A stretch of 61,256 nt of DNA, filler included, from Aduncisulcus paluster (GCA_024181965.1; 6 parts of 6 records of this genome joined end to end with filler, not necessarily neighbours in it); one strand, 5' to 3'. Numbered from the whole stretch's first letter, positions 1 through 61,256 are shown. Notes: generated by a model not told the origin, from the sequence alone. Numbers and translations are program-made.

Positions 1-3000
1 GAAAAACCTAGATTACAAGAAAAACGGACACGAGAGAAGGAAGAGGAGGAAGAAGACAGTATTCTTGAACTTGATGGATCCTCTTCCTCTCCAATTGAAG
101 CCTCAAATGAGTCAGTGTTTAACCCTGAGTTTATTCATGAAGGTGATTTGGAGAGTATTCCAATTTCACGAGATGCCCCAATCATTGTACATCCGTGTTA
201 TTCTAAGATTAAGGTAACCGATAATTCTTTAAATTCGTCATCGAGATATTATGATCTTAATACCCAAGTTCTTGGAATGTTTAGAGGGGAAGATCGATCT
301 GTATTCTTATCCCATCTCTTCATTCCTTTCCAAATAACCAGTGATATTAAAGGTGCGTATATTTGTGTGAATAAGTATTATAGTTCGCGATCTCTCATAT
401 TTACTTTCTCTCGTACTCCCGTACATTCCAAAAACAAGGAAGGAAAAGTTACAAAACAATTTAACTTCTCACCACCACAGAATTTATTCGAATGGTATTT
501 TCTACCTATTCATATGCAGGATGTTTCTTGTTGTGAGATTGAGGGAAAGGAATCTTGGAGTTTAAAAAGTGGAAATTTTGTGATTAAATCACTTGTTTTC
601 ATTCGTGAGGAATCTGATGAAGAATCTAATTATAAATTATTGAAATCTACAAACCTAACAAGAAAATGGGATGAAGCTGTATGTTTTTAGATTTTTATTG
701 GTTTTATTATGTATATTTTAATTATTGTTATCATTATTTTTTATTAATTTATAATCCTATTTCTATTTTTAGATTATTGTAAAACCTATCCCACTTAAAT
801 CGAGACCTTTGGAAGTATATTGTGATAATCCTCATGTTATTTCTCCTAATTTCTCCAGAATACGAGCAATTAATGATACAAAGAGCAAGGAATCAAAGGA
901 CTATAATGTTGCAAAGAAATTCTTGGAGTTCGGGGTTGAGAGTGGACACAAGAAGGAATTTGAAGTGTCACTGACCTCGGTTTTCTTCCCGTTTGCAATT
1001 CCACATGATATTAAGGGAATTAATATGCGCATCAACAAGTTTTGGAGTTCACCTTCACTTTTATTCGTGTTTATTCATTCCAATCGGAAGAAAACTATGA
1101 AAAAATGTCAATTGTTAAGACCTGGTGTTCCGTCATATTCCTGGATATTTATTCCTTTTAATGTGAAAGACATCATTTCTTGTGAAATTGTTGGAAAAGG
1201 AACATGGAAACATCGGAATAGTCGATGTTTCACACTTTATGACTTTGGATTTGTTGAAGATTATCAACAGACAATATATAGTTCATCATCTTCCTCTTCT
1301 GATGTGTTTGATAACATTCATGATGAGGATTCACAAAGCGTTGTGTTCCGCACCAAGAAATCCACCACAAAGGTACCTTCATCTTCTTCATCTTCTTCAA
1401 CTTCACTTCCTACTTCTCAAAACCCCTCTCAACCGCCTGTTTTATCAACAGAAAGTCCTCAACATCAAAAATCATTACCTCCTCCTATTTTTGATGAAAA
1501 GATGACCCTGCCATCACTCAGTGATGAAACTCCAGCTTGGGCCATTACTCAATCTTCCTCATCTCCATTCTCTTCTGGGACTATTTATAGAAATCCTCAA
1601 CCTAAACTAGTGGATATGCCACTGCTTTCCGGTCACATTGATCAAGATCCGCCTCTTCCAAAAGTAGATCCCTCCATTTTCGAAGTATCTCCTCAATATG
1701 TAGGTCGAAATGACGATTTTCCTCTTATGTGGAGTGATTCGAGAATAATTCTTCCTTCAATTCACGGAGTTACATCAGTTGATAAAACTGAGAAAATGTC
1801 ATCGAGGGAATATGATACTAGTTCAAAGGCTAAGTCTATGTTGAAAGGTGAATCGGCTCTTTGGTTCTCAGAAATGTCCATCCCTTTTCATGAGCTTGAA
1901 TCTGTGAAAGGTGCATATATTTGTGTTGAGAAGAATGGGAGTTCTCCGATTCTTGTCTTTACTTTTTCTTGTCAGCTTGCTAAGACCACATTGTCTGATA
2001 ATGTTGTGATCAAATTTGAATTTCCAAAGCCAAGTCACAGCGAGCAATGGTATTTCCTTCCTATCGATTTGATTGGAGTCCAATCGTGTAAGATTACTGG
2101 GAAAGGAAACTGGGGAGCTAAATGGAGTTTAGGTTTCACGATAACTTCATTGGTGTTTATTCGAGATGAAACTTCTGAACAAGAGTTGGCTCGCACCTCA
2201 AAGGAAGCTGCGTTACAAAAAATTTGGTTTGATACCCCAATCTGTGAGACAAAATTCATTTGTGAAGCTAACAAGAACTCTCTTCCTCTCTTTCGTGATT
2301 CTTCAACCACCATTGATATCCCTTCTGCTACAAAAGTAGTAGCCATGGATGAGACAAAGCGCCGGTTATCAAAACATTTTAATCAGGGTTTTAGAGCATT
2401 GAATATGCTTCGTGGAGGAAAAGAAATATCGATTTCTGCTATTTCAGTTCCATTTTCGTCAAAATATGATCTCAAAGGTTTGTATGTGTGTGTTGGAAAA
2501 GATGATAATCTTCCGCTGATTCTCACTTCATTTTGTGATTGTAATGGTTTGAAAACTTATAAGAAATTCCAATTTATGCGTTCGGGTTCTCGAAGTGACG
2601 ACACTTTTCCCGATGATTCAAATGTATTAGAATGGCATTATTTCCCTGTCGATTTGGATAATATTGTAAGATTTGAAATTGAAGGAATTGACCGGGTTTC
2701 TAGAACAAGAACAACAGGAAAGTTTTGCAAGATTTCTTTTGAGTTTTCTTCCCTAATATTTATTCGAAAAGAACCAATCGACGAAGAAACAATTCGGTTG
2801 GCCGATGATTCCTCTTTTAATCACTTGTGGGATGATATTCCCTTATCTGTGGCTCAATTCCTTGATTGGGGAAATAATCCTGATCCTAATTTTCCTCCTT
2901 TTCTCCAAGATTATTCAAAAATAATTTCGGTTTCTCCTTCTTCAATTAGTGGTAAGAATGAATCTAAAAATAGAACTTCGAAAGAATCTGATAAATCAAA

Positions 3001-6000
3001 AGAAGCAAAAGCCATTATTGAAGGGAAAGAAAAGAAATCATTCACTTTTTCTCACTTAACAATCTCGTTTAATTGTGCATATTCTTTACGAGGAATTCGA
3101 ACACGTATTGATCTCCATCATGACTCGAATCTTGTGCTTTTGTGTACATTTTTTCAATCCGATGGGGCAAAATGCGTCAAAAAATATCAATTTGAGAACC
3201 CACACCCATATCAATATTGTGCAACTTGGCAATATCTCGAAGTTGACTTGCCTAATGTTGAAAGGTGTGAAATTCAAGGTAAAATGGAATGGAATGGGAA
3301 ATTGAACCGATGTTTTAATGTTAATTCTCTATATTTCATTCGAACAATGAATGAAAAGGAACAAATATTCATTGAATCATTAAATCTGGCATCTATTTTT
3401 AGACATGAAGTTATTATTGGAAAGGAAAGATTCTTTACTCGGTTTGGCACTGATCCAATAACTATTAAACCTGATTTAGTGGGAATTTCTGCATATAATT
3501 CGGCTCGACTTCCCGGAGAAAAAGGTTATGATGTTTCAAAAAGAGTTCAATCAATGCTTGAATCTGGTAAACCTGCTCGATTTTCTTATGCTAAAATACC
3601 ATTTGCTGATCCAATCTCCATAAAAGGAGCATACGTTGGTTTTAGTAAGATTCATGGTCCCAAATCTCCCCTTTTCACATTCACCATGTCTGATAATCGT
3701 AAAGTCATCATAAAGTGTGTAATTAAAAGGCCTTCAACTGTGAGTGGACGATATTTTTTGCCTATTGACTTGAATAATGTAATTTGTTGTGAGATTGAAG
3801 GGAAAGGAACATGGAGTAACAAACATCTCTGTAATTTTATGATAGGATCCCTGGTATTTGTAAAAGGAGATATTGATACATCAATATCTCACTCATTTTT
3901 CAATCCTGAGAAAGTTTCTAAAAATAGATGTATTGGAGTTTCATCTTCATTGTCTCACAGTATCATTGAAGATGAAGCCGAAAAAGATCCTGTAATTTCC
4001 ACATCAAAATCTCCTCAAGCTTCACATGATGATAAATTGGATGTTAATGAGAGGATTGGAAAAGAAAAAAATGATGGAACTAAAATGAAAAGAAGATTAT
4101 CATTCCATTCGGACACCACAATATCCCTTCCAAAAGGTAAAGAAGAAAAAGAGAATGAGGAGACTCAAGTTCTCAAACCATCAGGAAACCCCACTGTTTT
4201 TGAAGAAGTTGGTGATACTCTGGACCAAGAAAAAGAAGAGGAAGTTGATGATGGCTCTCTTTGTCTTGGAGATAAATCGTCTGTGATATCTACAACGGAG
4301 TATATTAATCATAATACATTTCAGGCGTCAACCTTGATGCTTCCTCAAAGTTCTGATGAATTTAAACAAAGCAAACTTATTAAAAATCCAGACAAGAGTC
4401 ATGTGCAATCAAAAGAAAGCGATCTTAAAGAAGATTCTAAACAGATATTGGTGGAAAATAAGATATCTAGTCCCAAAACAATTATTAGCAAAATTGAATC
4501 TTCAATGATGAACGAAAAAGAAGAAGAAAATGATGATATTCTTTCTGAAGCTAAAGTCCCACAAGTAGTATCTGATTGTTCAGACCGAGTAACTGTGAAT
4601 GAAGAAAAATGTCCAGTATATCCAGTCCAAAATACTCCAATGGCTCAAAACCAAATTTCATCAAAATTATTTTGTGATGAAATGATTTTGAAATCTTCCG
4701 ATTTAATCACCCCTCTATATTGTCTTGGCAAAGGCAAATTTGGAGAGGTTCTTCTCGTGAATGTCAAGGGCATTTCTTTGCCATGTGTTCTGAAGAAGAT
4801 GCTCAGGGTTGCTGATAAAAGAGTTGTTAAAGATTGTCGCAAGGAGTTTAAAGTGCAACTCAAGATTTATAATAATCCGAAATGTTTCACTCGTATCCCA
4901 CAGCCTCTGTACATCCTCGACCTCCTTGATGCAGACATGAAGGGTGTATATGGATTTATAACAGAGTTCTGTGTTGGAGGCAGTGTGGATGAGTTTTCAA
5001 AGAATTGGTGTGCTGATGGTAAGTATGTGTGCGATGATTACGATTATTCTGAGAGTGATGATCCTGAGGATTCGAGTTCTTCAACTTCAGGGAATGAGTC
5101 AATATTGAAACCATTTGATCCCATGACTCTGAACCCTTTAAAAGTGTGTTCATTATGCGTTGGGATGATTGAATGTCTTTATGANNNNNNNNNNNNNNNN
5201 NNNNACAGAGTTCTGTGTTGGAGGCAGTGTGGATGAGTTTTCAAAGAATTGGTGTGCTGATGGTAAGTATGTGTGCGATGATTACGATTATTCTGAGAGT
5301 GATGATCCTGAGGATTCGAGTTCTTCAACTTCAGGGAATGAGTCAATATTGAAACCATTTGATCCCATGACTCTGAACCCTTTAAAAGTGTGTTCATTAT
5401 GCGTTGGGATGATTGAATGTCTTGATGATGTGTTTACAGCAAAGAAGAAACTTATTCATCGAGACATCAAACCTGAGAACTTCCTCATTCGTGTTGATCC
5501 CAATTCAAAACAATTCACTGTTGTTCTTTGTGATGTCGGCCTATCAAGAATTCAAGATTGTTTATCTTCTTCAAGTGTTGCAAAATCTTTTTTATCTTCT
5601 TCATCTCTTGAATGTTCAAGTTCTGATCAATTCGTTTGTTCGTATGGCTATTATGCGTATGAAATGCTGGTTGATGGACTTCCTTCACAATTGAGTGATG
5701 CTTATTCTCTTGGAATGTCCATTCTATCGTTATTTTTATGTTCAATGCCATTTTCTGATCATCCCCTGTTGAAGGGAATCAGCACTCCAATCGAATATGT
5801 TCATAAATTATCGGATATGATTTCAAGATCATTAACCCCAAAACTCTCAAGTTCTCCTCTTTTTAATTCTTTGTTGACTATTGAAGAAGGTACATATATT
5901 CCTGTTCATTCGTGTTTAAATGAGGTATTTTTGGGTTTGACGCAGAGTAATCCGATGAAAAGAATGAGTGTTCATGATGCAAGAGTTAAAGTCCAATCGA

Positions 6001-6158
6001 TTAAATCGCTTCTTCCTTCAATTGGAGAGGGATGGAAGACATGTACCGGAAAGGATGGTGATATTCTCGATGGAAAACGCCGAGTTCATGATAAGGACAG
6101 AGAAAATTCGTGGATATCACGAAAAAAGAAGGCATTGCCACATGATCTGTGGTATTAG
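1..6158 (+). CDS. Large Ser/Thr protein kinase with at least 6 N-terminal copies of a ~170-aa repeat domain; 5'-partial; exons <1-678 and 773-6158 (N-gap 5185-5204 with duplicated overlap)
   Basis: The frame is open from base 1. A phase-0 intron at 679-772 (GTATGT...TTTTTAG) joins WDEA|IIVKP in frame with ORF 809-5236. The repeat motif SHL.IPF...KGAYICV...SSP.L.FTF...WYFLPIDL..V..CEIEGKG recurs. Kinase motifs are GKGKFG, VLKKML, HRDIKPEN, DVG, AYE and DAYSLG. Bases 4961-5184 are repeated at 5205-5428. Confidence 0.85.
679..772 (+). other. Spliceosomal intron (94 nt)
   Basis: GTATGT donor, T-rich body, TTTTTAG acceptor. Removing it fuses two ORFs in frame and restores the repeat consensus W.EA.(I/V)VKP. 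Confidence 0.85.
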
Positions 6159-6212
6159 GGATTTATTCATATCGATTGGAATCTTGGAAGACCTCCTTCA
6201 TTCCCACTGGTT

Positions 6213-6773
6213 ATGTCAATAGATGATTCCCTGTACAAGACCTCTGGATGGTATGACACAAGTATACAGGCACGAGATATGTTGAAAGTCGGTCATGATG
6301 TATTATTATCACATCTTTCCATTCCTTTTCCATCTCCTAGTCCTATGAAAGGAGCTTATATCTGTGTGTATAAGAATCACAGTTCACCATCTCTCCTCTT
6401 CACTTTCACTGATTCTGATGGTAAGAAGATATCCAAGAAGTATGAATTCCCAGAACCTGAGTTTACTTTTGCATGGTTCTTCCTTCCTATTGATTTGGAT
6501 AATGTTGTATTGTGTGAGATCGAAGGAAAAGGGATGTGGGAAAACAAGAAATGTCGGAATTTCGTCATCTCCTCACTTGTGTTTACTATGCCAGAGGAAA
6601 GAATCGGATCTGAACCATTATCTTGCCTACCTTTCGAACATTCCATAGATGATAATTATCATCATGATAATGAGACTCGCATTGAAAGCAAAGAGGGGAG
6701 AAAGGATGAGGAAGAAGAAAAAGGGATGTGGGCCCACAGCATCTTCTTTTATCTATCGAGATTGGAGCTTTAA
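6213..6773 (+). CDS. Single-copy repeat-domain protein (same domain as the upstream kinase); possibly truncated or a pseudogene
   Basis: Contains LSHLSIPFPSPSPMKGAYICV...SSPSLLFTFTDSDGKK...WFFLPIDLDNVVLCEIEGKG. It is in the same frame as the kinase and separated from it by one TAG at 6156-6158. Confidence 0.6.
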   Translation: MSIDDSLYKTSGWYDTSIQARDMLKVGHDVLLSHLSIPFPSPSPMKGAYICVYKNHSSPSLLFTFTDSDGKKISKKYEFPEPEFTFAWFFLPIDLDNVVLCEIEGKGMWENKKCRNFVISSLVFTMPEERIGSEPLSCLPFEHSIDDNYHHDNETRIESKEGRKDEEEEKGMWAHSIFFYLSRLEL

Positions 6774-7341
6774 AGTAAATTTTTTATGCTTATCAAATAC
6801 TGGATATTGCAAAAAACAGTGCAAGTTACGATTTTTGATCTTAGACCAACAATATGACAAAATTCAATGAGTCGATGATATTTACAATATTCACAGATTT
6901 CAATTGCAACTTATCGGCATATTTTGCCACCTTATAATCCAATATGTTAACAAAACTCAGAGGTAGGAAGCGATTTTGTGGCAGGAGTGGACTCACAAGG
7001 ATGGCATGCAATATATGGTGCAAAGGAAAAGTTAATATACTTTAATTTATATAGTATACAATATTACTTTCCAAGAGTGTCAATCGGGGGTTGTGAGTTT
7101 GGACATCATCTTTTTCGGCGGTAAAAACAAATGGTATGTTTACTATATGTTACATCTTTTATTAAATGTACATTAAAGCATATGTTAATTGGTTTCTTCT
7201 TATTATACTAATTATATTGTGCTCTTTGGTCGTTTTGTCTTTTTCTCGGACTTTTCTCTCTTGATATTCGCATTATTGTTTGATTATTGATATCATGGTT
7301 TTGTTTGTTTTTATTATACATAATATTCTATCTCTAGTCAA

Positions 7342-8412
7342 ATGAGTTCAACCACATGTGTTATTCTAACCGTGGAACCTGAATTTATTCATAAAGGAAG
7401 TTACTATTGTTGTCCAATTCCTCGAGATGCCCCCAATATTAAGAGTGTAGAGTTTCCAAGTTTCAAAGCAATTGATGGAACCAAGGAAGAAGGTGTTGAA
7501 GAGTACATGATGAAAGGGGAGGGGAGTTGTGGAAACTCTGCCAATATCTCTATTCCTTTCTCTTCATCTATCCCAATGGAAGGTGCTTATATCTGTCTAT
7601 CAAGTTATCCTTCTTCTCCATCTCACCTTATCTTCACTCTCACATCTTCGAAAGGCGAGAAAACATCCAAGAAATACGAATTTCATGAATTTGAAGAATA
7701 TCGTTGGTATTTCCTTCCTGTTGATCTCCCTGATGTTGTTCTGTGTGAGATCACAGGGAAAGGAAGAGAGAAAGAATATTTTAGAATTGAAACTCTCATT
7801 TTCTTTCGAGAAGAAACACCAGAAGAAACCATAGCCCGTGAAACCGGAGAAAAAGGCTGGTCTGAAGCTCCAGTTGTGAAACCAGAGTTTGTTAAGGAAG
7901 GAGATAGAAAATCTAAAGGTAGACATTCTATTCCCATTGCACGTGATGACCCAAAACTTGTGCATCATACACTCTCAATGGTTAATTGTAAAGATGATGC
8001 TTTTAGAAAGGAATCTAGGTATTATGATAGGAGGTCAAATGCACAAAAAATGTTAAAGGGGAAATATTATGTACAATTATCCTATCTTTCCATCCCTTTT
8101 CTGGTTCCCAGTCCTTTGAAAGGCGCCTATATCTGTGTGGATGCGTATAATAGTTCGCCCTCTCTTCTCTTCACTTTCACTGATTGTGATGGTAAGAAGA
8201 CATCCAAGAAGTATGAATTCAGAAAACCTGAACATGATTATGAATGGCACTTCCTCCCTATTGATTTGCATAATGTTGTATTGTGTGAGATTGAAGGGAA
8301 AGGAATGTGGAGAGAGAAGAATAGTCGACATTTCTGCATTTATTCCCTTGTTTTTACTGTCATTCCGGAGAAAATTATTGCTGAACGATTATCGATACTT
8401 CCATGGAAATAA
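7342..8412 (+). CDS. Two-copy repeat-domain protein without a kinase domain
   Basis: ATG-initiated 356-aa ORF with two tandem PEF...IPI.RD.P...GAYIC...KKYEF...W.FLP.DL..VVLCEI.GKG units. Confidence 0.8.
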   Translation: MSSTTCVILTVEPEFIHKGSYYCCPIPRDAPNIKSVEFPSFKAIDGTKEEGVEEYMMKGEGSCGNSANISIPFSSSIPMEGAYICLSSYPSSPSHLIFTLTSSKGEKTSKKYEFHEFEEYRWYFLPVDLPDVVLCEITGKGREKEYFRIETLIFFREETPEETIARETGEKGWSEAPVVKPEFVKEGDRKSKGRHSIPIARDDPKLVHHTLSMVNCKDDAFRKESRYYDRRSNAQKMLKGKYYVQLSYLSIPFLVPSPLKGAYICVDAYNSSPSLLFTFTDCDGKKTSKKYEFRKPEHDYEWHFLPIDLHNVVLCEIEGKGMWREKNSRHFCIYSLVFTVIPEKIIAERLSILPWK

Positions 8413-8949
8413 TCCAAGCAATGACAGTGTCATTGACACTTCCATGAAAGCAATTATAATGATTATACGATAGTATCGTAACGTGCCAAAGGAGACGAGT
8501 GGCTCTTCTCAATGATATATTCAATGCCATATCAAAACGAAAAAATGGATCAAAATAAAAGATTATTAAATTAAACTGAAGAAAATCAAGATTTAATCCT
8601 GTTTTTCAAACATTACCAAGGAATTATGAGAAATATCCAATAACCGCATATAAAACCAATCGACCAATTCTATTTTTAGAAATTCTATTTTTAGAAACAT
8701 CAAAATAATAATTGTCATTTTTCATCAATTAACACTCTTTCATTCTTGATCATCCTTCCAAAAGCAATATTTTCACACAATTCCAAGATTTTCCACCCGA
8801 AAAGAGCCTGAAAAAGGTGAACTCCCTTTGAAAATATTCCAATATGTTTTGTTGATTGTTTATCCTTAAAAGCGCATGTAACAAGCTGNNNNNNNNNNNN
8901 NNNNNNNNTTTTAGAAATTCTATTTTTAGAAACATCAAAATAATAATTG

Positions 8950-10560
8950 TCATTTTTCATCAATTAACACTCTTTCATTCTTGATCATCCTTCCAAAAGC
9001 AATATTTTCACACAATTCCAAGATTTTCCACCCGAAAAGAGCCTGAAAAAGGTGAACTCCCTTTGAAAATATTCCAATATGTTTTGTTGATTGTTTATCC
9101 TTAAAAGCGCATGTAACAAGCTGGCCAGCAACATCATCTGCGTGAGAACCAGTCAGAGATTCCATATTTCGAACTATGATGTTACTCCTTTGAAGTCTTT
9201 TCTTTGTTAGGCTTCTCTTATAAAATGAAGTTTTCGAAACTGTCCCTGGACACCCACATCCAATATCAATCCCACTATTTATATACTCTGAATACAACGC
9301 TCTTGCCAAACCTGTGATTGCATGCTTGTTACTGGAATAGAGAGAGATCAAAGGTAAAGGAGCCTCCCCAAGGATAGAAGATGTGAATGTAATGTTACCA
9401 ACATGTTTTAAACCCATTTTTTTACGAGTAATTGAAAGTTTCCTCATGAAATATTTCGCCATATGAACTTGACATGTATAGTTCAAGTCAATCTGATTCT
9501 GAATAACACTATGAGATAATGACTCAAACACAGTAAATTCTCCACCTCCAGCATTTAAATATATCATTCGGATATCATATTCGTTCAATAACCTATCGAA
9601 TATTTCAATATACCTTGGAATATGTGTTTCTCCATCAAATAGCATTTTTGAAACAATGGAAGTTGATTTTGAAACCATAGAAGACGATTCAACAACATCC
9701 ATTCGAATAATACGAACCGAAACACCTTCAATGGCAGCTCTTAAGGCAACTTGAGCAAGCTTCTCGATGTTTCGACCAAAAATGATTATTGGTATTCCAC
9801 AAGTGGCAAGAATAGCAGAAATATGTGATCCAATACCACCAGATCCACCACTAACAAAAGCCCATGAATTTGAATCCATGGTATAACGCTTTGTTGATGC
9901 TTTCTTAACACGACGCAAAACGAATGGAGGATACAATGTATAATCATCTAACATTTTCTGAAAAGTATCATCTTTCCTCAAAATATCAAAAAACGGATTC
10001 CAAAGTTTGGAAGAACAATGATTTTGAAAATTTAGTTTGGCTGGGATGAATGTTTTGGAAGAGGACATTCCTATACAGTCAAAATATTGAATTTTTGATA
10101 TAACATTCGTTAAATTTTCTGAATTTTGTTGTATTAACTTTATCTTATTTTTCGCCCGCTTATTTCTCCAAGAAATAAGAAGAGAAATTGGGAGGGACAC
10201 AAAAAGAGAACAGAGAAATCCAAGAATCAACCTTAAAATGCGAAATAAACAAATGAGAGCAAAAATTATGGCAATTAAAAATACGGTGAATACTAGTTTA
10301 TCCGCCCAGGATGCTGAAGAATCTCTCAAACAATTCAAATCCATATAGAGATTTTCTAGAAAGATAAAATACTTTCCAAATATCTTTTTCATATATTCAC
10401 ATAATAATTTCATAAAAATACGATAAATTTCTTCCTTCCCCATTCCAAATCGGACAAAAAAAAGAATTCTGATTATCATTGTCAGTGACAGAACTACAAA
10501 CTTGCATACCACGAATGTCGTGAGATTACAGTGTAAAATATCGGGATCATCACAATTCAT
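8950..10560 (-). CDS. Membrane-anchored short-chain dehydrogenase/reductase (3-ketoacyl-CoA reductase/17-beta-HSD-like); true start may be the ATG at 10344
   Basis: Rossmann motif SGGSGGIG, LNAG, catalytic Ser (TSS) and YSSNK (YxxxK); N-terminal hydrophobic segments. Confidence 0.85.
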   Translation of the reverse strand: MNCDDPDILHCNLTTFVVCKFVVLSLTMIIRILFFVRFGMGKEEIYRIFMKLLCEYMKKIFGKYFIFLENLYMDLNCLRDSSASWADKLVFTVFLIAIIFALICLFRILRLILGFLCSLFVSLPISLLISWRNKRAKNKIKLIQQNSENLTNVISKIQYFDCIGMSSSKTFIPAKLNFQNHCSSKLWNPFFDILRKDDTFQKMLDDYTLYPPFVLRRVKKASTKRYTMDSNSWAFVSGGSGGIGSHISAILATCGIPIIIFGRNIEKLAQVALRAAIEGVSVRIIRMDVVESSSMVSKSTSIVSKMLFDGETHIPRYIEIFDRLLNEYDIRMIYLNAGGGEFTVFESLSHSVIQNQIDLNYTCQVHMAKYFMRKLSITRKKMGLKHVGNITFTSSILGEAPLPLISLYSSNKHAITGLARALYSEYINSGIDIGCGCPGTVSKTSFYKRSLTKKRLQRSNIIVRNMESLTGSHADDVAGQLVTCAFKDKQSTKHIGIFSKGVHLFQALFGWKILELCENIAFGRMIKNERVLIDEK

Positions 10561-11044
10561 AAGTATTTATTTGTAACCATTAAGATATTCATTTGAACAA
10601 AACAACAATTTTACTAAAATTAACTCTTAGTAAGAGTTGTTTTCCTGATTAAAGATTNNNNNNNNNNNNNNNNNNNNAATCTCTCAAACAATTCAAATCC
10701 ATATAGAGATTTTCTAGAAAGATAAAATACTTTCCAAATATCTTTTTCATATATTCACATAATAATTTCATAAAAATACGATAAATTTCTTCCTTCCCCA
10801 TTCCAAATCGGACAAAAAAAAGAATTCTGATTATCATTGTCAGTGACAGAACTACAAACTTGCATACCACGAATGTCGTGAGATTACAGTGTAAAATATC
10901 GGGATCATCACAATTCATAAGTATTTATTTGTAACCATTAAGATATTCATTTGAACAAAACAACAATTTTACTAAAATTAACTCTTAGTAAGAGTTGTTT
11001 TCCTGATTAAAGATTTGTCAAAACATCAAATTATAGATTAACAT

Positions 11045-12313
11045 TTATATCTTTTTCCCCTCTGTCCTCTTAAAAATAACTTCTCCAACAATTGAAACTG
11101 CTATTTCTCCAGGAGTTGACCCACCAATTGGAAGACCAATGGGAGCTTTCATGAGGTCAAGGATTTTCTGAGTATATTCAGCGATTTTCACAGTTTCTTT
11201 TTCCTTTTTCAACTTTTCAATGTCAACCACCAAAGCATCTCTCACCATTTTGATCTTACGACTGCTTCCGATCATTCCAATGTACCTTGGAAGTTTCCCA
11301 TATTTGGCAGCAGCTTTTGCAAGAATTCGAAGAGATTTGAGATCATAGAAGTGTCCACGAGTGACAATAATGATATAAGAACATAAATGATCCAGTAAAG
11401 CTTCCTGTTGTCCTCCAAAGAAGCTGTGAGTGTCATCAGATTTCATATCGACACAATGAAGTGTGATTATGTTATCATCATGTGTTTGACTTTCAAGAAT
11501 ACTCGGACTAGGGCTTGAAGTTATTGGTTTCTCACCAAATCCCCGACCCATAGCATTCATGGCCTTCTTTTTTGCTGATATAAGCATATCTTCTCTATCA
11601 TCAAAAATATGAACTTTAAAACCACTGAGAGGTGCTATTCTCGCCACTGCTTGTCCAACATGACCGCTTCCAAGGACAAATAATGTTGGAGAGGACAACA
11701 CTGGAGCACAAACATAAAATGTCCCACCTGTAGCCGTAATAATACAAGTCTTAGCAGGTTCAGTTCCTAAAAGAAGCTTTTCTACATGAGATACCACTTC
11801 CGGAAGGACATCAATCTTTGCTTCACTTGTGATTGCTGGCAAAGATATTAAAATGTGCTTAAATGAACCTTTATCCACTTTGATACAATCAACAACCGAT
11901 CTATTAGCCTTTCTATGAGAAATAATTGATTTTATCACGGATACAGATTCAGAAGTGTTCATTTCCAACATCACTCGAAGACCTCCACCACATGTCATTC
12001 CACTGTTACTAACAACCTCATCTCTTAAAATAAATGTTTTTAACTTTACCTTTTCATGCGGTTTGTCTTCGCCAATCGGAGAACTCATTGATAAGAAATG
12101 TTTGATCATGTCTCGAGCTTCTTTTATAGCTTCAGCCTCAACAGCCCCTCCACCAATAGTACCACTAACTTTATCAATGCTTACAGCCATTCTAGCAGAT
12201 ACTGGGCAAGGAACAGATCCTGTAGAAGTGATGGGTACAACTTGGACTACAGGCTTTCTTTCTTCCCAACAATGCTCCAAAAAATGTAAAGCTTCATCAA
12301 GCGGAGTTGTCAT
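11045..12313 (-). CDS. xdhC: XdhC/CoxI family xanthine dehydrogenase accessory (molybdenum cofactor insertion) protein
   Basis: Motifs GSVP...ARMAV...GTIGGGAVE, GMTCGG, LFVLGSGHVG, DDR, IIVTRGH..D, YIGMIGS.RK and APIGLPIGGSTPGEIAVSI occur in canonical order; intronless. Confidence 0.9.
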   Translation of the reverse strand: MTTPLDEALHFLEHCWEERKPVVQVVPITSTGSVPCPVSARMAVSIDKVSGTIGGGAVEAEAIKEARDMIKHFLSMSSPIGEDKPHEKVKLKTFILRDEVVSNSGMTCGGGLRVMLEMNTSESVSVIKSIISHRKANRSVVDCIKVDKGSFKHILISLPAITSEAKIDVLPEVVSHVEKLLLGTEPAKTCIITATGGTFYVCAPVLSSPTLFVLGSGHVGQAVARIAPLSGFKVHIFDDREDMLISAKKKAMNAMGRGFGEKPITSSPSPSILESQTHDDNIITLHCVDMKSDDTHSFFGGQQEALLDHLCSYIIIVTRGHFYDLKSLRILAKAAAKYGKLPRYIGMIGSSRKIKMVRDALVVDIEKLKKEKETVKIAEYTQKILDLMKAPIGLPIGGSTPGEIAVSIVGEVIFKRTEGKKI

Positions 12314-12431
12314 TTTTTGCCAAAAAATTATTTAAGTGATCAAGAAAGGAGTTGAAAAAAACAAAAAAGAAAAATCGTTTCCTGTCAAAAACACATGAAC
12401 AAATAAAATCAACGGATAATAAATTTATTAA

Positions 12432-13067
12432 CTACTTTTGATAAGTTGACAAAACGATTTCGGGAGCAAGTCCAGAGCTCTTGGGTAATTGACTCGACGA
12501 GAGATCTAATGTTGTATCAAAAGGATCATCATCTTGAATTATGTCTTCGTTCACTTTTGATTTCTCAATAGAAGATTGTTTGCCCATTGACATTTCGTGC
12601 TCTCTATGCTTGCTCAAAGGTTGTTTTTTCACCCCAGAGATAGGAACCGAAGAACCATGAGAGCAGAGTTCGATATGATCGAGAGATTTTTTTAATTCAG
12701 ATATACTTACTCCATCTTCTCTCTTATATTTTAATGATGTGTCGGGAAACATAGCATCAATTTCTTTACCATCTTGACTCTCGGTTAGAAGCTTATTTTC
12801 TGCTTTCTTCATTTCAATCTCTGCCATTTTTGCCTCTGAAGCCATGATATAAGCATCTTTTCGAATTTTATCTTCTTGGACATCTGTTTCAGAATGAAGG
12901 ATTATAGGACGAGGCCCAATAAATGATACATAGAATTTATCATCTCTTTCAAGCTCCCGAATAGTATCAGCATATTTTTTACGTATATTATCAAGACGAC
13001 CCCTTCTGAAAGAATAGGCCCGCCAAGCATGTTGAATGACAGTAGCAGCAGTTGTTAGATCAAACAT
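12432..13067 (-). CDS. IQ-motif (calmodulin-binding) protein
   Basis: N-terminal AATVIQHAWRAYSFRR fits IQxxxRxxxxR; the rest is charged and low-complexity. Confidence 0.65.
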   Translation of the reverse strand: MFDLTTAATVIQHAWRAYSFRRGRLDNIRKKYADTIRELERDDKFYVSFIGPRPIILHSETDVQEDKIRKDAYIMASEAKMAEIEMKKAENKLLTESQDGKEIDAMFPDTSLKYKREDGVSISELKKSLDHIELCSHGSSVPISGVKKQPLSKHREHEMSMGKQSSIEKSKVNEDIIQDDDPFDTTLDLSSSQLPKSSGLAPEIVLSTYQK

Positions 13068-13279
13068 AACAAGTTGATGTAAAATATAAATATATTCATA
13101 TAAATAACCAATAAATAATTGTCGGATTAAAGATAAAAGTCAAGATCTCTTCGTATGGGAGCAAAATCGAAAGATTTTCAAGATGTTTGTTTTCTGCATC
13201 TTAGAGCAGTAGAACATTCTTTAACAGCCTTAATTTAAATCTTATATCTCTTTTTTGTATTTTTTGCTGATCTTTACCA

Positions 13280-13937
13280 ATGCCATCAAAGTATTCATAT
13301 CGTTCTAAAACTAAGCCCGATTATTCCCCGGCTTCTCTTAATCATGCCCGAAAAGATTATGAATCTGAAGATTCTATTGCGCATAGTGATACAGGTTTGC
13401 TTAGAGGAAGAGATAGTACCCCATTAGCCTCTGAACTTGAAGATATTCCTGAGGGTGAAAATGATTCAATAACACAGGCCCTTTGTTTCGTTTGTAAAAG
13501 ATGGAGGAAATCATCTTCTGATGTCATCAAATTTTTCCCCCTTCTTATGATAATAGCCGCCGTAATTAGTTTCGTTTTCATTTTGATTAATGGAATTGCT
13601 TTAACCATCTGTGGTCTCCATCCAATGTCTGATAAGGCTAATTCATTTCTTGATACTTGTACTACAGGTGATTGTGTTTACGGAATTAAGGGTTTGTTTG
13701 GACCAGGAAATATCACAATTTCAGCCTCCCCTCCAGCACAAATAAGTAGCAACGATGATGATCCTGTCTTGACTGATAACAACGCTGCGTTCTATCACTC
13801 TTTCTATTCGTATGACGCCTTTGAACATTCTTTCCCCGAATATACAATTCCAGAAGATGAACCAGTTCAATCGATTTTTTCACATGATTCTTCGATTTTG
13901 GAAGTTAAAGATGCTCCTTCGATTGATTCAACAATTT
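13280..13937 (+). CDS. Hypothetical membrane protein, 3'-partial
   Basis: ATG ORF with a long hydrophobic stretch (FFPLLMIIAAVISFVFILINGIALTIC); runs into the linker. Confidence 0.6.
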
Positions 13938-14037
13938 NNNNNNNNNNNNNNNNNNNNNNNNNNNNNNNNNNNNNNNNNNNNTTAATTAATTAANNNNNNN
14001 NNNNNNNNNNNNNNNNNNNNNNNNNNNNNNNNNNNNN
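13938..14037. other. Artificial scaffold linker
   Basis: N44-TTAATTAATTAA-N44; a six-frame stop spacer. Confidence 0.97.
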
Positions 14038-14515
14038 TAAACATACAATTTGCTTGTTTGCCAAGAAATCGAAAAAATGTATTTCGTCGAAAAACGGATC
14101 TGAACAAGCAATTCTTCGATAGATAAGATTGGAAAATTTAAAAAAACACATATAAACGAGTTAAATGCTGGTAAATGATAAAAACATGTTTTATTTCCAT
14201 GCCATGGTGTTAATTCTCGATATCTCAGGCTTTTGGAGAACCCTCAGGACTGGATATAGTTCCATTTCACGTGTTAAGAACATTTATGAACGATTTCAAT
14301 GCTATTCAATAACATGGATATATTTCCATTTCATTTCTATCCTTATCCTTGCCTTTCTGTTCATTTTCACTTGCTTTTGCTTACAATCAAAAATATCAAG
14401 AACTCGGAATATGATGGTATACGTGTGTCTGTATACTGCTACGAATCTAATCCTCTGATGCTTCATGGAACACGACATTTCCCCGCAGTCAAATCCAACT
14501 TGGATTGAACTCCAA

Positions 14516-14757
14516 TTCCAACTCCAACTCCAACTCCAACTCCAATGCCAGATCCTGAGATTTACATTTAATACTGAGATTTGTGCTCTGTGTTTATTGT
14601 CTTAGGAATGTGGGGCATCTGACATCTGTCATCTGTCATTTGTCATCTATCAAAGCTCTACCATGAAGAAATAACAATTAATTCCGTATGACTATGAGGA
14701 GTAGTACTCCAAAGATGAACTATCAGCACATCATCTAACAACAACCAACAGCAACCA
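14516..14757 (+). repeat. Dispersed repeat copy 1, with a (CTCCAA)n head; diverged copy at ~16816-17004
   Basis: Shared blocks CTCCAATGCCAGATCCTGA, TTTGTGCTCTGTGTTTA, GGAATGTGGGGCAT and CTCCAAAGATGAAC.ATCAGCACATC. Confidence 0.8.
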
Positions 14758-16095
14758 TTAATATGTTCTGAATTTTACCCTTTTCCCCATTTTCTATCTT
14801 GTCTATCTTTATTTGAACAATCATGGCCTTACTGAGCCATTGGTCGGCAACCAAGTGGCTTGAAATCTCTATTCAATAGAGCTCTGAAAGCTCGAGAAAT
14901 CATTCTTCATATCTCGATAATATCATTCCTTGTTATCTCTTTGTTTGCGGGGTTTTTTATTTCATTGCATTGGGAATGTGACTCTTTTGCAACATCTTCT
15001 CATCACAACAAGAACCAGAGGAATTTCTTTCTTGATGGCATTTTTAAGTTCCTTATGAATGATTTTCGGTTGTTTTTTTGATAATATCATTATTTTCCAT
15101 TATAAGCTTGATTGATATTACTGTTTATGGAGAAATCATTTGATTGGACTGGAAATGACTCGATTATGGGGAATTTGGGTTGCTTTGGATCTGGTGGCTT
15201 AGTTATAGAATAAAATAAAGTAAATTTGTAAATCCAATCGATTGTATGCCCGAGATCTTGAAGTTTATTCGATGAGTTCTTCGATTTCATGAGTTATTCA
15301 GTGCCACTGCCTCAGTGAGGATTCTCCCAACTGCTCCTAGCTAATATAACAGTTTTTTAAAATTTATATTTCGCTTTTTCATTTTTGTTTTATTATGATC
15401 TTCTGTTTACATTGCTTCATTTTATCATTATTACGAGTTCAACATTTTTGCCATCGATTTTGTCCATAATTTAATTAGTAGGGATTTATAGCTTCTTAAA
15501 TCCATACTAAAATACGCATATCTGTTAATTATTTTCCATTTTGTATTGATTAATCCATTGAATTAACTGGAAATATAAAGTCTCACAATCATATCCTATT
15601 TGCTAATAATCCGTATTTTTAGGTTATATTTTATTTTTAAAGTTTCATGATTTATTGGTTGAAGCTGAGACTACATGTTATAGAATTCTATTTATGACCA
15701 GTTTGGAATCATTTCAAATATTAATGATTCTGGCCAAGTTGCATCCATTCTTTATTGATACTCCATCAGCAGACACTTGCCCATATACCAAAGAATCAAT
15801 GTGACAATCATGGAAGTGGACACCCTTGCCATGATCATGCACGGTGCTCACTTGTGGACAAGAACTGGGGAACAGGGCCTCCCACACCGTCTCCGTGTTT
15901 TTAGGTTTTCACTTGTTTTTGTTTAGATCTATAAAATCACGCTTTATTTATAAAACACAGAACAATCTCACAAAATGATGTCTGCTGTCTTGGTCAAAAA
16001 TTTCAGATTTTTTTTTTTTTTTCATCGGTAGTTTTATTTATTATTGTCATGACGAAGAATATAGTTCCTCTCATCTTGTAACTGTCGGGCTTACC

Positions 16096-16428
16096 GTGGG
16101 TGGTTTCTTTGTATTTGTTGAGATGATAGTTTGTAAGGATGCCAACTTGATTCGTGATCTGGCCGATTTCATTTGTGGCAGCTCTTCAATGACATCGTTG
16201 GTCTGGATTGTCCCAGTGTTCCCCATATTCTTCATGATATGGCTCCCCATCGTATATTCTGACAAGTTCATCTCCTCTGAATACTTGGGGTTTAGCTACA
16301 CAATGGAAGAAATGACGACTTTTTACAGTTTGTTCAGCATGTTTTTGGCACTATTATTTTCAGGTGGATCTGGAATGGCGGCAGCATTGATAGCATTAAG
16401 CAAATACAAATATTCAATAAGAGAATGA
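16096..16428 (+). pseudogene. Fragment of a multi-pass membrane protein gene
   Basis: Hydrophobic 110-aa ORF with no clear ATG start, lying in a fragmentary region. Confidence 0.3.
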
Positions 16429-16474
16429 GACTCACTATACTATACTACTACTACTATACTATATACTGTACTAT

Positions 16475-16514
16475 GGCTCTCAAAAATCCAATTTTACTCC
16501 TACTTCTCGTTAAT
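16475..16514 (+). repeat. ~40-bp direct repeat (second copy at 17906-17944)
   Basis: GGCTCTCAAAA(A)TCCAATTTTACTCCTACTTCTCGTTAAT at both sites. Confidence 0.9.
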
Positions 16515-16746
16515 AGCACATTCCTCGTTTCGAACTCCCAGCTCCCCGAGAAACTCAAGGCCATGCCCCCCTGTCACCCAGTTGTACCTCTCTGTTGACG
16601 CTGCTGACCCGGACACATTAGCCGAAATCGACCGTCCCTATGTCGGCAAAACTAACGCCTGGCGCCGATTGAACGAGAGTCTGTCCATTTTATCCACCCT
16701 TTAAGAGAGGACAGCCATCCGAATCACTGTCATTAAGAAGCTGAAT
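16515..16746 (+). pseudogene. TYW1: Internal fragment of the radical SAM wybutosine synthesis gene TYW1
   Basis: Manual translation gives STFLVSNSQLPEKLKAMP[+1 frameshift in C6 run]PVTQLYLSVDAADPDTLAEIDRPYVGKTNAWRRLNESLSILSTL*ERTAIRITVIKKLN. This matches the TYW1 segment FLVTN.QFP...VTQLYVSVDA......IDRP...W.R..SL...RT..R.T..K..N. Confidence 0.75.
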
Positions 16747-16815
16747 TCACATTAATTTGAATTTACTCCCCTGTGACCAACCCTCTGCCGAACCTATGTC
16801 CCATTTCATTCCACC

Positions 16816-17004
16816 CAACTCCAACTCCAATGCCAGATCCTGATCATCTGATGCATTTAATAATGAACTTTGTGCTCTGTGTTTAATGTCTTTGGAATGT
16901 GGGGCATTTGGTATTTGTCATATGTCAAACTCAACCAGAATTGCTTGCTGCTCCAAAGATGAACAATCAGCACATCCTCGAACCACAACCAACCTACAAC
17001 CAAC
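16816..17004 (+). repeat. Dispersed repeat copy 2
   Basis: Homologous to 14516-14757, with indels. Confidence 0.8.
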
Positions 17005-17976
17005 CCCTCACCGTCTCATATTGATTGAATCACGTGTGACTGGAATGAATGTTGCTGTTAATTGATGAGTAGATGAATCATATTTGATCTATTTGAACAC
17101 CGATTGTATGTTGTACTTCCCTCCCCATCATTGTCATTGCCATCTCGAATACTACATTGATTGCCCCATTCTGTTTTGTTGCCTCCCTGTTTTCTGTCGC
17201 ATCACCCGCAGATGATGATAGAGTTCCTATAGTCGTACCGTATGCAACTCCAAAGAACTTTGAACTTTATTTTTTGTTGTTGTTCCGTCCCGTCTTGTCT
17301 TGTTGTGGATAAATAAAGATGATTTATGATACTAAGATGATAATGATGATAATGATGATAATAATGATAAAAGAAATATTCAGAACTAAAAATCTAACTC
17401 CATGAATAAACATGCCCCCACCCCCACTTGGTGCCGTGTCTTGTGGAGCAGAACATGCATGCTCTGGATCGTGATGAGAATTTTGTCTGGTTTTGTTCGA
17501 GCCCAGGCCGAGTCAGACGTTTTTATTTTCATTTTATGAGACAAGATCTTGTTTGAAATGTTTTCTGGCGTGGTTTTTATTGTTGTTTTGTGCCCATTGT
17601 TTGGATTGGGTCTTGAAAGTATGATTTGCTATTTCTAGATCTATGGTTGATTTATCCTCCATATCGACCATGATGTCCGAGCTTCTTCTTGGATTCATCT
17701 GCAATTCCATGTTGTGTTGTCATTCTTAACGGTATTATTGTTGCTAGGTGTTATTGTTGTTGTATAATCCGATTGTCGATATTGTTTGATGATTCTGGGA
17801 TATCCAATGGAATGGCTTTCTTTCTCGACTATCACGTTTATTATCGATATCATGTCCGACATGTCCGAGTTGATGACTCATCAACTAAGTTGATCGGATC
17901 AACTTGGCTCTCAAAATCCAATTTTACTCCTACTTCTCGTTAATTACAAAATTAAATGGACAAAACAAACAAAACA

Positions 17977-19416
17977 TCACTCATCTTCCTCCTCTTCCTC
18001 CTCTTCTTCTGCCTTTTCTCTCTCTTCTTTCTTCTCTTTCGCCGCAATAATATCTTCATTCTTCACAAAATGCTTGTTAATCCTTACGAATCCTGGGACA
18101 TGACTCAAAATCTCCTGAGCACCTTCCTCCCCTCCACCAAATTCATCATCAATGTCATTTCCAGTCATAATAACGATTTGTAGCGGAGTTTTGAATTTCG
18201 AGATATATTTCAAAAACAAAGCCGTATTTGTCAAGCTACAGTCACGAATATTCAAATAATTCAAATGAGGGAAGAATACAGACAATAAATTGATATTTGA
18301 CATCGATAAAGTTGTTGAAATCTCTTCCTCATCTTCCTCATCTCCTTCTTCTCCTTCTTCTTCTCCTTCTTCTCCTTCTTGACCTGAGGCAAGCTTGGCT
18401 TGTTCTTTCTTACGCTTCCTTTCATCCTCTTCACGCTTTATATCGAAAGGATGCCTTGAAATATCACAAAAATCTGCAAGAGTTTCACATTCTCGACAAT
18501 GAAGAATCGTTACATTCTCAAACACTCCAGGGCATAAGTGAAACGATGAAAGTTTGGTTTTTCCGATAAATATTCGTTCCAGACTCGATAATATTCCACA
18601 ATAACAGCGAATTGGACACGATTGAGGTGGCATTGATTGGAAAGGTGGGAAATCCGACACGGCAGGAAGAGGAGGGAGTTCTGGACGATCTGGGATCTCA
18701 GGAGAAGTAAATGTGGGTGGAATATCCTCGGGTTTAGTTTCATCAAGACATCCAAAACCAAGGGGATTTTGTAAGGACGGATTTTCATGCAAGTCGATCA
18801 TTTTCAAACGTGGGGCGTTAAAAACAGCTCTAAATTGTCTCAAACCACATGAATTAGCCTTAAATGTGAGCAAAGAAGGAAATTCTATTACACCCGGAGG
18901 ATAATACAACTTTAACTTGCTGCTATTCTCTTCCTCTTCATCTTCTTCCTCTTCTACATCTTCTTCATCTTCTTCATCTTCTTCTTCTTCTATTTCTTCC
19001 CCGTCTTCATCATAACGTGGTTGTTTCTTCTTTTTTTCTTTCTTGGGAGGCTGGGGAGGAATAATTCCATCGTACGCTGCAATAGCAAGTAAGGATGGGT
19101 TATTTGATACATCTAGATGTTGTAAAAGAGGCTGAGATCTTGGAATAACGAGATCTTTCAATCTATTATGCGAAAGATTGACTGTCACGATATTTGGAAT
19201 TTGGAAGATGACAGAAGCATCTGAAATCTTATTATAGCTTAAATCTATATTCCTAAGGTAGGTTAATTCTGAAATTGGGGTAATATTTGTAACTTTAAGC
19301 TTAGGCCCGTGAAGAACAGTAAAAGCCATCTTGCCACTTCCTTTTGAAACCATTCCATCTAAACAATTGAAGAGAAGGTCATCTTCAAGAACTTTTTCTT
19401 TCTTCTTTTTAGGCAT
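17977..19416 (-). CDS. Leucine-rich repeat protein, LRRC23-like (axonemal)
   Basis: SDS22-type LRRs (LRNIDLSYNKISD, IVTVNLSHNRL, LQHLDVSNN), an N-terminus resembling LRRC23 and poly-Glu tracts. Confidence 0.7.
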   Translation of the reverse strand: MPKKKKEKVLEDDLLFNCLDGMVSKGSGKMAFTVLHGPKLKVTNITPISELTYLRNIDLSYNKISDASVIFQIPNIVTVNLSHNRLKDLVIPRSQPLLQHLDVSNNPSLLAIAAYDGIIPPQPPKKEKKKKQPRYDEDGEEIEEEEDEEDEEDVEEEEDEEEENSSKLKLYYPPGVIEFPSLLTFKANSCGLRQFRAVFNAPRLKMIDLHENPSLQNPLGFGCLDETKPEDIPPTFTSPEIPDRPELPPLPAVSDFPPFQSMPPQSCPIRCYCGILSSLERIFIGKTKLSSFHLCPGVFENVTILHCRECETLADFCDISRHPFDIKREEDERKRKKEQAKLASGQEGEEGEEEGEEGDEEDEEEISTTLSMSNINLLSVFFPHLNYLNIRDCSLTNTALFLKYISKFKTPLQIVIMTGNDIDDEFGGGEEGAQEILSHVPGFVRINKHFVKNEDIIAAKEKKEEREKAEEEEEEEEDE

Positions 19417-19661
19417 TTTCAGAGCGGTAAATATGCTAATTCAAGGAAAAACGCTAACAAAAAAATGAAATCAAAAATCTCATCTTGAACTGTAATATCC
19501 TGGTTTCATTCAAAATAAATCAGACAAATGTGATTGTTATTTTATTTAAAATAATTTTTCCCCTTTGGAATATTATATTATCCATTGAACCTTGATACAG
19601 AATTTACTTTTTGCCCCTCTTATTTTTACATCGTTCTAAATGCAAATAGAATGAAAAAGAA

Positions 19662-20671
19662 TCACAAAATCAAACAAGTAATAGCAGAACGTCTCTTTTT
19701 GGGGTTAATTCCAACCCTAATAGCAGTATCAAACACATCCTTGACACGGAACATTGTTTTGGCACTGCATTCAACGTATTCTTGGGCCTTGATTTGTCTT
19801 TGCATCTTCTTACCGTCGTCAAAGGTCAAAACACGCTTCCCATCCTCCTTTAATCTGGCAATGGTTTCTTCGTTATCTCTCAAATCGATCTTGGTTCCCA
19901 CAAGAACGAATGGGGCATCGGAGTTGTGATGAGTAACTTCAGGATACCACTTGCCCTTGATGTTATCGTATGATTCAGGTCTAACGACAGAGAAACAAAG
20001 GAGGAAGACGTGGGCTCCAGGATAGGAAAGAGGCCTCAAACGGTCGTAGGTCTCCTGTCCAGCTGTATCCNNNNNNNNNNNNNNNNNNNNGGCCTTGATT
20101 TGTCTTTGCATCTTCTTACCGTCGTCAAAGGTCAAAACACGCTTCCCATCCTCCTTTAATCTGGCAATGGTTTCTTCGTTATCTCTCAAATCGATCTTGG
20201 TTCCCACAAGAACGAATGGGGCATCGGCGTTGTGATGAGTAACTTCAGGATACCACTTGCCCTTGATGTTATCGTATGATTCAGGTCTAACGACAGAGAA
20301 ACAAAGGAGGAAGACGTGGGCTCCAGGATAGGAAAGAGGCCTCAAACGGTCGTAGGTCTCCTGTCCAGCTGTATCCCAAAGTTGGAAAGAATATGTTTCA
20401 GATCCGAAATCAACATCACATTGATAGTTATCGAAAACTGTGGGGACATATTCAGTTGGGAAAGTGTTGAGGCAGTAAACAAGAAGAAGACATGTCTTAC
20501 CAACGGCTCCATCACCAACAACAACACATTTCTAGAAAAAAATGAACGGAAACAAGATTAGTCAGTGTGAATAAGGAACCAAACAAAAAAGAAGGTTATA
20601 CTATAAAGGGAACATACAATATGAGATTTTAAAGTTTCTTCTGTTTCTACTCTGTCAGAATCGGTACTCAT
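19662..20671 (-). CDS. Rho-family GTPase (Rac-like); exons 20671-20618 and 20531-19662; part of exon 2 is duplicated across the N-gap
   Basis: [52 protein letters not shown] and a C-terminal CAAX box (CLIL). Confidence 0.93.
20532..20617 (-). other. Spliceosomal intron (86 nt) in the Rac gene
   Basis: GTATGT donor, branch-like ACTGACTAAT, TTTTTTTCTAG acceptor; phase 0 join SHI|KCVVVG. Confidence 0.88.
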
Positions 20672-21106
20672 GATTGTGGTGTCACAAAAAATTACACTTT
20701 CTGACATTTCGTGATCTATGAAAGTCTTCAGTGGAAAAATATAAAATGCCACATTATATAGTGAATTTAAATTTATATTTTAAATTAATTTCCGGATATA
20801 TCCATTAAATCAAAGAGAGAGAGAAGATTTAAGATATTCGTTTATTTCCATTTATTTAGGAGACCAAATTACAGAAAAAGAATAAAAAATAGAACATTCT
20901 AATCATAATTCATCCAAATATTCAACCTTATACCAATTCTGGATACTTGGCGCCCTTCACCAAGTGAATCCAAGATAAATAGGACCTAATCAGATTTCAA
21001 ATGGAGCAAAAAAAGAGAATAAAAACAATAATTTGTTGTTTTGGCCCATTTTCAAGCATCTTTTCTTTTTTTTTCCAAACCCACTAGTTTTCGTCACATT
21101 TAGCCG

Positions 21107-23448
21107 ATGAATCCCGATAATATAGGGCAATGCATCACCTTTTATAAAAGTGGCGAATTAATAACTGCCTATAGTTTATTGTTTCGATTAACTTTGGTCC
21201 CGTCAAAGAGGATTGAAATTATTCGGGCTAAAAATCCAAATATAGAAAAAATATTGAGTGGCGCACTCAAATCTGATAATAATGAATGCATAAAATTGGG
21301 ATTGCAAATTGCCTCCCACTTTTCTCAGACGATTGAGGAGATTGACTTTCTTTCCAAGAGAATAGCCATCAAAGAAAAAGTCTCCAGGCTAATTAAGAGG
21401 TTAAATAGTCTCCACGAAATATTTTCTGTGCCTATTGATTCACCTAAAGGTATTGCAGTGTTTCCTGAATGGGTATCAGACCTTTCAATGTTAATTCACA
21501 AACTTTGTCAATATAATCCCATAAAATCTGCTTTAAGGGCAGCGTTAGTTGACAAAGAACTCAAATCATTTTTCAAATTCATCCCCATTTCCTTCCCAAT
21601 TCAACGAATGACGACTCGGCTTGCAATTGTCTCTCTAAGTGATATATCTTTTGAAGATATTGATATTCCCGAGCTGTTAGATATGAAAACGTCCTCTACT
21701 CCCGTTGTACATCAAGGATTACCCCCGAAACATCCAGAAGGTCCATTAACCTTTGGCGGAAATCTTATCCCACCCGACGAGGACCACCAACACCCTCATG
21801 AATTAGATGCCGAAGGAAATAGCAGTTATATTATCACAGAATCACACTCAATGAGCGCTTCCCATGAACAGGAGTCTTCGGAACAATCATTTTCACTGCC
21901 CCAACCTGGATTTAGGCATACTGTGAACTCTAGATTCTATTTATCGCCAGAACAGTGCAGAACTCCACCCATATCGCAACTTTTAGCCTCTCTATTCCAG
22001 GGATCTTCTCATGCTGTTTCCCACCCCAACCACAGCCCCATAAACTCGTCATACTGGTCCCTTAGCTCAACAAATCGACTCCGTGACGATTGGCAAAACA
22101 ACCAAGACGATGGATATGAGACTGTGGCAGTGGATGTTGATGAGATCCTTCGTTTTGTTAGTGAACACGAATTCACAGAGCTTGTTCGTTCTAATGTTAT
22201 TGAATTGCGTCGACTTGAAGAGAGGGCAGCCGGACAACAACACCCTTCATCAACAAGATCAATAAGAAACGAAGTTGACTCAATGATAGTAAGACACAGT
22301 CATCGGTATGGCGAAGAAGACGAGGAAGATGAAGAAGACGAGGAAGAACTTGATAGTAGAGACATTTCTTCTCAAAATCTCTCACATGATGATACGGAAG
22401 AAGAGGATGAAGAGGAAGAGGATGAAGAGGAAGATGAAGATGATGAAGAACAGGGGCATGCCTTACTACGTCACATCGAAAGAGCTCAGATCCATTACTC
22501 CCAAGATCCTCACCAACACCAGCACCAACACCAGCACCAGTATGAGCATGAGCATGAGCAGCATGAATATATCCCCTATGAACTGGTCGACATTCAAGGA
22601 CATTATGAACAAGGACATTATGAACAACATCATATGCCAATGCATGGAGATTCAATACAACATGCAGTAGTATCACCACCACACCCAACTTCCCAGTATA
22701 ACCATGGTCATACTGTCATTTCACACGATAATAATGCAGTAGTCAGTGCTAATGATGTCATGTATGGATCAGATGTATCCTTGGAACCTCAAGCCACTCT
22801 CCAAACAACCGTCACAGCCGAAAGTTTTGACCGGTTAGTCGATTCTCTTCGAATTGGGGGAGATGTTGATGATATGATAGAAGAAGAGGAAAAAGAACAA
22901 AGAGTTCCAGACTATCATCACCCTCATGGTCATCATGGTCATCGTGACATTGACATTGATGTGGATGTTGTGAGTGCCAGTGCCATTGCCAAAGATATTT
23001 CATCCGATTGTAAAGTCAGTGTTGTCTCCGATTTGACCCATGATCTGGAAGAGGAAGACGAGGAAGAGGAAGAGGAAGAGAAAGAGGAAGAGGAAGAGGA
23101 AGAGAAAGAGGGGGATAGAAAAGATGTTACAGCAGACAACAACAAGCACGAGCACGAACATGATGGACATGATGGACATGCTGGACATTCAAGAAGTGGG
23201 AGTGAATCATCGTACAGTGCAGTAGGATGTAGTGCTGTTGGTGAGAATGGAGGTGAAGAGGAAGAAGAGGAAAGGGAAGAGGATGAAGAAGAAGATGATG
23301 AAGAGGAAGAAGATGATGAAGAGGAAGAAGAACTGCCATCATCTTTCCATCTCAATGCAGAAGACGAAGGTCCTGTCGAACAAGAGTTACTCAGACAACA
23401 ACAATCTGCATTACATTCACAAGGCTTTGAAGATGACACTATTGATGA
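21107..23448 (+). CDS. Hypothetical protein with a helical N-terminus and long acidic/His-rich low-complexity region; 3'-partial
   Basis: ORF of more than 780 codons with poly-E/D tracts and HQ/HE repeats; truncated by the linker. Confidence 0.7.
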
Positions 23449-23548
23449 NNNNNNNNNNNNNNNNNNNNNNNNNNNNNNNNNNNNNNNNNNNNTTAATTAA
23501 TTAANNNNNNNNNNNNNNNNNNNNNNNNNNNNNNNNNNNNNNNNNNNN
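23449..23548. other. Artificial scaffold linker
   Basis: N-TTAATTAATTAA-N. Confidence 0.97.
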
Positions 23549-23600
23549 GTGCCTTGCATTCACTACAATGAGGACCTGGGTTCAACTCCCACCACCTCTA
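23549..23600 (+). pseudogene. tRNA-like relic (3' half)
   Basis: T-arm/B-box TGGG-TTCAACT-CCCA followed by a 7-nt acceptor-length strand and a T-run; 5' part cut by the scaffold edge. Confidence 0.5.
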
Positions 23601-24121
23601 CTTTTATTTCGTTATTATTTTCTTACTAACAAGCTATTTTATTTTTATTATCTAATTTTGATTAATTCGTTCTCTACTAAGGTTTCTATTATTTTCTATA
23701 CTTTTTATTTTCCTAATATCTTTGTTATTCATTGAAATCCCAAGTCGGTAGTTTTATAAATTATGTTGTTTTACAAACTTTGCTTTCCCCTCGATAAACT
23801 TACTTTTATTTCCCCTATGTAATAGAAATCTTTATTCTAATAAATTGTCCTGCTCATTGTGCTGATCACAGGAGGTCGAATTTTATTCTTCTTTTGCCGA
23901 TTGGAAGGAATTTATTTCCAATGAAACTCTTCCAGATTCTCCTTCTGAGTATATTATTACAGAAGAAGGAAGTGAAGAGCTTACAGTAAATAATCTAAAA
24001 AAAATTCATTTTTTGTTTCTACCACTCCTCCTTTTCATCTGATCGTCTATTCCTAGATCCGTATCGATGCCACGCTGGAGATATTCTCCACAAATTTCAT
24101 ATTGGTCTTCTGAATAATGCC

Positions 24122-24712
24122 ATGGATATGCTTGATAAGTGTCTAAATACGAATCAAAAGAATATATTCAATAGAAGAATGGAATTGCTTGGAATACGAA
24201 CAAGATTGGGAATCAAACTTAGAGCTGGGAATGATGCCAAAAACTTTCAACATTATGCTGCCATTGGTCTTTTTGATCTACATAAACACCCTCCCACAAG
24301 GAATCACACTTTTTTCTTTTTATACTGCGGGATTGATGAAGTGGAATCTGAAAATTTGTTGGAAAGAATCGTGTTAAAATACACTTTCAGATTCCCATCT
24401 GGTACATCGAGAGATGATATTGAGCACTTTACTTTCTATGATATATTGTATCTAGCAGGTCTTTTTGACCGTTATATGTATGAAGCCAGATTCGCAGGAA
24501 GTTCTGATGTTCCGGAATTATTGGAGTACCATAAACGATTTGTTGCTATTCTCTCCCCTCTCTCAGTTCATTGTGGCGTTATATCCGATACACCACCAAT
24601 TAAAAAGGTAAAAACACATTCCATGATGCACCTACAAGAGTGGATTGACGACGGTGGTCCTCTTAGAAATTATTCGGCTGAAACTGGAGAGAACAAACGC
24701 TACTTTATATAG
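24122..24712 (+). mobile_element. DNA transposase remnant (CMC/Plavaka-like C-terminal region)
   Basis: KTHSMMHLQEWIDDGGPLRNYSAETGE matches the K.H...H....I...GP...YS.E..E motif. Confidence 0.55.
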
Positions 24713-24936
24713 ACTGTACAGTATAGTATACTTTTGAGACTTTCAACTTGATTAATAATTAAAATGTCCTATTTTAAAAATATTCGTGACATTGTCTCAA
24801 GAAAATAATCGTCGAAAATTTTCTTCGACTATTACAAGCATTTTTATGCATTAAATCCTTCATAATTATAAGTTATTTCACCATTTTATAATAAAATCGA
24901 AAATTCTTCACAATTCTGCAAAGAAATTGGAGATTT

Positions 24937-25071
24937 TTATTTTTCTTTCAAATGACTGAGTTCAGGATGATCCTTAATGTAATCATCTAGGACTTCGCAA
25001 TCCTTGAGTTCTTTAAAGGCTAATTCGGAGTCCTGATCCTCTTCATAGCCTTTCCATCTAACTACGAATTT
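24937..25071 (-). mobile_element. Chromodomain fragment from a chromovirus integrase
   Basis: Manual translation KFVVRWKGYEEDQDSELAFKELKDCEVLDDYIKDHPELSHLKEK*. Confidence 0.7.
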
Positions 25072-25370
25072 GATGGTACGTGGATTGGAAGCGTTTGGAC
25101 TTGCTAAGGTTAATGCAAGGAGTATGGCTGCTTCTGTAGTCCATGCTATCGATAGTCTTCCGTCTTTTTCTCGAGTGCCTGAGTTGGAGACTATAGAAAC
25201 TCTGTATTGTCCTTTTTGCGGTTATAAAGGTCACTCGGAGTCGGATTGTAAAATTAAAACGAGAATAGAGGTGAAGGATTCGGTAAAGAGGAAGTTCAGA
25301 AAGAGATTTAAAGGTGGTAAAGGCTCTTCTAAGATTGAAAAGAGGAGCAAATCCAAAGTGTGGCCAAACT
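25072..25370 (+). mobile_element. Gag nucleocapsid fragment
   Basis: Zinc knuckle CPFCGYKGHSESDC (CX2CX4HX4C) followed by a basic tract. Confidence 0.7.
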
Positions 25371-25476
25371 ATACTATAATGCGGTCCAATTTATTAATAA
25401 ACAGATCTCGAGCGAACCAATCTATTTTTAGAATATCTATGAGAATGGTCACCACATCCTTGTTACATACCCTAAT

Positions 25477-25526
25477 TATATGGTATAATGGGGTCCACCT
25501 CTATATGGTATAATGGGGTCCACCTC
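25477..25526 (+). repeat. Perfect 25-bp tandem duplication
   Basis: TATATGGTATAATGGGGTCCACCTC twice. Confidence 0.9.
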
Positions 25527-25613
25527 TCATATTCTATTTGTAGATCATCGATCCGAACCTTTATTTCAATAAATTCGTAGCATTCAATACATTATTGATC
25601 AATAATTCAGTGG

Positions 25614-25871
25614 ATGTTAAGTGAACAATTCGTTAAACCACCTATGTTGTTTAAATTTGGAGCGTTTTACTTCCAAAAGTTCAGAGAACGCTTCGACAGT
25701 TATCGAGCTCTTGGGGGAACGGCCCCACTTGTCGTCCTCATCCAACCAGACATAAGGACTATTTATGAGAATGTGTGCGACTGCCTACTCCCCGAATCTG
25801 AAGTTTCCGATGGTGCCGGATGTGAAGAAGAGGAACGGAGTTTCTTGAACTTCGGTCTGAGTAATATATAA
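25614..25871 (+). mobile_element. Gag N-terminal fragment
   Basis: F...FDSYRALGGTA.L..LI..DI..IYENVC...LP aligns by eye with the gag at 30942 (YEQYRARHGTA....LIDLDILSIYEDVC..KLP). Confidence 0.55.
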
Positions 25872-26006
25872 GTAACTTTACAACAGTAACATGAAGTAAA
25901 ATTTACTCTTCAATTTAACAGTAAATTTTACTTCATTACGCTGAGTAAAAAAGTTTTTTGTTACTCAATTCGGAGTAAATCTGGAGTAAAGTGCGCGACC
26001 ATGTAC

Positions 26007-26291
26007 TTTAAAGAATTTCGAGTATATTCTGGCGGGGAGACATTTTACAGTTTATACAGATCACAAGGATCTGATTTATTTGTTGAAAGCTCCATCCGCT
26101 GTGACAGGCTTAGTAAAGCGCAGACAAATTTACTTAAGAATAAACACAAGAACCGAAACTCCTAAAAATATGATATAATATAAGGTTTTACACCGCGAAG
26201 ATGATCCGATGGGGGGGACAATTCATCTTCTCTTTTGATTTTGATTCATGTCCCAGGTGAAAGTAATTCTATTGCTGATTTTTTGTCAAGG
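26007..26291 (+). mobile_element. Split gypsy RNase H fragment
   Basis: LKNFEYILAGRHFTVYTDHKDLIYLLK, then after unrelated DNA, LIHVPGESNSIADFLSR. Confidence 0.7.
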
Positions 26292-26796
26292 TTGTGGATA
26301 GAACAGCATGATGAGAAGATTAATGCTAGTGCAGTAGTTATTCTAAAGGAAGAGGATGATAACGGTCTTGGATGCTTCTCATAACAAATATGATATGTAA
26401 TTGCTTCCGTACTGTTAAGAGTTTGTTTCACATATTTCGCAGTAATATTGAGTAAAATGTTCAATGTGATCGATATTAATTGGAATATTTGTTTTGAAAT
26501 CTTTTTCAATCAATGAAATGACATCATCTTTTTTTGTTGATTTTTCCAATCTTTTAATTCTTTTATATTTTTGCCAAATATCTAATAATTCGAATTGCAT
26601 TTCTTATCTTTTCTTCAAATTAATAGAAATCTTGAAAAAAATAAAAATACTATTTTTATTGGTATTCAGTTTTCGCTGTAAATATCTTGATGATACGGAA
26701 AAGTGGGTGTCGATGAAGGAAATTATTGGGTTAATCGTGTCTTGGAATTCGAGAAATAAAAGCATACATAGCTTTTAACATCATGGTCTCCACAGA

Positions 26797-26982
26797 TTAT
26801 TTTGTCATTAACCGAACGTTATGAAGATGGACAACTGAAGAAAAACGTTCTACAGCGGCGCCAGACATCGGAATTGTAGACATCAATTTTCTCACTAATT
26901 CCAGATGAATTAATTCAGTTTTCCTTTTTTCTGGTTTGTCTTTGCAATAAACTTTTAATTGTCTTCTTGCTTGCGGTGACAA
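26797..26982 (-). mobile_element. hAT transposase dimerization-domain fragment
   Basis: LVRKLMSTIPMSGAAVERFSS. Confidence 0.6.
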
Positions 26983-27470
26983 GGGAATGTGAAGCCTTTT
27001 TAGGCCCTGTTCAATTTTATCTGGATCCTTTGATTGAATTGGCTCCGGTTGTCATGTTTGTCATTTTGAAGGATCCATGGCAATAACGAGTAATAAATAC
27101 AAAGAGATTCATTTTATATCTTTGTAATCAATTTATATGATTTTCTTGAGGTTTTAGATCCCATCCAGTCACCTTCTATTTTTCTCACGAAGTTATTGAT
27201 TTTGCTATAGGCACCATAAGATGGGACATCTTGCTGAGCGCTCTTCAATGCATCTATTGCAAATGGAATGAACTCTTTTTCAAAGACTTTTTTGTATGAA
27301 TAGTAAGTATCCTCCATTCTTTAAGAACTCTATACAACTTTTTGTTCGTTCTATCTGCTTTATAGCCTTCAAGTAATCGTAGTATGTCTTAAACTTTTCC
27401 ATAAGTTTTCACTGCTGAAATTGTCACAGATGTTGTACTTTCGTCCTCCCTAATCTCACTGATAAGGTCA

Positions 27471-27683
27471 TCACTCACCTTGGAGACCAGTTGCTCTACC
27501 AACTCCCTGACATAATATCTCCAATTTTCTACTCGCAGGCATTTCCGCTTCACTTTTATCACATTCTTCGGAGAATCGATCCTGTAAAACCCTTGAGGGA
27601 TTAATTCCTCTCAGCATCTCAAATGGGGTGCATCCGATGGACTTATGAAAGGTTGTTAATGATGATTTGCACCACCGGTACAT
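27471..27683 (-). mobile_element. Gypsy integrase core C-terminal fragment
   Basis: TTFHKSIGCTPFEMLRG fits the N...H.S.G.TPFE...G motif. Confidence 0.55.
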
Positions 27684-27759
27684 ATACGGTCCATTTGTTC
27701 TCCAGCATCAAATCCAAAAATATTCCTCGTCATCGTTACTGGATAGGCTTTTTATGGTA

Positions 27760-28312
27760 TAGTGGCATACTTTGAAATCGTGACGTACTGTATGACTGGG
27801 TACGTGAAAAATTTTAGGTACGTGGGTACAAGAGAATATCTAGATGAAAGAGTGAAAGCTTTAGAAAGAAATGCCAATTATTTCAAAGAATCTTGTTTCT
27901 TTCTTTCACTTGATGTGTTGCGAACTTCCGAATCACCAACACGATTTGGCGTTTTCACCGTTTTTGAGAAAGGTTGTGTGAAGATTCTCAAGGATTCAAC
28001 CTCCTCAGGAATAATTCCCTACACTCAAAAGGCTCTCAAAGGAAAAGCCTTGACTTATCTTTCTATTCCTCCATCTGGAGCCCAAGTTGAAAGAGTTTTC
28101 TCAACTTATAATGATGTGTTGGATAAGAAAAGGATGAGGATGAGCCAAAAAACAAAGGAAATGTGCCTTATTAGTGCTTCAAATGGTAAAAAATAAACTG
28201 AATTACCGAATATAACTTATTATCTTTGAAAATATTAGGTACGACAGATAGGTACGTGAAAATTTACTCAGGTACGTGGCAAAGTACGTGAAAACAAAAT
28301 GTTGGTACGCCA
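27760..28312 (+). mobile_element. Internally deleted hAT element
   Basis: ALTYLSIPPSGAQVERVFSTYNDVLDKKRMRM dimerization motif; GTACGTG motifs clustered at both ends; imperfect termini TAGTGGCATAC / GTACGCCA. Confidence 0.65.
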
Positions 28313-28313
28313 T

Positions 28314-30445
28314 GATTTCAAAGTATGGGCTATATTGGATACAGGAGCAGTGTTCAATATCATTTCTGAACGGATCTACAGAGACTTGTGCTTAAAAGAG
28401 AAGCTAAAATTGCAACCTTGTAATTTGGAACTAATATTGGGCGACGGTAAGACTATTAGGGCCTTGGGAAAGGTGAATCTTAAGGTTCGAACGGATTACC
28501 CGGATTCTAGAGGTTGTCTCTCCTTTAGAGAGGAATTTGTTGTGCTAAAAATGGAGTCTGGAACTCCATGTCAAGTCTTTATTGGTTATAGGACCATTAG
28601 TGAAAAGGATTTATTTCTCTTTATGAAAAAACCTAACATACCAAGCGATTCGGTGATCTCTGACATTGAATGCGAGGATTGGTTGTGGGAGCCCAAAGAG
28701 AGACTTCCAGAGGAAGAATCTACACTATTAATGGGGTTCACAGTACCCAAGAGTAGGGCGGATGAATTTAAGGAGATTTTAGAGTACTTTACTAAACCTT
28801 ATGAAGGTGTGAGGAAAAGCATTCCACCATTGGTGATTCGACTCCAATCGGGGAAGGAATTCAAGACTAAGACTTTTCGAAGGATCCCTCGAGCAAGGAA
28901 GGAGTTCTTGGAAGAGGAAATTAAGTCGTTACTTGCAGAGAAAATAATTATTAAAAGCAAGAGTCCAGTTTTCAGTCCAATTGTAATCGTGCCAAAAAAA
29001 GGGAATAAGCTTAGATTATGTATTGACTTCAGGGATTTGAACAATATTACCGTTCCGTACCCTCACCCTCTGCCGAGATTAGATGACTGTTTGGAAGATC
29101 TGGGTGGAATGACCTTATTTGGAACTTTGGATTTGTCCAAGGGATTTCATCAAGTACCGCTGGACCATGAAACTGCTCATTTGACAGCTTTCCGAACTCC
29201 TGCGGGTCTTTTTCAATATATAATGATGTCGTTTGGTCTAGTCAACGCTCCCGCCCATTTTCAGTTTGTAATGAACAAAATATTCGATGGTTTGATGGGG
29301 AAAGCGTGTATTGTCTATATTGATGATGTTTCATTTTTGGGAGAGATATTAACCACTTCATTGAAAATTTATCACTGGTTTTCGACAGAACCAAAGAATA
29401 CGGTTTGGTTTTAAACAAGAGGAAATGCCTCATTGGATTTGTTAGATTCTCATGATCTATTTTTAGATCAGAGTCTCCATCTGTTTTATTTTCAATAAAT
29501 TTGATTGCTTTAAAAAAGTTTTCGACAGGATTTGAAACTGTGGAGTTTTTAGGTTTCTTACTATCGAAAAAGGGGCGAGTAATATCGCCGGCAAGAACAA
29601 AAGCCATCCTGGAGATGGCCAGACCTTCAAACAAAACAGATGTGTGGAGTTTTCTTGGACTCCTGAACTTCATCAGAGACTTTGTTCCAGACTGTTCTGG
29701 CCTGTGTTATAAACTCTATAAACTGACGGAGAAAGATAAGCGATTTGAATGGTCGAAGGAATTGGAAGAAGATTTTTTAAGGATAAAGTCAATAATTAAA
29801 AATGCTGTACCTTTGGCATACCCAGACGACTCGCAAGAACTCCATATATTTACGGACGCTTCTGATTACGGAATCGGAGGAATCTTGGTCCAGACAGTGC
29901 CCGGTGGAACATTTAGCCCACTGGCATTTGTTTCGAAAATACTCAATTCGACACAACTGAGATGGTCCACATTCGAAAAGGAGGCGTGGGCAATTGTGTT
30001 TGCTATATCGAAACTCGACTACTTTCTAAGAGGCAGACATTTTCATCTGCACACAGATCATAGGAATCTGACGTTTTTGAAGAGTTCTCCAAATGCCAAA
30101 GTGGGCCGGTGGTTTTTAACAATATCTGAATATTCATTTGATATCCATCATATCGCTGGTGCAAGGAATGGAGCCGCTGATTGCCTTTCAAGACTGCCAA
30201 TTAATCGAGGACCGTTTGCTGCGATACAGATCTGTAAGTTAAAGGACGGAGGAATATTTAAGGAATTAAAAGAGTTACTATCTAAATTCCCTCCTTCTGG
30301 TGAGTATACGACGAACTCAGACGGTTTAATGATGGTGGATGAAACGTCATTGTATATTCCAGAAACTCCCGATTTCCGGAAGAAACTATTTACTTGGGCT
30401 CACTCGAGCTTGATCGGAGGTCACAAAGGAATCAACAGCACTCTA
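28314..30445 (+). mobile_element. Disrupted Ty3/gypsy pol (protease-RT-RNase H-start of integrase)
   Basis: LDTGA; SPIVIVPKK..LRLCIDFRDLN; LDLSKGFHQ; FGLVNAPA; YIDD; TDASDYGIGG; TDHRNL; ADCLSR; H....GHKG. There is a frameshift near 29335 and an insertion at 29442-29527. Confidence 0.93.
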
Positions 30446-30941
30446 AAATTTTTAGTATTATCCGAGTCGTTTCAAAATAGTAATTTATATAATACAATAA
30501 AAAATTCTTTATTAAAAATAAGCTTATATCTCCGAATTTTAAATTCCCAAAAAACAACAACTCATTGGATGCATACATCTCAGAACTCAATCTGTCGCTA
30601 TTGCATTGGGTGACCTTCAATACCATGATTTCTATGAAATATCATATCTTCTTCCTTGTTTATCCTCAAAGAATGGTTTAGATGAATGTTTTGTTTATGC
30701 GACGACATATAAAGCGCACTATCATAGCTTATTAAGTAGAAATTACCGTTCGTGGATAGATGATCACAATTCGACGATAAATCTCATTGTAAGTCTTTAA
30801 AAGAAACATCGAAGGAAATAATTAAATGTGGTGATTCAAAAACAGCAGTATGTATTCATATGTTTCCTCAACACTTTAAGGAGATGATGTAATGATATGG
30901 GACACCACAGGTCATCGACTCTGATCTGGATGAGAGACTAA

Positions 30942-31890
30942 ATGGATTCATCTCACACAATTCTTCTTCTAATGCTCGAAGAAATCTTGTACCACTTGGG
31001 ATCAAGGTTCAAAACAAACTCCGATTATGTGAACCTTCTGCTTGCTCTTTTTGAATCTGCTTACGAACAATACCGAGCACGACATGGTACTGCTGACATG
31101 TATACTCTGATTGATTTGGATATCTTATCCATCTACGAAGACGTTTGTCATGTTAAGTTACCTAATCCCGAGGATATGACTCCTGAAGAAGTTCGAGCCT
31201 CTGAGTCTACTTTTGTTGAGGCTGTTTCATCTTTCTTTGGGAAATTATCTGGACTTGATGCCCTTTACCGTTTCGAGAAGCTGAAAAAGCTGTAGTCATT
31301 TACGTTAAACAATTCCAAAAGACGATTCGACTGGCTGAGGAAGAACGACCCTCTCCTGCTCTGACGAAGAAGTATTTTCTTCAAGGGATCAGTGTCGACT
31401 CTTTTCGTACAAGAGTTGAGGCAGCACTGGACCGGATAGAGAATCCTGACTTATCTACTCTGACTGAAACCATCTTCACGCAACAAAGCATCGTATCGGA
31501 GGGGATCGAAGATTTTCAAAGATATGTACCCTCTAAGAGATATGCTCTTGTTGCTCGTGACGAGGTTTCAAGGAATCTTATGAAGCCCAAACCCATGACT
31601 CCCTGCCATCATAATCGGGACAGGAATATGTCGAAGGTTAAATGTTTCAAATGTAAAGGGTTTGAACATTATAAGCGTGACTGCCCTGGTACTACTCATT
31701 CATTCAAGGCCCTGCAGGTATCTGATCATGATAGACCTATTCTGCCTGTGAAAATACTTGATTCGCAAGGCAATGATGTACAATCAACCAAGACACTTCT
31801 AGACTCTGGTGAATCCATATCTTTTGCTTCTAAAACTTTCATAGAAACCCTGAAAGAGATGTTCGTAATAAGTATATTTCAAATGGAATC
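30942..31890 (+). mobile_element. Degenerate gag-protease of a second LTR retrotransposon
   Basis: Gag-like ORF pieces, zinc knuckle CFKCKGFEHYKRDC and aspartyl protease LLDSG; interrupted by stops and frameshifts. Confidence 0.75.
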
Positions 31891-32369
31891 AGCTCCAATA
31901 CGTCTTTCAACGCGAGCCATTGTTCAGAGTCGTCCATGTAATGCACCAACACTTCCAGCCTCCTTCCGACGAATAGGTGGTCAGAAATCAGAGTAATGGG
32001 CCAGGCTACCGTGTCGGCAGACCTGCAGGCTTTCAAATCGTCTAGGGTATGGCTCCCTAGAACGTGGAACATGTTGGAGTGTGGGACAGAAAACGTCTCC
32101 TTATTCAATAAATCCTTCAATTTGTATTTATATCTTGATACGACCTCTACAATTTGAAAAGGACCAAGGAGCATTGGTTGAAGGCCTCGACCAGCGGACT
32201 GGTTCTTGATCCAGACAAAGTCATCTTTCTTGAAAGCAGCCCCAGTGTCGAACTTTTCAAACTGTTTCCTCTGGATTGTATGCTGCCTCTCCCGACATGT
32301 GTCATGTAGCTTGGTTAAGCTACTATCAGATAAATCATCCACATACGTTTTGTAAGTCATTGCCGTCAA
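31839..32369 (-). mobile_element. Gypsy integrase C-terminus (GPF/Y motif plus degenerate chromo-like domain)
   Basis: FKKDDFVWIK...LGPFQIVEVV..YKYKL; then ISDH...LEVLVHY.D.SEQW. Confidence 0.7.
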
Positions 32370-32374
32370 ACATA

Positions 32375-32450
32375 CTGCTCAATGGTTATGATTCCTGGTC
32401 ATACTTCCTTAAACAATTTCAGCGCGCGGGTTCGAATCCCGACTTTCTCA
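32375..32450 (+). pseudogene. tRNA-like relic
   Basis: A-box-like TGCTCAATGG, perfect B-box GGTTCGAATCC inside a CGGG/CCCG stem, followed by a T-run. Confidence 0.5.
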
Positions 32451-32673
32451 TATTTTTACCAAAATCCTTATTTTTGGTTAACTTCCTTAGCACTGCCTTA
32501 GAACCGTGTAATTCCCTCTAGTTCCCTTTCTAGCCATTATATTATTCCTTTTTCCTTGATCTTTTACCTTAAATTAAGCAATTTCTTCATTCCCTTCCCC
32601 CCTCTCCTTCTGGGGTGTTATTACTGGTTGTGGTGATCACCTTTAGATATCCAATCATGAAAATATTAAAATG

Positions 32674-32746
32674 TCATATATGGTTCAGTTGGTATGGCAG
32701 CTGCCTGCTGTACTGCTAGTCCTGGGTTCAAGTCCCAGGAGATGTA
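32674..32746 (+). pseudogene. Degenerate tRNA pseudogene or tRNA-derived element
   Basis: Canonical 73-nt spacing, A-box TGGTTCAGTTGG, perfect T-arm CTGGG-TTCAAGT-CCCAG and a TTTT terminator. The acceptor and anticodon stems are mismatched. Confidence 0.6.
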
Positions 32747-32760
32747 TTTTATTAACGTAC

Positions 32761-33047
32761 TGTAAGGTACTGTAGCTTGTCATGAGGGATGACATGACAA
32801 GCATTATGACCATTGAAGTCTATTAAAGTAAATTTGCTACAGCCACAAGTATTTTTATTGTTATTCACCACACTGGGAATAATATCCAGATAAATAATAA
32901 AATTGTGCTAACGCTAAGGTACAATTTATTTAATAAAAACAAACAAGGTTCATCTATAAATAGGTATCTATAATTAGACGGTGAGAACAATAATAATAAT
33001 AATAATAACAATAATAATAATAATAATAATAATTCTACGTCACAACA
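32761..33047 (-). mobile_element. Candidate 3' LTR containing an (AAT)n microsatellite
   Basis: On the minus strand, polypurine tract AGAAGAGGGGAA (33062-33051) is followed by TGTTGTG... and ends ...CCTTACA. It lies downstream of the minus-strand integrase. No partner LTR is present in the window. Confidence 0.35.
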
Positions 33048-34239
33048 CCATTCCCCTCTTCTGGATTATTGAATAAATATTTTATCGATTTTTTGGACAA
33101 ATACTCGAGATTATTAACTAAAAATCTGATCCGAATTTTGTGCAAATATTTGAAATTTTTCATCAAAAATTTTTATGAATTTTTGTACAATAATTTTATG
33201 AAGGTCACGTGCCCATCGGAGTGGATGGTTTCCGTCGTTGATGGAACGTCGGCTGGTAGGGTTCAACCGGAAATAATATTATATATATATATATATAATA
33301 TAATTGTCTATTAACACCATATAGTATTTCTTTCGAAAGTTCATTCCGACTACCGAATATTCTTTCGACAGCGTTTGTCTTGCATAAATGATAAATCCAC
33401 GCCAAAATCTTCATTTTAAAGTTCTTATAAGATAAAAGGATTCTTTAATTCTCCTTTTATGATGTTTGATTGTGTTCATAATTCTTTCTGAATTTGGCTT
33501 CTTTTCTGACGATACTATCAAGGGAACCCTCAATATCCTTCTAATTACTTCTTCTTCTTCTCCCTTTTTCTCTTTTTCTCCTCTTCAAGATCTATCAGCT
33601 CCTCTAATTCACTCCAACCTTCTTTGTAGATATCGAGGGCTTCTGTNNNNNNNNNNNNNNNNNNNNGAAGGTCACGTGCCCATCGGAGTGGATGGTTTCC
33701 GTCGTTGATGGAACGTCGGCTGGTAGGGTTCAACCGGAAATAATATTATATATATATATATATAATATAATTGTCTATTAACACCATATAGTATTTCTTT
33801 CGAAAGTTCATTCCGACTACCGAATATTCTTTCGACAGCGTTTGTCTTGCATAAATGATAAATCCACGCCAAAATCTTCATTTTAAAGTTCTTATAAGAT
33901 AAAAGGATTCTTTAATTCTCCTTTTATGATGTTTGATTGTGTTCATAATTCTTTCTGAATTTGGCTTCTTTTCTGACGATACTATCAAGGGAACCCTCAA
34001 TATCCTTCTAATTACTTCTTCTTCTTCTCCCTTTTTCTCTTTTTCTCCTCTTCAAGATCTATCAGCTCCTCTAATTCACTCCAACCTTCTTTGTAGATAT
34101 CGAGGGCTTCTGTTCCTTTAAGGTTGTCGAGAGGTTCCCAAGTCGCGTCTACACTATCATATCCCTNNNNNNNNNNNNNNNNNNNNATTTGGCTTCTTTT
34201 CTGACGATACTATCAAGGGAACCCTCAATATCCTTCTAA

Positions 34240-35000
34240 TTACTTCTTCTTCTTCTCCCTTTTTCTCTTTTTCTCCTCTTCAAGATCTATCAGCTCCTCT
34301 AATTCACTCCAACCTTCTTTGTAGATATCGAGGGCTTCTGTTCCTTTAAGGTTGTCGAGAGGTTCCCAAGTCGCGTCTACACTATCATATCCCTCCCAAA
34401 CAACTTTAAACATTACTGTGGAATCTGATTTTTCTGGATTGTAATGATAGTGTTCTATTATCTTTTCTATCACGAACTCATCATCATCTGCCGCCGCCAT
34501 CGCCCTGATTTGCTCCCTATCCTGTTTCCCCCACACCTTGAATAAACGATTAATGCTGATCTCAAGGATTCTATTGTCGCTTGGATGTTCAATCCTCCAG
34601 ACTGCTTCTGAAATCTTTTCCACGACTTCCCAAGGTCCTCTGACTTTTGATTGCAGCTTGGTTGTTCTGGCTTTAGGTCGGAAGAAGACAAAATCGTGAA
34701 CTTTCAGGTCTGTGTGTTCACATAGCTGTTCACGAGCAGCGGCATCCTCTTCCAATCGGAGTTTCACCTCTTCGTGAATGTCTGTGAGCTCCTTTTGGAG
34801 AGACTGAAGATATTCTACATATTTGGTTTGAATATCTTCCCTTGGTTCCTCCATAGTCAGGCAACGAGCTGTTGCTCCGAAGACTATTTCATGCGGAGAC
34901 CGTTTCAATAAAGAGTGTTTGGCATTATTCATGTGATGTTGGATAATTGGTAAGGCCTTCACCCAGTCAACTCTCTCCCATCCTTCATGGATCAAAATGA
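34240..35000 (-). mobile_element. Chromovirus integrase C-terminus with chromodomain; 5'-partial
   Basis: W...LP.IQ..MNNAKHS....SPHEIVFG; KLQSKVRGPWEVV; FVIEKIIEH...FKVVWEGYDSVDATWEPLDNL. Confidence 0.9.
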
Positions 35001-35100
35001 NNNNNNNNNNNNNNNNNNNNNNNNNNNNNNNNNNNNNNNNNNNNTTAATTAATTAANNNNNNNNNNNNNNNNNNNNNNNNNNNNNNNNNNNNNNNNNNNN
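35001..35100. other. Artificial scaffold linker
   Basis: N-TTAATTAATTAA-N. Confidence 0.97.
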
Positions 35101-37532
35101 GTGATAATACAACAGCAGATATTGTGTGTGCCCATCTCAAATCATCGGAAGCAATGGCATTAAGAGCAAGTGTTTGTTTATCTCTATGCCTTTTGTTCAG
35201 ACACTGTGTGCTTGATGTGCTTCCTAAATCTCACCCACTTTGTCACATTCTCTCGCTCCTTCTGTCATCTCTCACCTCTCTCTTCTCTCTTCATCTCTCT
35301 CCATACAGCATCTCACGAATTGAGGCCATTATTACGCATATCAAATCGCTTTCATGTGGCAGTTCAGACCCTATCGATGTCCGCAACTCTGTAAAGCAAC
35401 TTCCGGTTGTTCAGGATTTATTCGAGAGATTCATTGGACCCGTCATTAGCTTGTCCCATTCCGACCCCCATATTCCTTTCCTCTTGATGATCTTCTCTGC
35501 TGTGTCGTCGGCTATCTGCCGGATGGGTTCTCGTGTCCCCACGGGATTTATGCATAGTGACCTTGCTTTTGGAGAATATGGCAATGACGAAGAGGAGGTG
35601 TTTATTTGCTCATCCTCCCATTTCGCTGCAATGTCCACGACAGCTCTATGTTCATTGTCCGTATCCACCCCCGTCTTCCTTGGGAATGTTGCCCTGTCTT
35701 GTCTGATGCGTATGTGTCTCAATCATCGTTTGTACAATCCACAGCACACCCTGGAATACATGGATTCCACTCCCGACATTGTTTGCTCTAAATGTATCCA
35801 GAAAGACATTTTCCAAAGCGATACTCAACGTGGAAAGAGCAGTGAGAGTGGAGCTGAAGAGTTGTTGTTCTTATGTATGCTCTTTTCAGAGGAACTAATC
35901 TGGGGTAGGCAGCCAGAGCAACCAAAGCCACATTCTCATGCACAAGTGACTAGTCCTCCCAACACGTACGAAGCATGTTCTACTCGGAAATCGCGTGATT
36001 TATTCATATTTAGTTTATTGTCGCACACTTTATCAATATTTTCAATGAAAGTTCCTGCAATCGTGGAACATGTGGGAGCCGTGTTGGATGCATGTGTGAT
36101 GGTAGCTTTGAGCAAGATGTTATCTGTCAAGAAGCCTAAACACGAGTATCAAATGAAAGATCAACCAATGAACATCCCGTTGCCTGCATTTATTAGCTCA
36201 TCGATAGTCTCTTTCCATCTCTCTCCCTATTTATACTCTCTTGAGGTCTCGTATGGCGCTATCACTGGATTTTTGTCTCTGTGCGATGGATTACCAACTC
36301 GCCAAGAGCTATATGGAGCCTGTGTACGGTTCTTATTCCGGATCCAGAGTATCTCCAATATGACCCTTGTCCCCCCTCCCCTCATATTCGATCCCCACAC
36401 ACATATTCGACCCACAAACATCAAGTCTCCCCTTGTATCTGGCCCTGATGCTATCACCCTCCCTGGGCCCCCTCCCTTGCACTTCCCTCCTCTTCTCGTT
36501 GCTCACACACAAGGAGAGATGGAGGCAAGGAAGGGTGTGATTACCACTGGAGAAGTCAGACAAAGCACTTTGCAAGAACATGTTAGAGCCATGGTTCCAG
36601 TGATGTGTTGTATCTGGGGATCTATCGAGAATGCCGGTTGTTTCTTGTTTGCTGGAATTCAAATTGCCCCTTCCTTGTCGACTCACTCCATCCATATGCT
36701 TTTGCACCTTATTGAGCTCATTAAGTGTAAGATTAGGGCACAGACAATGATCAGACGGATATTGGACACCACTGCGGCTGCCTTAGGCTTTGGAGGGATC
36801 CGCCCTTCGTTCTTCCCGGCGGCTCTTTCTTCCTCTCCTTCCGCCCATGATTTTGTTCTCAAGAGTCTTGTTGAGTCCATGACATATTACTCCTCAAAAT
36901 TATCTTTCTCAAAGACAAAAATAGCATCTCACAGAAGAATGAATGATATTTCAGTGGATACGAGTGGATATACCCTGAGAAATGATTTGGCTGCTTCACA
37001 TCTTGATTTTTCATCAGACTATTCTTATTTATTGCCATACAGACCTTTGAATGGTGATTTTATTACTTTTGTTGTCGGAATTCTATTTTCGGACACTTTC
37101 AATCCAAAACTTCACGACACCCCTCGTCGCAACATATCTCCTGTTTCTGGAAGCACAGGCAAATTGCGTGCAGATCAAATCCGAAGAGGTCTTGACAATA
37201 TCTGGAACCTTGCTCGAGGTGAACAATTTGGTGTTCCCCCACCTCCTTCTCTTCTGTTTGTCTGGGAACTCCTTCTCAAGTTCCTTGGTGGAAGTGATAT
37301 TGGGGATTGTATCATTCTATCCGTATTGCGACCTTTCATCACTTTCTTGGGGCCAAAGGCAATAATTCCACCTTCACATTGGCCAAGCATGAGAAATATG
37401 TTGGTACAATTCGGTACCACTGAAGATACCCCAGTACAAGGAGTTTTGTACGCCATTGATGAAAATCAGAAGAAAGAGGTGGACATGCGGTGTAGAGCAG
37501 CAAAAAGACGAAAACCTTTTGATCGTCGATAA
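35101..37532 (+). CDS. Large hypothetical protein, probably 5'-partial
   Basis: ORF of ~800 codons with coding-like GC content; no motif recognised. Confidence 0.7.
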
Positions 37533-37745
37533 ATTTTTGCAAATGACATAAATATAATTTTATTTTAGATCTTCAAATCCCCATACAATATCATAAGACG
37601 TTGTTTCGTCCTATAAGAATTTGATATCATGATACATTATAAGATAAATAAATTGATTATTAATCACATCATATATTCTATGCTATTTTTGTTTCTGGAT
37701 GATAATTTAAGGTGCTAGAGATCCCTCTAGAAGAGATAGAGAAGA

Positions 37746-37830
37746 CAGGCCTTGATCTAGAGAATGGAAATAGAAAATTTTCCAAAAAAAAGAATGGAAA
37801 TAGAATTTCCATTCTCTAGATCAAGGCCTG
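37746..37830. mobile_element. 85-bp hAT-type MITE
   Basis: Perfect 26-bp TIRs (CAGGCCTTGATCTAGAGAATGGAAAT) and a perfect 8-bp TSD AGAGAAGA at 37738-37745 and 37831-37838. Confidence 0.92.
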
Positions 37831-37900
37831 AGAGAAGAATCATCAATTTTTCTTCTGACACCTACATTTCAAATAGAATTTACAGACAAAATTAATTAAA

Positions 37901-38562
37901 ATGTACAAAGTCGTATTTTTAGGGGATTCCTTGGTCGGAAAAACAAGCCTCACGCTTCGTTTTGTACAGGAAGTATTTAGAGATGTTGATACAACAGTTG
38001 GTGCCGCATTTTTTACTAAAACAGTGGTATTAGAAGGTAGCGATAAAGAAGTCAAGTTGGAGATTTGGGATACAGGTATGTAAAGCTGGGTTTTGTATTG
38101 TTTTGACTCTTCTCTGGAATCAATTTTTGTTTTGTTTTTCTCATTATTATTTTGTTTTAATAAGCTGGTCAGGAGAGATATCGTTCCCTCACTCCGATGT
38201 ACTATCGATCTGCAGATTGTGCCATAATTTGCTATGATATTACTTCGCAATCATCATTTTCAAGTGCTCAACAATGGGTACGAGAACTTAGACTTGTCAC
38301 TGAAGATATTATTGTCACTCTCTGTGGAACTAAAGTTGATCTTGAGGAAGATCGAGAAGTTGAGTTTGAAGAATCAAAACGATATGCTGAAGATGAAGGC
38401 TTGATTTTGTTTGAAACTTCGGCTAAAACCGGCGAAAATGTCTATAAACTTTTCCAAGCGATTGCTTTTGAACTTTCGAAGAAAGAATTACCTCCTGCTC
38501 GAGGTTCTCGATCTCCCTTCGATGACGATGATGATGATCCGAAGACCTGCCCTAAATGTTAG
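37901..38562 (+). CDS. Rab GTPase, Rab5-related; exons 37901-38075 and 38165-38562
   Basis: GDSLVGKTS, TTVGAAFFTKTV, WDTA|GQERYRSLTPMYYR, TKVDL, ETSAK and C-terminal cysteines CPKC. Confidence 0.92.
38076..38164 (+). other. Spliceosomal intron (89 nt) in the Rab gene
   Basis: GTATGT...TTTTAATAAG; phase-1 splice restores WDTAGQE. Confidence 0.9.
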
Positions 38563-39079
38563 ATATATCTTCAAATTCATTTTCTTTCTTTTATTTTGTT
38601 ATTTTCTTCGTCGTCAAAGTTGAAATTTGAGGCGGTTTCTTATCATTTTTTATTTTCTGTTTTTGGATTGATTTGTTGTTCATTTTGGATTGCTTGAATA
38701 ATTTTATTATTCAATGCCACTGAAGATTTTGCTTACAATGATCTCTTCAATCATTGTTGAAGTCCCAGATCTTTCTCTCCCTCATCTTGAACTTGAAAAT
38801 CATTTTTTCGTAGCATTTCAAATCTACATCGATTTTTATGTCTCATTTGTCTTTGAATAAAAAACTATACTCATATTGAGTCCTGGACTTTGTTGACTCT
38901 AAGTCTCGGAGATTGCCGTCTAATTATTTAGGTGAAAAGAGTGGATACAATGTAAAGACTTCCATCAAACAATAGTAATATCTTTTTTAACACCAGTAAA
39001 TCCCTTTAAATATTCTCCATTCACAGAATTAAGATGATAGAAAAAAAGTACATTCATTGCTTGTTTTGACTGAAATGGA

Positions 39080-39400
39080 TGACTTATGACAAGGAAAAAA
39101 AACTTGGCCTTCGAAATGCGTCGTTCTGGAGATTCTTATTGAAAGATTGCGTCTAAGCTGAAGGTTTCGGTCCATGCTCAGCATAGACAGGCTGTCTATT
39201 CAAGGTGTAATTCAAAGAAAAATGCAAAGAATTTATTTGTTAGAACAGTTCAAACCTATCTAACAGCTTCTCAAGCCGTTATCCCAAAGAATTAGGGGTT
39301 ATAAGGTGCCATCAGTTACTGATGATCATAAGATGAGACGTCGATTTGAATATATTCAAAGAACACCTTCTCGTACCAGAAGATCACTCGATTGGCGGCA
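39080..39400 (+). mobile_element. Possible Tc1/IS630-like transposase N-terminal relic
   Basis: HTH-like LAFEMRRSGDSY*KIASKLKVS, then VRTVQTYL and KVPSVTDDHKMRR; heavily disrupted. Confidence 0.35.
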
Positions 39401-40055
39401 ATCTCCGCATATTCTGTCGGTTCGGTCCCTCTCGGGAGCTACAGCTCATAACACTGTTTCCCACAACGACGTTGTGTGACAACGTCATCTACATATGATA
39501 TGTAACCATATATATCTTGTAAAACAGCTGGACAGGGTGAATTTTCTCGGCATAATTCAATATCTTCTTACCATTTTTGCTCGAGCAGCGCATATCTTAT
39601 GGTTTCCCATGGAAATAAGGACTCCTTATTAAGGAGTGAAGAAAGTATCGGCCTTTTGTACCTGGAACGTCTAATACATCGTTATCTGCATAGGGAATTA
39701 AGGAAGAGGGTAACTTTTCAGGAGTTAAACTTTTCAATTTCTTGATCATCTATGAATAAAACGTGGACTTTGACAGAAAATTGTTATGTTCAAAGATTTA
39801 TAAATATTTTCGAATTTTATTAACTTTTTTAAGTTCAGAATAGTGTTTCCTGATGTATTTTTCATTTTTAGTTCTGAAAATTTCACTAAATTACATATTG
39901 GGAATGATTTCATCTGGATCATAATATTAAATATATTATATTAAATATAAGCCTTTATTTAAAATAACGATTTAATATGTTATTTTTTCAGGATAATCTG
40001 ACACACGATCTTCCAAAAAATCGTACTATTTTAAGGAATATTACGGAAACAGAAA

Positions 40056-40833
40056 TTAGAAACTCTTGTTTTTCACACTTCTTTTCTTCCCCTTTATCTT
40101 ATCTTCCTTCCGCTTCATCTTTTCCTTCTTGCTCATCTTATCAGCCCTGTTAACTGCTGCTCTTTGAGACTCCATGAAAGACTGTACCTCTCTTTGAACT
40201 CCCTGCCGCTTCATCCTCTCCTTTTCTTTCCTTTTGACTTGAGATTGTCTGTACATTTCCCCTTCTGCTCGCATTGCTTGAAGTTCACGTTTAGTTGCAC
40301 GGGCATCTTTTCTCTTTTGGATCCTTTTCTGTGCCAACTCCAATGAAGGAGCATTCACTGCGCCTGGTTTATAGTCAGCACTCCATACAGGGTCCACCTG
40401 AACGGTTGAGGGCACCAAGGTGGGCAAAAGAGAGAGCGGTTTACGTTTTTCAAAAGAGTTAGCTTTGGAAGCTTCAAGAATATCCATGAATTGTTTGAAT
40501 GAGGAAGAAATGGCCCCAAAAGTGGATGACAAGGAATAGTTGGTTGAAGGATCTTTCATACGCGATGATGATACAACGTCTTCCCACTCCAACATTCTCT
40601 TTTCGACGAGTGTTTGAATGCACAATGTCTTCTTGATTATAATATCAATCATGTCGGGAAAAGCATCAACAATCGACTCATCTGATCCCCATATGTCACA
40701 CACAAGGATACATACTTTCATCAAGGCTGAGAGAACAGAGAGAGGCAGAGAAGGACAAGGGACAGTGGACACGGAGAGAGAAGAGAGAGGAAGAGAGAGA
40801 TGGGTGGGTGTTGAACCGACTTGAACATTGATG
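40056..40833 (-). CDS. Nop14-like nucleolar protein C-terminus; 5'-partial
   Basis: RKPLSL...P....DP...DYKP followed by a basic coiled coil (KRELQ...FMESQ) resembling the Nop14 tail. Confidence 0.45.
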
Positions 40834-40933
40834 NNNNNNNNNNNNNNNNNNNNNNNNNNNNNNNNNNNNNNNNNNNNTTAATTAATTAANNNNNNNNNNN
40901 NNNNNNNNNNNNNNNNNNNNNNNNNNNNNNNNN
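40834..40933. other. Artificial scaffold linker
   Basis: N-TTAATTAATTAA-N. Confidence 0.97.
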
Positions 40934-40999
40934 AGTGGAAAGAGAACTGATATCGATCGTGCTTCTGCTCAATCTGCGAGGGATTCTTCTGAGTCGATA

Positions 41000-43177
41000 A
41001 TGTCACAAGAGCCACTTACATCTAAAGATAAAGAAGCTATTGTTGATCCTCTGGTGATTTTGAGAGAACAAGAGATAAGAAGGAGAAGGCAGGAGAAAAA
41101 GGATAAACAGTTGTTGGAAATGTCAAGAAAACAAGCCAAGCAACATCATCATCAACCTGGACAGCTTAAATTGGACTCTTCCTCCTCTTCTCTACCTCCT
41201 CTTCATCCAGCTGCTCTCTCATCCTTCATGACTGAGGATGACGAAGATTCTCAAGATCTGAGTTCAAGCAGTGTCGATTCTATTTTTAGCGCATATTCAT
41301 CAGAGACGGAGAGCACTCCCACTGGCAGTTCTTCTTCTCGTGATACTGGTGATACATCGACCTCAGATGAACCAGAAGAATCCCCTCTTTCCTCACTCTC
41401 TTCAAGTTCAATTCTTCCACCTCTCATAGCCAAATATAAAGATCATATCTATAACCAACTCGGCCGTGTTAAGTGGTATATTCGGGTCTTGAGGGTTATT
41501 TATGAAGCCCAAGATTCTATCTGTCTCTCATCTCCCGATATCACCCACAAACAAATATCCACGGCTGCAGCCGTAATTGGAATAATGAGCGCCGGTATGG
41601 CCATCGGAGGTATTGAAACTGGAGTCACAGCCGAAAGTGTGACCATCTCCGAAGCCCAAAGATCTGGTGGTGCTGCTCTCGCTGCCATGCCGTACAGAAG
41701 TCAGGCCATCTCAATGTTCTCGCATACATCCACATCAGTAGGAGCAGATGCACCATCTGCACTGGCACCCATCACAGGTATTCATTCCCTTCTTGCCCAT
41801 GAACGGGGAACAAATGTCGCTGCAAGGAGCAAGAGTAATGAGCTCATCGGACTTGATGTTTGTTCATTGTGCTATGGCATTAACGTGGAAAAGTTCAAGA
41901 ATTTGATTGTCACGGATCATTCTTCACAGAAACTATCATTTGAATACGATTTTGCCGCTTCTGTTCCAACCCCTCCTCAAAGTATGCTGCCACCAATTGC
42001 CGGAGATACATCATTGCCATCTATTCTTTGGGTGAGTCCAATTCGAGAGAGATGGTCATGTTCTGCAACTTTCAAGGAAATACGAGGCGACAGATCGTCC
42101 CAAAGCCGTCCGGAACATTCATACAGTAGCGAAGACGAGTTCGATTTTAAATTAGCTGCCCAAACTTTACCATTATCCTCGCATGAGAGTATGGGAGCTG
42201 GATCAGGTGGTGGTTTATTCTCTTCTTCTGTTTCTCGTCGGCGATCTGGAAGTAACATGGCTGGTACTGCTGATGAAAGGCATCCAAGGAGACGTTCAAG
42301 TGTATCTTCATCTTCTTCTCTCTCTGGATCTTCTGTGAGTGGAAGTACAGGTTCTCTCTCAATCCCTGGGTCGAACTTGGGGCTTTTCAAGGCAATGGGG
42401 GTTGAAGATCCGTTTTCTACCGCTGTTCAACCGTCTAAAGCTGCTTTAACAGTAACTCAGTACCGAAAAATTGAAAGGAAGCTTCGTTCTCGTCCAATGG
42501 AACTATTCAAGAAGAAAATGCACCAATTTTTGGGTTATCGTGAAGGTCATACATTCATTGCTGGCGAAGTTACGACCATTGTTCCCCGTAGATGGCGTTT
42601 AACGATTCATTCCCATCTGAAAAAACATGGAGAGCGTCTTGTTAAGCTTTATAGTGCACTCAAGGGCTATGATGTTCAAGCTGTGTTCCCACCAATGCGA
42701 TTCCTTGAGAACACAAGAGCTCAAGTAATATTCGTTTGTCCGCCCGAAGTGACCCATGAGATTGGAGAAGTGAGGGAATTCTGTTGGGATGAATTGGTTA
42801 GACATCCATACAGAGCACCAATCCTTTCCCTTTTGATGAGTTTGGATGCTGTGTATCCCGTTTCTTGTCCACGAGTCTCCCTTGTTGTCGTCTTCGAGAG
42901 TGACGCCGTGGCTGGTGGAAGGGATGTGACATATCGTGTTGTGACTCATACCGGATATACTGTTACTGTTCTGATTAGAATGCCGGAATTGGAAATACAG
43001 GGTATCCGAACGTCTCTTCGATCTGGTGAAACATGTGTGGGGAAAGGCTTGAAAGTTCGTGTGCTTGACATGTTGCCTGACTATGGAGTTTTGCAAGAAG
43101 ATATATTGATTGTGGAGAAAATTGTTGAGGAGTCTGGAATGATATTTATTCATTCGAGGACCGAAAAGGCTGCCTAG
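41000..43177 (+). CDS. Hypothetical Ser-rich protein, probably 5'-partial
   Basis: 725-codon ORF that begins close to the scaffold edge. Confidence 0.7.
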   Translation: MSQEPLTSKDKEAIVDPLVILREQEIRRRRQEKKDKQLLEMSRKQAKQHHHQPGQLKLDSSSSSLPPLHPAALSSFMTEDDEDSQDLSSSSVDSIFSAYSSETESTPTGSSSSRDTGDTSTSDEPEESPLSSLSSSSILPPLIAKYKDHIYNQLGRVKWYIRVLRVIYEAQDSICLSSPDITHKQISTAAAVIGIMSAGMAIGGIETGVTAESVTISEAQRSGGAALAAMPYRSQAISMFSHTSTSVGADAPSALAPITGIHSLLAHERGTNVAARSKSNELIGLDVCSLCYGINVEKFKNLIVTDHSSQKLSFEYDFAASVPTPPQSMLPPIAGDTSLPSILWVSPIRERWSCSATFKEIRGDRSSQSRPEHSYSSEDEFDFKLAAQTLPLSSHESMGAGSGGGLFSSSVSRRRSGSNMAGTADERHPRRRSSVSSSSSLSGSSVSGSTGSLSIPGSNLGLFKAMGVEDPFSTAVQPSKAALTVTQYRKIERKLRSRPMELFKKKMHQFLGYREGHTFIAGEVTTIVPRRWRLTIHSHLKKHGERLVKLYSALKGYDVQAVFPPMRFLENTRAQVIFVCPPEVTHEIGEVREFCWDELVRHPYRAPILSLLMSLDAVYPVSCPRVSLVVVFESDAVAGGRDVTYRVVTHTGYTVTVLIRMPELEIQGIRTSLRSGETCVGKGLKVRVLDMLPDYGVLQEDILIVEKIVEESGMIFIHSRTEKAA

Positions 43178-43185
43178 AATAAGAG

Positions 43186-45939
43186 CTAAAAAAGTCCAAT
43201 GAGATAATATATCTTTTCTTTTGTTCTTTTATCTATTCCTGGATGATCTTTGTCTCCCCTTTCCAGTACGTTTTCGGCATATTTCCGACAAGATCCTTTC
43301 CCCTTCTCTTGATCTATTGCTTGCCAATCACATACCATCTCAATGATATCGTAATCTGTCATGTTAGTAAATCGACCATCATACTTTTCAACGTGATGAG
43401 TATTACTAGCAAGGTGATGTTTAATAGCTCTACCGACAATATCTTTGATAAATTTGTTAGGATATTCGTAATCTTGACATCCAAAATTCTCTCTCATTCG
43501 ATAGAAATGTGTTAGCCAGATATATGGGATTCTTTCTTCATCTTCGAACTTTGATTGATCGTGGTGTTCAATTTGAGCCATAAGAATTGGGAATTGGTCT
43601 GGGGAAATGTTAATAGGGCTTGATGAAGACTGATCCTCATCATTTTCGAACTCTTTATCAGATTCTTTTCTTTTGACAGCTGTATCAAGGGAAAAACAAG
43701 AGATGATACGTTTACAATTATCAATAACCCTTTCGATATGTTTCTTTGTTCTTGTAATGAAATACTCTTCCATGTCCTGTGAATAGTCAAATATTGATAT
43801 TTCTTCCCTATTTTGGAAACAGGTGTTTGTATAAAAATGGGGAAGAGGACAATGCAAGTAACCTAACAAATTGAAATATTCATTTTGAGGGGAGAATAGC
43901 CAATGAGACATTTCATATTCATGGAGAAGAAGTTTTGCTGTGTGAAAAAGAGTTCGTGACACTGGGAAATTCATCAAGAATGCAGGAAATCTCTTCGATG
44001 GGAAATGTGAACAAGATAATCTTTCGGCTATATAATATCCATCAGAACTTAAAATTTTATCTTTTATAATGAAATGTCGTTTCCAAAGATATTCATTCAA
44101 ACAAACAAATTCATTCCGATAGATCATTTTCAGAATTGATAGGTGTGAAAGGTTTTGAAAGAGATCATGAAAATCAATATCCTTTCCTTGATCATGGAGA
44201 TCTTTATGTTGAAAAAATGAATGCTGAACAAAATATCCAATAGAAAAAAGAGTCTCAAGAGAAAATTCTGAGCCAAACATAAGGCTATTAATAAAAGGAA
44301 CAAAAACACTAACTTTCCCATCACACAGATGATTAGCCTTCTCTTTCAAATGAATATCATCATCACAAGAAAGATCGTCAGAAGAGAATCTAATAAGGGA
44401 TTCTTTGGACCTTCCATCAATTGAGAATCTTTTTTTACCAGGTTTGGTTTGCGGGCAAGGAGATTGTTGGTGGTTAGAACTCAATAAAATTCCCTTTAAA
44501 GGTGATACTGTTGTCAACTCTAAACATTTCTTTTTAATCTCTGCCATAATAAGCCGACTTCCAACAACCTCATGACTTGAATCCAGAAACTTCTTAACCT
44601 CTGCCAAACTAGATAGAGCTTGAACTTCCTTCAGTCTATCACTTATGTTTATAATAAATGAAAATTGAGGATCACGGCCTCGAATGCATATTTGGTAGAG
44701 TTTATACCGATGATCGCACCCATCGGATGTTGATTCAGAAGAAGATTTCGAAGTTTCGTAGTAATCATCATCTCTGCGATCTCTGCAACTCAATGAATAT
44801 GTGGATTCATCTAGGTCAGCATTGGAATCCTCAAGGCAGTATATTTCATTTCTTATCGTGAACACTTTACAGAATTGCACATCAATTGGGAAATCCCACT
44901 CTTCACTCGCCTGAAACATATTCTTAAATAATCCGATGTAAGTTGATGTTGAACAGTTGTACACCCGAAACTCTGCAGGTGCACGCACTGTGAGTTGGAA
45001 AGAGAATATCCCACATTGGGGAAAATACTCGACAGGAGGTGGGAGATAATGTTGGATGGACTCACTGGGATCACCGTTGCATTGATGGCATATTGAACAT
45101 AGTAGTAAACCCCGATCCTGTAATATAGAAGAAATGGATCGAATTTCTCGATATCCATCCAAATTATAGTCAAAAAACCTACCACACGAAGAAAAATGTG
45201 GCGAGTCAGAATTTTCAATCTTAAATGGAAGAATATACGGATTAAGTGGATTTTTGATATCTATGAGTACAATTACTGTGTCGTGAAGTCCGCGATATGT
45301 AAAAGCAATAAGAGGAAGGTGTGGATGCACATCCAACCGATCCCCAGAGCAGCCAAGGGTTAATCCCCAAATATGATTTCCAAAAATATCAAAAAGGCAT
45401 ATCGTTTCGCCAAAACTGTTCGGTGAACATGAGATAATCCAACAAGGAATTGTACAATTTTCACAAAACACAGCAGAAAAAATGATTGCTTCCATTTCGA
45501 AAACCATCGGAGATGATGAAGCAGGATGAAATATTATGGTTGTGAGATCAATATCATTGCCTTCAATAAGATCCCTACGAGGATATTCAGTGTAAAGCAT
45601 ATGAGTCGATGAGTGTGCACAATAAACTTGTGAAATTGGTTTCAAACTTTCATATCTACATTCTAAAGTTTGTTTACGCAAATTAAAACATAAAATCTTG
45701 GCCTTATTCCCACAATCTTCATATAATATGAGCAAATCATTATTGTGTTGATCTGATGAAATAGAAATCCTAAGAGGGCAGCTAAATTGGTAAAATCGAT
45801 CCATATTAGAATTATATAGAGAAATAATAGAATTTAGACCGAAAACCTTCTGGAAGACGAGATGGGGACAACTTTCTGGATGAATAGCTATTGCATCTTC
45901 ATTTGATAAAATAAACTTCAAAAATATATATCCATTCAT
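43186..45939 (-). CDS. Protein with a beta-rich N-terminus and a C-terminal DUF5662-like (HD-type metal-binding) domain
   Basis: TKKHIERV...EHHDQSKF..EE...AIKHHLASNTHHVE.Y...MTDYDIIEMVCDWQA. Confidence 0.75.
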   Translation of the reverse strand: MNGYIFLKFILSNEDAIAIHPESCPHLVFQKVFGLNSIISLYNSNMDRFYQFSCPLRISISSDQHNNDLLILYEDCGNKAKILCFNLRKQTLECRYESLKPISQVYCAHSSTHMLYTEYPRRDLIEGNDIDLTTIIFHPASSSPMVFEMEAIIFSAVFCENCTIPCWIISCSPNSFGETICLFDIFGNHIWGLTLGCSGDRLDVHPHLPLIAFTYRGLHDTVIVLIDIKNPLNPYILPFKIENSDSPHFSSCGRFFDYNLDGYREIRSISSILQDRGLLLCSICHQCNGDPSESIQHYLPPPVEYFPQCGIFSFQLTVRAPAEFRVYNCSTSTYIGLFKNMFQASEEWDFPIDVQFCKVFTIRNEIYCLEDSNADLDESTYSLSCRDRRDDDYYETSKSSSESTSDGCDHRYKLYQICIRGRDPQFSFIINISDRLKEVQALSSLAEVKKFLDSSHEVVGSRLIMAEIKKKCLELTTVSPLKGILLSSNHQQSPCPQTKPGKKRFSIDGRSKESLIRFSSDDLSCDDDIHLKEKANHLCDGKVSVFVPFINSLMFGSEFSLETLFSIGYFVQHSFFQHKDLHDQGKDIDFHDLFQNLSHLSILKMIYRNEFVCLNEYLWKRHFIIKDKILSSDGYYIAERLSCSHFPSKRFPAFLMNFPVSRTLFHTAKLLLHEYEMSHWLFSPQNEYFNLLGYLHCPLPHFYTNTCFQNREEISIFDYSQDMEEYFITRTKKHIERVIDNCKRIISCFSLDTAVKRKESDKEFENDEDQSSSSPINISPDQFPILMAQIEHHDQSKFEDEERIPYIWLTHFYRMRENFGCQDYEYPNKFIKDIVGRAIKHHLASNTHHVEKYDGRFTNMTDYDIIEMVCDWQAIDQEKGKGSCRKYAENVLERGDKDHPGIDKRTKEKIYYLIGLF

Positions 45940-46222
45940 GATAATTCCTTAAATGTATATGTTTTACAGTATTTAAAATATGAGAGTAAATTCAGGTTCC
46001 AAGAAAAGAGTCTTTTTATGCTTGAAGCATTCCAAGTTGGAATGTTGTTCTCGATATTGATGTGTTCATGTCTGATTCCTAAGATGGGCTGATAATGTAT
46101 CGTATTGTTTTGTTTTACTCGAAGCAGGCTGATGTTCAACAATCAACTTCAGCTTGAAATGAACTCTTCTCTCAATTGTTCCATTAAGAATAAAATCTTA
46201 CATCAGAACCTTTCCACATCAC

Positions 46223-46601
46223 TCACTGACTCTGATCCCAACCTTCCTCATGCTCAACACCAGCAACACCACATCTCATTCCTTCAATGGTTCCAACAGA
46301 GCCACCATACTTCTTGCGTTGCTCACGGATAATGGCTTCAATGCTTGGACAGTCATAGTCTTCGCCAATCGTGGGAAGGAAAAGTTTGATGCATTGGACT
46401 TTCACACGAGCTTCATGCACACTCATGCGTTTCTTACAGTCAAGCAGAGTGAGACCTGTGAATACTTCATCAAATATTTTATGAACAGGTGCGTACTTGC
46501 CATCCTCAATGGTCAAGAGAGAGTCAAAGAGGGGAGAACTGGAGATCTTGGGAGTCATACCAGCCTTCATCAGCTGAGAGAGTTTTGCCATGAATTGAAT
46601 G
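46223..46601 (-). CDS. C-terminal lobe of a kinase from the same family as 1-6158; 5'-partial
   Basis: TPKISSSPLFDSLLTIEDGKY.PVH....EVF.GLT.....KRMSVHEARVKVQ.IK closely matches the kinase tail at ~5830-6030. Confidence 0.85.
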
Positions 46602-46701
46602 NNNNNNNNNNNNNNNNNNNNNNNNNNNNNNNNNNNNNNNNNNNNTTAATTAATTAANNNNNNNNNNNNNNNNNNNNNNNNNNNNNNNNNNNNNNNNNNN
46701 N
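46602..46701. other. Artificial scaffold linker
   Basis: N-TTAATTAATTAA-N. Confidence 0.97.
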
Positions 46702-49700
46702 CGATGAATCTATCTTCTCGGATTCGTTGACATATCTTGATATCAGCTCCACATCCATTTCATCGTTCCAATGTATTCCGACTCAGATAGAACATCTTTT
46801 TATGAACAATTGCTCTAATATTCAAAGTTTCAATGATCTGTCGAGATTGACTTCTCTTACTCGGATGGAATTGAGTTCTTCAAATATTTCCAGTTATTCA
46901 TTAACATATTTTTCGTCATTAATGAATCTGATGGAATTAGATCTCTCATATAACAATATCTCCGATATTTCTCCCTTGTATGCTATCACAAGCAACAACT
47001 GGAGTGGTCTTGATTTGTCCAATAATCATATTTGTGGTGATGCTGAATCTTTGCTATATGATATGATTATTTCTGATGTTATTATTGATGTTTCTAACCA
47101 AAGTTGTGTGTGTTCCTCTGATGACCTCGGAACGACTCCACTTGCTTCCAACAAGGTCTGTAGTGAAACGAAGCCTGGGTCTAACACATGGTATGTTGTG
47201 TGTGCCAGTGATTCATACACGTCATACACATCTGCTGAGGATTTTTCATGTACTTCCCCAGATAATGGTGATGGGACATATGGATGTTCTGGCGGGTGTG
47301 AGTATGGATATGAGTGCAGATATGATTCAGATTTATATTCAACTTCATGTCAGCAAGTGATCGTCGATGAGAACTTGCATGATTGTGTTGCTGATATGTT
47401 TGGCACAGATTCTAATGGAAATGATGATTATTCCCATCGAACAAACTCAACTCCACCACTTTTCAGTGTGGCCTCCTTGAAGACTCTTGTGACCGTTGAG
47501 AATATTGTAACTGGTGAGTTTTCTCCCATTCTCTCATGCTCTGACAGTTTGGTGTCTGATTTATCTGGTGTTGAACATCTTGGTGATATTACTGAAATCG
47601 ATTTGAGTAATAATACCTCACTCTCGGATCTCTCACAAATGTCAACTTTGACGCATCTTGAGAAACTTAATCTGAACAATGTTTCTCAAAACTCAGTGAT
47701 CGATTCTTTGATGTATGATCTTCTTCCAAGCCTGCAGCAATCCCTCGTGTATCTTGATGTGTCCACGGTCGTTCAGAATGATTATGCTGGCATTTACATT
47801 GATCCTTTCTTCTCTGTTGAGACAATAGAATATTTATATATTGCTGGATGGACTGGTCTTACCTCCATCGTTCCTAGTGGTAATTCACTGCCATTACTTC
47901 TCACAACCCTTGATCTCTCATATACTGGAATATTCGATATTTCTTATCTGGTATCAGCTTCCGATCCACCTCCTCTGGTTGATTTGCGACTCGAAGGATG
48001 TGATCTATCCGGATTGTCCGTCCCAACAAGTAGTGATTCTGGGGTATTTGCAATGTTTGCTGGCTCTCTCAAATATTTGAATGTTAGTTATACCTCACTT
48101 CCAACCGCTTCATTTGTTGCCGAAGATTCTTTGATGGTTGAGCTATATGCTGATGGAAATGGTTGGACTGATATGTATGAACTCAAGAACATGACATCGC
48201 TTGAAAGGTTGAGTTTGAGGGATAATTTGATCACAGATCCTTCCCCTTTATACAATATTTCTCCTTCTTTGACATATCTTGATTTATCCTATAATCCTAT
48301 TTGTGGATCTAACATTCAAAATAACCTTCAATCTAAAATTTTGGGTATCTATGAATATGAATTTGAAACTGAATATGAAATTGAAGTCATTTTTACACCC
48401 TATATAGATGGATTTACTTGTCCATGTGGAGAGGATTTCCAAGATATTGAGGCATTAGAAATTAACAAAGTCTGTAGTGAAACTGCAAATGGGTCTGGAA
48501 ATTGGAACATTGTTTGTGCAAGTGATTCTTTCACAAAGTACTTTAATTCTGAAACATTTACATGCTCTCAGACTGCTCTTCCTTCTGAAAGTAATCTTTT
48601 CTCCTCTTGTGTGGGTGGCTGTGTGTATGGAGAAGCTTGTCGAACCCTTGATTATTCTTCTTCTTCCCTCTATAACATAGGTTCGTGTTATTCTGTAATT
48701 GTTGATAGCTATCTTCATTCCTGTGTTGCTGATCTTTTCCCAACTGATTCAGCCGATATTATCATTGAAAACTCGACAAATGCTGAAGGAGATCTTGTTG
48801 AAACCATATTATACGGTGTGAGTTCCTTGAAAACTCTTGTAACTAATGGTATATATGATGAATCTTCCGGAAATATTGAATATTCGCCAATATTGACTTG
48901 TTCCGGACTTGGAATTATTTCCATTGATGGTGTTGAACATTTGACTGGTATTTCACAAATCGATCTGAGTTCGAATGTTATTACCGATGTTTCCCTTCTC
49001 AAATCGATGAATAACATTGAAATCCTTGATATTTCTGATAATATTGATATAGATTCACTTCCTCCTCTTTACTTTTTGTCTGCTTTATCATATTTAGACT
49101 TTAGTTCCACAAATGTCTCCCTTCCTTCAGATGTGGAAGCCTTTGACTATTTCCCAGCTTCTATCGAAATATTGATTGCAAACAATTCAAATGTGACCTC
49201 TGAAGGATTTTCCAAGTATATAGCAGGATATTTATCGTCATTAGTGGAGCTGTATTTAGCTGATACATCGGTCTCTGATATTTCTTCCCTTAGCTATTTA
49301 CAACGGACTCAGATAACTCACTTGTCGTTGGGTGGCAATGGTAGTATCGTTGGTATTGATGGAATCATTCCGATGATGTCAGTTTTGGAGTATCTTGATC
49401 TACGAGCCTGTGAATTATCAGAATTACCCGATCTTACTGCCAGTAGCCAGACACTTGATTATCTTGATATTAGTGATAATGGTAATATGTACTTTGTTCA
49501 TAGTATTTATTCACAGGAACTGAATAACATTTCTACTTTGAACGTCTCCGGGTGTTCATTATCAGATGTATCACCTTTGTTCTATCTTCCAAAGCTTACG
49601 AATGTTGATATTTCCTCAAATTGGATATGTTCAGGAATTGAAGAATCATTTGACAACTTAATGGAAAAATTCCATAATTGTTCTCTTTCTGAATTTGTAT

Positions 49701-51577
49701 TTGTCTCTGATAACCAAGAATGCTCCAGTGATTGCCAAGAAATGATGAATGGGGGTGTTTCTCCGGTAGTTGTCAAAGATGTTGATGTGGTGAATACAAC
49801 AAATGGAGATGGCATTTCAAGCTTTATTGAGAACAAAATTTGTGTTGAATCATATCCAACAAGTGGAATATGGAATATTGTATGTTCTAGTAACTCAATT
49901 ACGAATTATTCCTCGGCTTCTACGTTCGAATGTGTGGATAGTATTGATTCTGTTGAACCATGTCCTGGTGGATGTTCATATGGTGAAGAATGTCGTCTAA
50001 ATGATGATAATTCTGGAGGTCAATGTGAAAATGTGATCATTGATGACACTCTTCGCCGGCACGTGGCTCAATATCTCCTTGGATATTCTGATTGGGATGC
50101 AAAAGTTAGTATATCGGCGCTAAAATCTGTTCCTTCTTCCTCTAGTTTGCATTTCAACTCAGATGACCTTTCATCAACTTATGAACTATCAAATATTCAA
50201 GGTATTGAGCATCTTGTTCAGGTTTATGAGATTGTTATGACAGGACATTCACTGCTGTCTGATGTCTCGCCAGTGTCTTCTTTGACTAACCTTGAACATC
50301 TCGATTTGTCAGATAATAATCTTGTTTCAAGTGAATTTATCTCGTGTCTTGTTGATTCCCTCACTTATCTTGATATAAGCAACAATCTAAACATTACTGA
50401 TTTTGCCAGTTCATCTTATATCGGAAATGATAGTTATTTGACAACTGGTGGTTATCCTATTTTGGAATGGCTCAATGTTAGCAACACTTCTATTACTGAT
50501 TTGTCTGCCTTATTCGAGCTAACAATATCTGATTCTGATGATTCTGAAATTCTTGAGGATCAAAACATGCTGACATATCTCAATATTTCAAATCTTACTC
50601 TTGCTTCTTCCAGTAGAAATCAGTTGGGTTTGCTTCCTAATTTAACTGAATTACATGCTTCTTCTTGTAATCTTAGTGATATTTACTCTCTTTATCAATC
50701 TAGGAATCTTATCTCTGTTGATCTATCGAATAATCAATTTAACGATCCATCTCCACTGTTTGCTTCGGTTGATTCGCTGAAAACAATTGATATTAGTTCC
50801 AATAAGATTTGTGGGATTGATGAAGATTCTCTAATTCAAATGTTACCTAATTTGACCGAGATAACTATCTCCCCTCAAAATGATACATATTGTCTTGAAT
50901 GCAGCCCATCTGCTTCCATAGTTGAAAACACTTTGTGCAGTGAAACTTGGGAAGGAAATGAATATACTTTGTCGTGTACATTTTTGAGTATTAAACATTT
51001 GATATCTAGTGACTCGGAGGAGTATTCGTGTGATAATATTGATGATTCAGCTTCATATTATCAGACATGGTTAGAAACCGATCAACATTCACACAGATGC
51101 ATTCTCGATTACAATGGGAACTATTACAAGGAGTGTATTCCTGGAAATTATGGTGATGATTGTATGTCTGTATGTCCACTATCCCCTCTAAACAATACTC
51201 TCTGTTCCGGTCTTGGTGTGTGCAATCCTCTCACTCACTCGTGTCTGTGTGCATGGGGATTCAGCGGAGATGCATGCCAGTGGAACATGTGTGCCATTGG
51301 ATATGGTGAGTATGGACATGACTCTGAATGTTTCGACCATGGATCGTGTGTTGCTGGTGATTCCTCCAAGAATGAGCCTCCATTCTACTGTTCGTGTAAG
51401 GTAGGTTGGGGTGGAATGTTCTGTGAACGTGATATTTGTTTGTGTAGTCCTGAGTCTTCGTATGGATGTGCCACGATCAGTGATGGGTCCAGAGCTTGTA
51501 AATGTAAGGAAGGGTGGTACGGAAGAGCATGTGAGAGGAGATATTCGGGTTCACAGAGGCCATATAGTTTCTTTTAA
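46702..51577 (+). CDS. Modular LRR / Cys-rich / EGF-like extracellular protein; 5'-partial
   Basis: Many LxxLDLSxNxIxDxSPL repeats, four Cys-rich cap modules and C-terminal EGF repeats (CSGLGVC..C.C.WGFSGDAC). Confidence 0.88.
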
Positions 51578-51601
51578 CTGAGAATTTCTTTTAATTAATT
51601 C
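51203..51601 (+). repeat. 399-bp cassette present as an inverted copy at 58708-59106
   Basis: Near-identical, with about 8 substitutions counted by eye; covers the last 124 codons, the stop and 24 nt of 3' UTR. Confidence 0.93.
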
Positions 51602-52209
51602 AGTAAATTGTAACATTTAAAAATTGTAATTCCAAATGGAGAACAGTATACGAGTCTCGCCAATTAAGCATTTATTTCCTAAATTTGGCGATGGATGCCC
51701 GCGGGCACCCCGAAAATTGAAATTATCGAGTGTTAGTATGATGGTATTACAATGTTGTTTATTTATTAAATTCTGTAGAACAGCTAACACGAGATATTTC
51801 GAAAAAAAAAGGTTGCATAGTTTCTGAATCTTTGTTCCACGAAAATGATTCTTCGAGCTCATCTCAGGATTTGAGAAGAGGAATTTGTACACATTGACGA
51901 AATCAAAGAATAAAGCAATTTTAGAGCACTTCAGTTGCTTTTTCTTTTCTNNNNNNNNNNNNNNNNNNNNAATTTGGCGATGGATGCCCGCGGGCACCCC
52001 GAAAATTGAAATTATCGAGTGTTAGTATGATGGTATTACAATGTTGTTTATTTATTAAATTCTGTAGAACAGCTAACACGAGATATTTCGAAAAAAAAAG
52101 GTTGCATAGTTTCTGAATCTTTGTTCCACGAAAATGATTCTTCGAGCTCATCTCAGGATTTGAGAAGAGGAATTTGTACACATTGACGAAATCAAAGAAT
52201 AAAGCAATT

Positions 52210-54975
52210 TTAGAGCACTTCAGTTGCTTTTTCTTTTCTTTTCAGAATACTAATATCTTTCTTGAGATCTGATATTTCACCAAGCATGGAGGACACACAT
52301 TCACCAATAAAAGATGAAGTGTCTCGATGCTGATTCTGACTACTATTAAAACTATCATTTAATTGTAGTCTGTGAACTTCACGAATAGGAGACGAGAAGT
52401 GTATTGAAGAATCAAGTGTCAAAGAAGATGAGAATGTACTGATCATTGTATCAATTACATCCTCCCTCTTCTCTCTCCTCTTCGCTTCTTTTCTTTCTTT
52501 TCTCTCTTCTTTTCTTTCTTTTCTCTCTTCTCTTTGGTCTATGGGAGTTGAGAGCAAGAATTGTTCAACACTGGAAGAAAGAGTTGAATAAGAGTTCGCA
52601 TGATGATGAGATTTAAGTGTTCCGCTCTTCTTCTCTTTTCCTAATCGACCAACCACTTTTCTCTTCTTTCTCATTGTTCTATTTTTGGATCTACCCTCAG
52701 GAGTCTTAGAAATAGATGTTGATTCAAAATAATCATCAAGCATTGGATATACTTTCGTGGTCTTCTCTCTTCCTTTTCTTTTTCTTTCCTTCATAAATAA
52801 CTTTTCTCTTTCTCTCCTCTCTCTCCTTCTCTTCCTTTCCATCTCTTCTTTCTCACACATAATTTTATCATGAGCCCCAACAGAACATCTCGGAAGAGAA
52901 ATCATGCCTTTTTGGGGAGTCACGTTTTTACATTTCATACACATATCTCGAATATCTTCATGTTTGTATAGTTCGTCTCGCTCTGTGGATACCACAAGAC
53001 TGGAAGAACCATAAATAAACTGTTTTGAAGGTTGATTGGGTGTTCCATGCTGCGATCTACGAGAGGATCGAGGAGTTCTGGATAATAGCGTTAAAGGAGA
53101 AGGATAATGATACGCGTCATCACCAAGAAAATCGTCATATTTATCAGCATAATTGCTTCCACTCAGATGGGGGTCAGGAGAAGAGGTAGAATCAGAAATA
53201 GACATTTCACGGGCGTGTTTATCAATGAATCCGTCAATAAAACTTGTGTATCGATGTATTCTTGCCGAATCATCAGATAAATCCTTTGTTTGCAAAGCAT
53301 TTGATCGAATTGCGGTTGTCGTGGAAGACTCTGCAGGAAGGAAAGGTGGTTGTCTAATAATACCTTCTTTGCCCAGAGTTTCTTCTTCTGATCTCTTACT
53401 TTTAATGACAATACTTTTAGTAGAATCAATTGAATTGAAATAATCGGACCAGCCTTCAAAGGTCTCAGACTTCTTGTCAATCTCCTTGGGAATAGTTGAT
53501 GGCTGCTCTATTTCCTCAGAGATTTTGGATGTTTTGGATGCAGAAATAATATCATTTTGTTCTTCATTATCAATGATTTGAGAAGAAATGCGATCAGGGG
53601 GTTCAAGGATCGAAGTTTGTTGTGAAGTTACCTTTTCTTCTTTTTCTTTTTCAGTTGTTTCTTTTGTTATATTAATAGAAGACTGAGAAACAACTGGAGT
53701 CATTGAAAGAGTTCGTATGACTGAATGGTCATGACTTTGATTTGTTGCTAATATTGTCAATGATGGAGTAGAACTCTCTCTCTCTCGTTGGATGGTCTCT
53801 AATGAAATTATTGTTTGATGATCTGGACTAAGATTAGTGTTAGGTTCTTCTTCCTTTTGCTCTTCTCCTTTTTCATGTACATGTATTATTGCAGCACCTT
53901 CTTGAACCTCTTCACCAACATCATCTTCTTCAAGAAAAATATGGTCAATATTACCAACGTTATCAATACTCAGACATCTAATATCGTCAAATAATACATC
54001 TTTCTTCCCTTCTCTCTCTCTTTCTCTCTTTCTTTCTCTCTTTCTTTTCATGATTGGAGCAGAGACAGATCGCTTGGTTCCATCTCGAGTCGTTGGGGTC
54101 TTTTCTTTCTCATCTTCGGTTTTCTTATCTCTTAATAAAGATCGTTTGGATAATCTATTTTTAGAATTCTGAGATACAATACTGATTCCAGTTGTACCAG
54201 AAAGTTGTTGTTCAACACTGGAAATAGGATAAGAAGAAGAGGAGGAGGGAGATTTAAGAACGCTCATTGGAATTGCAAATGACTGATATTTTGCTTTTGA
54301 ATCAAGAGAACCATTTTCTTGTATCTGTCGACTGTCAATCTGTTTCTTTCTGAGATTATTATGGCTGCGGCAATGTTCATTGTAACTTAGTGCACTCTTG
54401 GAACGCCTCAAAACAATTGATTTTGACTTTTTTGGAACTGATTTTCTCTGAATTGATTTTCTAAGGCTTGAATGTGATGTTTTTGTTTTGGAAGATGATA
54501 AAACAGAAGAAATGGCAGGAAATAAAGTTTTAGGATATAAAGAAGAAGCGATTGATGTATATTTCGATTGTTTTTTGCGGATTTTTGTTGAAGAATGACT
54601 ATTAGGCGATTTTTCGAGCTGCTTCTGAATTTCTGGGTATAATATTGGTTTGAAATGAGATTTTGACACTGTTACTGGCATTACATGTGCTGTTATAGGT
54701 ATTTTAAAACTTTCAGTCGAAGATTTTATCATAAATTCATCCTGGTATGATCCATGAAACAACGTGCGTAATAAGACGTTAAGACGATAATAATTACCAT
54801 GATTATCTAATTTAATATTCAATAATGATGAAGGCACACATTCAATGGAAAATTTATCGGAAAACATGGATCCAGACTGCATTTTAATGTAAATGTGTTC
54901 TACATATTGTTTTTGATAATTTAAAGTTCCAAAATCAATAGATAGTGGATATATTAGCAATCCACCACGATTCAT
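52210..54975 (-). CDS. Hypothetical protein with an N-terminal ASH/Ig-like domain and a long disordered charged region
   Basis: P.SIDFGTL...I.I.....L.V.L.....GSYQDEF.I......KIPITAHV resembles ASPM-SPD2-Hydin domains. Confidence 0.65.
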   Translation of the reverse strand: MNRGGLLIYPLSIDFGTLNYQKQYVEHIYIKMQSGSMFSDKFSIECVPSSLLNIKLDNHGNYYRLNVLLRTLFHGSYQDEFMIKSSTESFKIPITAHVMPVTVSKSHFKPILYPEIQKQLEKSPNSHSSTKIRKKQSKYTSIASSLYPKTLFPAISSVLSSSKTKTSHSSLRKSIQRKSVPKKSKSIVLRRSKSALSYNEHCRSHNNLRKKQIDSRQIQENGSLDSKAKYQSFAIPMSVLKSPSSSSSYPISSVEQQLSGTTGISIVSQNSKNRLSKRSLLRDKKTEDEKEKTPTTRDGTKRSVSAPIMKRKRERKREREREGKKDVLFDDIRCLSIDNVGNIDHIFLEEDDVGEEVQEGAAIIHVHEKGEEQKEEEPNTNLSPDHQTIISLETIQRERESSTPSLTILATNQSHDHSVIRTLSMTPVVSQSSINITKETTEKEKEEKVTSQQTSILEPPDRISSQIIDNEEQNDIISASKTSKISEEIEQPSTIPKEIDKKSETFEGWSDYFNSIDSTKSIVIKSKRSEEETLGKEGIIRQPPFLPAESSTTTAIRSNALQTKDLSDDSARIHRYTSFIDGFIDKHAREMSISDSTSSPDPHLSGSNYADKYDDFLGDDAYHYPSPLTLLSRTPRSSRRSQHGTPNQPSKQFIYGSSSLVVSTERDELYKHEDIRDMCMKCKNVTPQKGMISLPRCSVGAHDKIMCEKEEMERKRRRERREREKLFMKERKRKGREKTTKVYPMLDDYFESTSISKTPEGRSKNRTMRKKRKVVGRLGKEKKSGTLKSHHHANSYSTLSSSVEQFLLSTPIDQREERKERKEERKERKEAKRREKREDVIDTMISTFSSSLTLDSSIHFSSPIREVHRLQLNDSFNSSQNQHRDTSSFIGECVSSMLGEISDLKKDISILKRKEKATEVL

Positions 54976-55662
54976 AAATTCATATATTGATATAACAAGG
55001 AGAAAATTCGATTTTTAAAGAAAAATACTTAATAATAATAATAATATATGCTTAAATAATATAGATTGTATATATACGCGATTTTATTTAAAGTGCAGTT
55101 TATTTTATTTTGAAAATATGCTCGGATCATGCTTAATTTCAAAAATATCATATCCAAAGGGATACTTCATATCATCCACAATAGTTTCTTTGATTTCTCA
55201 TAATTATGTGCATAATAGCCATTTATTGGGTAAGATATTTGCATTAAATCAAACAGAATCGGAAATTTTAAAAGTTTTGTTTTGTACAGATAACCAAGTT
55301 TTATTTTTCACTTTTTTTCGTTAAATTTTTTATTATTTTTCAAATTGGTATCGAATTTACCTTATATTTTAGCAGCGGATAATCTTAATTCGATATTTTT
55401 TTCAAAATTGAAATTTTAGGACATTCTATTAATATTTATTCTATTTATTGTTGGAATATCAAAATTGTAACAATTATTTAGGGGTTTTTCTAAAATACAA
55501 TTCTTGAAATCGTTTTTTATTTTTCAATTTCCAACCTATTAGTTCAATCGTTACCGTGTTAGTTATCTATAAAAGCTTTGATAATCCTTTTAAATTACAT
55601 TTCGTTTTTATATTTTTCTGCTTATCAGTACCCCTTCTAGCCACTAGGTCTTATTATTATAA

Positions 55663-56607
55663 ATGCCAACTCAAGGGGTTATAAAATCTATTTTAGTTTC
55701 TAATGGCGAATCATGCCCCATTTTAAATAGTTCTTCGTTGGTTATTCCAATTAATTTGGATAAATCTGATGCTATTTTTGGATCTCTACCTTCTGTCAAT
55801 CGAAAGGATCAACTTCTCCAAATGCTCGCAACTACGAGCTCGATCCCTCAAAAAGATGATATTAAACATGCATTAATCAAAGAATCAAGTGGAATTGTTG
55901 ACTTTGAACAACTATTTATTCATTTTTTGGAACCGTCACTCGTCGAATCAGTCTTAATATCTGTATATGGGAGTGACTGTGCCCCAAAGATAATTTCTAT
56001 TCGATTTTATGGTTATAAAATAGATAAACGAGAAGAAAAAGAAGAGAGAGACGGTCGAAAAATAAGAGAAATACCTTCTCACTCGGCTATTTTTGGATTC
56101 ACTGACGATCCAGCTACAAAAATTACTCCATTTGATCAAAGTCTCAAATTTGATCGCATTTGTGACTCTAAGTATTCCAAATCTATTGGATATGTTGATT
56201 ATTTTATTCCTAATGCTCCCAAATATGAATACCAGTGGTATTTACTCCCTTCGTGTGGGATTGATGATTTTATGATTACTCGTATTGATATTATCAAAAG
56301 AAGGACATATGGTGGGAAGTATTGTTATCTTGAGCATTCGATTAGAGTTTTGAGAAAGAAACAGGGAGATGAAGAGATGTCTTCTGCTTTATGTATGAGT
56401 GAAACAACTGACAATATTCCATCTATTAAGCAGAAAATGGCGAGGAAAGAAATTCAAGAAGATGATATTGAGCCACATGAAATATTATCATTATCTCAGT
56501 ACTCTTCTTCAGAAGAGTCCTCAACTAAGTCGTCATATTCTGAGGACCACAGTGTTGATATCCTTGACATCGATCAACCAAATATAACAACACACTCACT
56601 CTCCTCT

Positions 56608-56639
<32 letters not shown>

Positions 56640-57537
56640 TTCCTCTTCCTATTCCTCTTCTTCCTCTTCTTCAATCATGGATTATCGAACAAATTTAGAA
56701 GAATCTATTCGGAGAGAGTATCAAAAAAAACTTGAAATGATGGATCAGAGGGTTAAATGTCTTGAGAAACAAATATTAAGTTTAAATTCAGATAGCCAGA
56801 GTGGTAAATTTGATGATTCGCTTTCTTCCCCATCCATAAATCCATTGCTTTCTCACACTCATAAATCCAGATCTCTGATTTCCTTTGGTTATGTAAAAAG
56901 TGGAAAACATCAATGTACATTGAAGCATAAAGATTATTATGTCCATAAGAAGAAGAAAGGAGAAGAAGAAGAAGAAGAAGAAGAAGAAGAAGATTGTTGT
57001 GAGGGAAAACCTGAAGAAGGAGCGACAGAAGATATCCAATCTACGAAATCGAGAAAGTGTATTCGATCACTATCTCCTGTATCAACCCCATCTATTGTTT
57101 CTCAACAGAGTAGTTCTAAAAATAGAAATACTAATTCACCATTATGGGATATTCAATATCACTCTCTTCCAAAAGTTCTTATATCTGTTCCTTCCCTTGT
57201 GAGCTTGGATGATGAATTCATGGAAAGAAGAAGAGAAGAGAAGGAGGGGAAATGTCAATCTCTAATCAGGTCTTGTTTGTGTGATGATGGATGTTCATTG
57301 AAAAGGAGTTCTTCATCTCCAAGGAAAAAGGAAGATAAGGAAGGAAAAAGAGAGGAGGAATTCCGAGGTAAGCAAAAAAGACCGTATCTTCGACCTAGAA
57401 ATAGAGATCGTTCACGCTCTCTTCCTTCTTCTTCCTTTTCTCGCGATGATACACGCTTTCAAAAGAAAATGGCCGATTTATGCTTCGAATACACTGGAAT
57501 TCACGCAGATAGAATTGATATTGTTCCCAAAGAATAG
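55663..57537 (+). CDS. Hypothetical protein, possibly with a divergent copy of the ~170-aa repeat domain; poly-Ser/Glu tail
   Basis: 624-codon ORF; FEQLFIHF..P..VESVLISV.....PK.I.IRF...YQWYLLP echoes the repeat consensus. Confidence 0.65.
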
Positions 57538-57607
57538 TCTACATCCATTATTAGTGATAATTTTGTTTGTTTTCTCAGTATAGGGTTAATTGCAAATAAT
57601 TTCTCAT

Positions 57608-57901
57608 TGATTAATCATTAATAATCAACGTTAAAACTTTTAACTTAAAAGTTTTAGGCTAAAACAAACCTTAATTGAATTAAGGTTACATTTTACTAAT
57701 TTAATTTAAACTTTAAATTTTAAAGCAAATAAATTCTGAATTTGCAAATTCAATGAATGAATTTAATTCATTGAATTGACTCAATTGTCATTAAAGAGCA
57801 ACCATGAGGAGCTCCTCATCCCGTCTTGTACCATATAAATGCCACGTCACATCACAACCTGTTATATTTATTTATTTGCAATGATGCATGACGTCGTCAT
57901 G
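57608..57901. repeat. Cluster of short perfect inverted repeats
   Basis: Examples: TAAAACTTTTAA-C-TTAAAAGTTTTA, AACCTTAATT-G-AATTAAGGTT, TGAATTTGCAAATTCA, ATGAGGAGCTCCTCAT, CATGACG-T-CGTCATG. Confidence 0.8.
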
Positions 57902-58731
57902 TGACGATATACAAATGCAGACTCGTTAATAAGTTCTCCAATTTTCACCATTACAATTAAATTAAACGATAATTCACAAAAAATACCTTTAAACCAGCCT
58001 GGCCAAATAAGAAAGGCTTTTCAAAAAACAGAATATACAGATCATATAATGATCATAAGAACAAGGAATCAACTTAAACAAATTCATAAACAATTGAACC
58101 ACTTCGATATCTTTTCAGTGTAGATATTGCGAGACAGTGGCAAATTTTTCGTAAACGGAGAAAATCAATAAAAACAGACAGAAAATAAAGTAACAGCAAA
58201 TCGTAAAGAATTTATCAAAAAAATAAACACGCTGCCCAAATCATGGGCAAATCAATCAACCAATAATATTTTGAGAGCAGAATAGTCGTCAGATCGATCA
58301 AACTTTCGGGAGAAGTAACAATCATAGATGTAAAATACAATAAACAAGATAGAACATTAATTCTATTCAAAAAAAAGGAACGATAGAGAAAAATAAATAA
58401 AATAAGAATTAATTAAAAGAAATTCTCAGTTAAAAGAAACTATATGGCCTCTGTGAACCCGAATATCTCCTCTCACATGCTCTTCCGTACCACCCTTCCT
58501 TACATTTACAAGCTCTNNNNNNNNNNNNNNNNNNNNCCCAAATCATGGGCAAATCAATCAACCAATAATATTTTGAGAGCAGAATAGTCGTCAGATCGAT
58601 CAAACTTTCGGGAGAAGTAACAATCATAGATGTAAAATACAATAAACAAGATAGAACATTAATTCTATTCAAAAAAAAGGAACGATAGAGAAAAATAAAT
58701 AAAATAAGAATTAATTAAAAGAAATTCTCAG

Positions 58732-61256
58732 TTAAAAGAAACTATATGGCCTCTGTGAACCCGAATATCTCCTCTCACATGCTCTTCCGTACCACCCTTC
58801 CTTACATTTACAAGCTCTGGACCCATCATTGATCGTGGCACATCCATACGAAGACTCAGGGTCACACAAACAAATGTCACGTTCACAGAACATTCCACCC
58901 CAACCTACCTTACATGAACAGTAGAATGGAGGCTCATTCTTGGAGGAATCACCAGCAACACACGAACCATGGTCGAAACATTCAGAGTCATGTCCATACT
59001 CACCGTATCCAATGGCACACATGTTCCACTGGCATGCATCTCCGCTGAATCCCCATGCACACAGACACGAGTGAGTGAGAGGATTGCACACACCAAGACC
59101 GGAACAAAGAACGTCACTTGAAGGGTGTGTTGGGCATTCATGGGTACAAGCATCTCCATACCAAATGTATTGTGGATTGGCGCCATCTTTATCACTTGTA
59201 TCCACCACACATTCACATTCACCTGTTGTTGTGTGACACTCACCATGTCCACCACACAAAACCCCATCCGAAGAAATTGGGCAAATATTCGCATCACAAT
59301 ACGAATCGTTCCAACCATGTTCGCATGAACAAGAAGCAATCATCGTTTCCTCATTTAACTCACAAACACCATGGCTCGAAGCAGAGGTGCCACATTCAGA
59401 GCATGCTGTATCATTTCCAAGTATATCACGATAGTCAGGGTGTGTTGCAGGATCAATGCATGTCCCAGAAGACGAACTCAGAGCAAGACCATGTGGAGCA
59501 CATTCACATGTGGATGATGATTCATTCGCATATGCAGAATAGCTTGCGGTTGTGGGATCAGAACTATCGGAATAAGAATAATCCCTACCACAAGGATAGT
59601 CTTCAGCCTCTCCATCAGAAGATACAAACACGTCGGTGGGGATTGTTGAGAAACATGATGATCCATACCATCCTGAGGAACATTCACATACAATAGCTTC
59701 AGAAGAGACAGAAGAAGGATCAGAAGAGGATGGATCAAGGAAGGATCCAACAGAACATGTTCCATTTCCTCCACATGAATCGTCATCGGAACAACTCAAT
59801 TGGCAAGCTGAGCCATAATACCCAGACTCACACACACATATATGGGTGGCAGCATCACATGTTCCACGAGATGATCCACTGCACAAACCAAGATCGTCAG
59901 AAACAGGACAAATGGACGAGCAATCAGTCCCATACCATCCATCAGAACACTCACAGAATGGCAATGATTCATCACTAGAGTCAGAGTCAGCATCATACAC
60001 ACATGTACCACGCTCACCACCACAATTGGAGCATGCAGAAGAAGAAGAAGAAGAAACTGAAACACATTCTCCAGATGAAGTGTCTTCATAGTATCCTGAC
60101 CCACAGACACATACATATTCACTTCCATCATCATCTGCAGAATCATTGACCTGACACACAAGATGATCTTGTGAATAAGAACAGAATATAGAGGAAATAG
60201 AAATGGGTTTAGATCCACATGGAGAAGTTGTATCCTGGGAAACATCTCCAGACGAGCCATCCACATCTCCGAACACAACTTCAACGCCATCATTTCCATC
60301 ACCTGATCCAGATATATCCCGCTCACAGATATCAGCGAGTGAATTCAAACACTCAGACACAGTCGACCCACAATCAAGTCTATTGTCACTCACATCAACA
60401 TATGCGATTGTGGAATTGGAATCATCAACGACTTGTTGCAACAGAGCAAGGTCAGAGATGGAGTTGTCACTCAGAGTCAGATGTGTCACACCAGAGAGAC
60501 CAGGCTGGAGTGAAACGACGGTAGGGTCAGAGATAGCATTGGAGGACAGATCAAGATGTATCAGAGTGGATGACAATGGATACACTTTCGTTCCATCATC
60601 ATAACTGCTGACACACTGACCACTGCACATGGCAATGTTGTTCAGCAAAGAAGTGAATGATGACAGATCGGAACCAATGGAATCATCACTCCCACTGATT
60701 TCCAAGGAACGCAACGAGCACAGACCAACACAGTACGATTCAGACGTTCCATTCCAGCGTGAAGTATCAGACTCAAGATCCATCTTCAGAGCACCGACAG
60801 CATCCGTCAATGTGCTCAGAAGTGATACATCCATGTTTTCAAGCGAATCAAGCTCAAGCACATACAACGAGGATAAGGATGCAATGGGTGATAGATCAGA
60901 GATGAGAGTGTTCCCAGGCTCAAACGAAAGGATCTCAAGGTGCTCGGCATATTCAAGCCCTGAGAGGGAAGATACAGTGTTTGGGATGGTGAGAGATGTG
61001 ATGGTGGAGAGATCATCCACAGTCAGCGAGGAGAGTACGCTCTCATCGGAACAAGTTGAAGATGAAGAAGATAAATTATAAAATATCTCACACACTAGCT
61101 TAATAAGATTGGTGTCCATTCCAAGAGAAGACAGTGTAATTCCAATTTCAAATTCACAATAGTCTCCAGATAGGGAAGATTCGCAAAGACAAGTGTGGGA
61201 TTCGGTATCACAAGAATAGTTACTGCACATATCACCATACTCATCAAATGGACAAG
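58732..61256 (-). CDS. LRR plus multi-EGF Cys-rich extracellular protein, paralog of 46702-51577; 5'-partial
   Basis: LRRs (LIHLDLSSNAISDP), about ten EGF-like repeats and the same C-terminus ...ACERRYSGSQRPYSFF. Confidence 0.88.
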   Translation of the reverse strand, partial: CPFDEYGDMCSNYSCDTESHTCLCESSLSGDYCEFEIGITLSSLGMDTNLIKLVCEIFYNLSSSSSTCSDESVLSSLTVDDLSTITSLTIPNTVSSLSGLEYAEHLEILSFEPGNTLISDLSPIASLSSLYVLELDSLENMDVSLLSTLTDAVGALKMDLESDTSRWNGTSESYCVGLCSLRSLEISGSDDSIGSDLSSFTSLLNNIAMCSGQCVSSYDDGTKVYPLSSTLIHLDLSSNAISDPTVVSLQPGLSGVTHLTLSDNSISDLALLQQVVDDSNSTIAYVDVSDNRLDCGSTVSECLNSLADICERDISGSGDGNDGVEVVFGDVDGSSGDVSQDTTSPCGSKPISISSIFCSYSQDHLVCQVNDSADDDGSEYVCVCGSGYYEDTSSGECVSVSSSSSSACSNCGGERGTCVYDADSDSSDESLPFCECSDGWYGTDCSSICPVSDDLGLCSGSSRGTCDAATHICVCESGYYGSACQLSCSDDDSCGGNGTCSVGSFLDPSSSDPSSVSSEAIVCECSSGWYGSSCFSTIPTDVFVSSDGEAEDYPCGRDYSYSDSSDPTTASYSAYANESSSTCECAPHGLALSSSSGTCIDPATHPDYRDILGNDTACSECGTSASSHGVCELNEETMIASCSCEHGWNDSYCDANICPISSDGVLCGGHGECHTTTGECECVVDTSDKDGANPQYIWYGDACTHECPTHPSSDVLCSGLGVCNPLTHSCLCAWGFSGDACQWNMCAIGYGEYGHDSECFDHGSCVAGDSSKNEPPFYCSCKVGWGGMFCERDICLCDPESSYGCATINDGSRACKCKEGWYGRACERRYSGSQRPYSFF

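Follow-up and report, generated by a model that had tools for sequence, protein, structure and literature searches.

How two genes that differ almost throughout their length came to end in nearly the same 399 nt is the question raised by this locus of Aduncisulcus paluster. The window, i.e., the whole 61,256-nt stretch of DNA analyzed, consists of six contigs glued together by linkers. A 44/12/44 linker geometry is present at five places, and the letters of the linker were read at 46602-46701 only, directly before the scaffold that carries both genes (46702-61256, 14,555 nt), to which P0004 also belongs. The features discussed below are listed in Table 1.

Table 1. Positions of features on, and directly before, the scaffold carrying genes A and B, counted from the first letter of the window.
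Feature	Position	Strand	Basis or remark
Artificial linker (44 N, TTAATTAATTAA, 44 N)	46602..46701	.	Sequence read; unrelated contig before, A/B scaffold after
Gene A (P0001), class I body, 5' end cut by scaffold end	46702..51577	+	ORF, translation
Lead-in, diverged homologue of gene B, first part of boundary EGF-like module	51152..51202	+	Alignment
Constant cassette copy A	51203..51601	+	Alignment, translation, direct count
Post-stop segment, 24 nt, A = B; other copies' contigs diverge at 51601	51578..51601	+	Alignment, run contigs
Assembly artefact, 269-nt exact duplicate (51682-51950 = 51971-52239)	51682..52239	.	Around 20-N gap 51951-51970
Intervening ORF, 921 aa, low-complexity, unrelated to cassette	52210..54975	-	No family match (Pfam)
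Intervening ORF, 624 aa, Ser/Glu-rich, unrelated to cassette	55663..57537	+	No family match (Pfam)
Assembly artefact, 282-nt exact duplicate (58235-58516 = 58537-58818)	58235..58818	.	Around 20-N gap 58517-58536
Constant cassette copy B	58708..59106	-	Alignment, translation, direct count
Gene B (P0002/P0004), class II body, 5' end cut by scaffold/window end	58732..61256	-	ORF, translation

In gene A, an LRR block with a Cys-rich knob after it occurs four times (knob motifs: aa 143, 581, 1037, and 1402), with the constant tail last. Its LRR profiles were clear in Pfam (LRR_4 126.2 bits, LRR_8 86 bits; cut-off 27). Gene B is composed of a short LRR region and many EGF-like modules; LRR_4 reached 22.9 bits, which is under the Pfam cut-off, and EGF profiles matched the body (EGF_Teneurin 33.1 bits, cut-off 24.3; EGF_2 30.2 bits, cut-off 22.1). 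The reading frame is open to the scaffold start in gene A and to the window end in gene B. The two genes lie tail-to-tail, about 6.5 kb apart. Their bodies are 27% identical over 250 aa, and a repeat search of A against B revealed no long similarity besides the 399-nt block. Another contig of the window harbors a Gypsy-type element with reverse transcriptase and RNase H ORFs (28299-30613).

Alignment and direct count gave 391/399 identical nucleotides for the two blocks, in agreement with the equal lengths and about 8 differences described in the initial annotation. Over the 372 nt of coding sequence, the Nei-Gojobori method divides the differences (51304, 51343, 51394, 51433, 51446-51448, and 51480) into 5 synonymous and 3 non-synonymous steps, and the amino-acid changes are the S/D and S/N reported there. 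Its observation that identity stops 24 nt beyond the stop codon (51575-51577) also held, with 19/60 identical positions in the 60 nt that follow. The proposed start at an EGF border was misplaced: identity begins within an EGF-like module, between Cys 1 and Cys 2, and recognizable homology extends further upstream, where the lead-in matches gene B at 30/51 nt. The coding part of cassette A comprises 124 codons with 17 Cys. Together with one upstream Cys, these form three 6-Cys EGF-like modules followed by the tail ERRYSGSQRPYSFF, and the block encodes the last about 2.8 modules, this 14-residue tail, and the stop codon, followed by the 24 nt. The three successive 6-Cys units are directly readable, and the cysteines are invariant in 5/5 aligned tails. 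The Pfam profile EGF_DL_JAG (cut-off 27) scored 27.5 bits in A (aa 1551-1570) and 25.9 bits in B, the latter under the cut-off. An AlphaFold2 model of the 139-residue tail, built from a 5-row alignment, had a mean pLDDT of 33.8 and a pTM of 0.23.

A short-read assembler that threads its way through a high-copy repeat could create near-identity of this kind, or a junction between body and tail. The A. paluster assembly is Illumina-only and was made with MaSuRCA (N50 4.6 kb, 40.4% BUSCO; PMC9933649), and each of the nine 20-N gaps of the window sits between the two copies of an overlap that was left unmerged (exact at 7 gaps, with one mismatch at 2). Two of these gaps are in the A/B region. The 282-nt duplicate consists of 111 nt from the end of cassette B and 171 nt of its 3' flank, so that 58406-58516 is a second occurrence of these 111 nt, i.e., an unmerged contig overlap at the gap. 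The longest difference-free A/B stretches are 101 and 121 nt, within a many-copy family; both the phasing of the eight differences and the linkage of body to 3' flank across the tail therefore rest on read pairs. In addition, one contig stops 11 nt before an A-vs-B distinguishing site. However, the same structures were found in contigs made by another assembler, from a DNA run (X1) and from a run only guessed to be RNA (X2), although these may share data with the assembly and are thus not independent sampling. The body of gene A is joined to the tail without any difference in both (50000-51232 in X1, 50000-51256 in X2), an X1 contig joins the tail to the flank of gene A (51572-51724), X2 contigs link A's own alleles with 0 differences each (51235-51355 and 51404-51480), and the flank of gene B is seen as a loose end at 51601. 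The tail is also carried by five annotated proteins beyond A and B, on five other contigs. We consider an assembly artefact extremely unlikely.

The tail is present in at least six annotated A. paluster genes, which fall into two body types (A, B, P0003, P0005, P0006, and P0007+P0008, a single gene whose parts lie on two contigs). This removes the possibility that only two copies exist. The class I bodies (A, P0003, P0007) are 26-34% mutually identical and the class II bodies (B, P0005, P0006) 79-87%, with about 27% identity between the classes; identity to the body of gene B is 84% for P0005 and 79% for P0006. Like A and B, the models P0003, P0006, P0007, and P0008 are either truncated by a contig end or flagged as partial, and the start Met of P0005 falls within a frame that is still open in gene B, so the N-termini of the family are all missing or doubtful. 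In X1, 206 contig pieces aligned to a 1951-nt stretch, with a summed depth of about 1,300 in body and flank vs 23,660-59,137 in the tail. This is 18-45 times the unique flank, a rough figure that reflects sums over overlapping contigs and not copy number. At 51277, two alleles together had a depth of 47,061.

Among 249 tail matches in a library of 1.84 billion proteins, three had E<=1e-30: P0005, P0008, and P0009, an animal Notch-like EGF-repeat protein. Only P0005 and P0008 matched the whole tail, and P0007 (7.9e-25) matched its first part. The remaining listed matches were 31-46% identical to the tail, and 8 of the 10 inspected carried names or accessions from animal genome records, mostly Notch-like; the nearest named matches outside A. 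paluster were animal Notch-like EGF-repeat proteins (32-38% identity). Two metagenome scans gave no match to the tail. Judged by these searches, the tail as a unit is limited to A. paluster within the libraries covered.

Comparison of the six genes at the protein level revealed conflicts between segments. The tails of A, B, P0003, and P0005, which span both classes, are identical at 119-122/124 residues, while the tail of class II P0006 (97-100/124) and that of class I P0008 (106-110/124) are more divergent. Tail relationships, as read from these alignments, are in conflict with body relationships. The class II bodies are themselves mosaic: in columns 300-400 of their alignment P0005 equals P0006 and B differs, and in columns 623-855 B equals P0005 and P0006 differs. 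In the 12 residues preceding the tail, P0003 and B share 10/12 and A and B 4/12, and P0006 parts from B and P0005 some 95 residues upstream. The 5' edges of high identity are therefore staggered between gene pairs, which does not support a fixed exchangeable cassette. The 3' edge is common. Loose contig ends at 51601 lead into the flank of gene B in X1 and into other flanks in X2; another X2 loose end is found at 51597, and one divergent copy departs at 51575.

Synonymous sites within the block are homogenized. For the A/B pair, the only one for which dS and dN were computed (from the nucleotide sequence; the comparison of the other four genes was at the protein level), dS was 0.069 and dN 0.010 in the block, as opposed to about 0.80 and 0.54 in the 17 codons of the lead-in. 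With so low a dS next to about 0.80 upstream, selection on the protein alone is an insufficient explanation. The step from 30/51 to 391/399 nt moreover occurs inside homologous sequence, as in a gene-conversion tract.

Concerted evolution by ectopic gene conversion is a well-known general mechanism in multigene families. We infer that it is probably also the process at work here, in line with the initial annotation, which had suggested that conversion took place recently within a diversified family. The 399-nt block would be the constant 3' end shared by a multigene family that is specific to the A. paluster lineage, whose members would repeatedly copy this region from each other by ectopic (non-allelic) gene conversion, and the tails of A and B would be nearly identical because of such copying. 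Their tail-to-tail placement at a short distance may favor it. The tracts would begin at varied upstream points and all finish where homology between the copies ends, just beyond the stop codon. The higher GC3 of the tail (0.40-0.42 vs 0.285 and 0.328 in the bodies) is a weak hint at GC-biased conversion.

A common 3' edge and ragged 5' edges would also result if partial reverse transcripts, primed at the 3' end of the mRNA, recombined with paralogues. The Gypsy-type ORFs of the window could be set beside this idea, although they are on another contig, and X2 coverage extends no more than about 75 nt beyond the stop codon. The same pattern is, however, expected when the copies just stop being homologous past the stop codon, neither A nor B has a poly(A) remnant after the block, and the class II bodies have mosaic patches far upstream as well. 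Conversion by way of cDNA is thus very unlikely in our view.

Conservation across synonymous sites and 24 non-coding bases might alternatively reflect selection on the RNA, in which case roughly the final 400 nt of the mRNA would be a shared regulatory target (small-RNA sites, or a localization or stability element). X2 depth is 0 at 51650-51715, where the DNA run continues, so the shared post-stop bases may form most of the 3' UTR, and miRNAs that repress vsp genes have been published for Giardia, according to excerpts of that literature. On the other hand, the tails of the divergent members demonstrate that the sequence is not universally fixed, the mosaic class II bodies are left unexplained, and the predicted structure of 51480-51640 is not above that of shuffled sequences (z = +0.99; 170/200 shuffles fold equally well or better). 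We regard this as quite unlikely.

The proteins encoded by this family are large, Cys-rich, and of LRR/EGF type, and they are probably secreted or extracellular. The conserved tail pattern R-[RK]-Y-S-G-x3-P-[YF]-S-F-F and every cysteine persist in the divergent copies too, which suggests that the constant module may be a piece used in common for sorting or attachment, or as a stalk. As previously noted, the tail lacks a TM helix: the highest 19-residue Kyte-Doolittle mean was 1.58 in 7/7 sequences, and the 14-residue C-terminal end is hydrophilic.

The initial annotation had also raised the possibility of an undescribed variant-protein system. In such a system the constant 3' end would act as a recombination or regulatory handle and a single member would be expressed at a time, as in Giardia VSPs and trypanosome VSGs. 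The family resembles the vsp genes of Giardia lamblia, which shares the lineage Fornicata, in architecture, with a Cys-rich variable N-terminal body and a constant C-terminus in both, here on at least six genes. Excerpts of PMC2996952 describe a 3' end conserved at the nucleotide level in vsp (117 nt), recombining members, and inverted tail-to-tail pairs 2-4 kb apart; in A. paluster, nucleotide conservation includes the post-stop bases. In the Giardia pairs, the excerpts indicate, whole ORFs are identical, in contrast to only the last 399 nt of A and B. The A. paluster constant part is also much longer (124 residues), and the bodies consist of LRR and EGF-like modules. Sections of PMC11437800 define VSPs by >10% Cys and many CXXC motifs; the A. 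paluster proteins have 4.3-9.0% Cys and 1-2 CXXC (6/6 proteins), and they end in ...RPYSFF, with neither a C-terminal TM helix nor CRGKA. The VSP count given for A. paluster in the same sections is 0. As a free-living bacterivore, this organism faces no host immune system that it would need to escape (PMC9933649). Several family members appear to be expressed together, as X2, guessed to be RNA and informative at the population level only, holds the gene A body (depth 258), a P0003-type junction, and several tail variants (326-1,343). The proposal of a variant-protein system is therefore not sustained: we regard it as unlikely, and VSP- or VSG-like switching is not supported by the features tested.

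Trypanosoma brucei VSG genes offer a further parallel, since a conserved region of C-terminal coding sequence or 3' UTR can provide the downstream homology for copying of bodies, according to parts of PMC2900300. In contrast, no expression site, shared upstream or 70-bp-type repeat, telomere, or switching was seen in the A/B scaffold, where the upstream ends of the genes are missing. By description, the family also resembles diplomonad Cys-rich, tenascin-like, and EGF-repeat proteins, i.e., secretory-type fornicate proteins with EGF-like or LRR modules (sections of PMC11437800), and Giardia cyst-wall proteins, which combine LRRs with a Cys-rich C-terminus (excerpts of PMC2867935). The sections of the former survey report few Cys-rich proteins in A. 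paluster (18 CRMP, 1 CRSP) and do not describe the LRR/EGF tail family.

In process, the family matches concerted evolution, with which it shares a sharp identity step in homologous sequence, tract ends that vary, paralogues of mosaic make-up, and homogenized synonymous sites. What stands out here is that the tract unites genes otherwise almost unrelated, and that all copies share a 3' edge 24 nt past the stop. If conversion is the correct reading, the mechanism is ordinary, and a species-restricted family with a shared constant module is what has been undescribed. Unrelated recognition-type bodies, LRR arrays and EGF arrays, would then share one conversion-homogenized C-terminal module in a free-living fornicate, and the shared tail would account for the breaking of the short-read assembly at genes of this family. 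It is a speculative and improbable extension that tens of LRR/EGF genes for surface recognition make up a germline repertoire in this genome, with the homogeneous 3' end as a handle for body shuffling or small-RNA control, and that the VSP-like logic of variable N-terminus and constant C-terminus predates parasitism in Fornicata. If the conversion reading is true, the family would be a natural comparator for the origin of the Giardia VSP architecture and its conserved 3' end.

The copy of the near-identical 3' block (the "tail") in gene A (51203-51601, +) and the reverse complement of that in gene B (58708-59106) were found to be identical at 391/399 positions, with differences at 51304, 51343, 51394, 51433, 51446-8 and 51480. 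Similarity falls off on both sides. Of the 51 nt upstream, 30 are identical, and the encoded peptides remain homologous (GDDCMSVCPLSPLNNTL in A vs GDACTHECPTHPSSDVL in B); of the 60 nt downstream, 19 are identical. The initial annotation had described a near-identical 399-bp block in two divergent genes, with identity ending 24 nt past the stop codon, and both points are confirmed. The block consists of 124 codons, a TAA stop and 24 further bases, and direct reading of the tail with one upstream cysteine gives three EGF-like units of six cysteines each, after which comes ERRYSGSQRPYSFF. Identity had been thought to begin at an EGF boundary, but it sets in inside the first EGF-like unit, past cysteine 1 and before cysteine 2 of that unit. 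By eye, a reassignment of TAA to a residue seems unlikely: A and B stop at one shared TAA, and their similarity is gone 24 nt further on. The motif AGTAAAT (51602-51608), which we take to resemble the Giardia polyadenylation motif, adjoins the block in gene A, but gene B lacks it at the corresponding position. An RNA structure at the 3' end was rejected, since none was predicted above shuffled sequence (z = +0.99).

The bodies of A and B are 27% identical over 250 residues. A Cys-rich knob follows each of the four LRR blocks of gene A (aa 143, 581, 1037 and 1402), and the N-termini of both genes are absent, their frames being open to the scaffold ends. The two intervening ORFs gave no family match at E<=1 beyond chance-level ones and are unrelated to the tail. 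Coordinates and lengths are collected in the table.

Features of the window and tail-bearing protein models outside the two genes
Feature	Position or length	Strand	Description
Gene A (class I body)	46702-51577	+	open to scaffold start; four LRR blocks, LRR_4 126 bits
Gene B (class II body)	58732 to window end	-	open to scaffold end; short LRR region, many EGF-like modules
Intervening ORF	52210-54975	-	low-complexity
Intervening ORF	55663-57537	+	low-complexity
Spacers	13938-14037, 23449-23548, 35001-35100, 40834-40933, 46602-46701	.	44/12/44 geometry
20-N gaps with flanking duplicates	5185, 8889, 10658, 20071, 33647, 34167, 51951, 58517 among the 9	.	208-447-nt duplicate of the preceding contig end
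Duplicate at gap between the two tails	51682-51950 = 51971-52239	.	exact repeat
Duplicate at gap between the two tails	58235-58516 = 58537-58818	.	exact repeat
P0003 (ADUPG1_009079)	857 aa		outside window; tail match
P0005	803 aa		tail match
P0006	725 aa		tail match
P0007	1041 aa		ends within tail; overlapped there by P0008
P0008	153 aa		overlaps end of P0007

The published A. paluster genome is an Illumina-only MaSuRCA assembly (N50 4.6 kb, 25,863 contigs, 40.4% BUSCO; PMC9933649). The window holds five spacers, each of 44 N, 12 nt and 44 N. In the one whose letters were read (46602-46701), the 12 nt are TTAATTAATTAA, a linker with stops in all six frames. The window thus strings together six distinct contigs or scaffolds, and gene order across the spacers has no meaning. 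The stretch with the two tail-bearing genes begins at 46702, right behind the linker, on a single scaffold (46702-61256) that also bears P0004, a protein model of gene B. The contig recorded for P0004 is 14,555 nt long and corresponds to exactly this interval. Both tails are thus on the same scaffold, and ORFs located before 46602 come from different contigs.

Duplicates of 208-447 nt flank all nine 20-N gaps in the window (seven exact, two with one mismatch), the end of the left contig recurring at the start of the right one. These overlaps were left unmerged; they give rise to spurious tandem repeats and may lead to faulty gene models. The duplicate next to gene B comprises the final 111 nt of its tail copy and 171 nt of its flank, which accounts for the additional arm of 100% identity at 58406-58516 (repeat I2). 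After removal of both duplicates between the tails, the two copies lie ~6.5 kb apart, vs 7.1 kb as assembled. The left contig at the gap next to B ends 11 nt short of the last site distinguishing A from B, as expected for an assembly graph branching at a repeat.

Several features were observed elsewhere in the window. On another contig, two ORFs at 28299-30613 (+) encode domains of reverse transcriptase (RVT_1) and RT-RNase H and make up a Gypsy-type retroelement. A 66-nt motif (repeat D11) recurs five times at 496-8313 (+), with 62-74% identity to the reference copy, in a run of large ORFs without Pfam match (809-5236, 5169-6158, 6213-6773 and 7342-8412). An XdhC-like ORF (11045-12313, -) adjoins a short-chain dehydrogenase ORF (8950-10560, -); to find XdhC, an accessory protein of the bacterial type, in a eukaryote is unusual. 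A 917-aa ORF at 43186-45939 (-) carries a C-terminal DUF5662 domain (E = 2e-25).

A search with the tail retrieved five further annotated A. paluster protein models (P0003, P0005, P0006, P0007 and P0008), of which P0007 and P0008 are one gene split across two contigs. The pair in the window is therefore part of a larger family than first noted, and the possibility that only these two copies exist has fallen away, as six annotated genes, A and B included, carry the tail. Their bodies form two classes: class I (A, P0003 and P0007), with a mutual identity of 26-34%, and class II (B, P0005 and P0006), with 79-87%. Tail similarity cuts across these classes: the four tails in A, B, P0003 and P0005 agree at 119-122 of 124 residues, and those of P0008 and P0006 share 106-110 and 97-100 of 124 with them, respectively. 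All cysteines and the terminal pattern R-[RK]-Y-S-G-x3-P-[YF]-S-F-F are kept in every family tail compared.

Contigs from another assembler for two public sequencing runs, X1 (possibly DNA) and X2 (tentatively RNA), were placed on 50000-51950 at 90% likeness. In X1, from which 206 contig pieces aligned to this stretch, depth was ~1,300 on the body of gene A and ~1,270-1,290 on its flank, and summed depths in the six tail bins were 23,660-59,137. Overlapping short contigs enter these sums, which do not represent a copy number. The two alleles at position 51277 total 47,061 (~36x unique depth). For codon 81, depth was 6,928 (~5x unique) for the D variant and 1,396 (~1x) for the P0005-type variant. 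Taken as a rough guide, these depths would correspond to about ten to a few tens of copies resembling the tail. The P0003 model appears to contain three tails in tandem, of which two are truncated, with short, odd peptides linking them. This may be a gap artefact like those at all nine gaps of the window, but the depth of the H-to-Y variant private to P0003 (3,977, ~3x the unique depth of ~1,300) would fit three real tail copies.

The junctions of gene A recur without difference in X1 record 1 (50000-51232), X2 record 9 (50000-51256) and X1 record 7 (51572-51724). Flanks diverge at 51601, into that of gene B in X1 and into others in X2, and also at 51597 (X2) and, for a diverged copy, at 51575 (X1). 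An upstream loose end in X2 at 51199 encodes ECPSHPSSDV, the lead-in of P0003. X2 reached a depth of 258 on the body of gene A and dropped to 0 at 51650-51715. If X2 is RNA, the pattern is consistent with a transcript ending no more than ~75 nt past the stop codon and with simultaneous expression of several family members. In the 3' flank of gene A, ~40 nt at 51729-51768 reached a summed X1 depth of 105,732 (~80x unique depth) and are bordered by loose ends left and right. This is a short, very high-copy element, which occurs only once in the window apart from an artefactual copy near 52025-52064.

How the tail came to be shared can be judged from several lines of evidence. Identity rises from ~60% to 98% within homologous sequence. 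Synonymous sites are homogenised in the tail, with a Nei-Gojobori dS of 0.069 (dN 0.010), vs ~0.80 (dN 0.54) in the 17 preceding codons. Tail relationships conflict with body relationships, and the class II paralogues are mosaic: P0005 equals P0006 against B in alignment columns 300-400, and B equals P0005 against P0006 in alignment columns 623-855. Because these four observations agree, ordinary concerted evolution of the tail by gene conversion is the most likely explanation, in support of the recent conversion initially proposed. Whole-gene duplication followed by divergence of the bodies was rejected, given bodies 27% identical over 250 aa vs a tail dS of 0.069. A mobile cassette would have fixed ends, and the 5' edges differ between gene pairs: for A vs B, the change lies at the codon preceding CSGLGVC; P0003 and B still share 10 of the 12 residues before the tail, vs 4 of 12 for A and B; and P0006 diverges from its sisters ~95 residues upstream. 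Such a cassette is thereby ruled out, and conversion tracts that differ in length fit the pattern. For the shared 3' edge, the simplest reading is that ancestral homology ends there. Conversion primed by cDNA, a less probable route, would produce an identical pattern. GC3 is 0.40-0.42 in the tail, 0.285 and 0.328 in the bodies and 0.255 in the adjacent EGF region of B, a weak hint of GC-biased conversion.

With respect to anchoring, no 19-residue window exceeded a mean hydropathy of 1.58 in the seven sequences examined and their C-termini are hydrophilic, indicating neither a transmembrane helix nor a GPI-type hydrophobic end. The earlier remark that the constant tail has no obvious transmembrane helix thus stands. 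The predicted structure of the tail was unusable (pLDDT 33.8). We infer that the constant module would be a shared extracellular stalk, or a sorting or attachment piece.

Relatives were sought in a library of 1.84 billion proteins, where the tail matched 249 proteins at E<=0.001 and no instance of it as a unit was found outside A. paluster. Three of the 249 reached 1e-30 (P0005, P0008 and P0009, an animal Notch-like EGF-repeat protein). Only P0005 and P0008 matched the whole tail, and P0007 (7.9e-25) its first part. The other matches among those listed were 31-46% identical; ten of the next best comprised six animal Notch-like proteins, two uncharacterised amphioxus proteins and two unnamed ones. 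In metagenome contigs, an exact 30-nt scan found no environmental relatives, and none of 51 pattern matches from a protein-guided scan was confirmed. A search of longer proteins (1471-4200 aa) gave 11 candidates, none significant; this is a weak blank, as the 1616-aa frame of gene A itself was missed. Among the first 15 of 19,221 literature matches for Aduncisulcus with LRR, EGF or cysteine-rich, no paper besides PMC11437800 names the genus.

For A. paluster, the excerpted text of that paper gives 0 variant-specific surface proteins (VSPs), 18 CRMPs and 1 CRSP, with no description of the tail family. Judged by the VSP features in the same excerpts, the family lacks the cysteine content, the CXXC count and the transmembrane helix with CRGKA tail. 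The undescribed variant-protein system suggested initially is not borne out, and a variation system has a low probability. Giardia vsp genes, as described in part of PMC2996952, have a conserved 117-nt 3' end, include inverted pairs 2-4 kb apart and undergo recombination, and the Trypanosoma brucei VSG system has a 3' homology region with an architectural likeness to the tail (section of PMC2900300). The likeness of the tail family to both is real, but it is an analogy of architecture.
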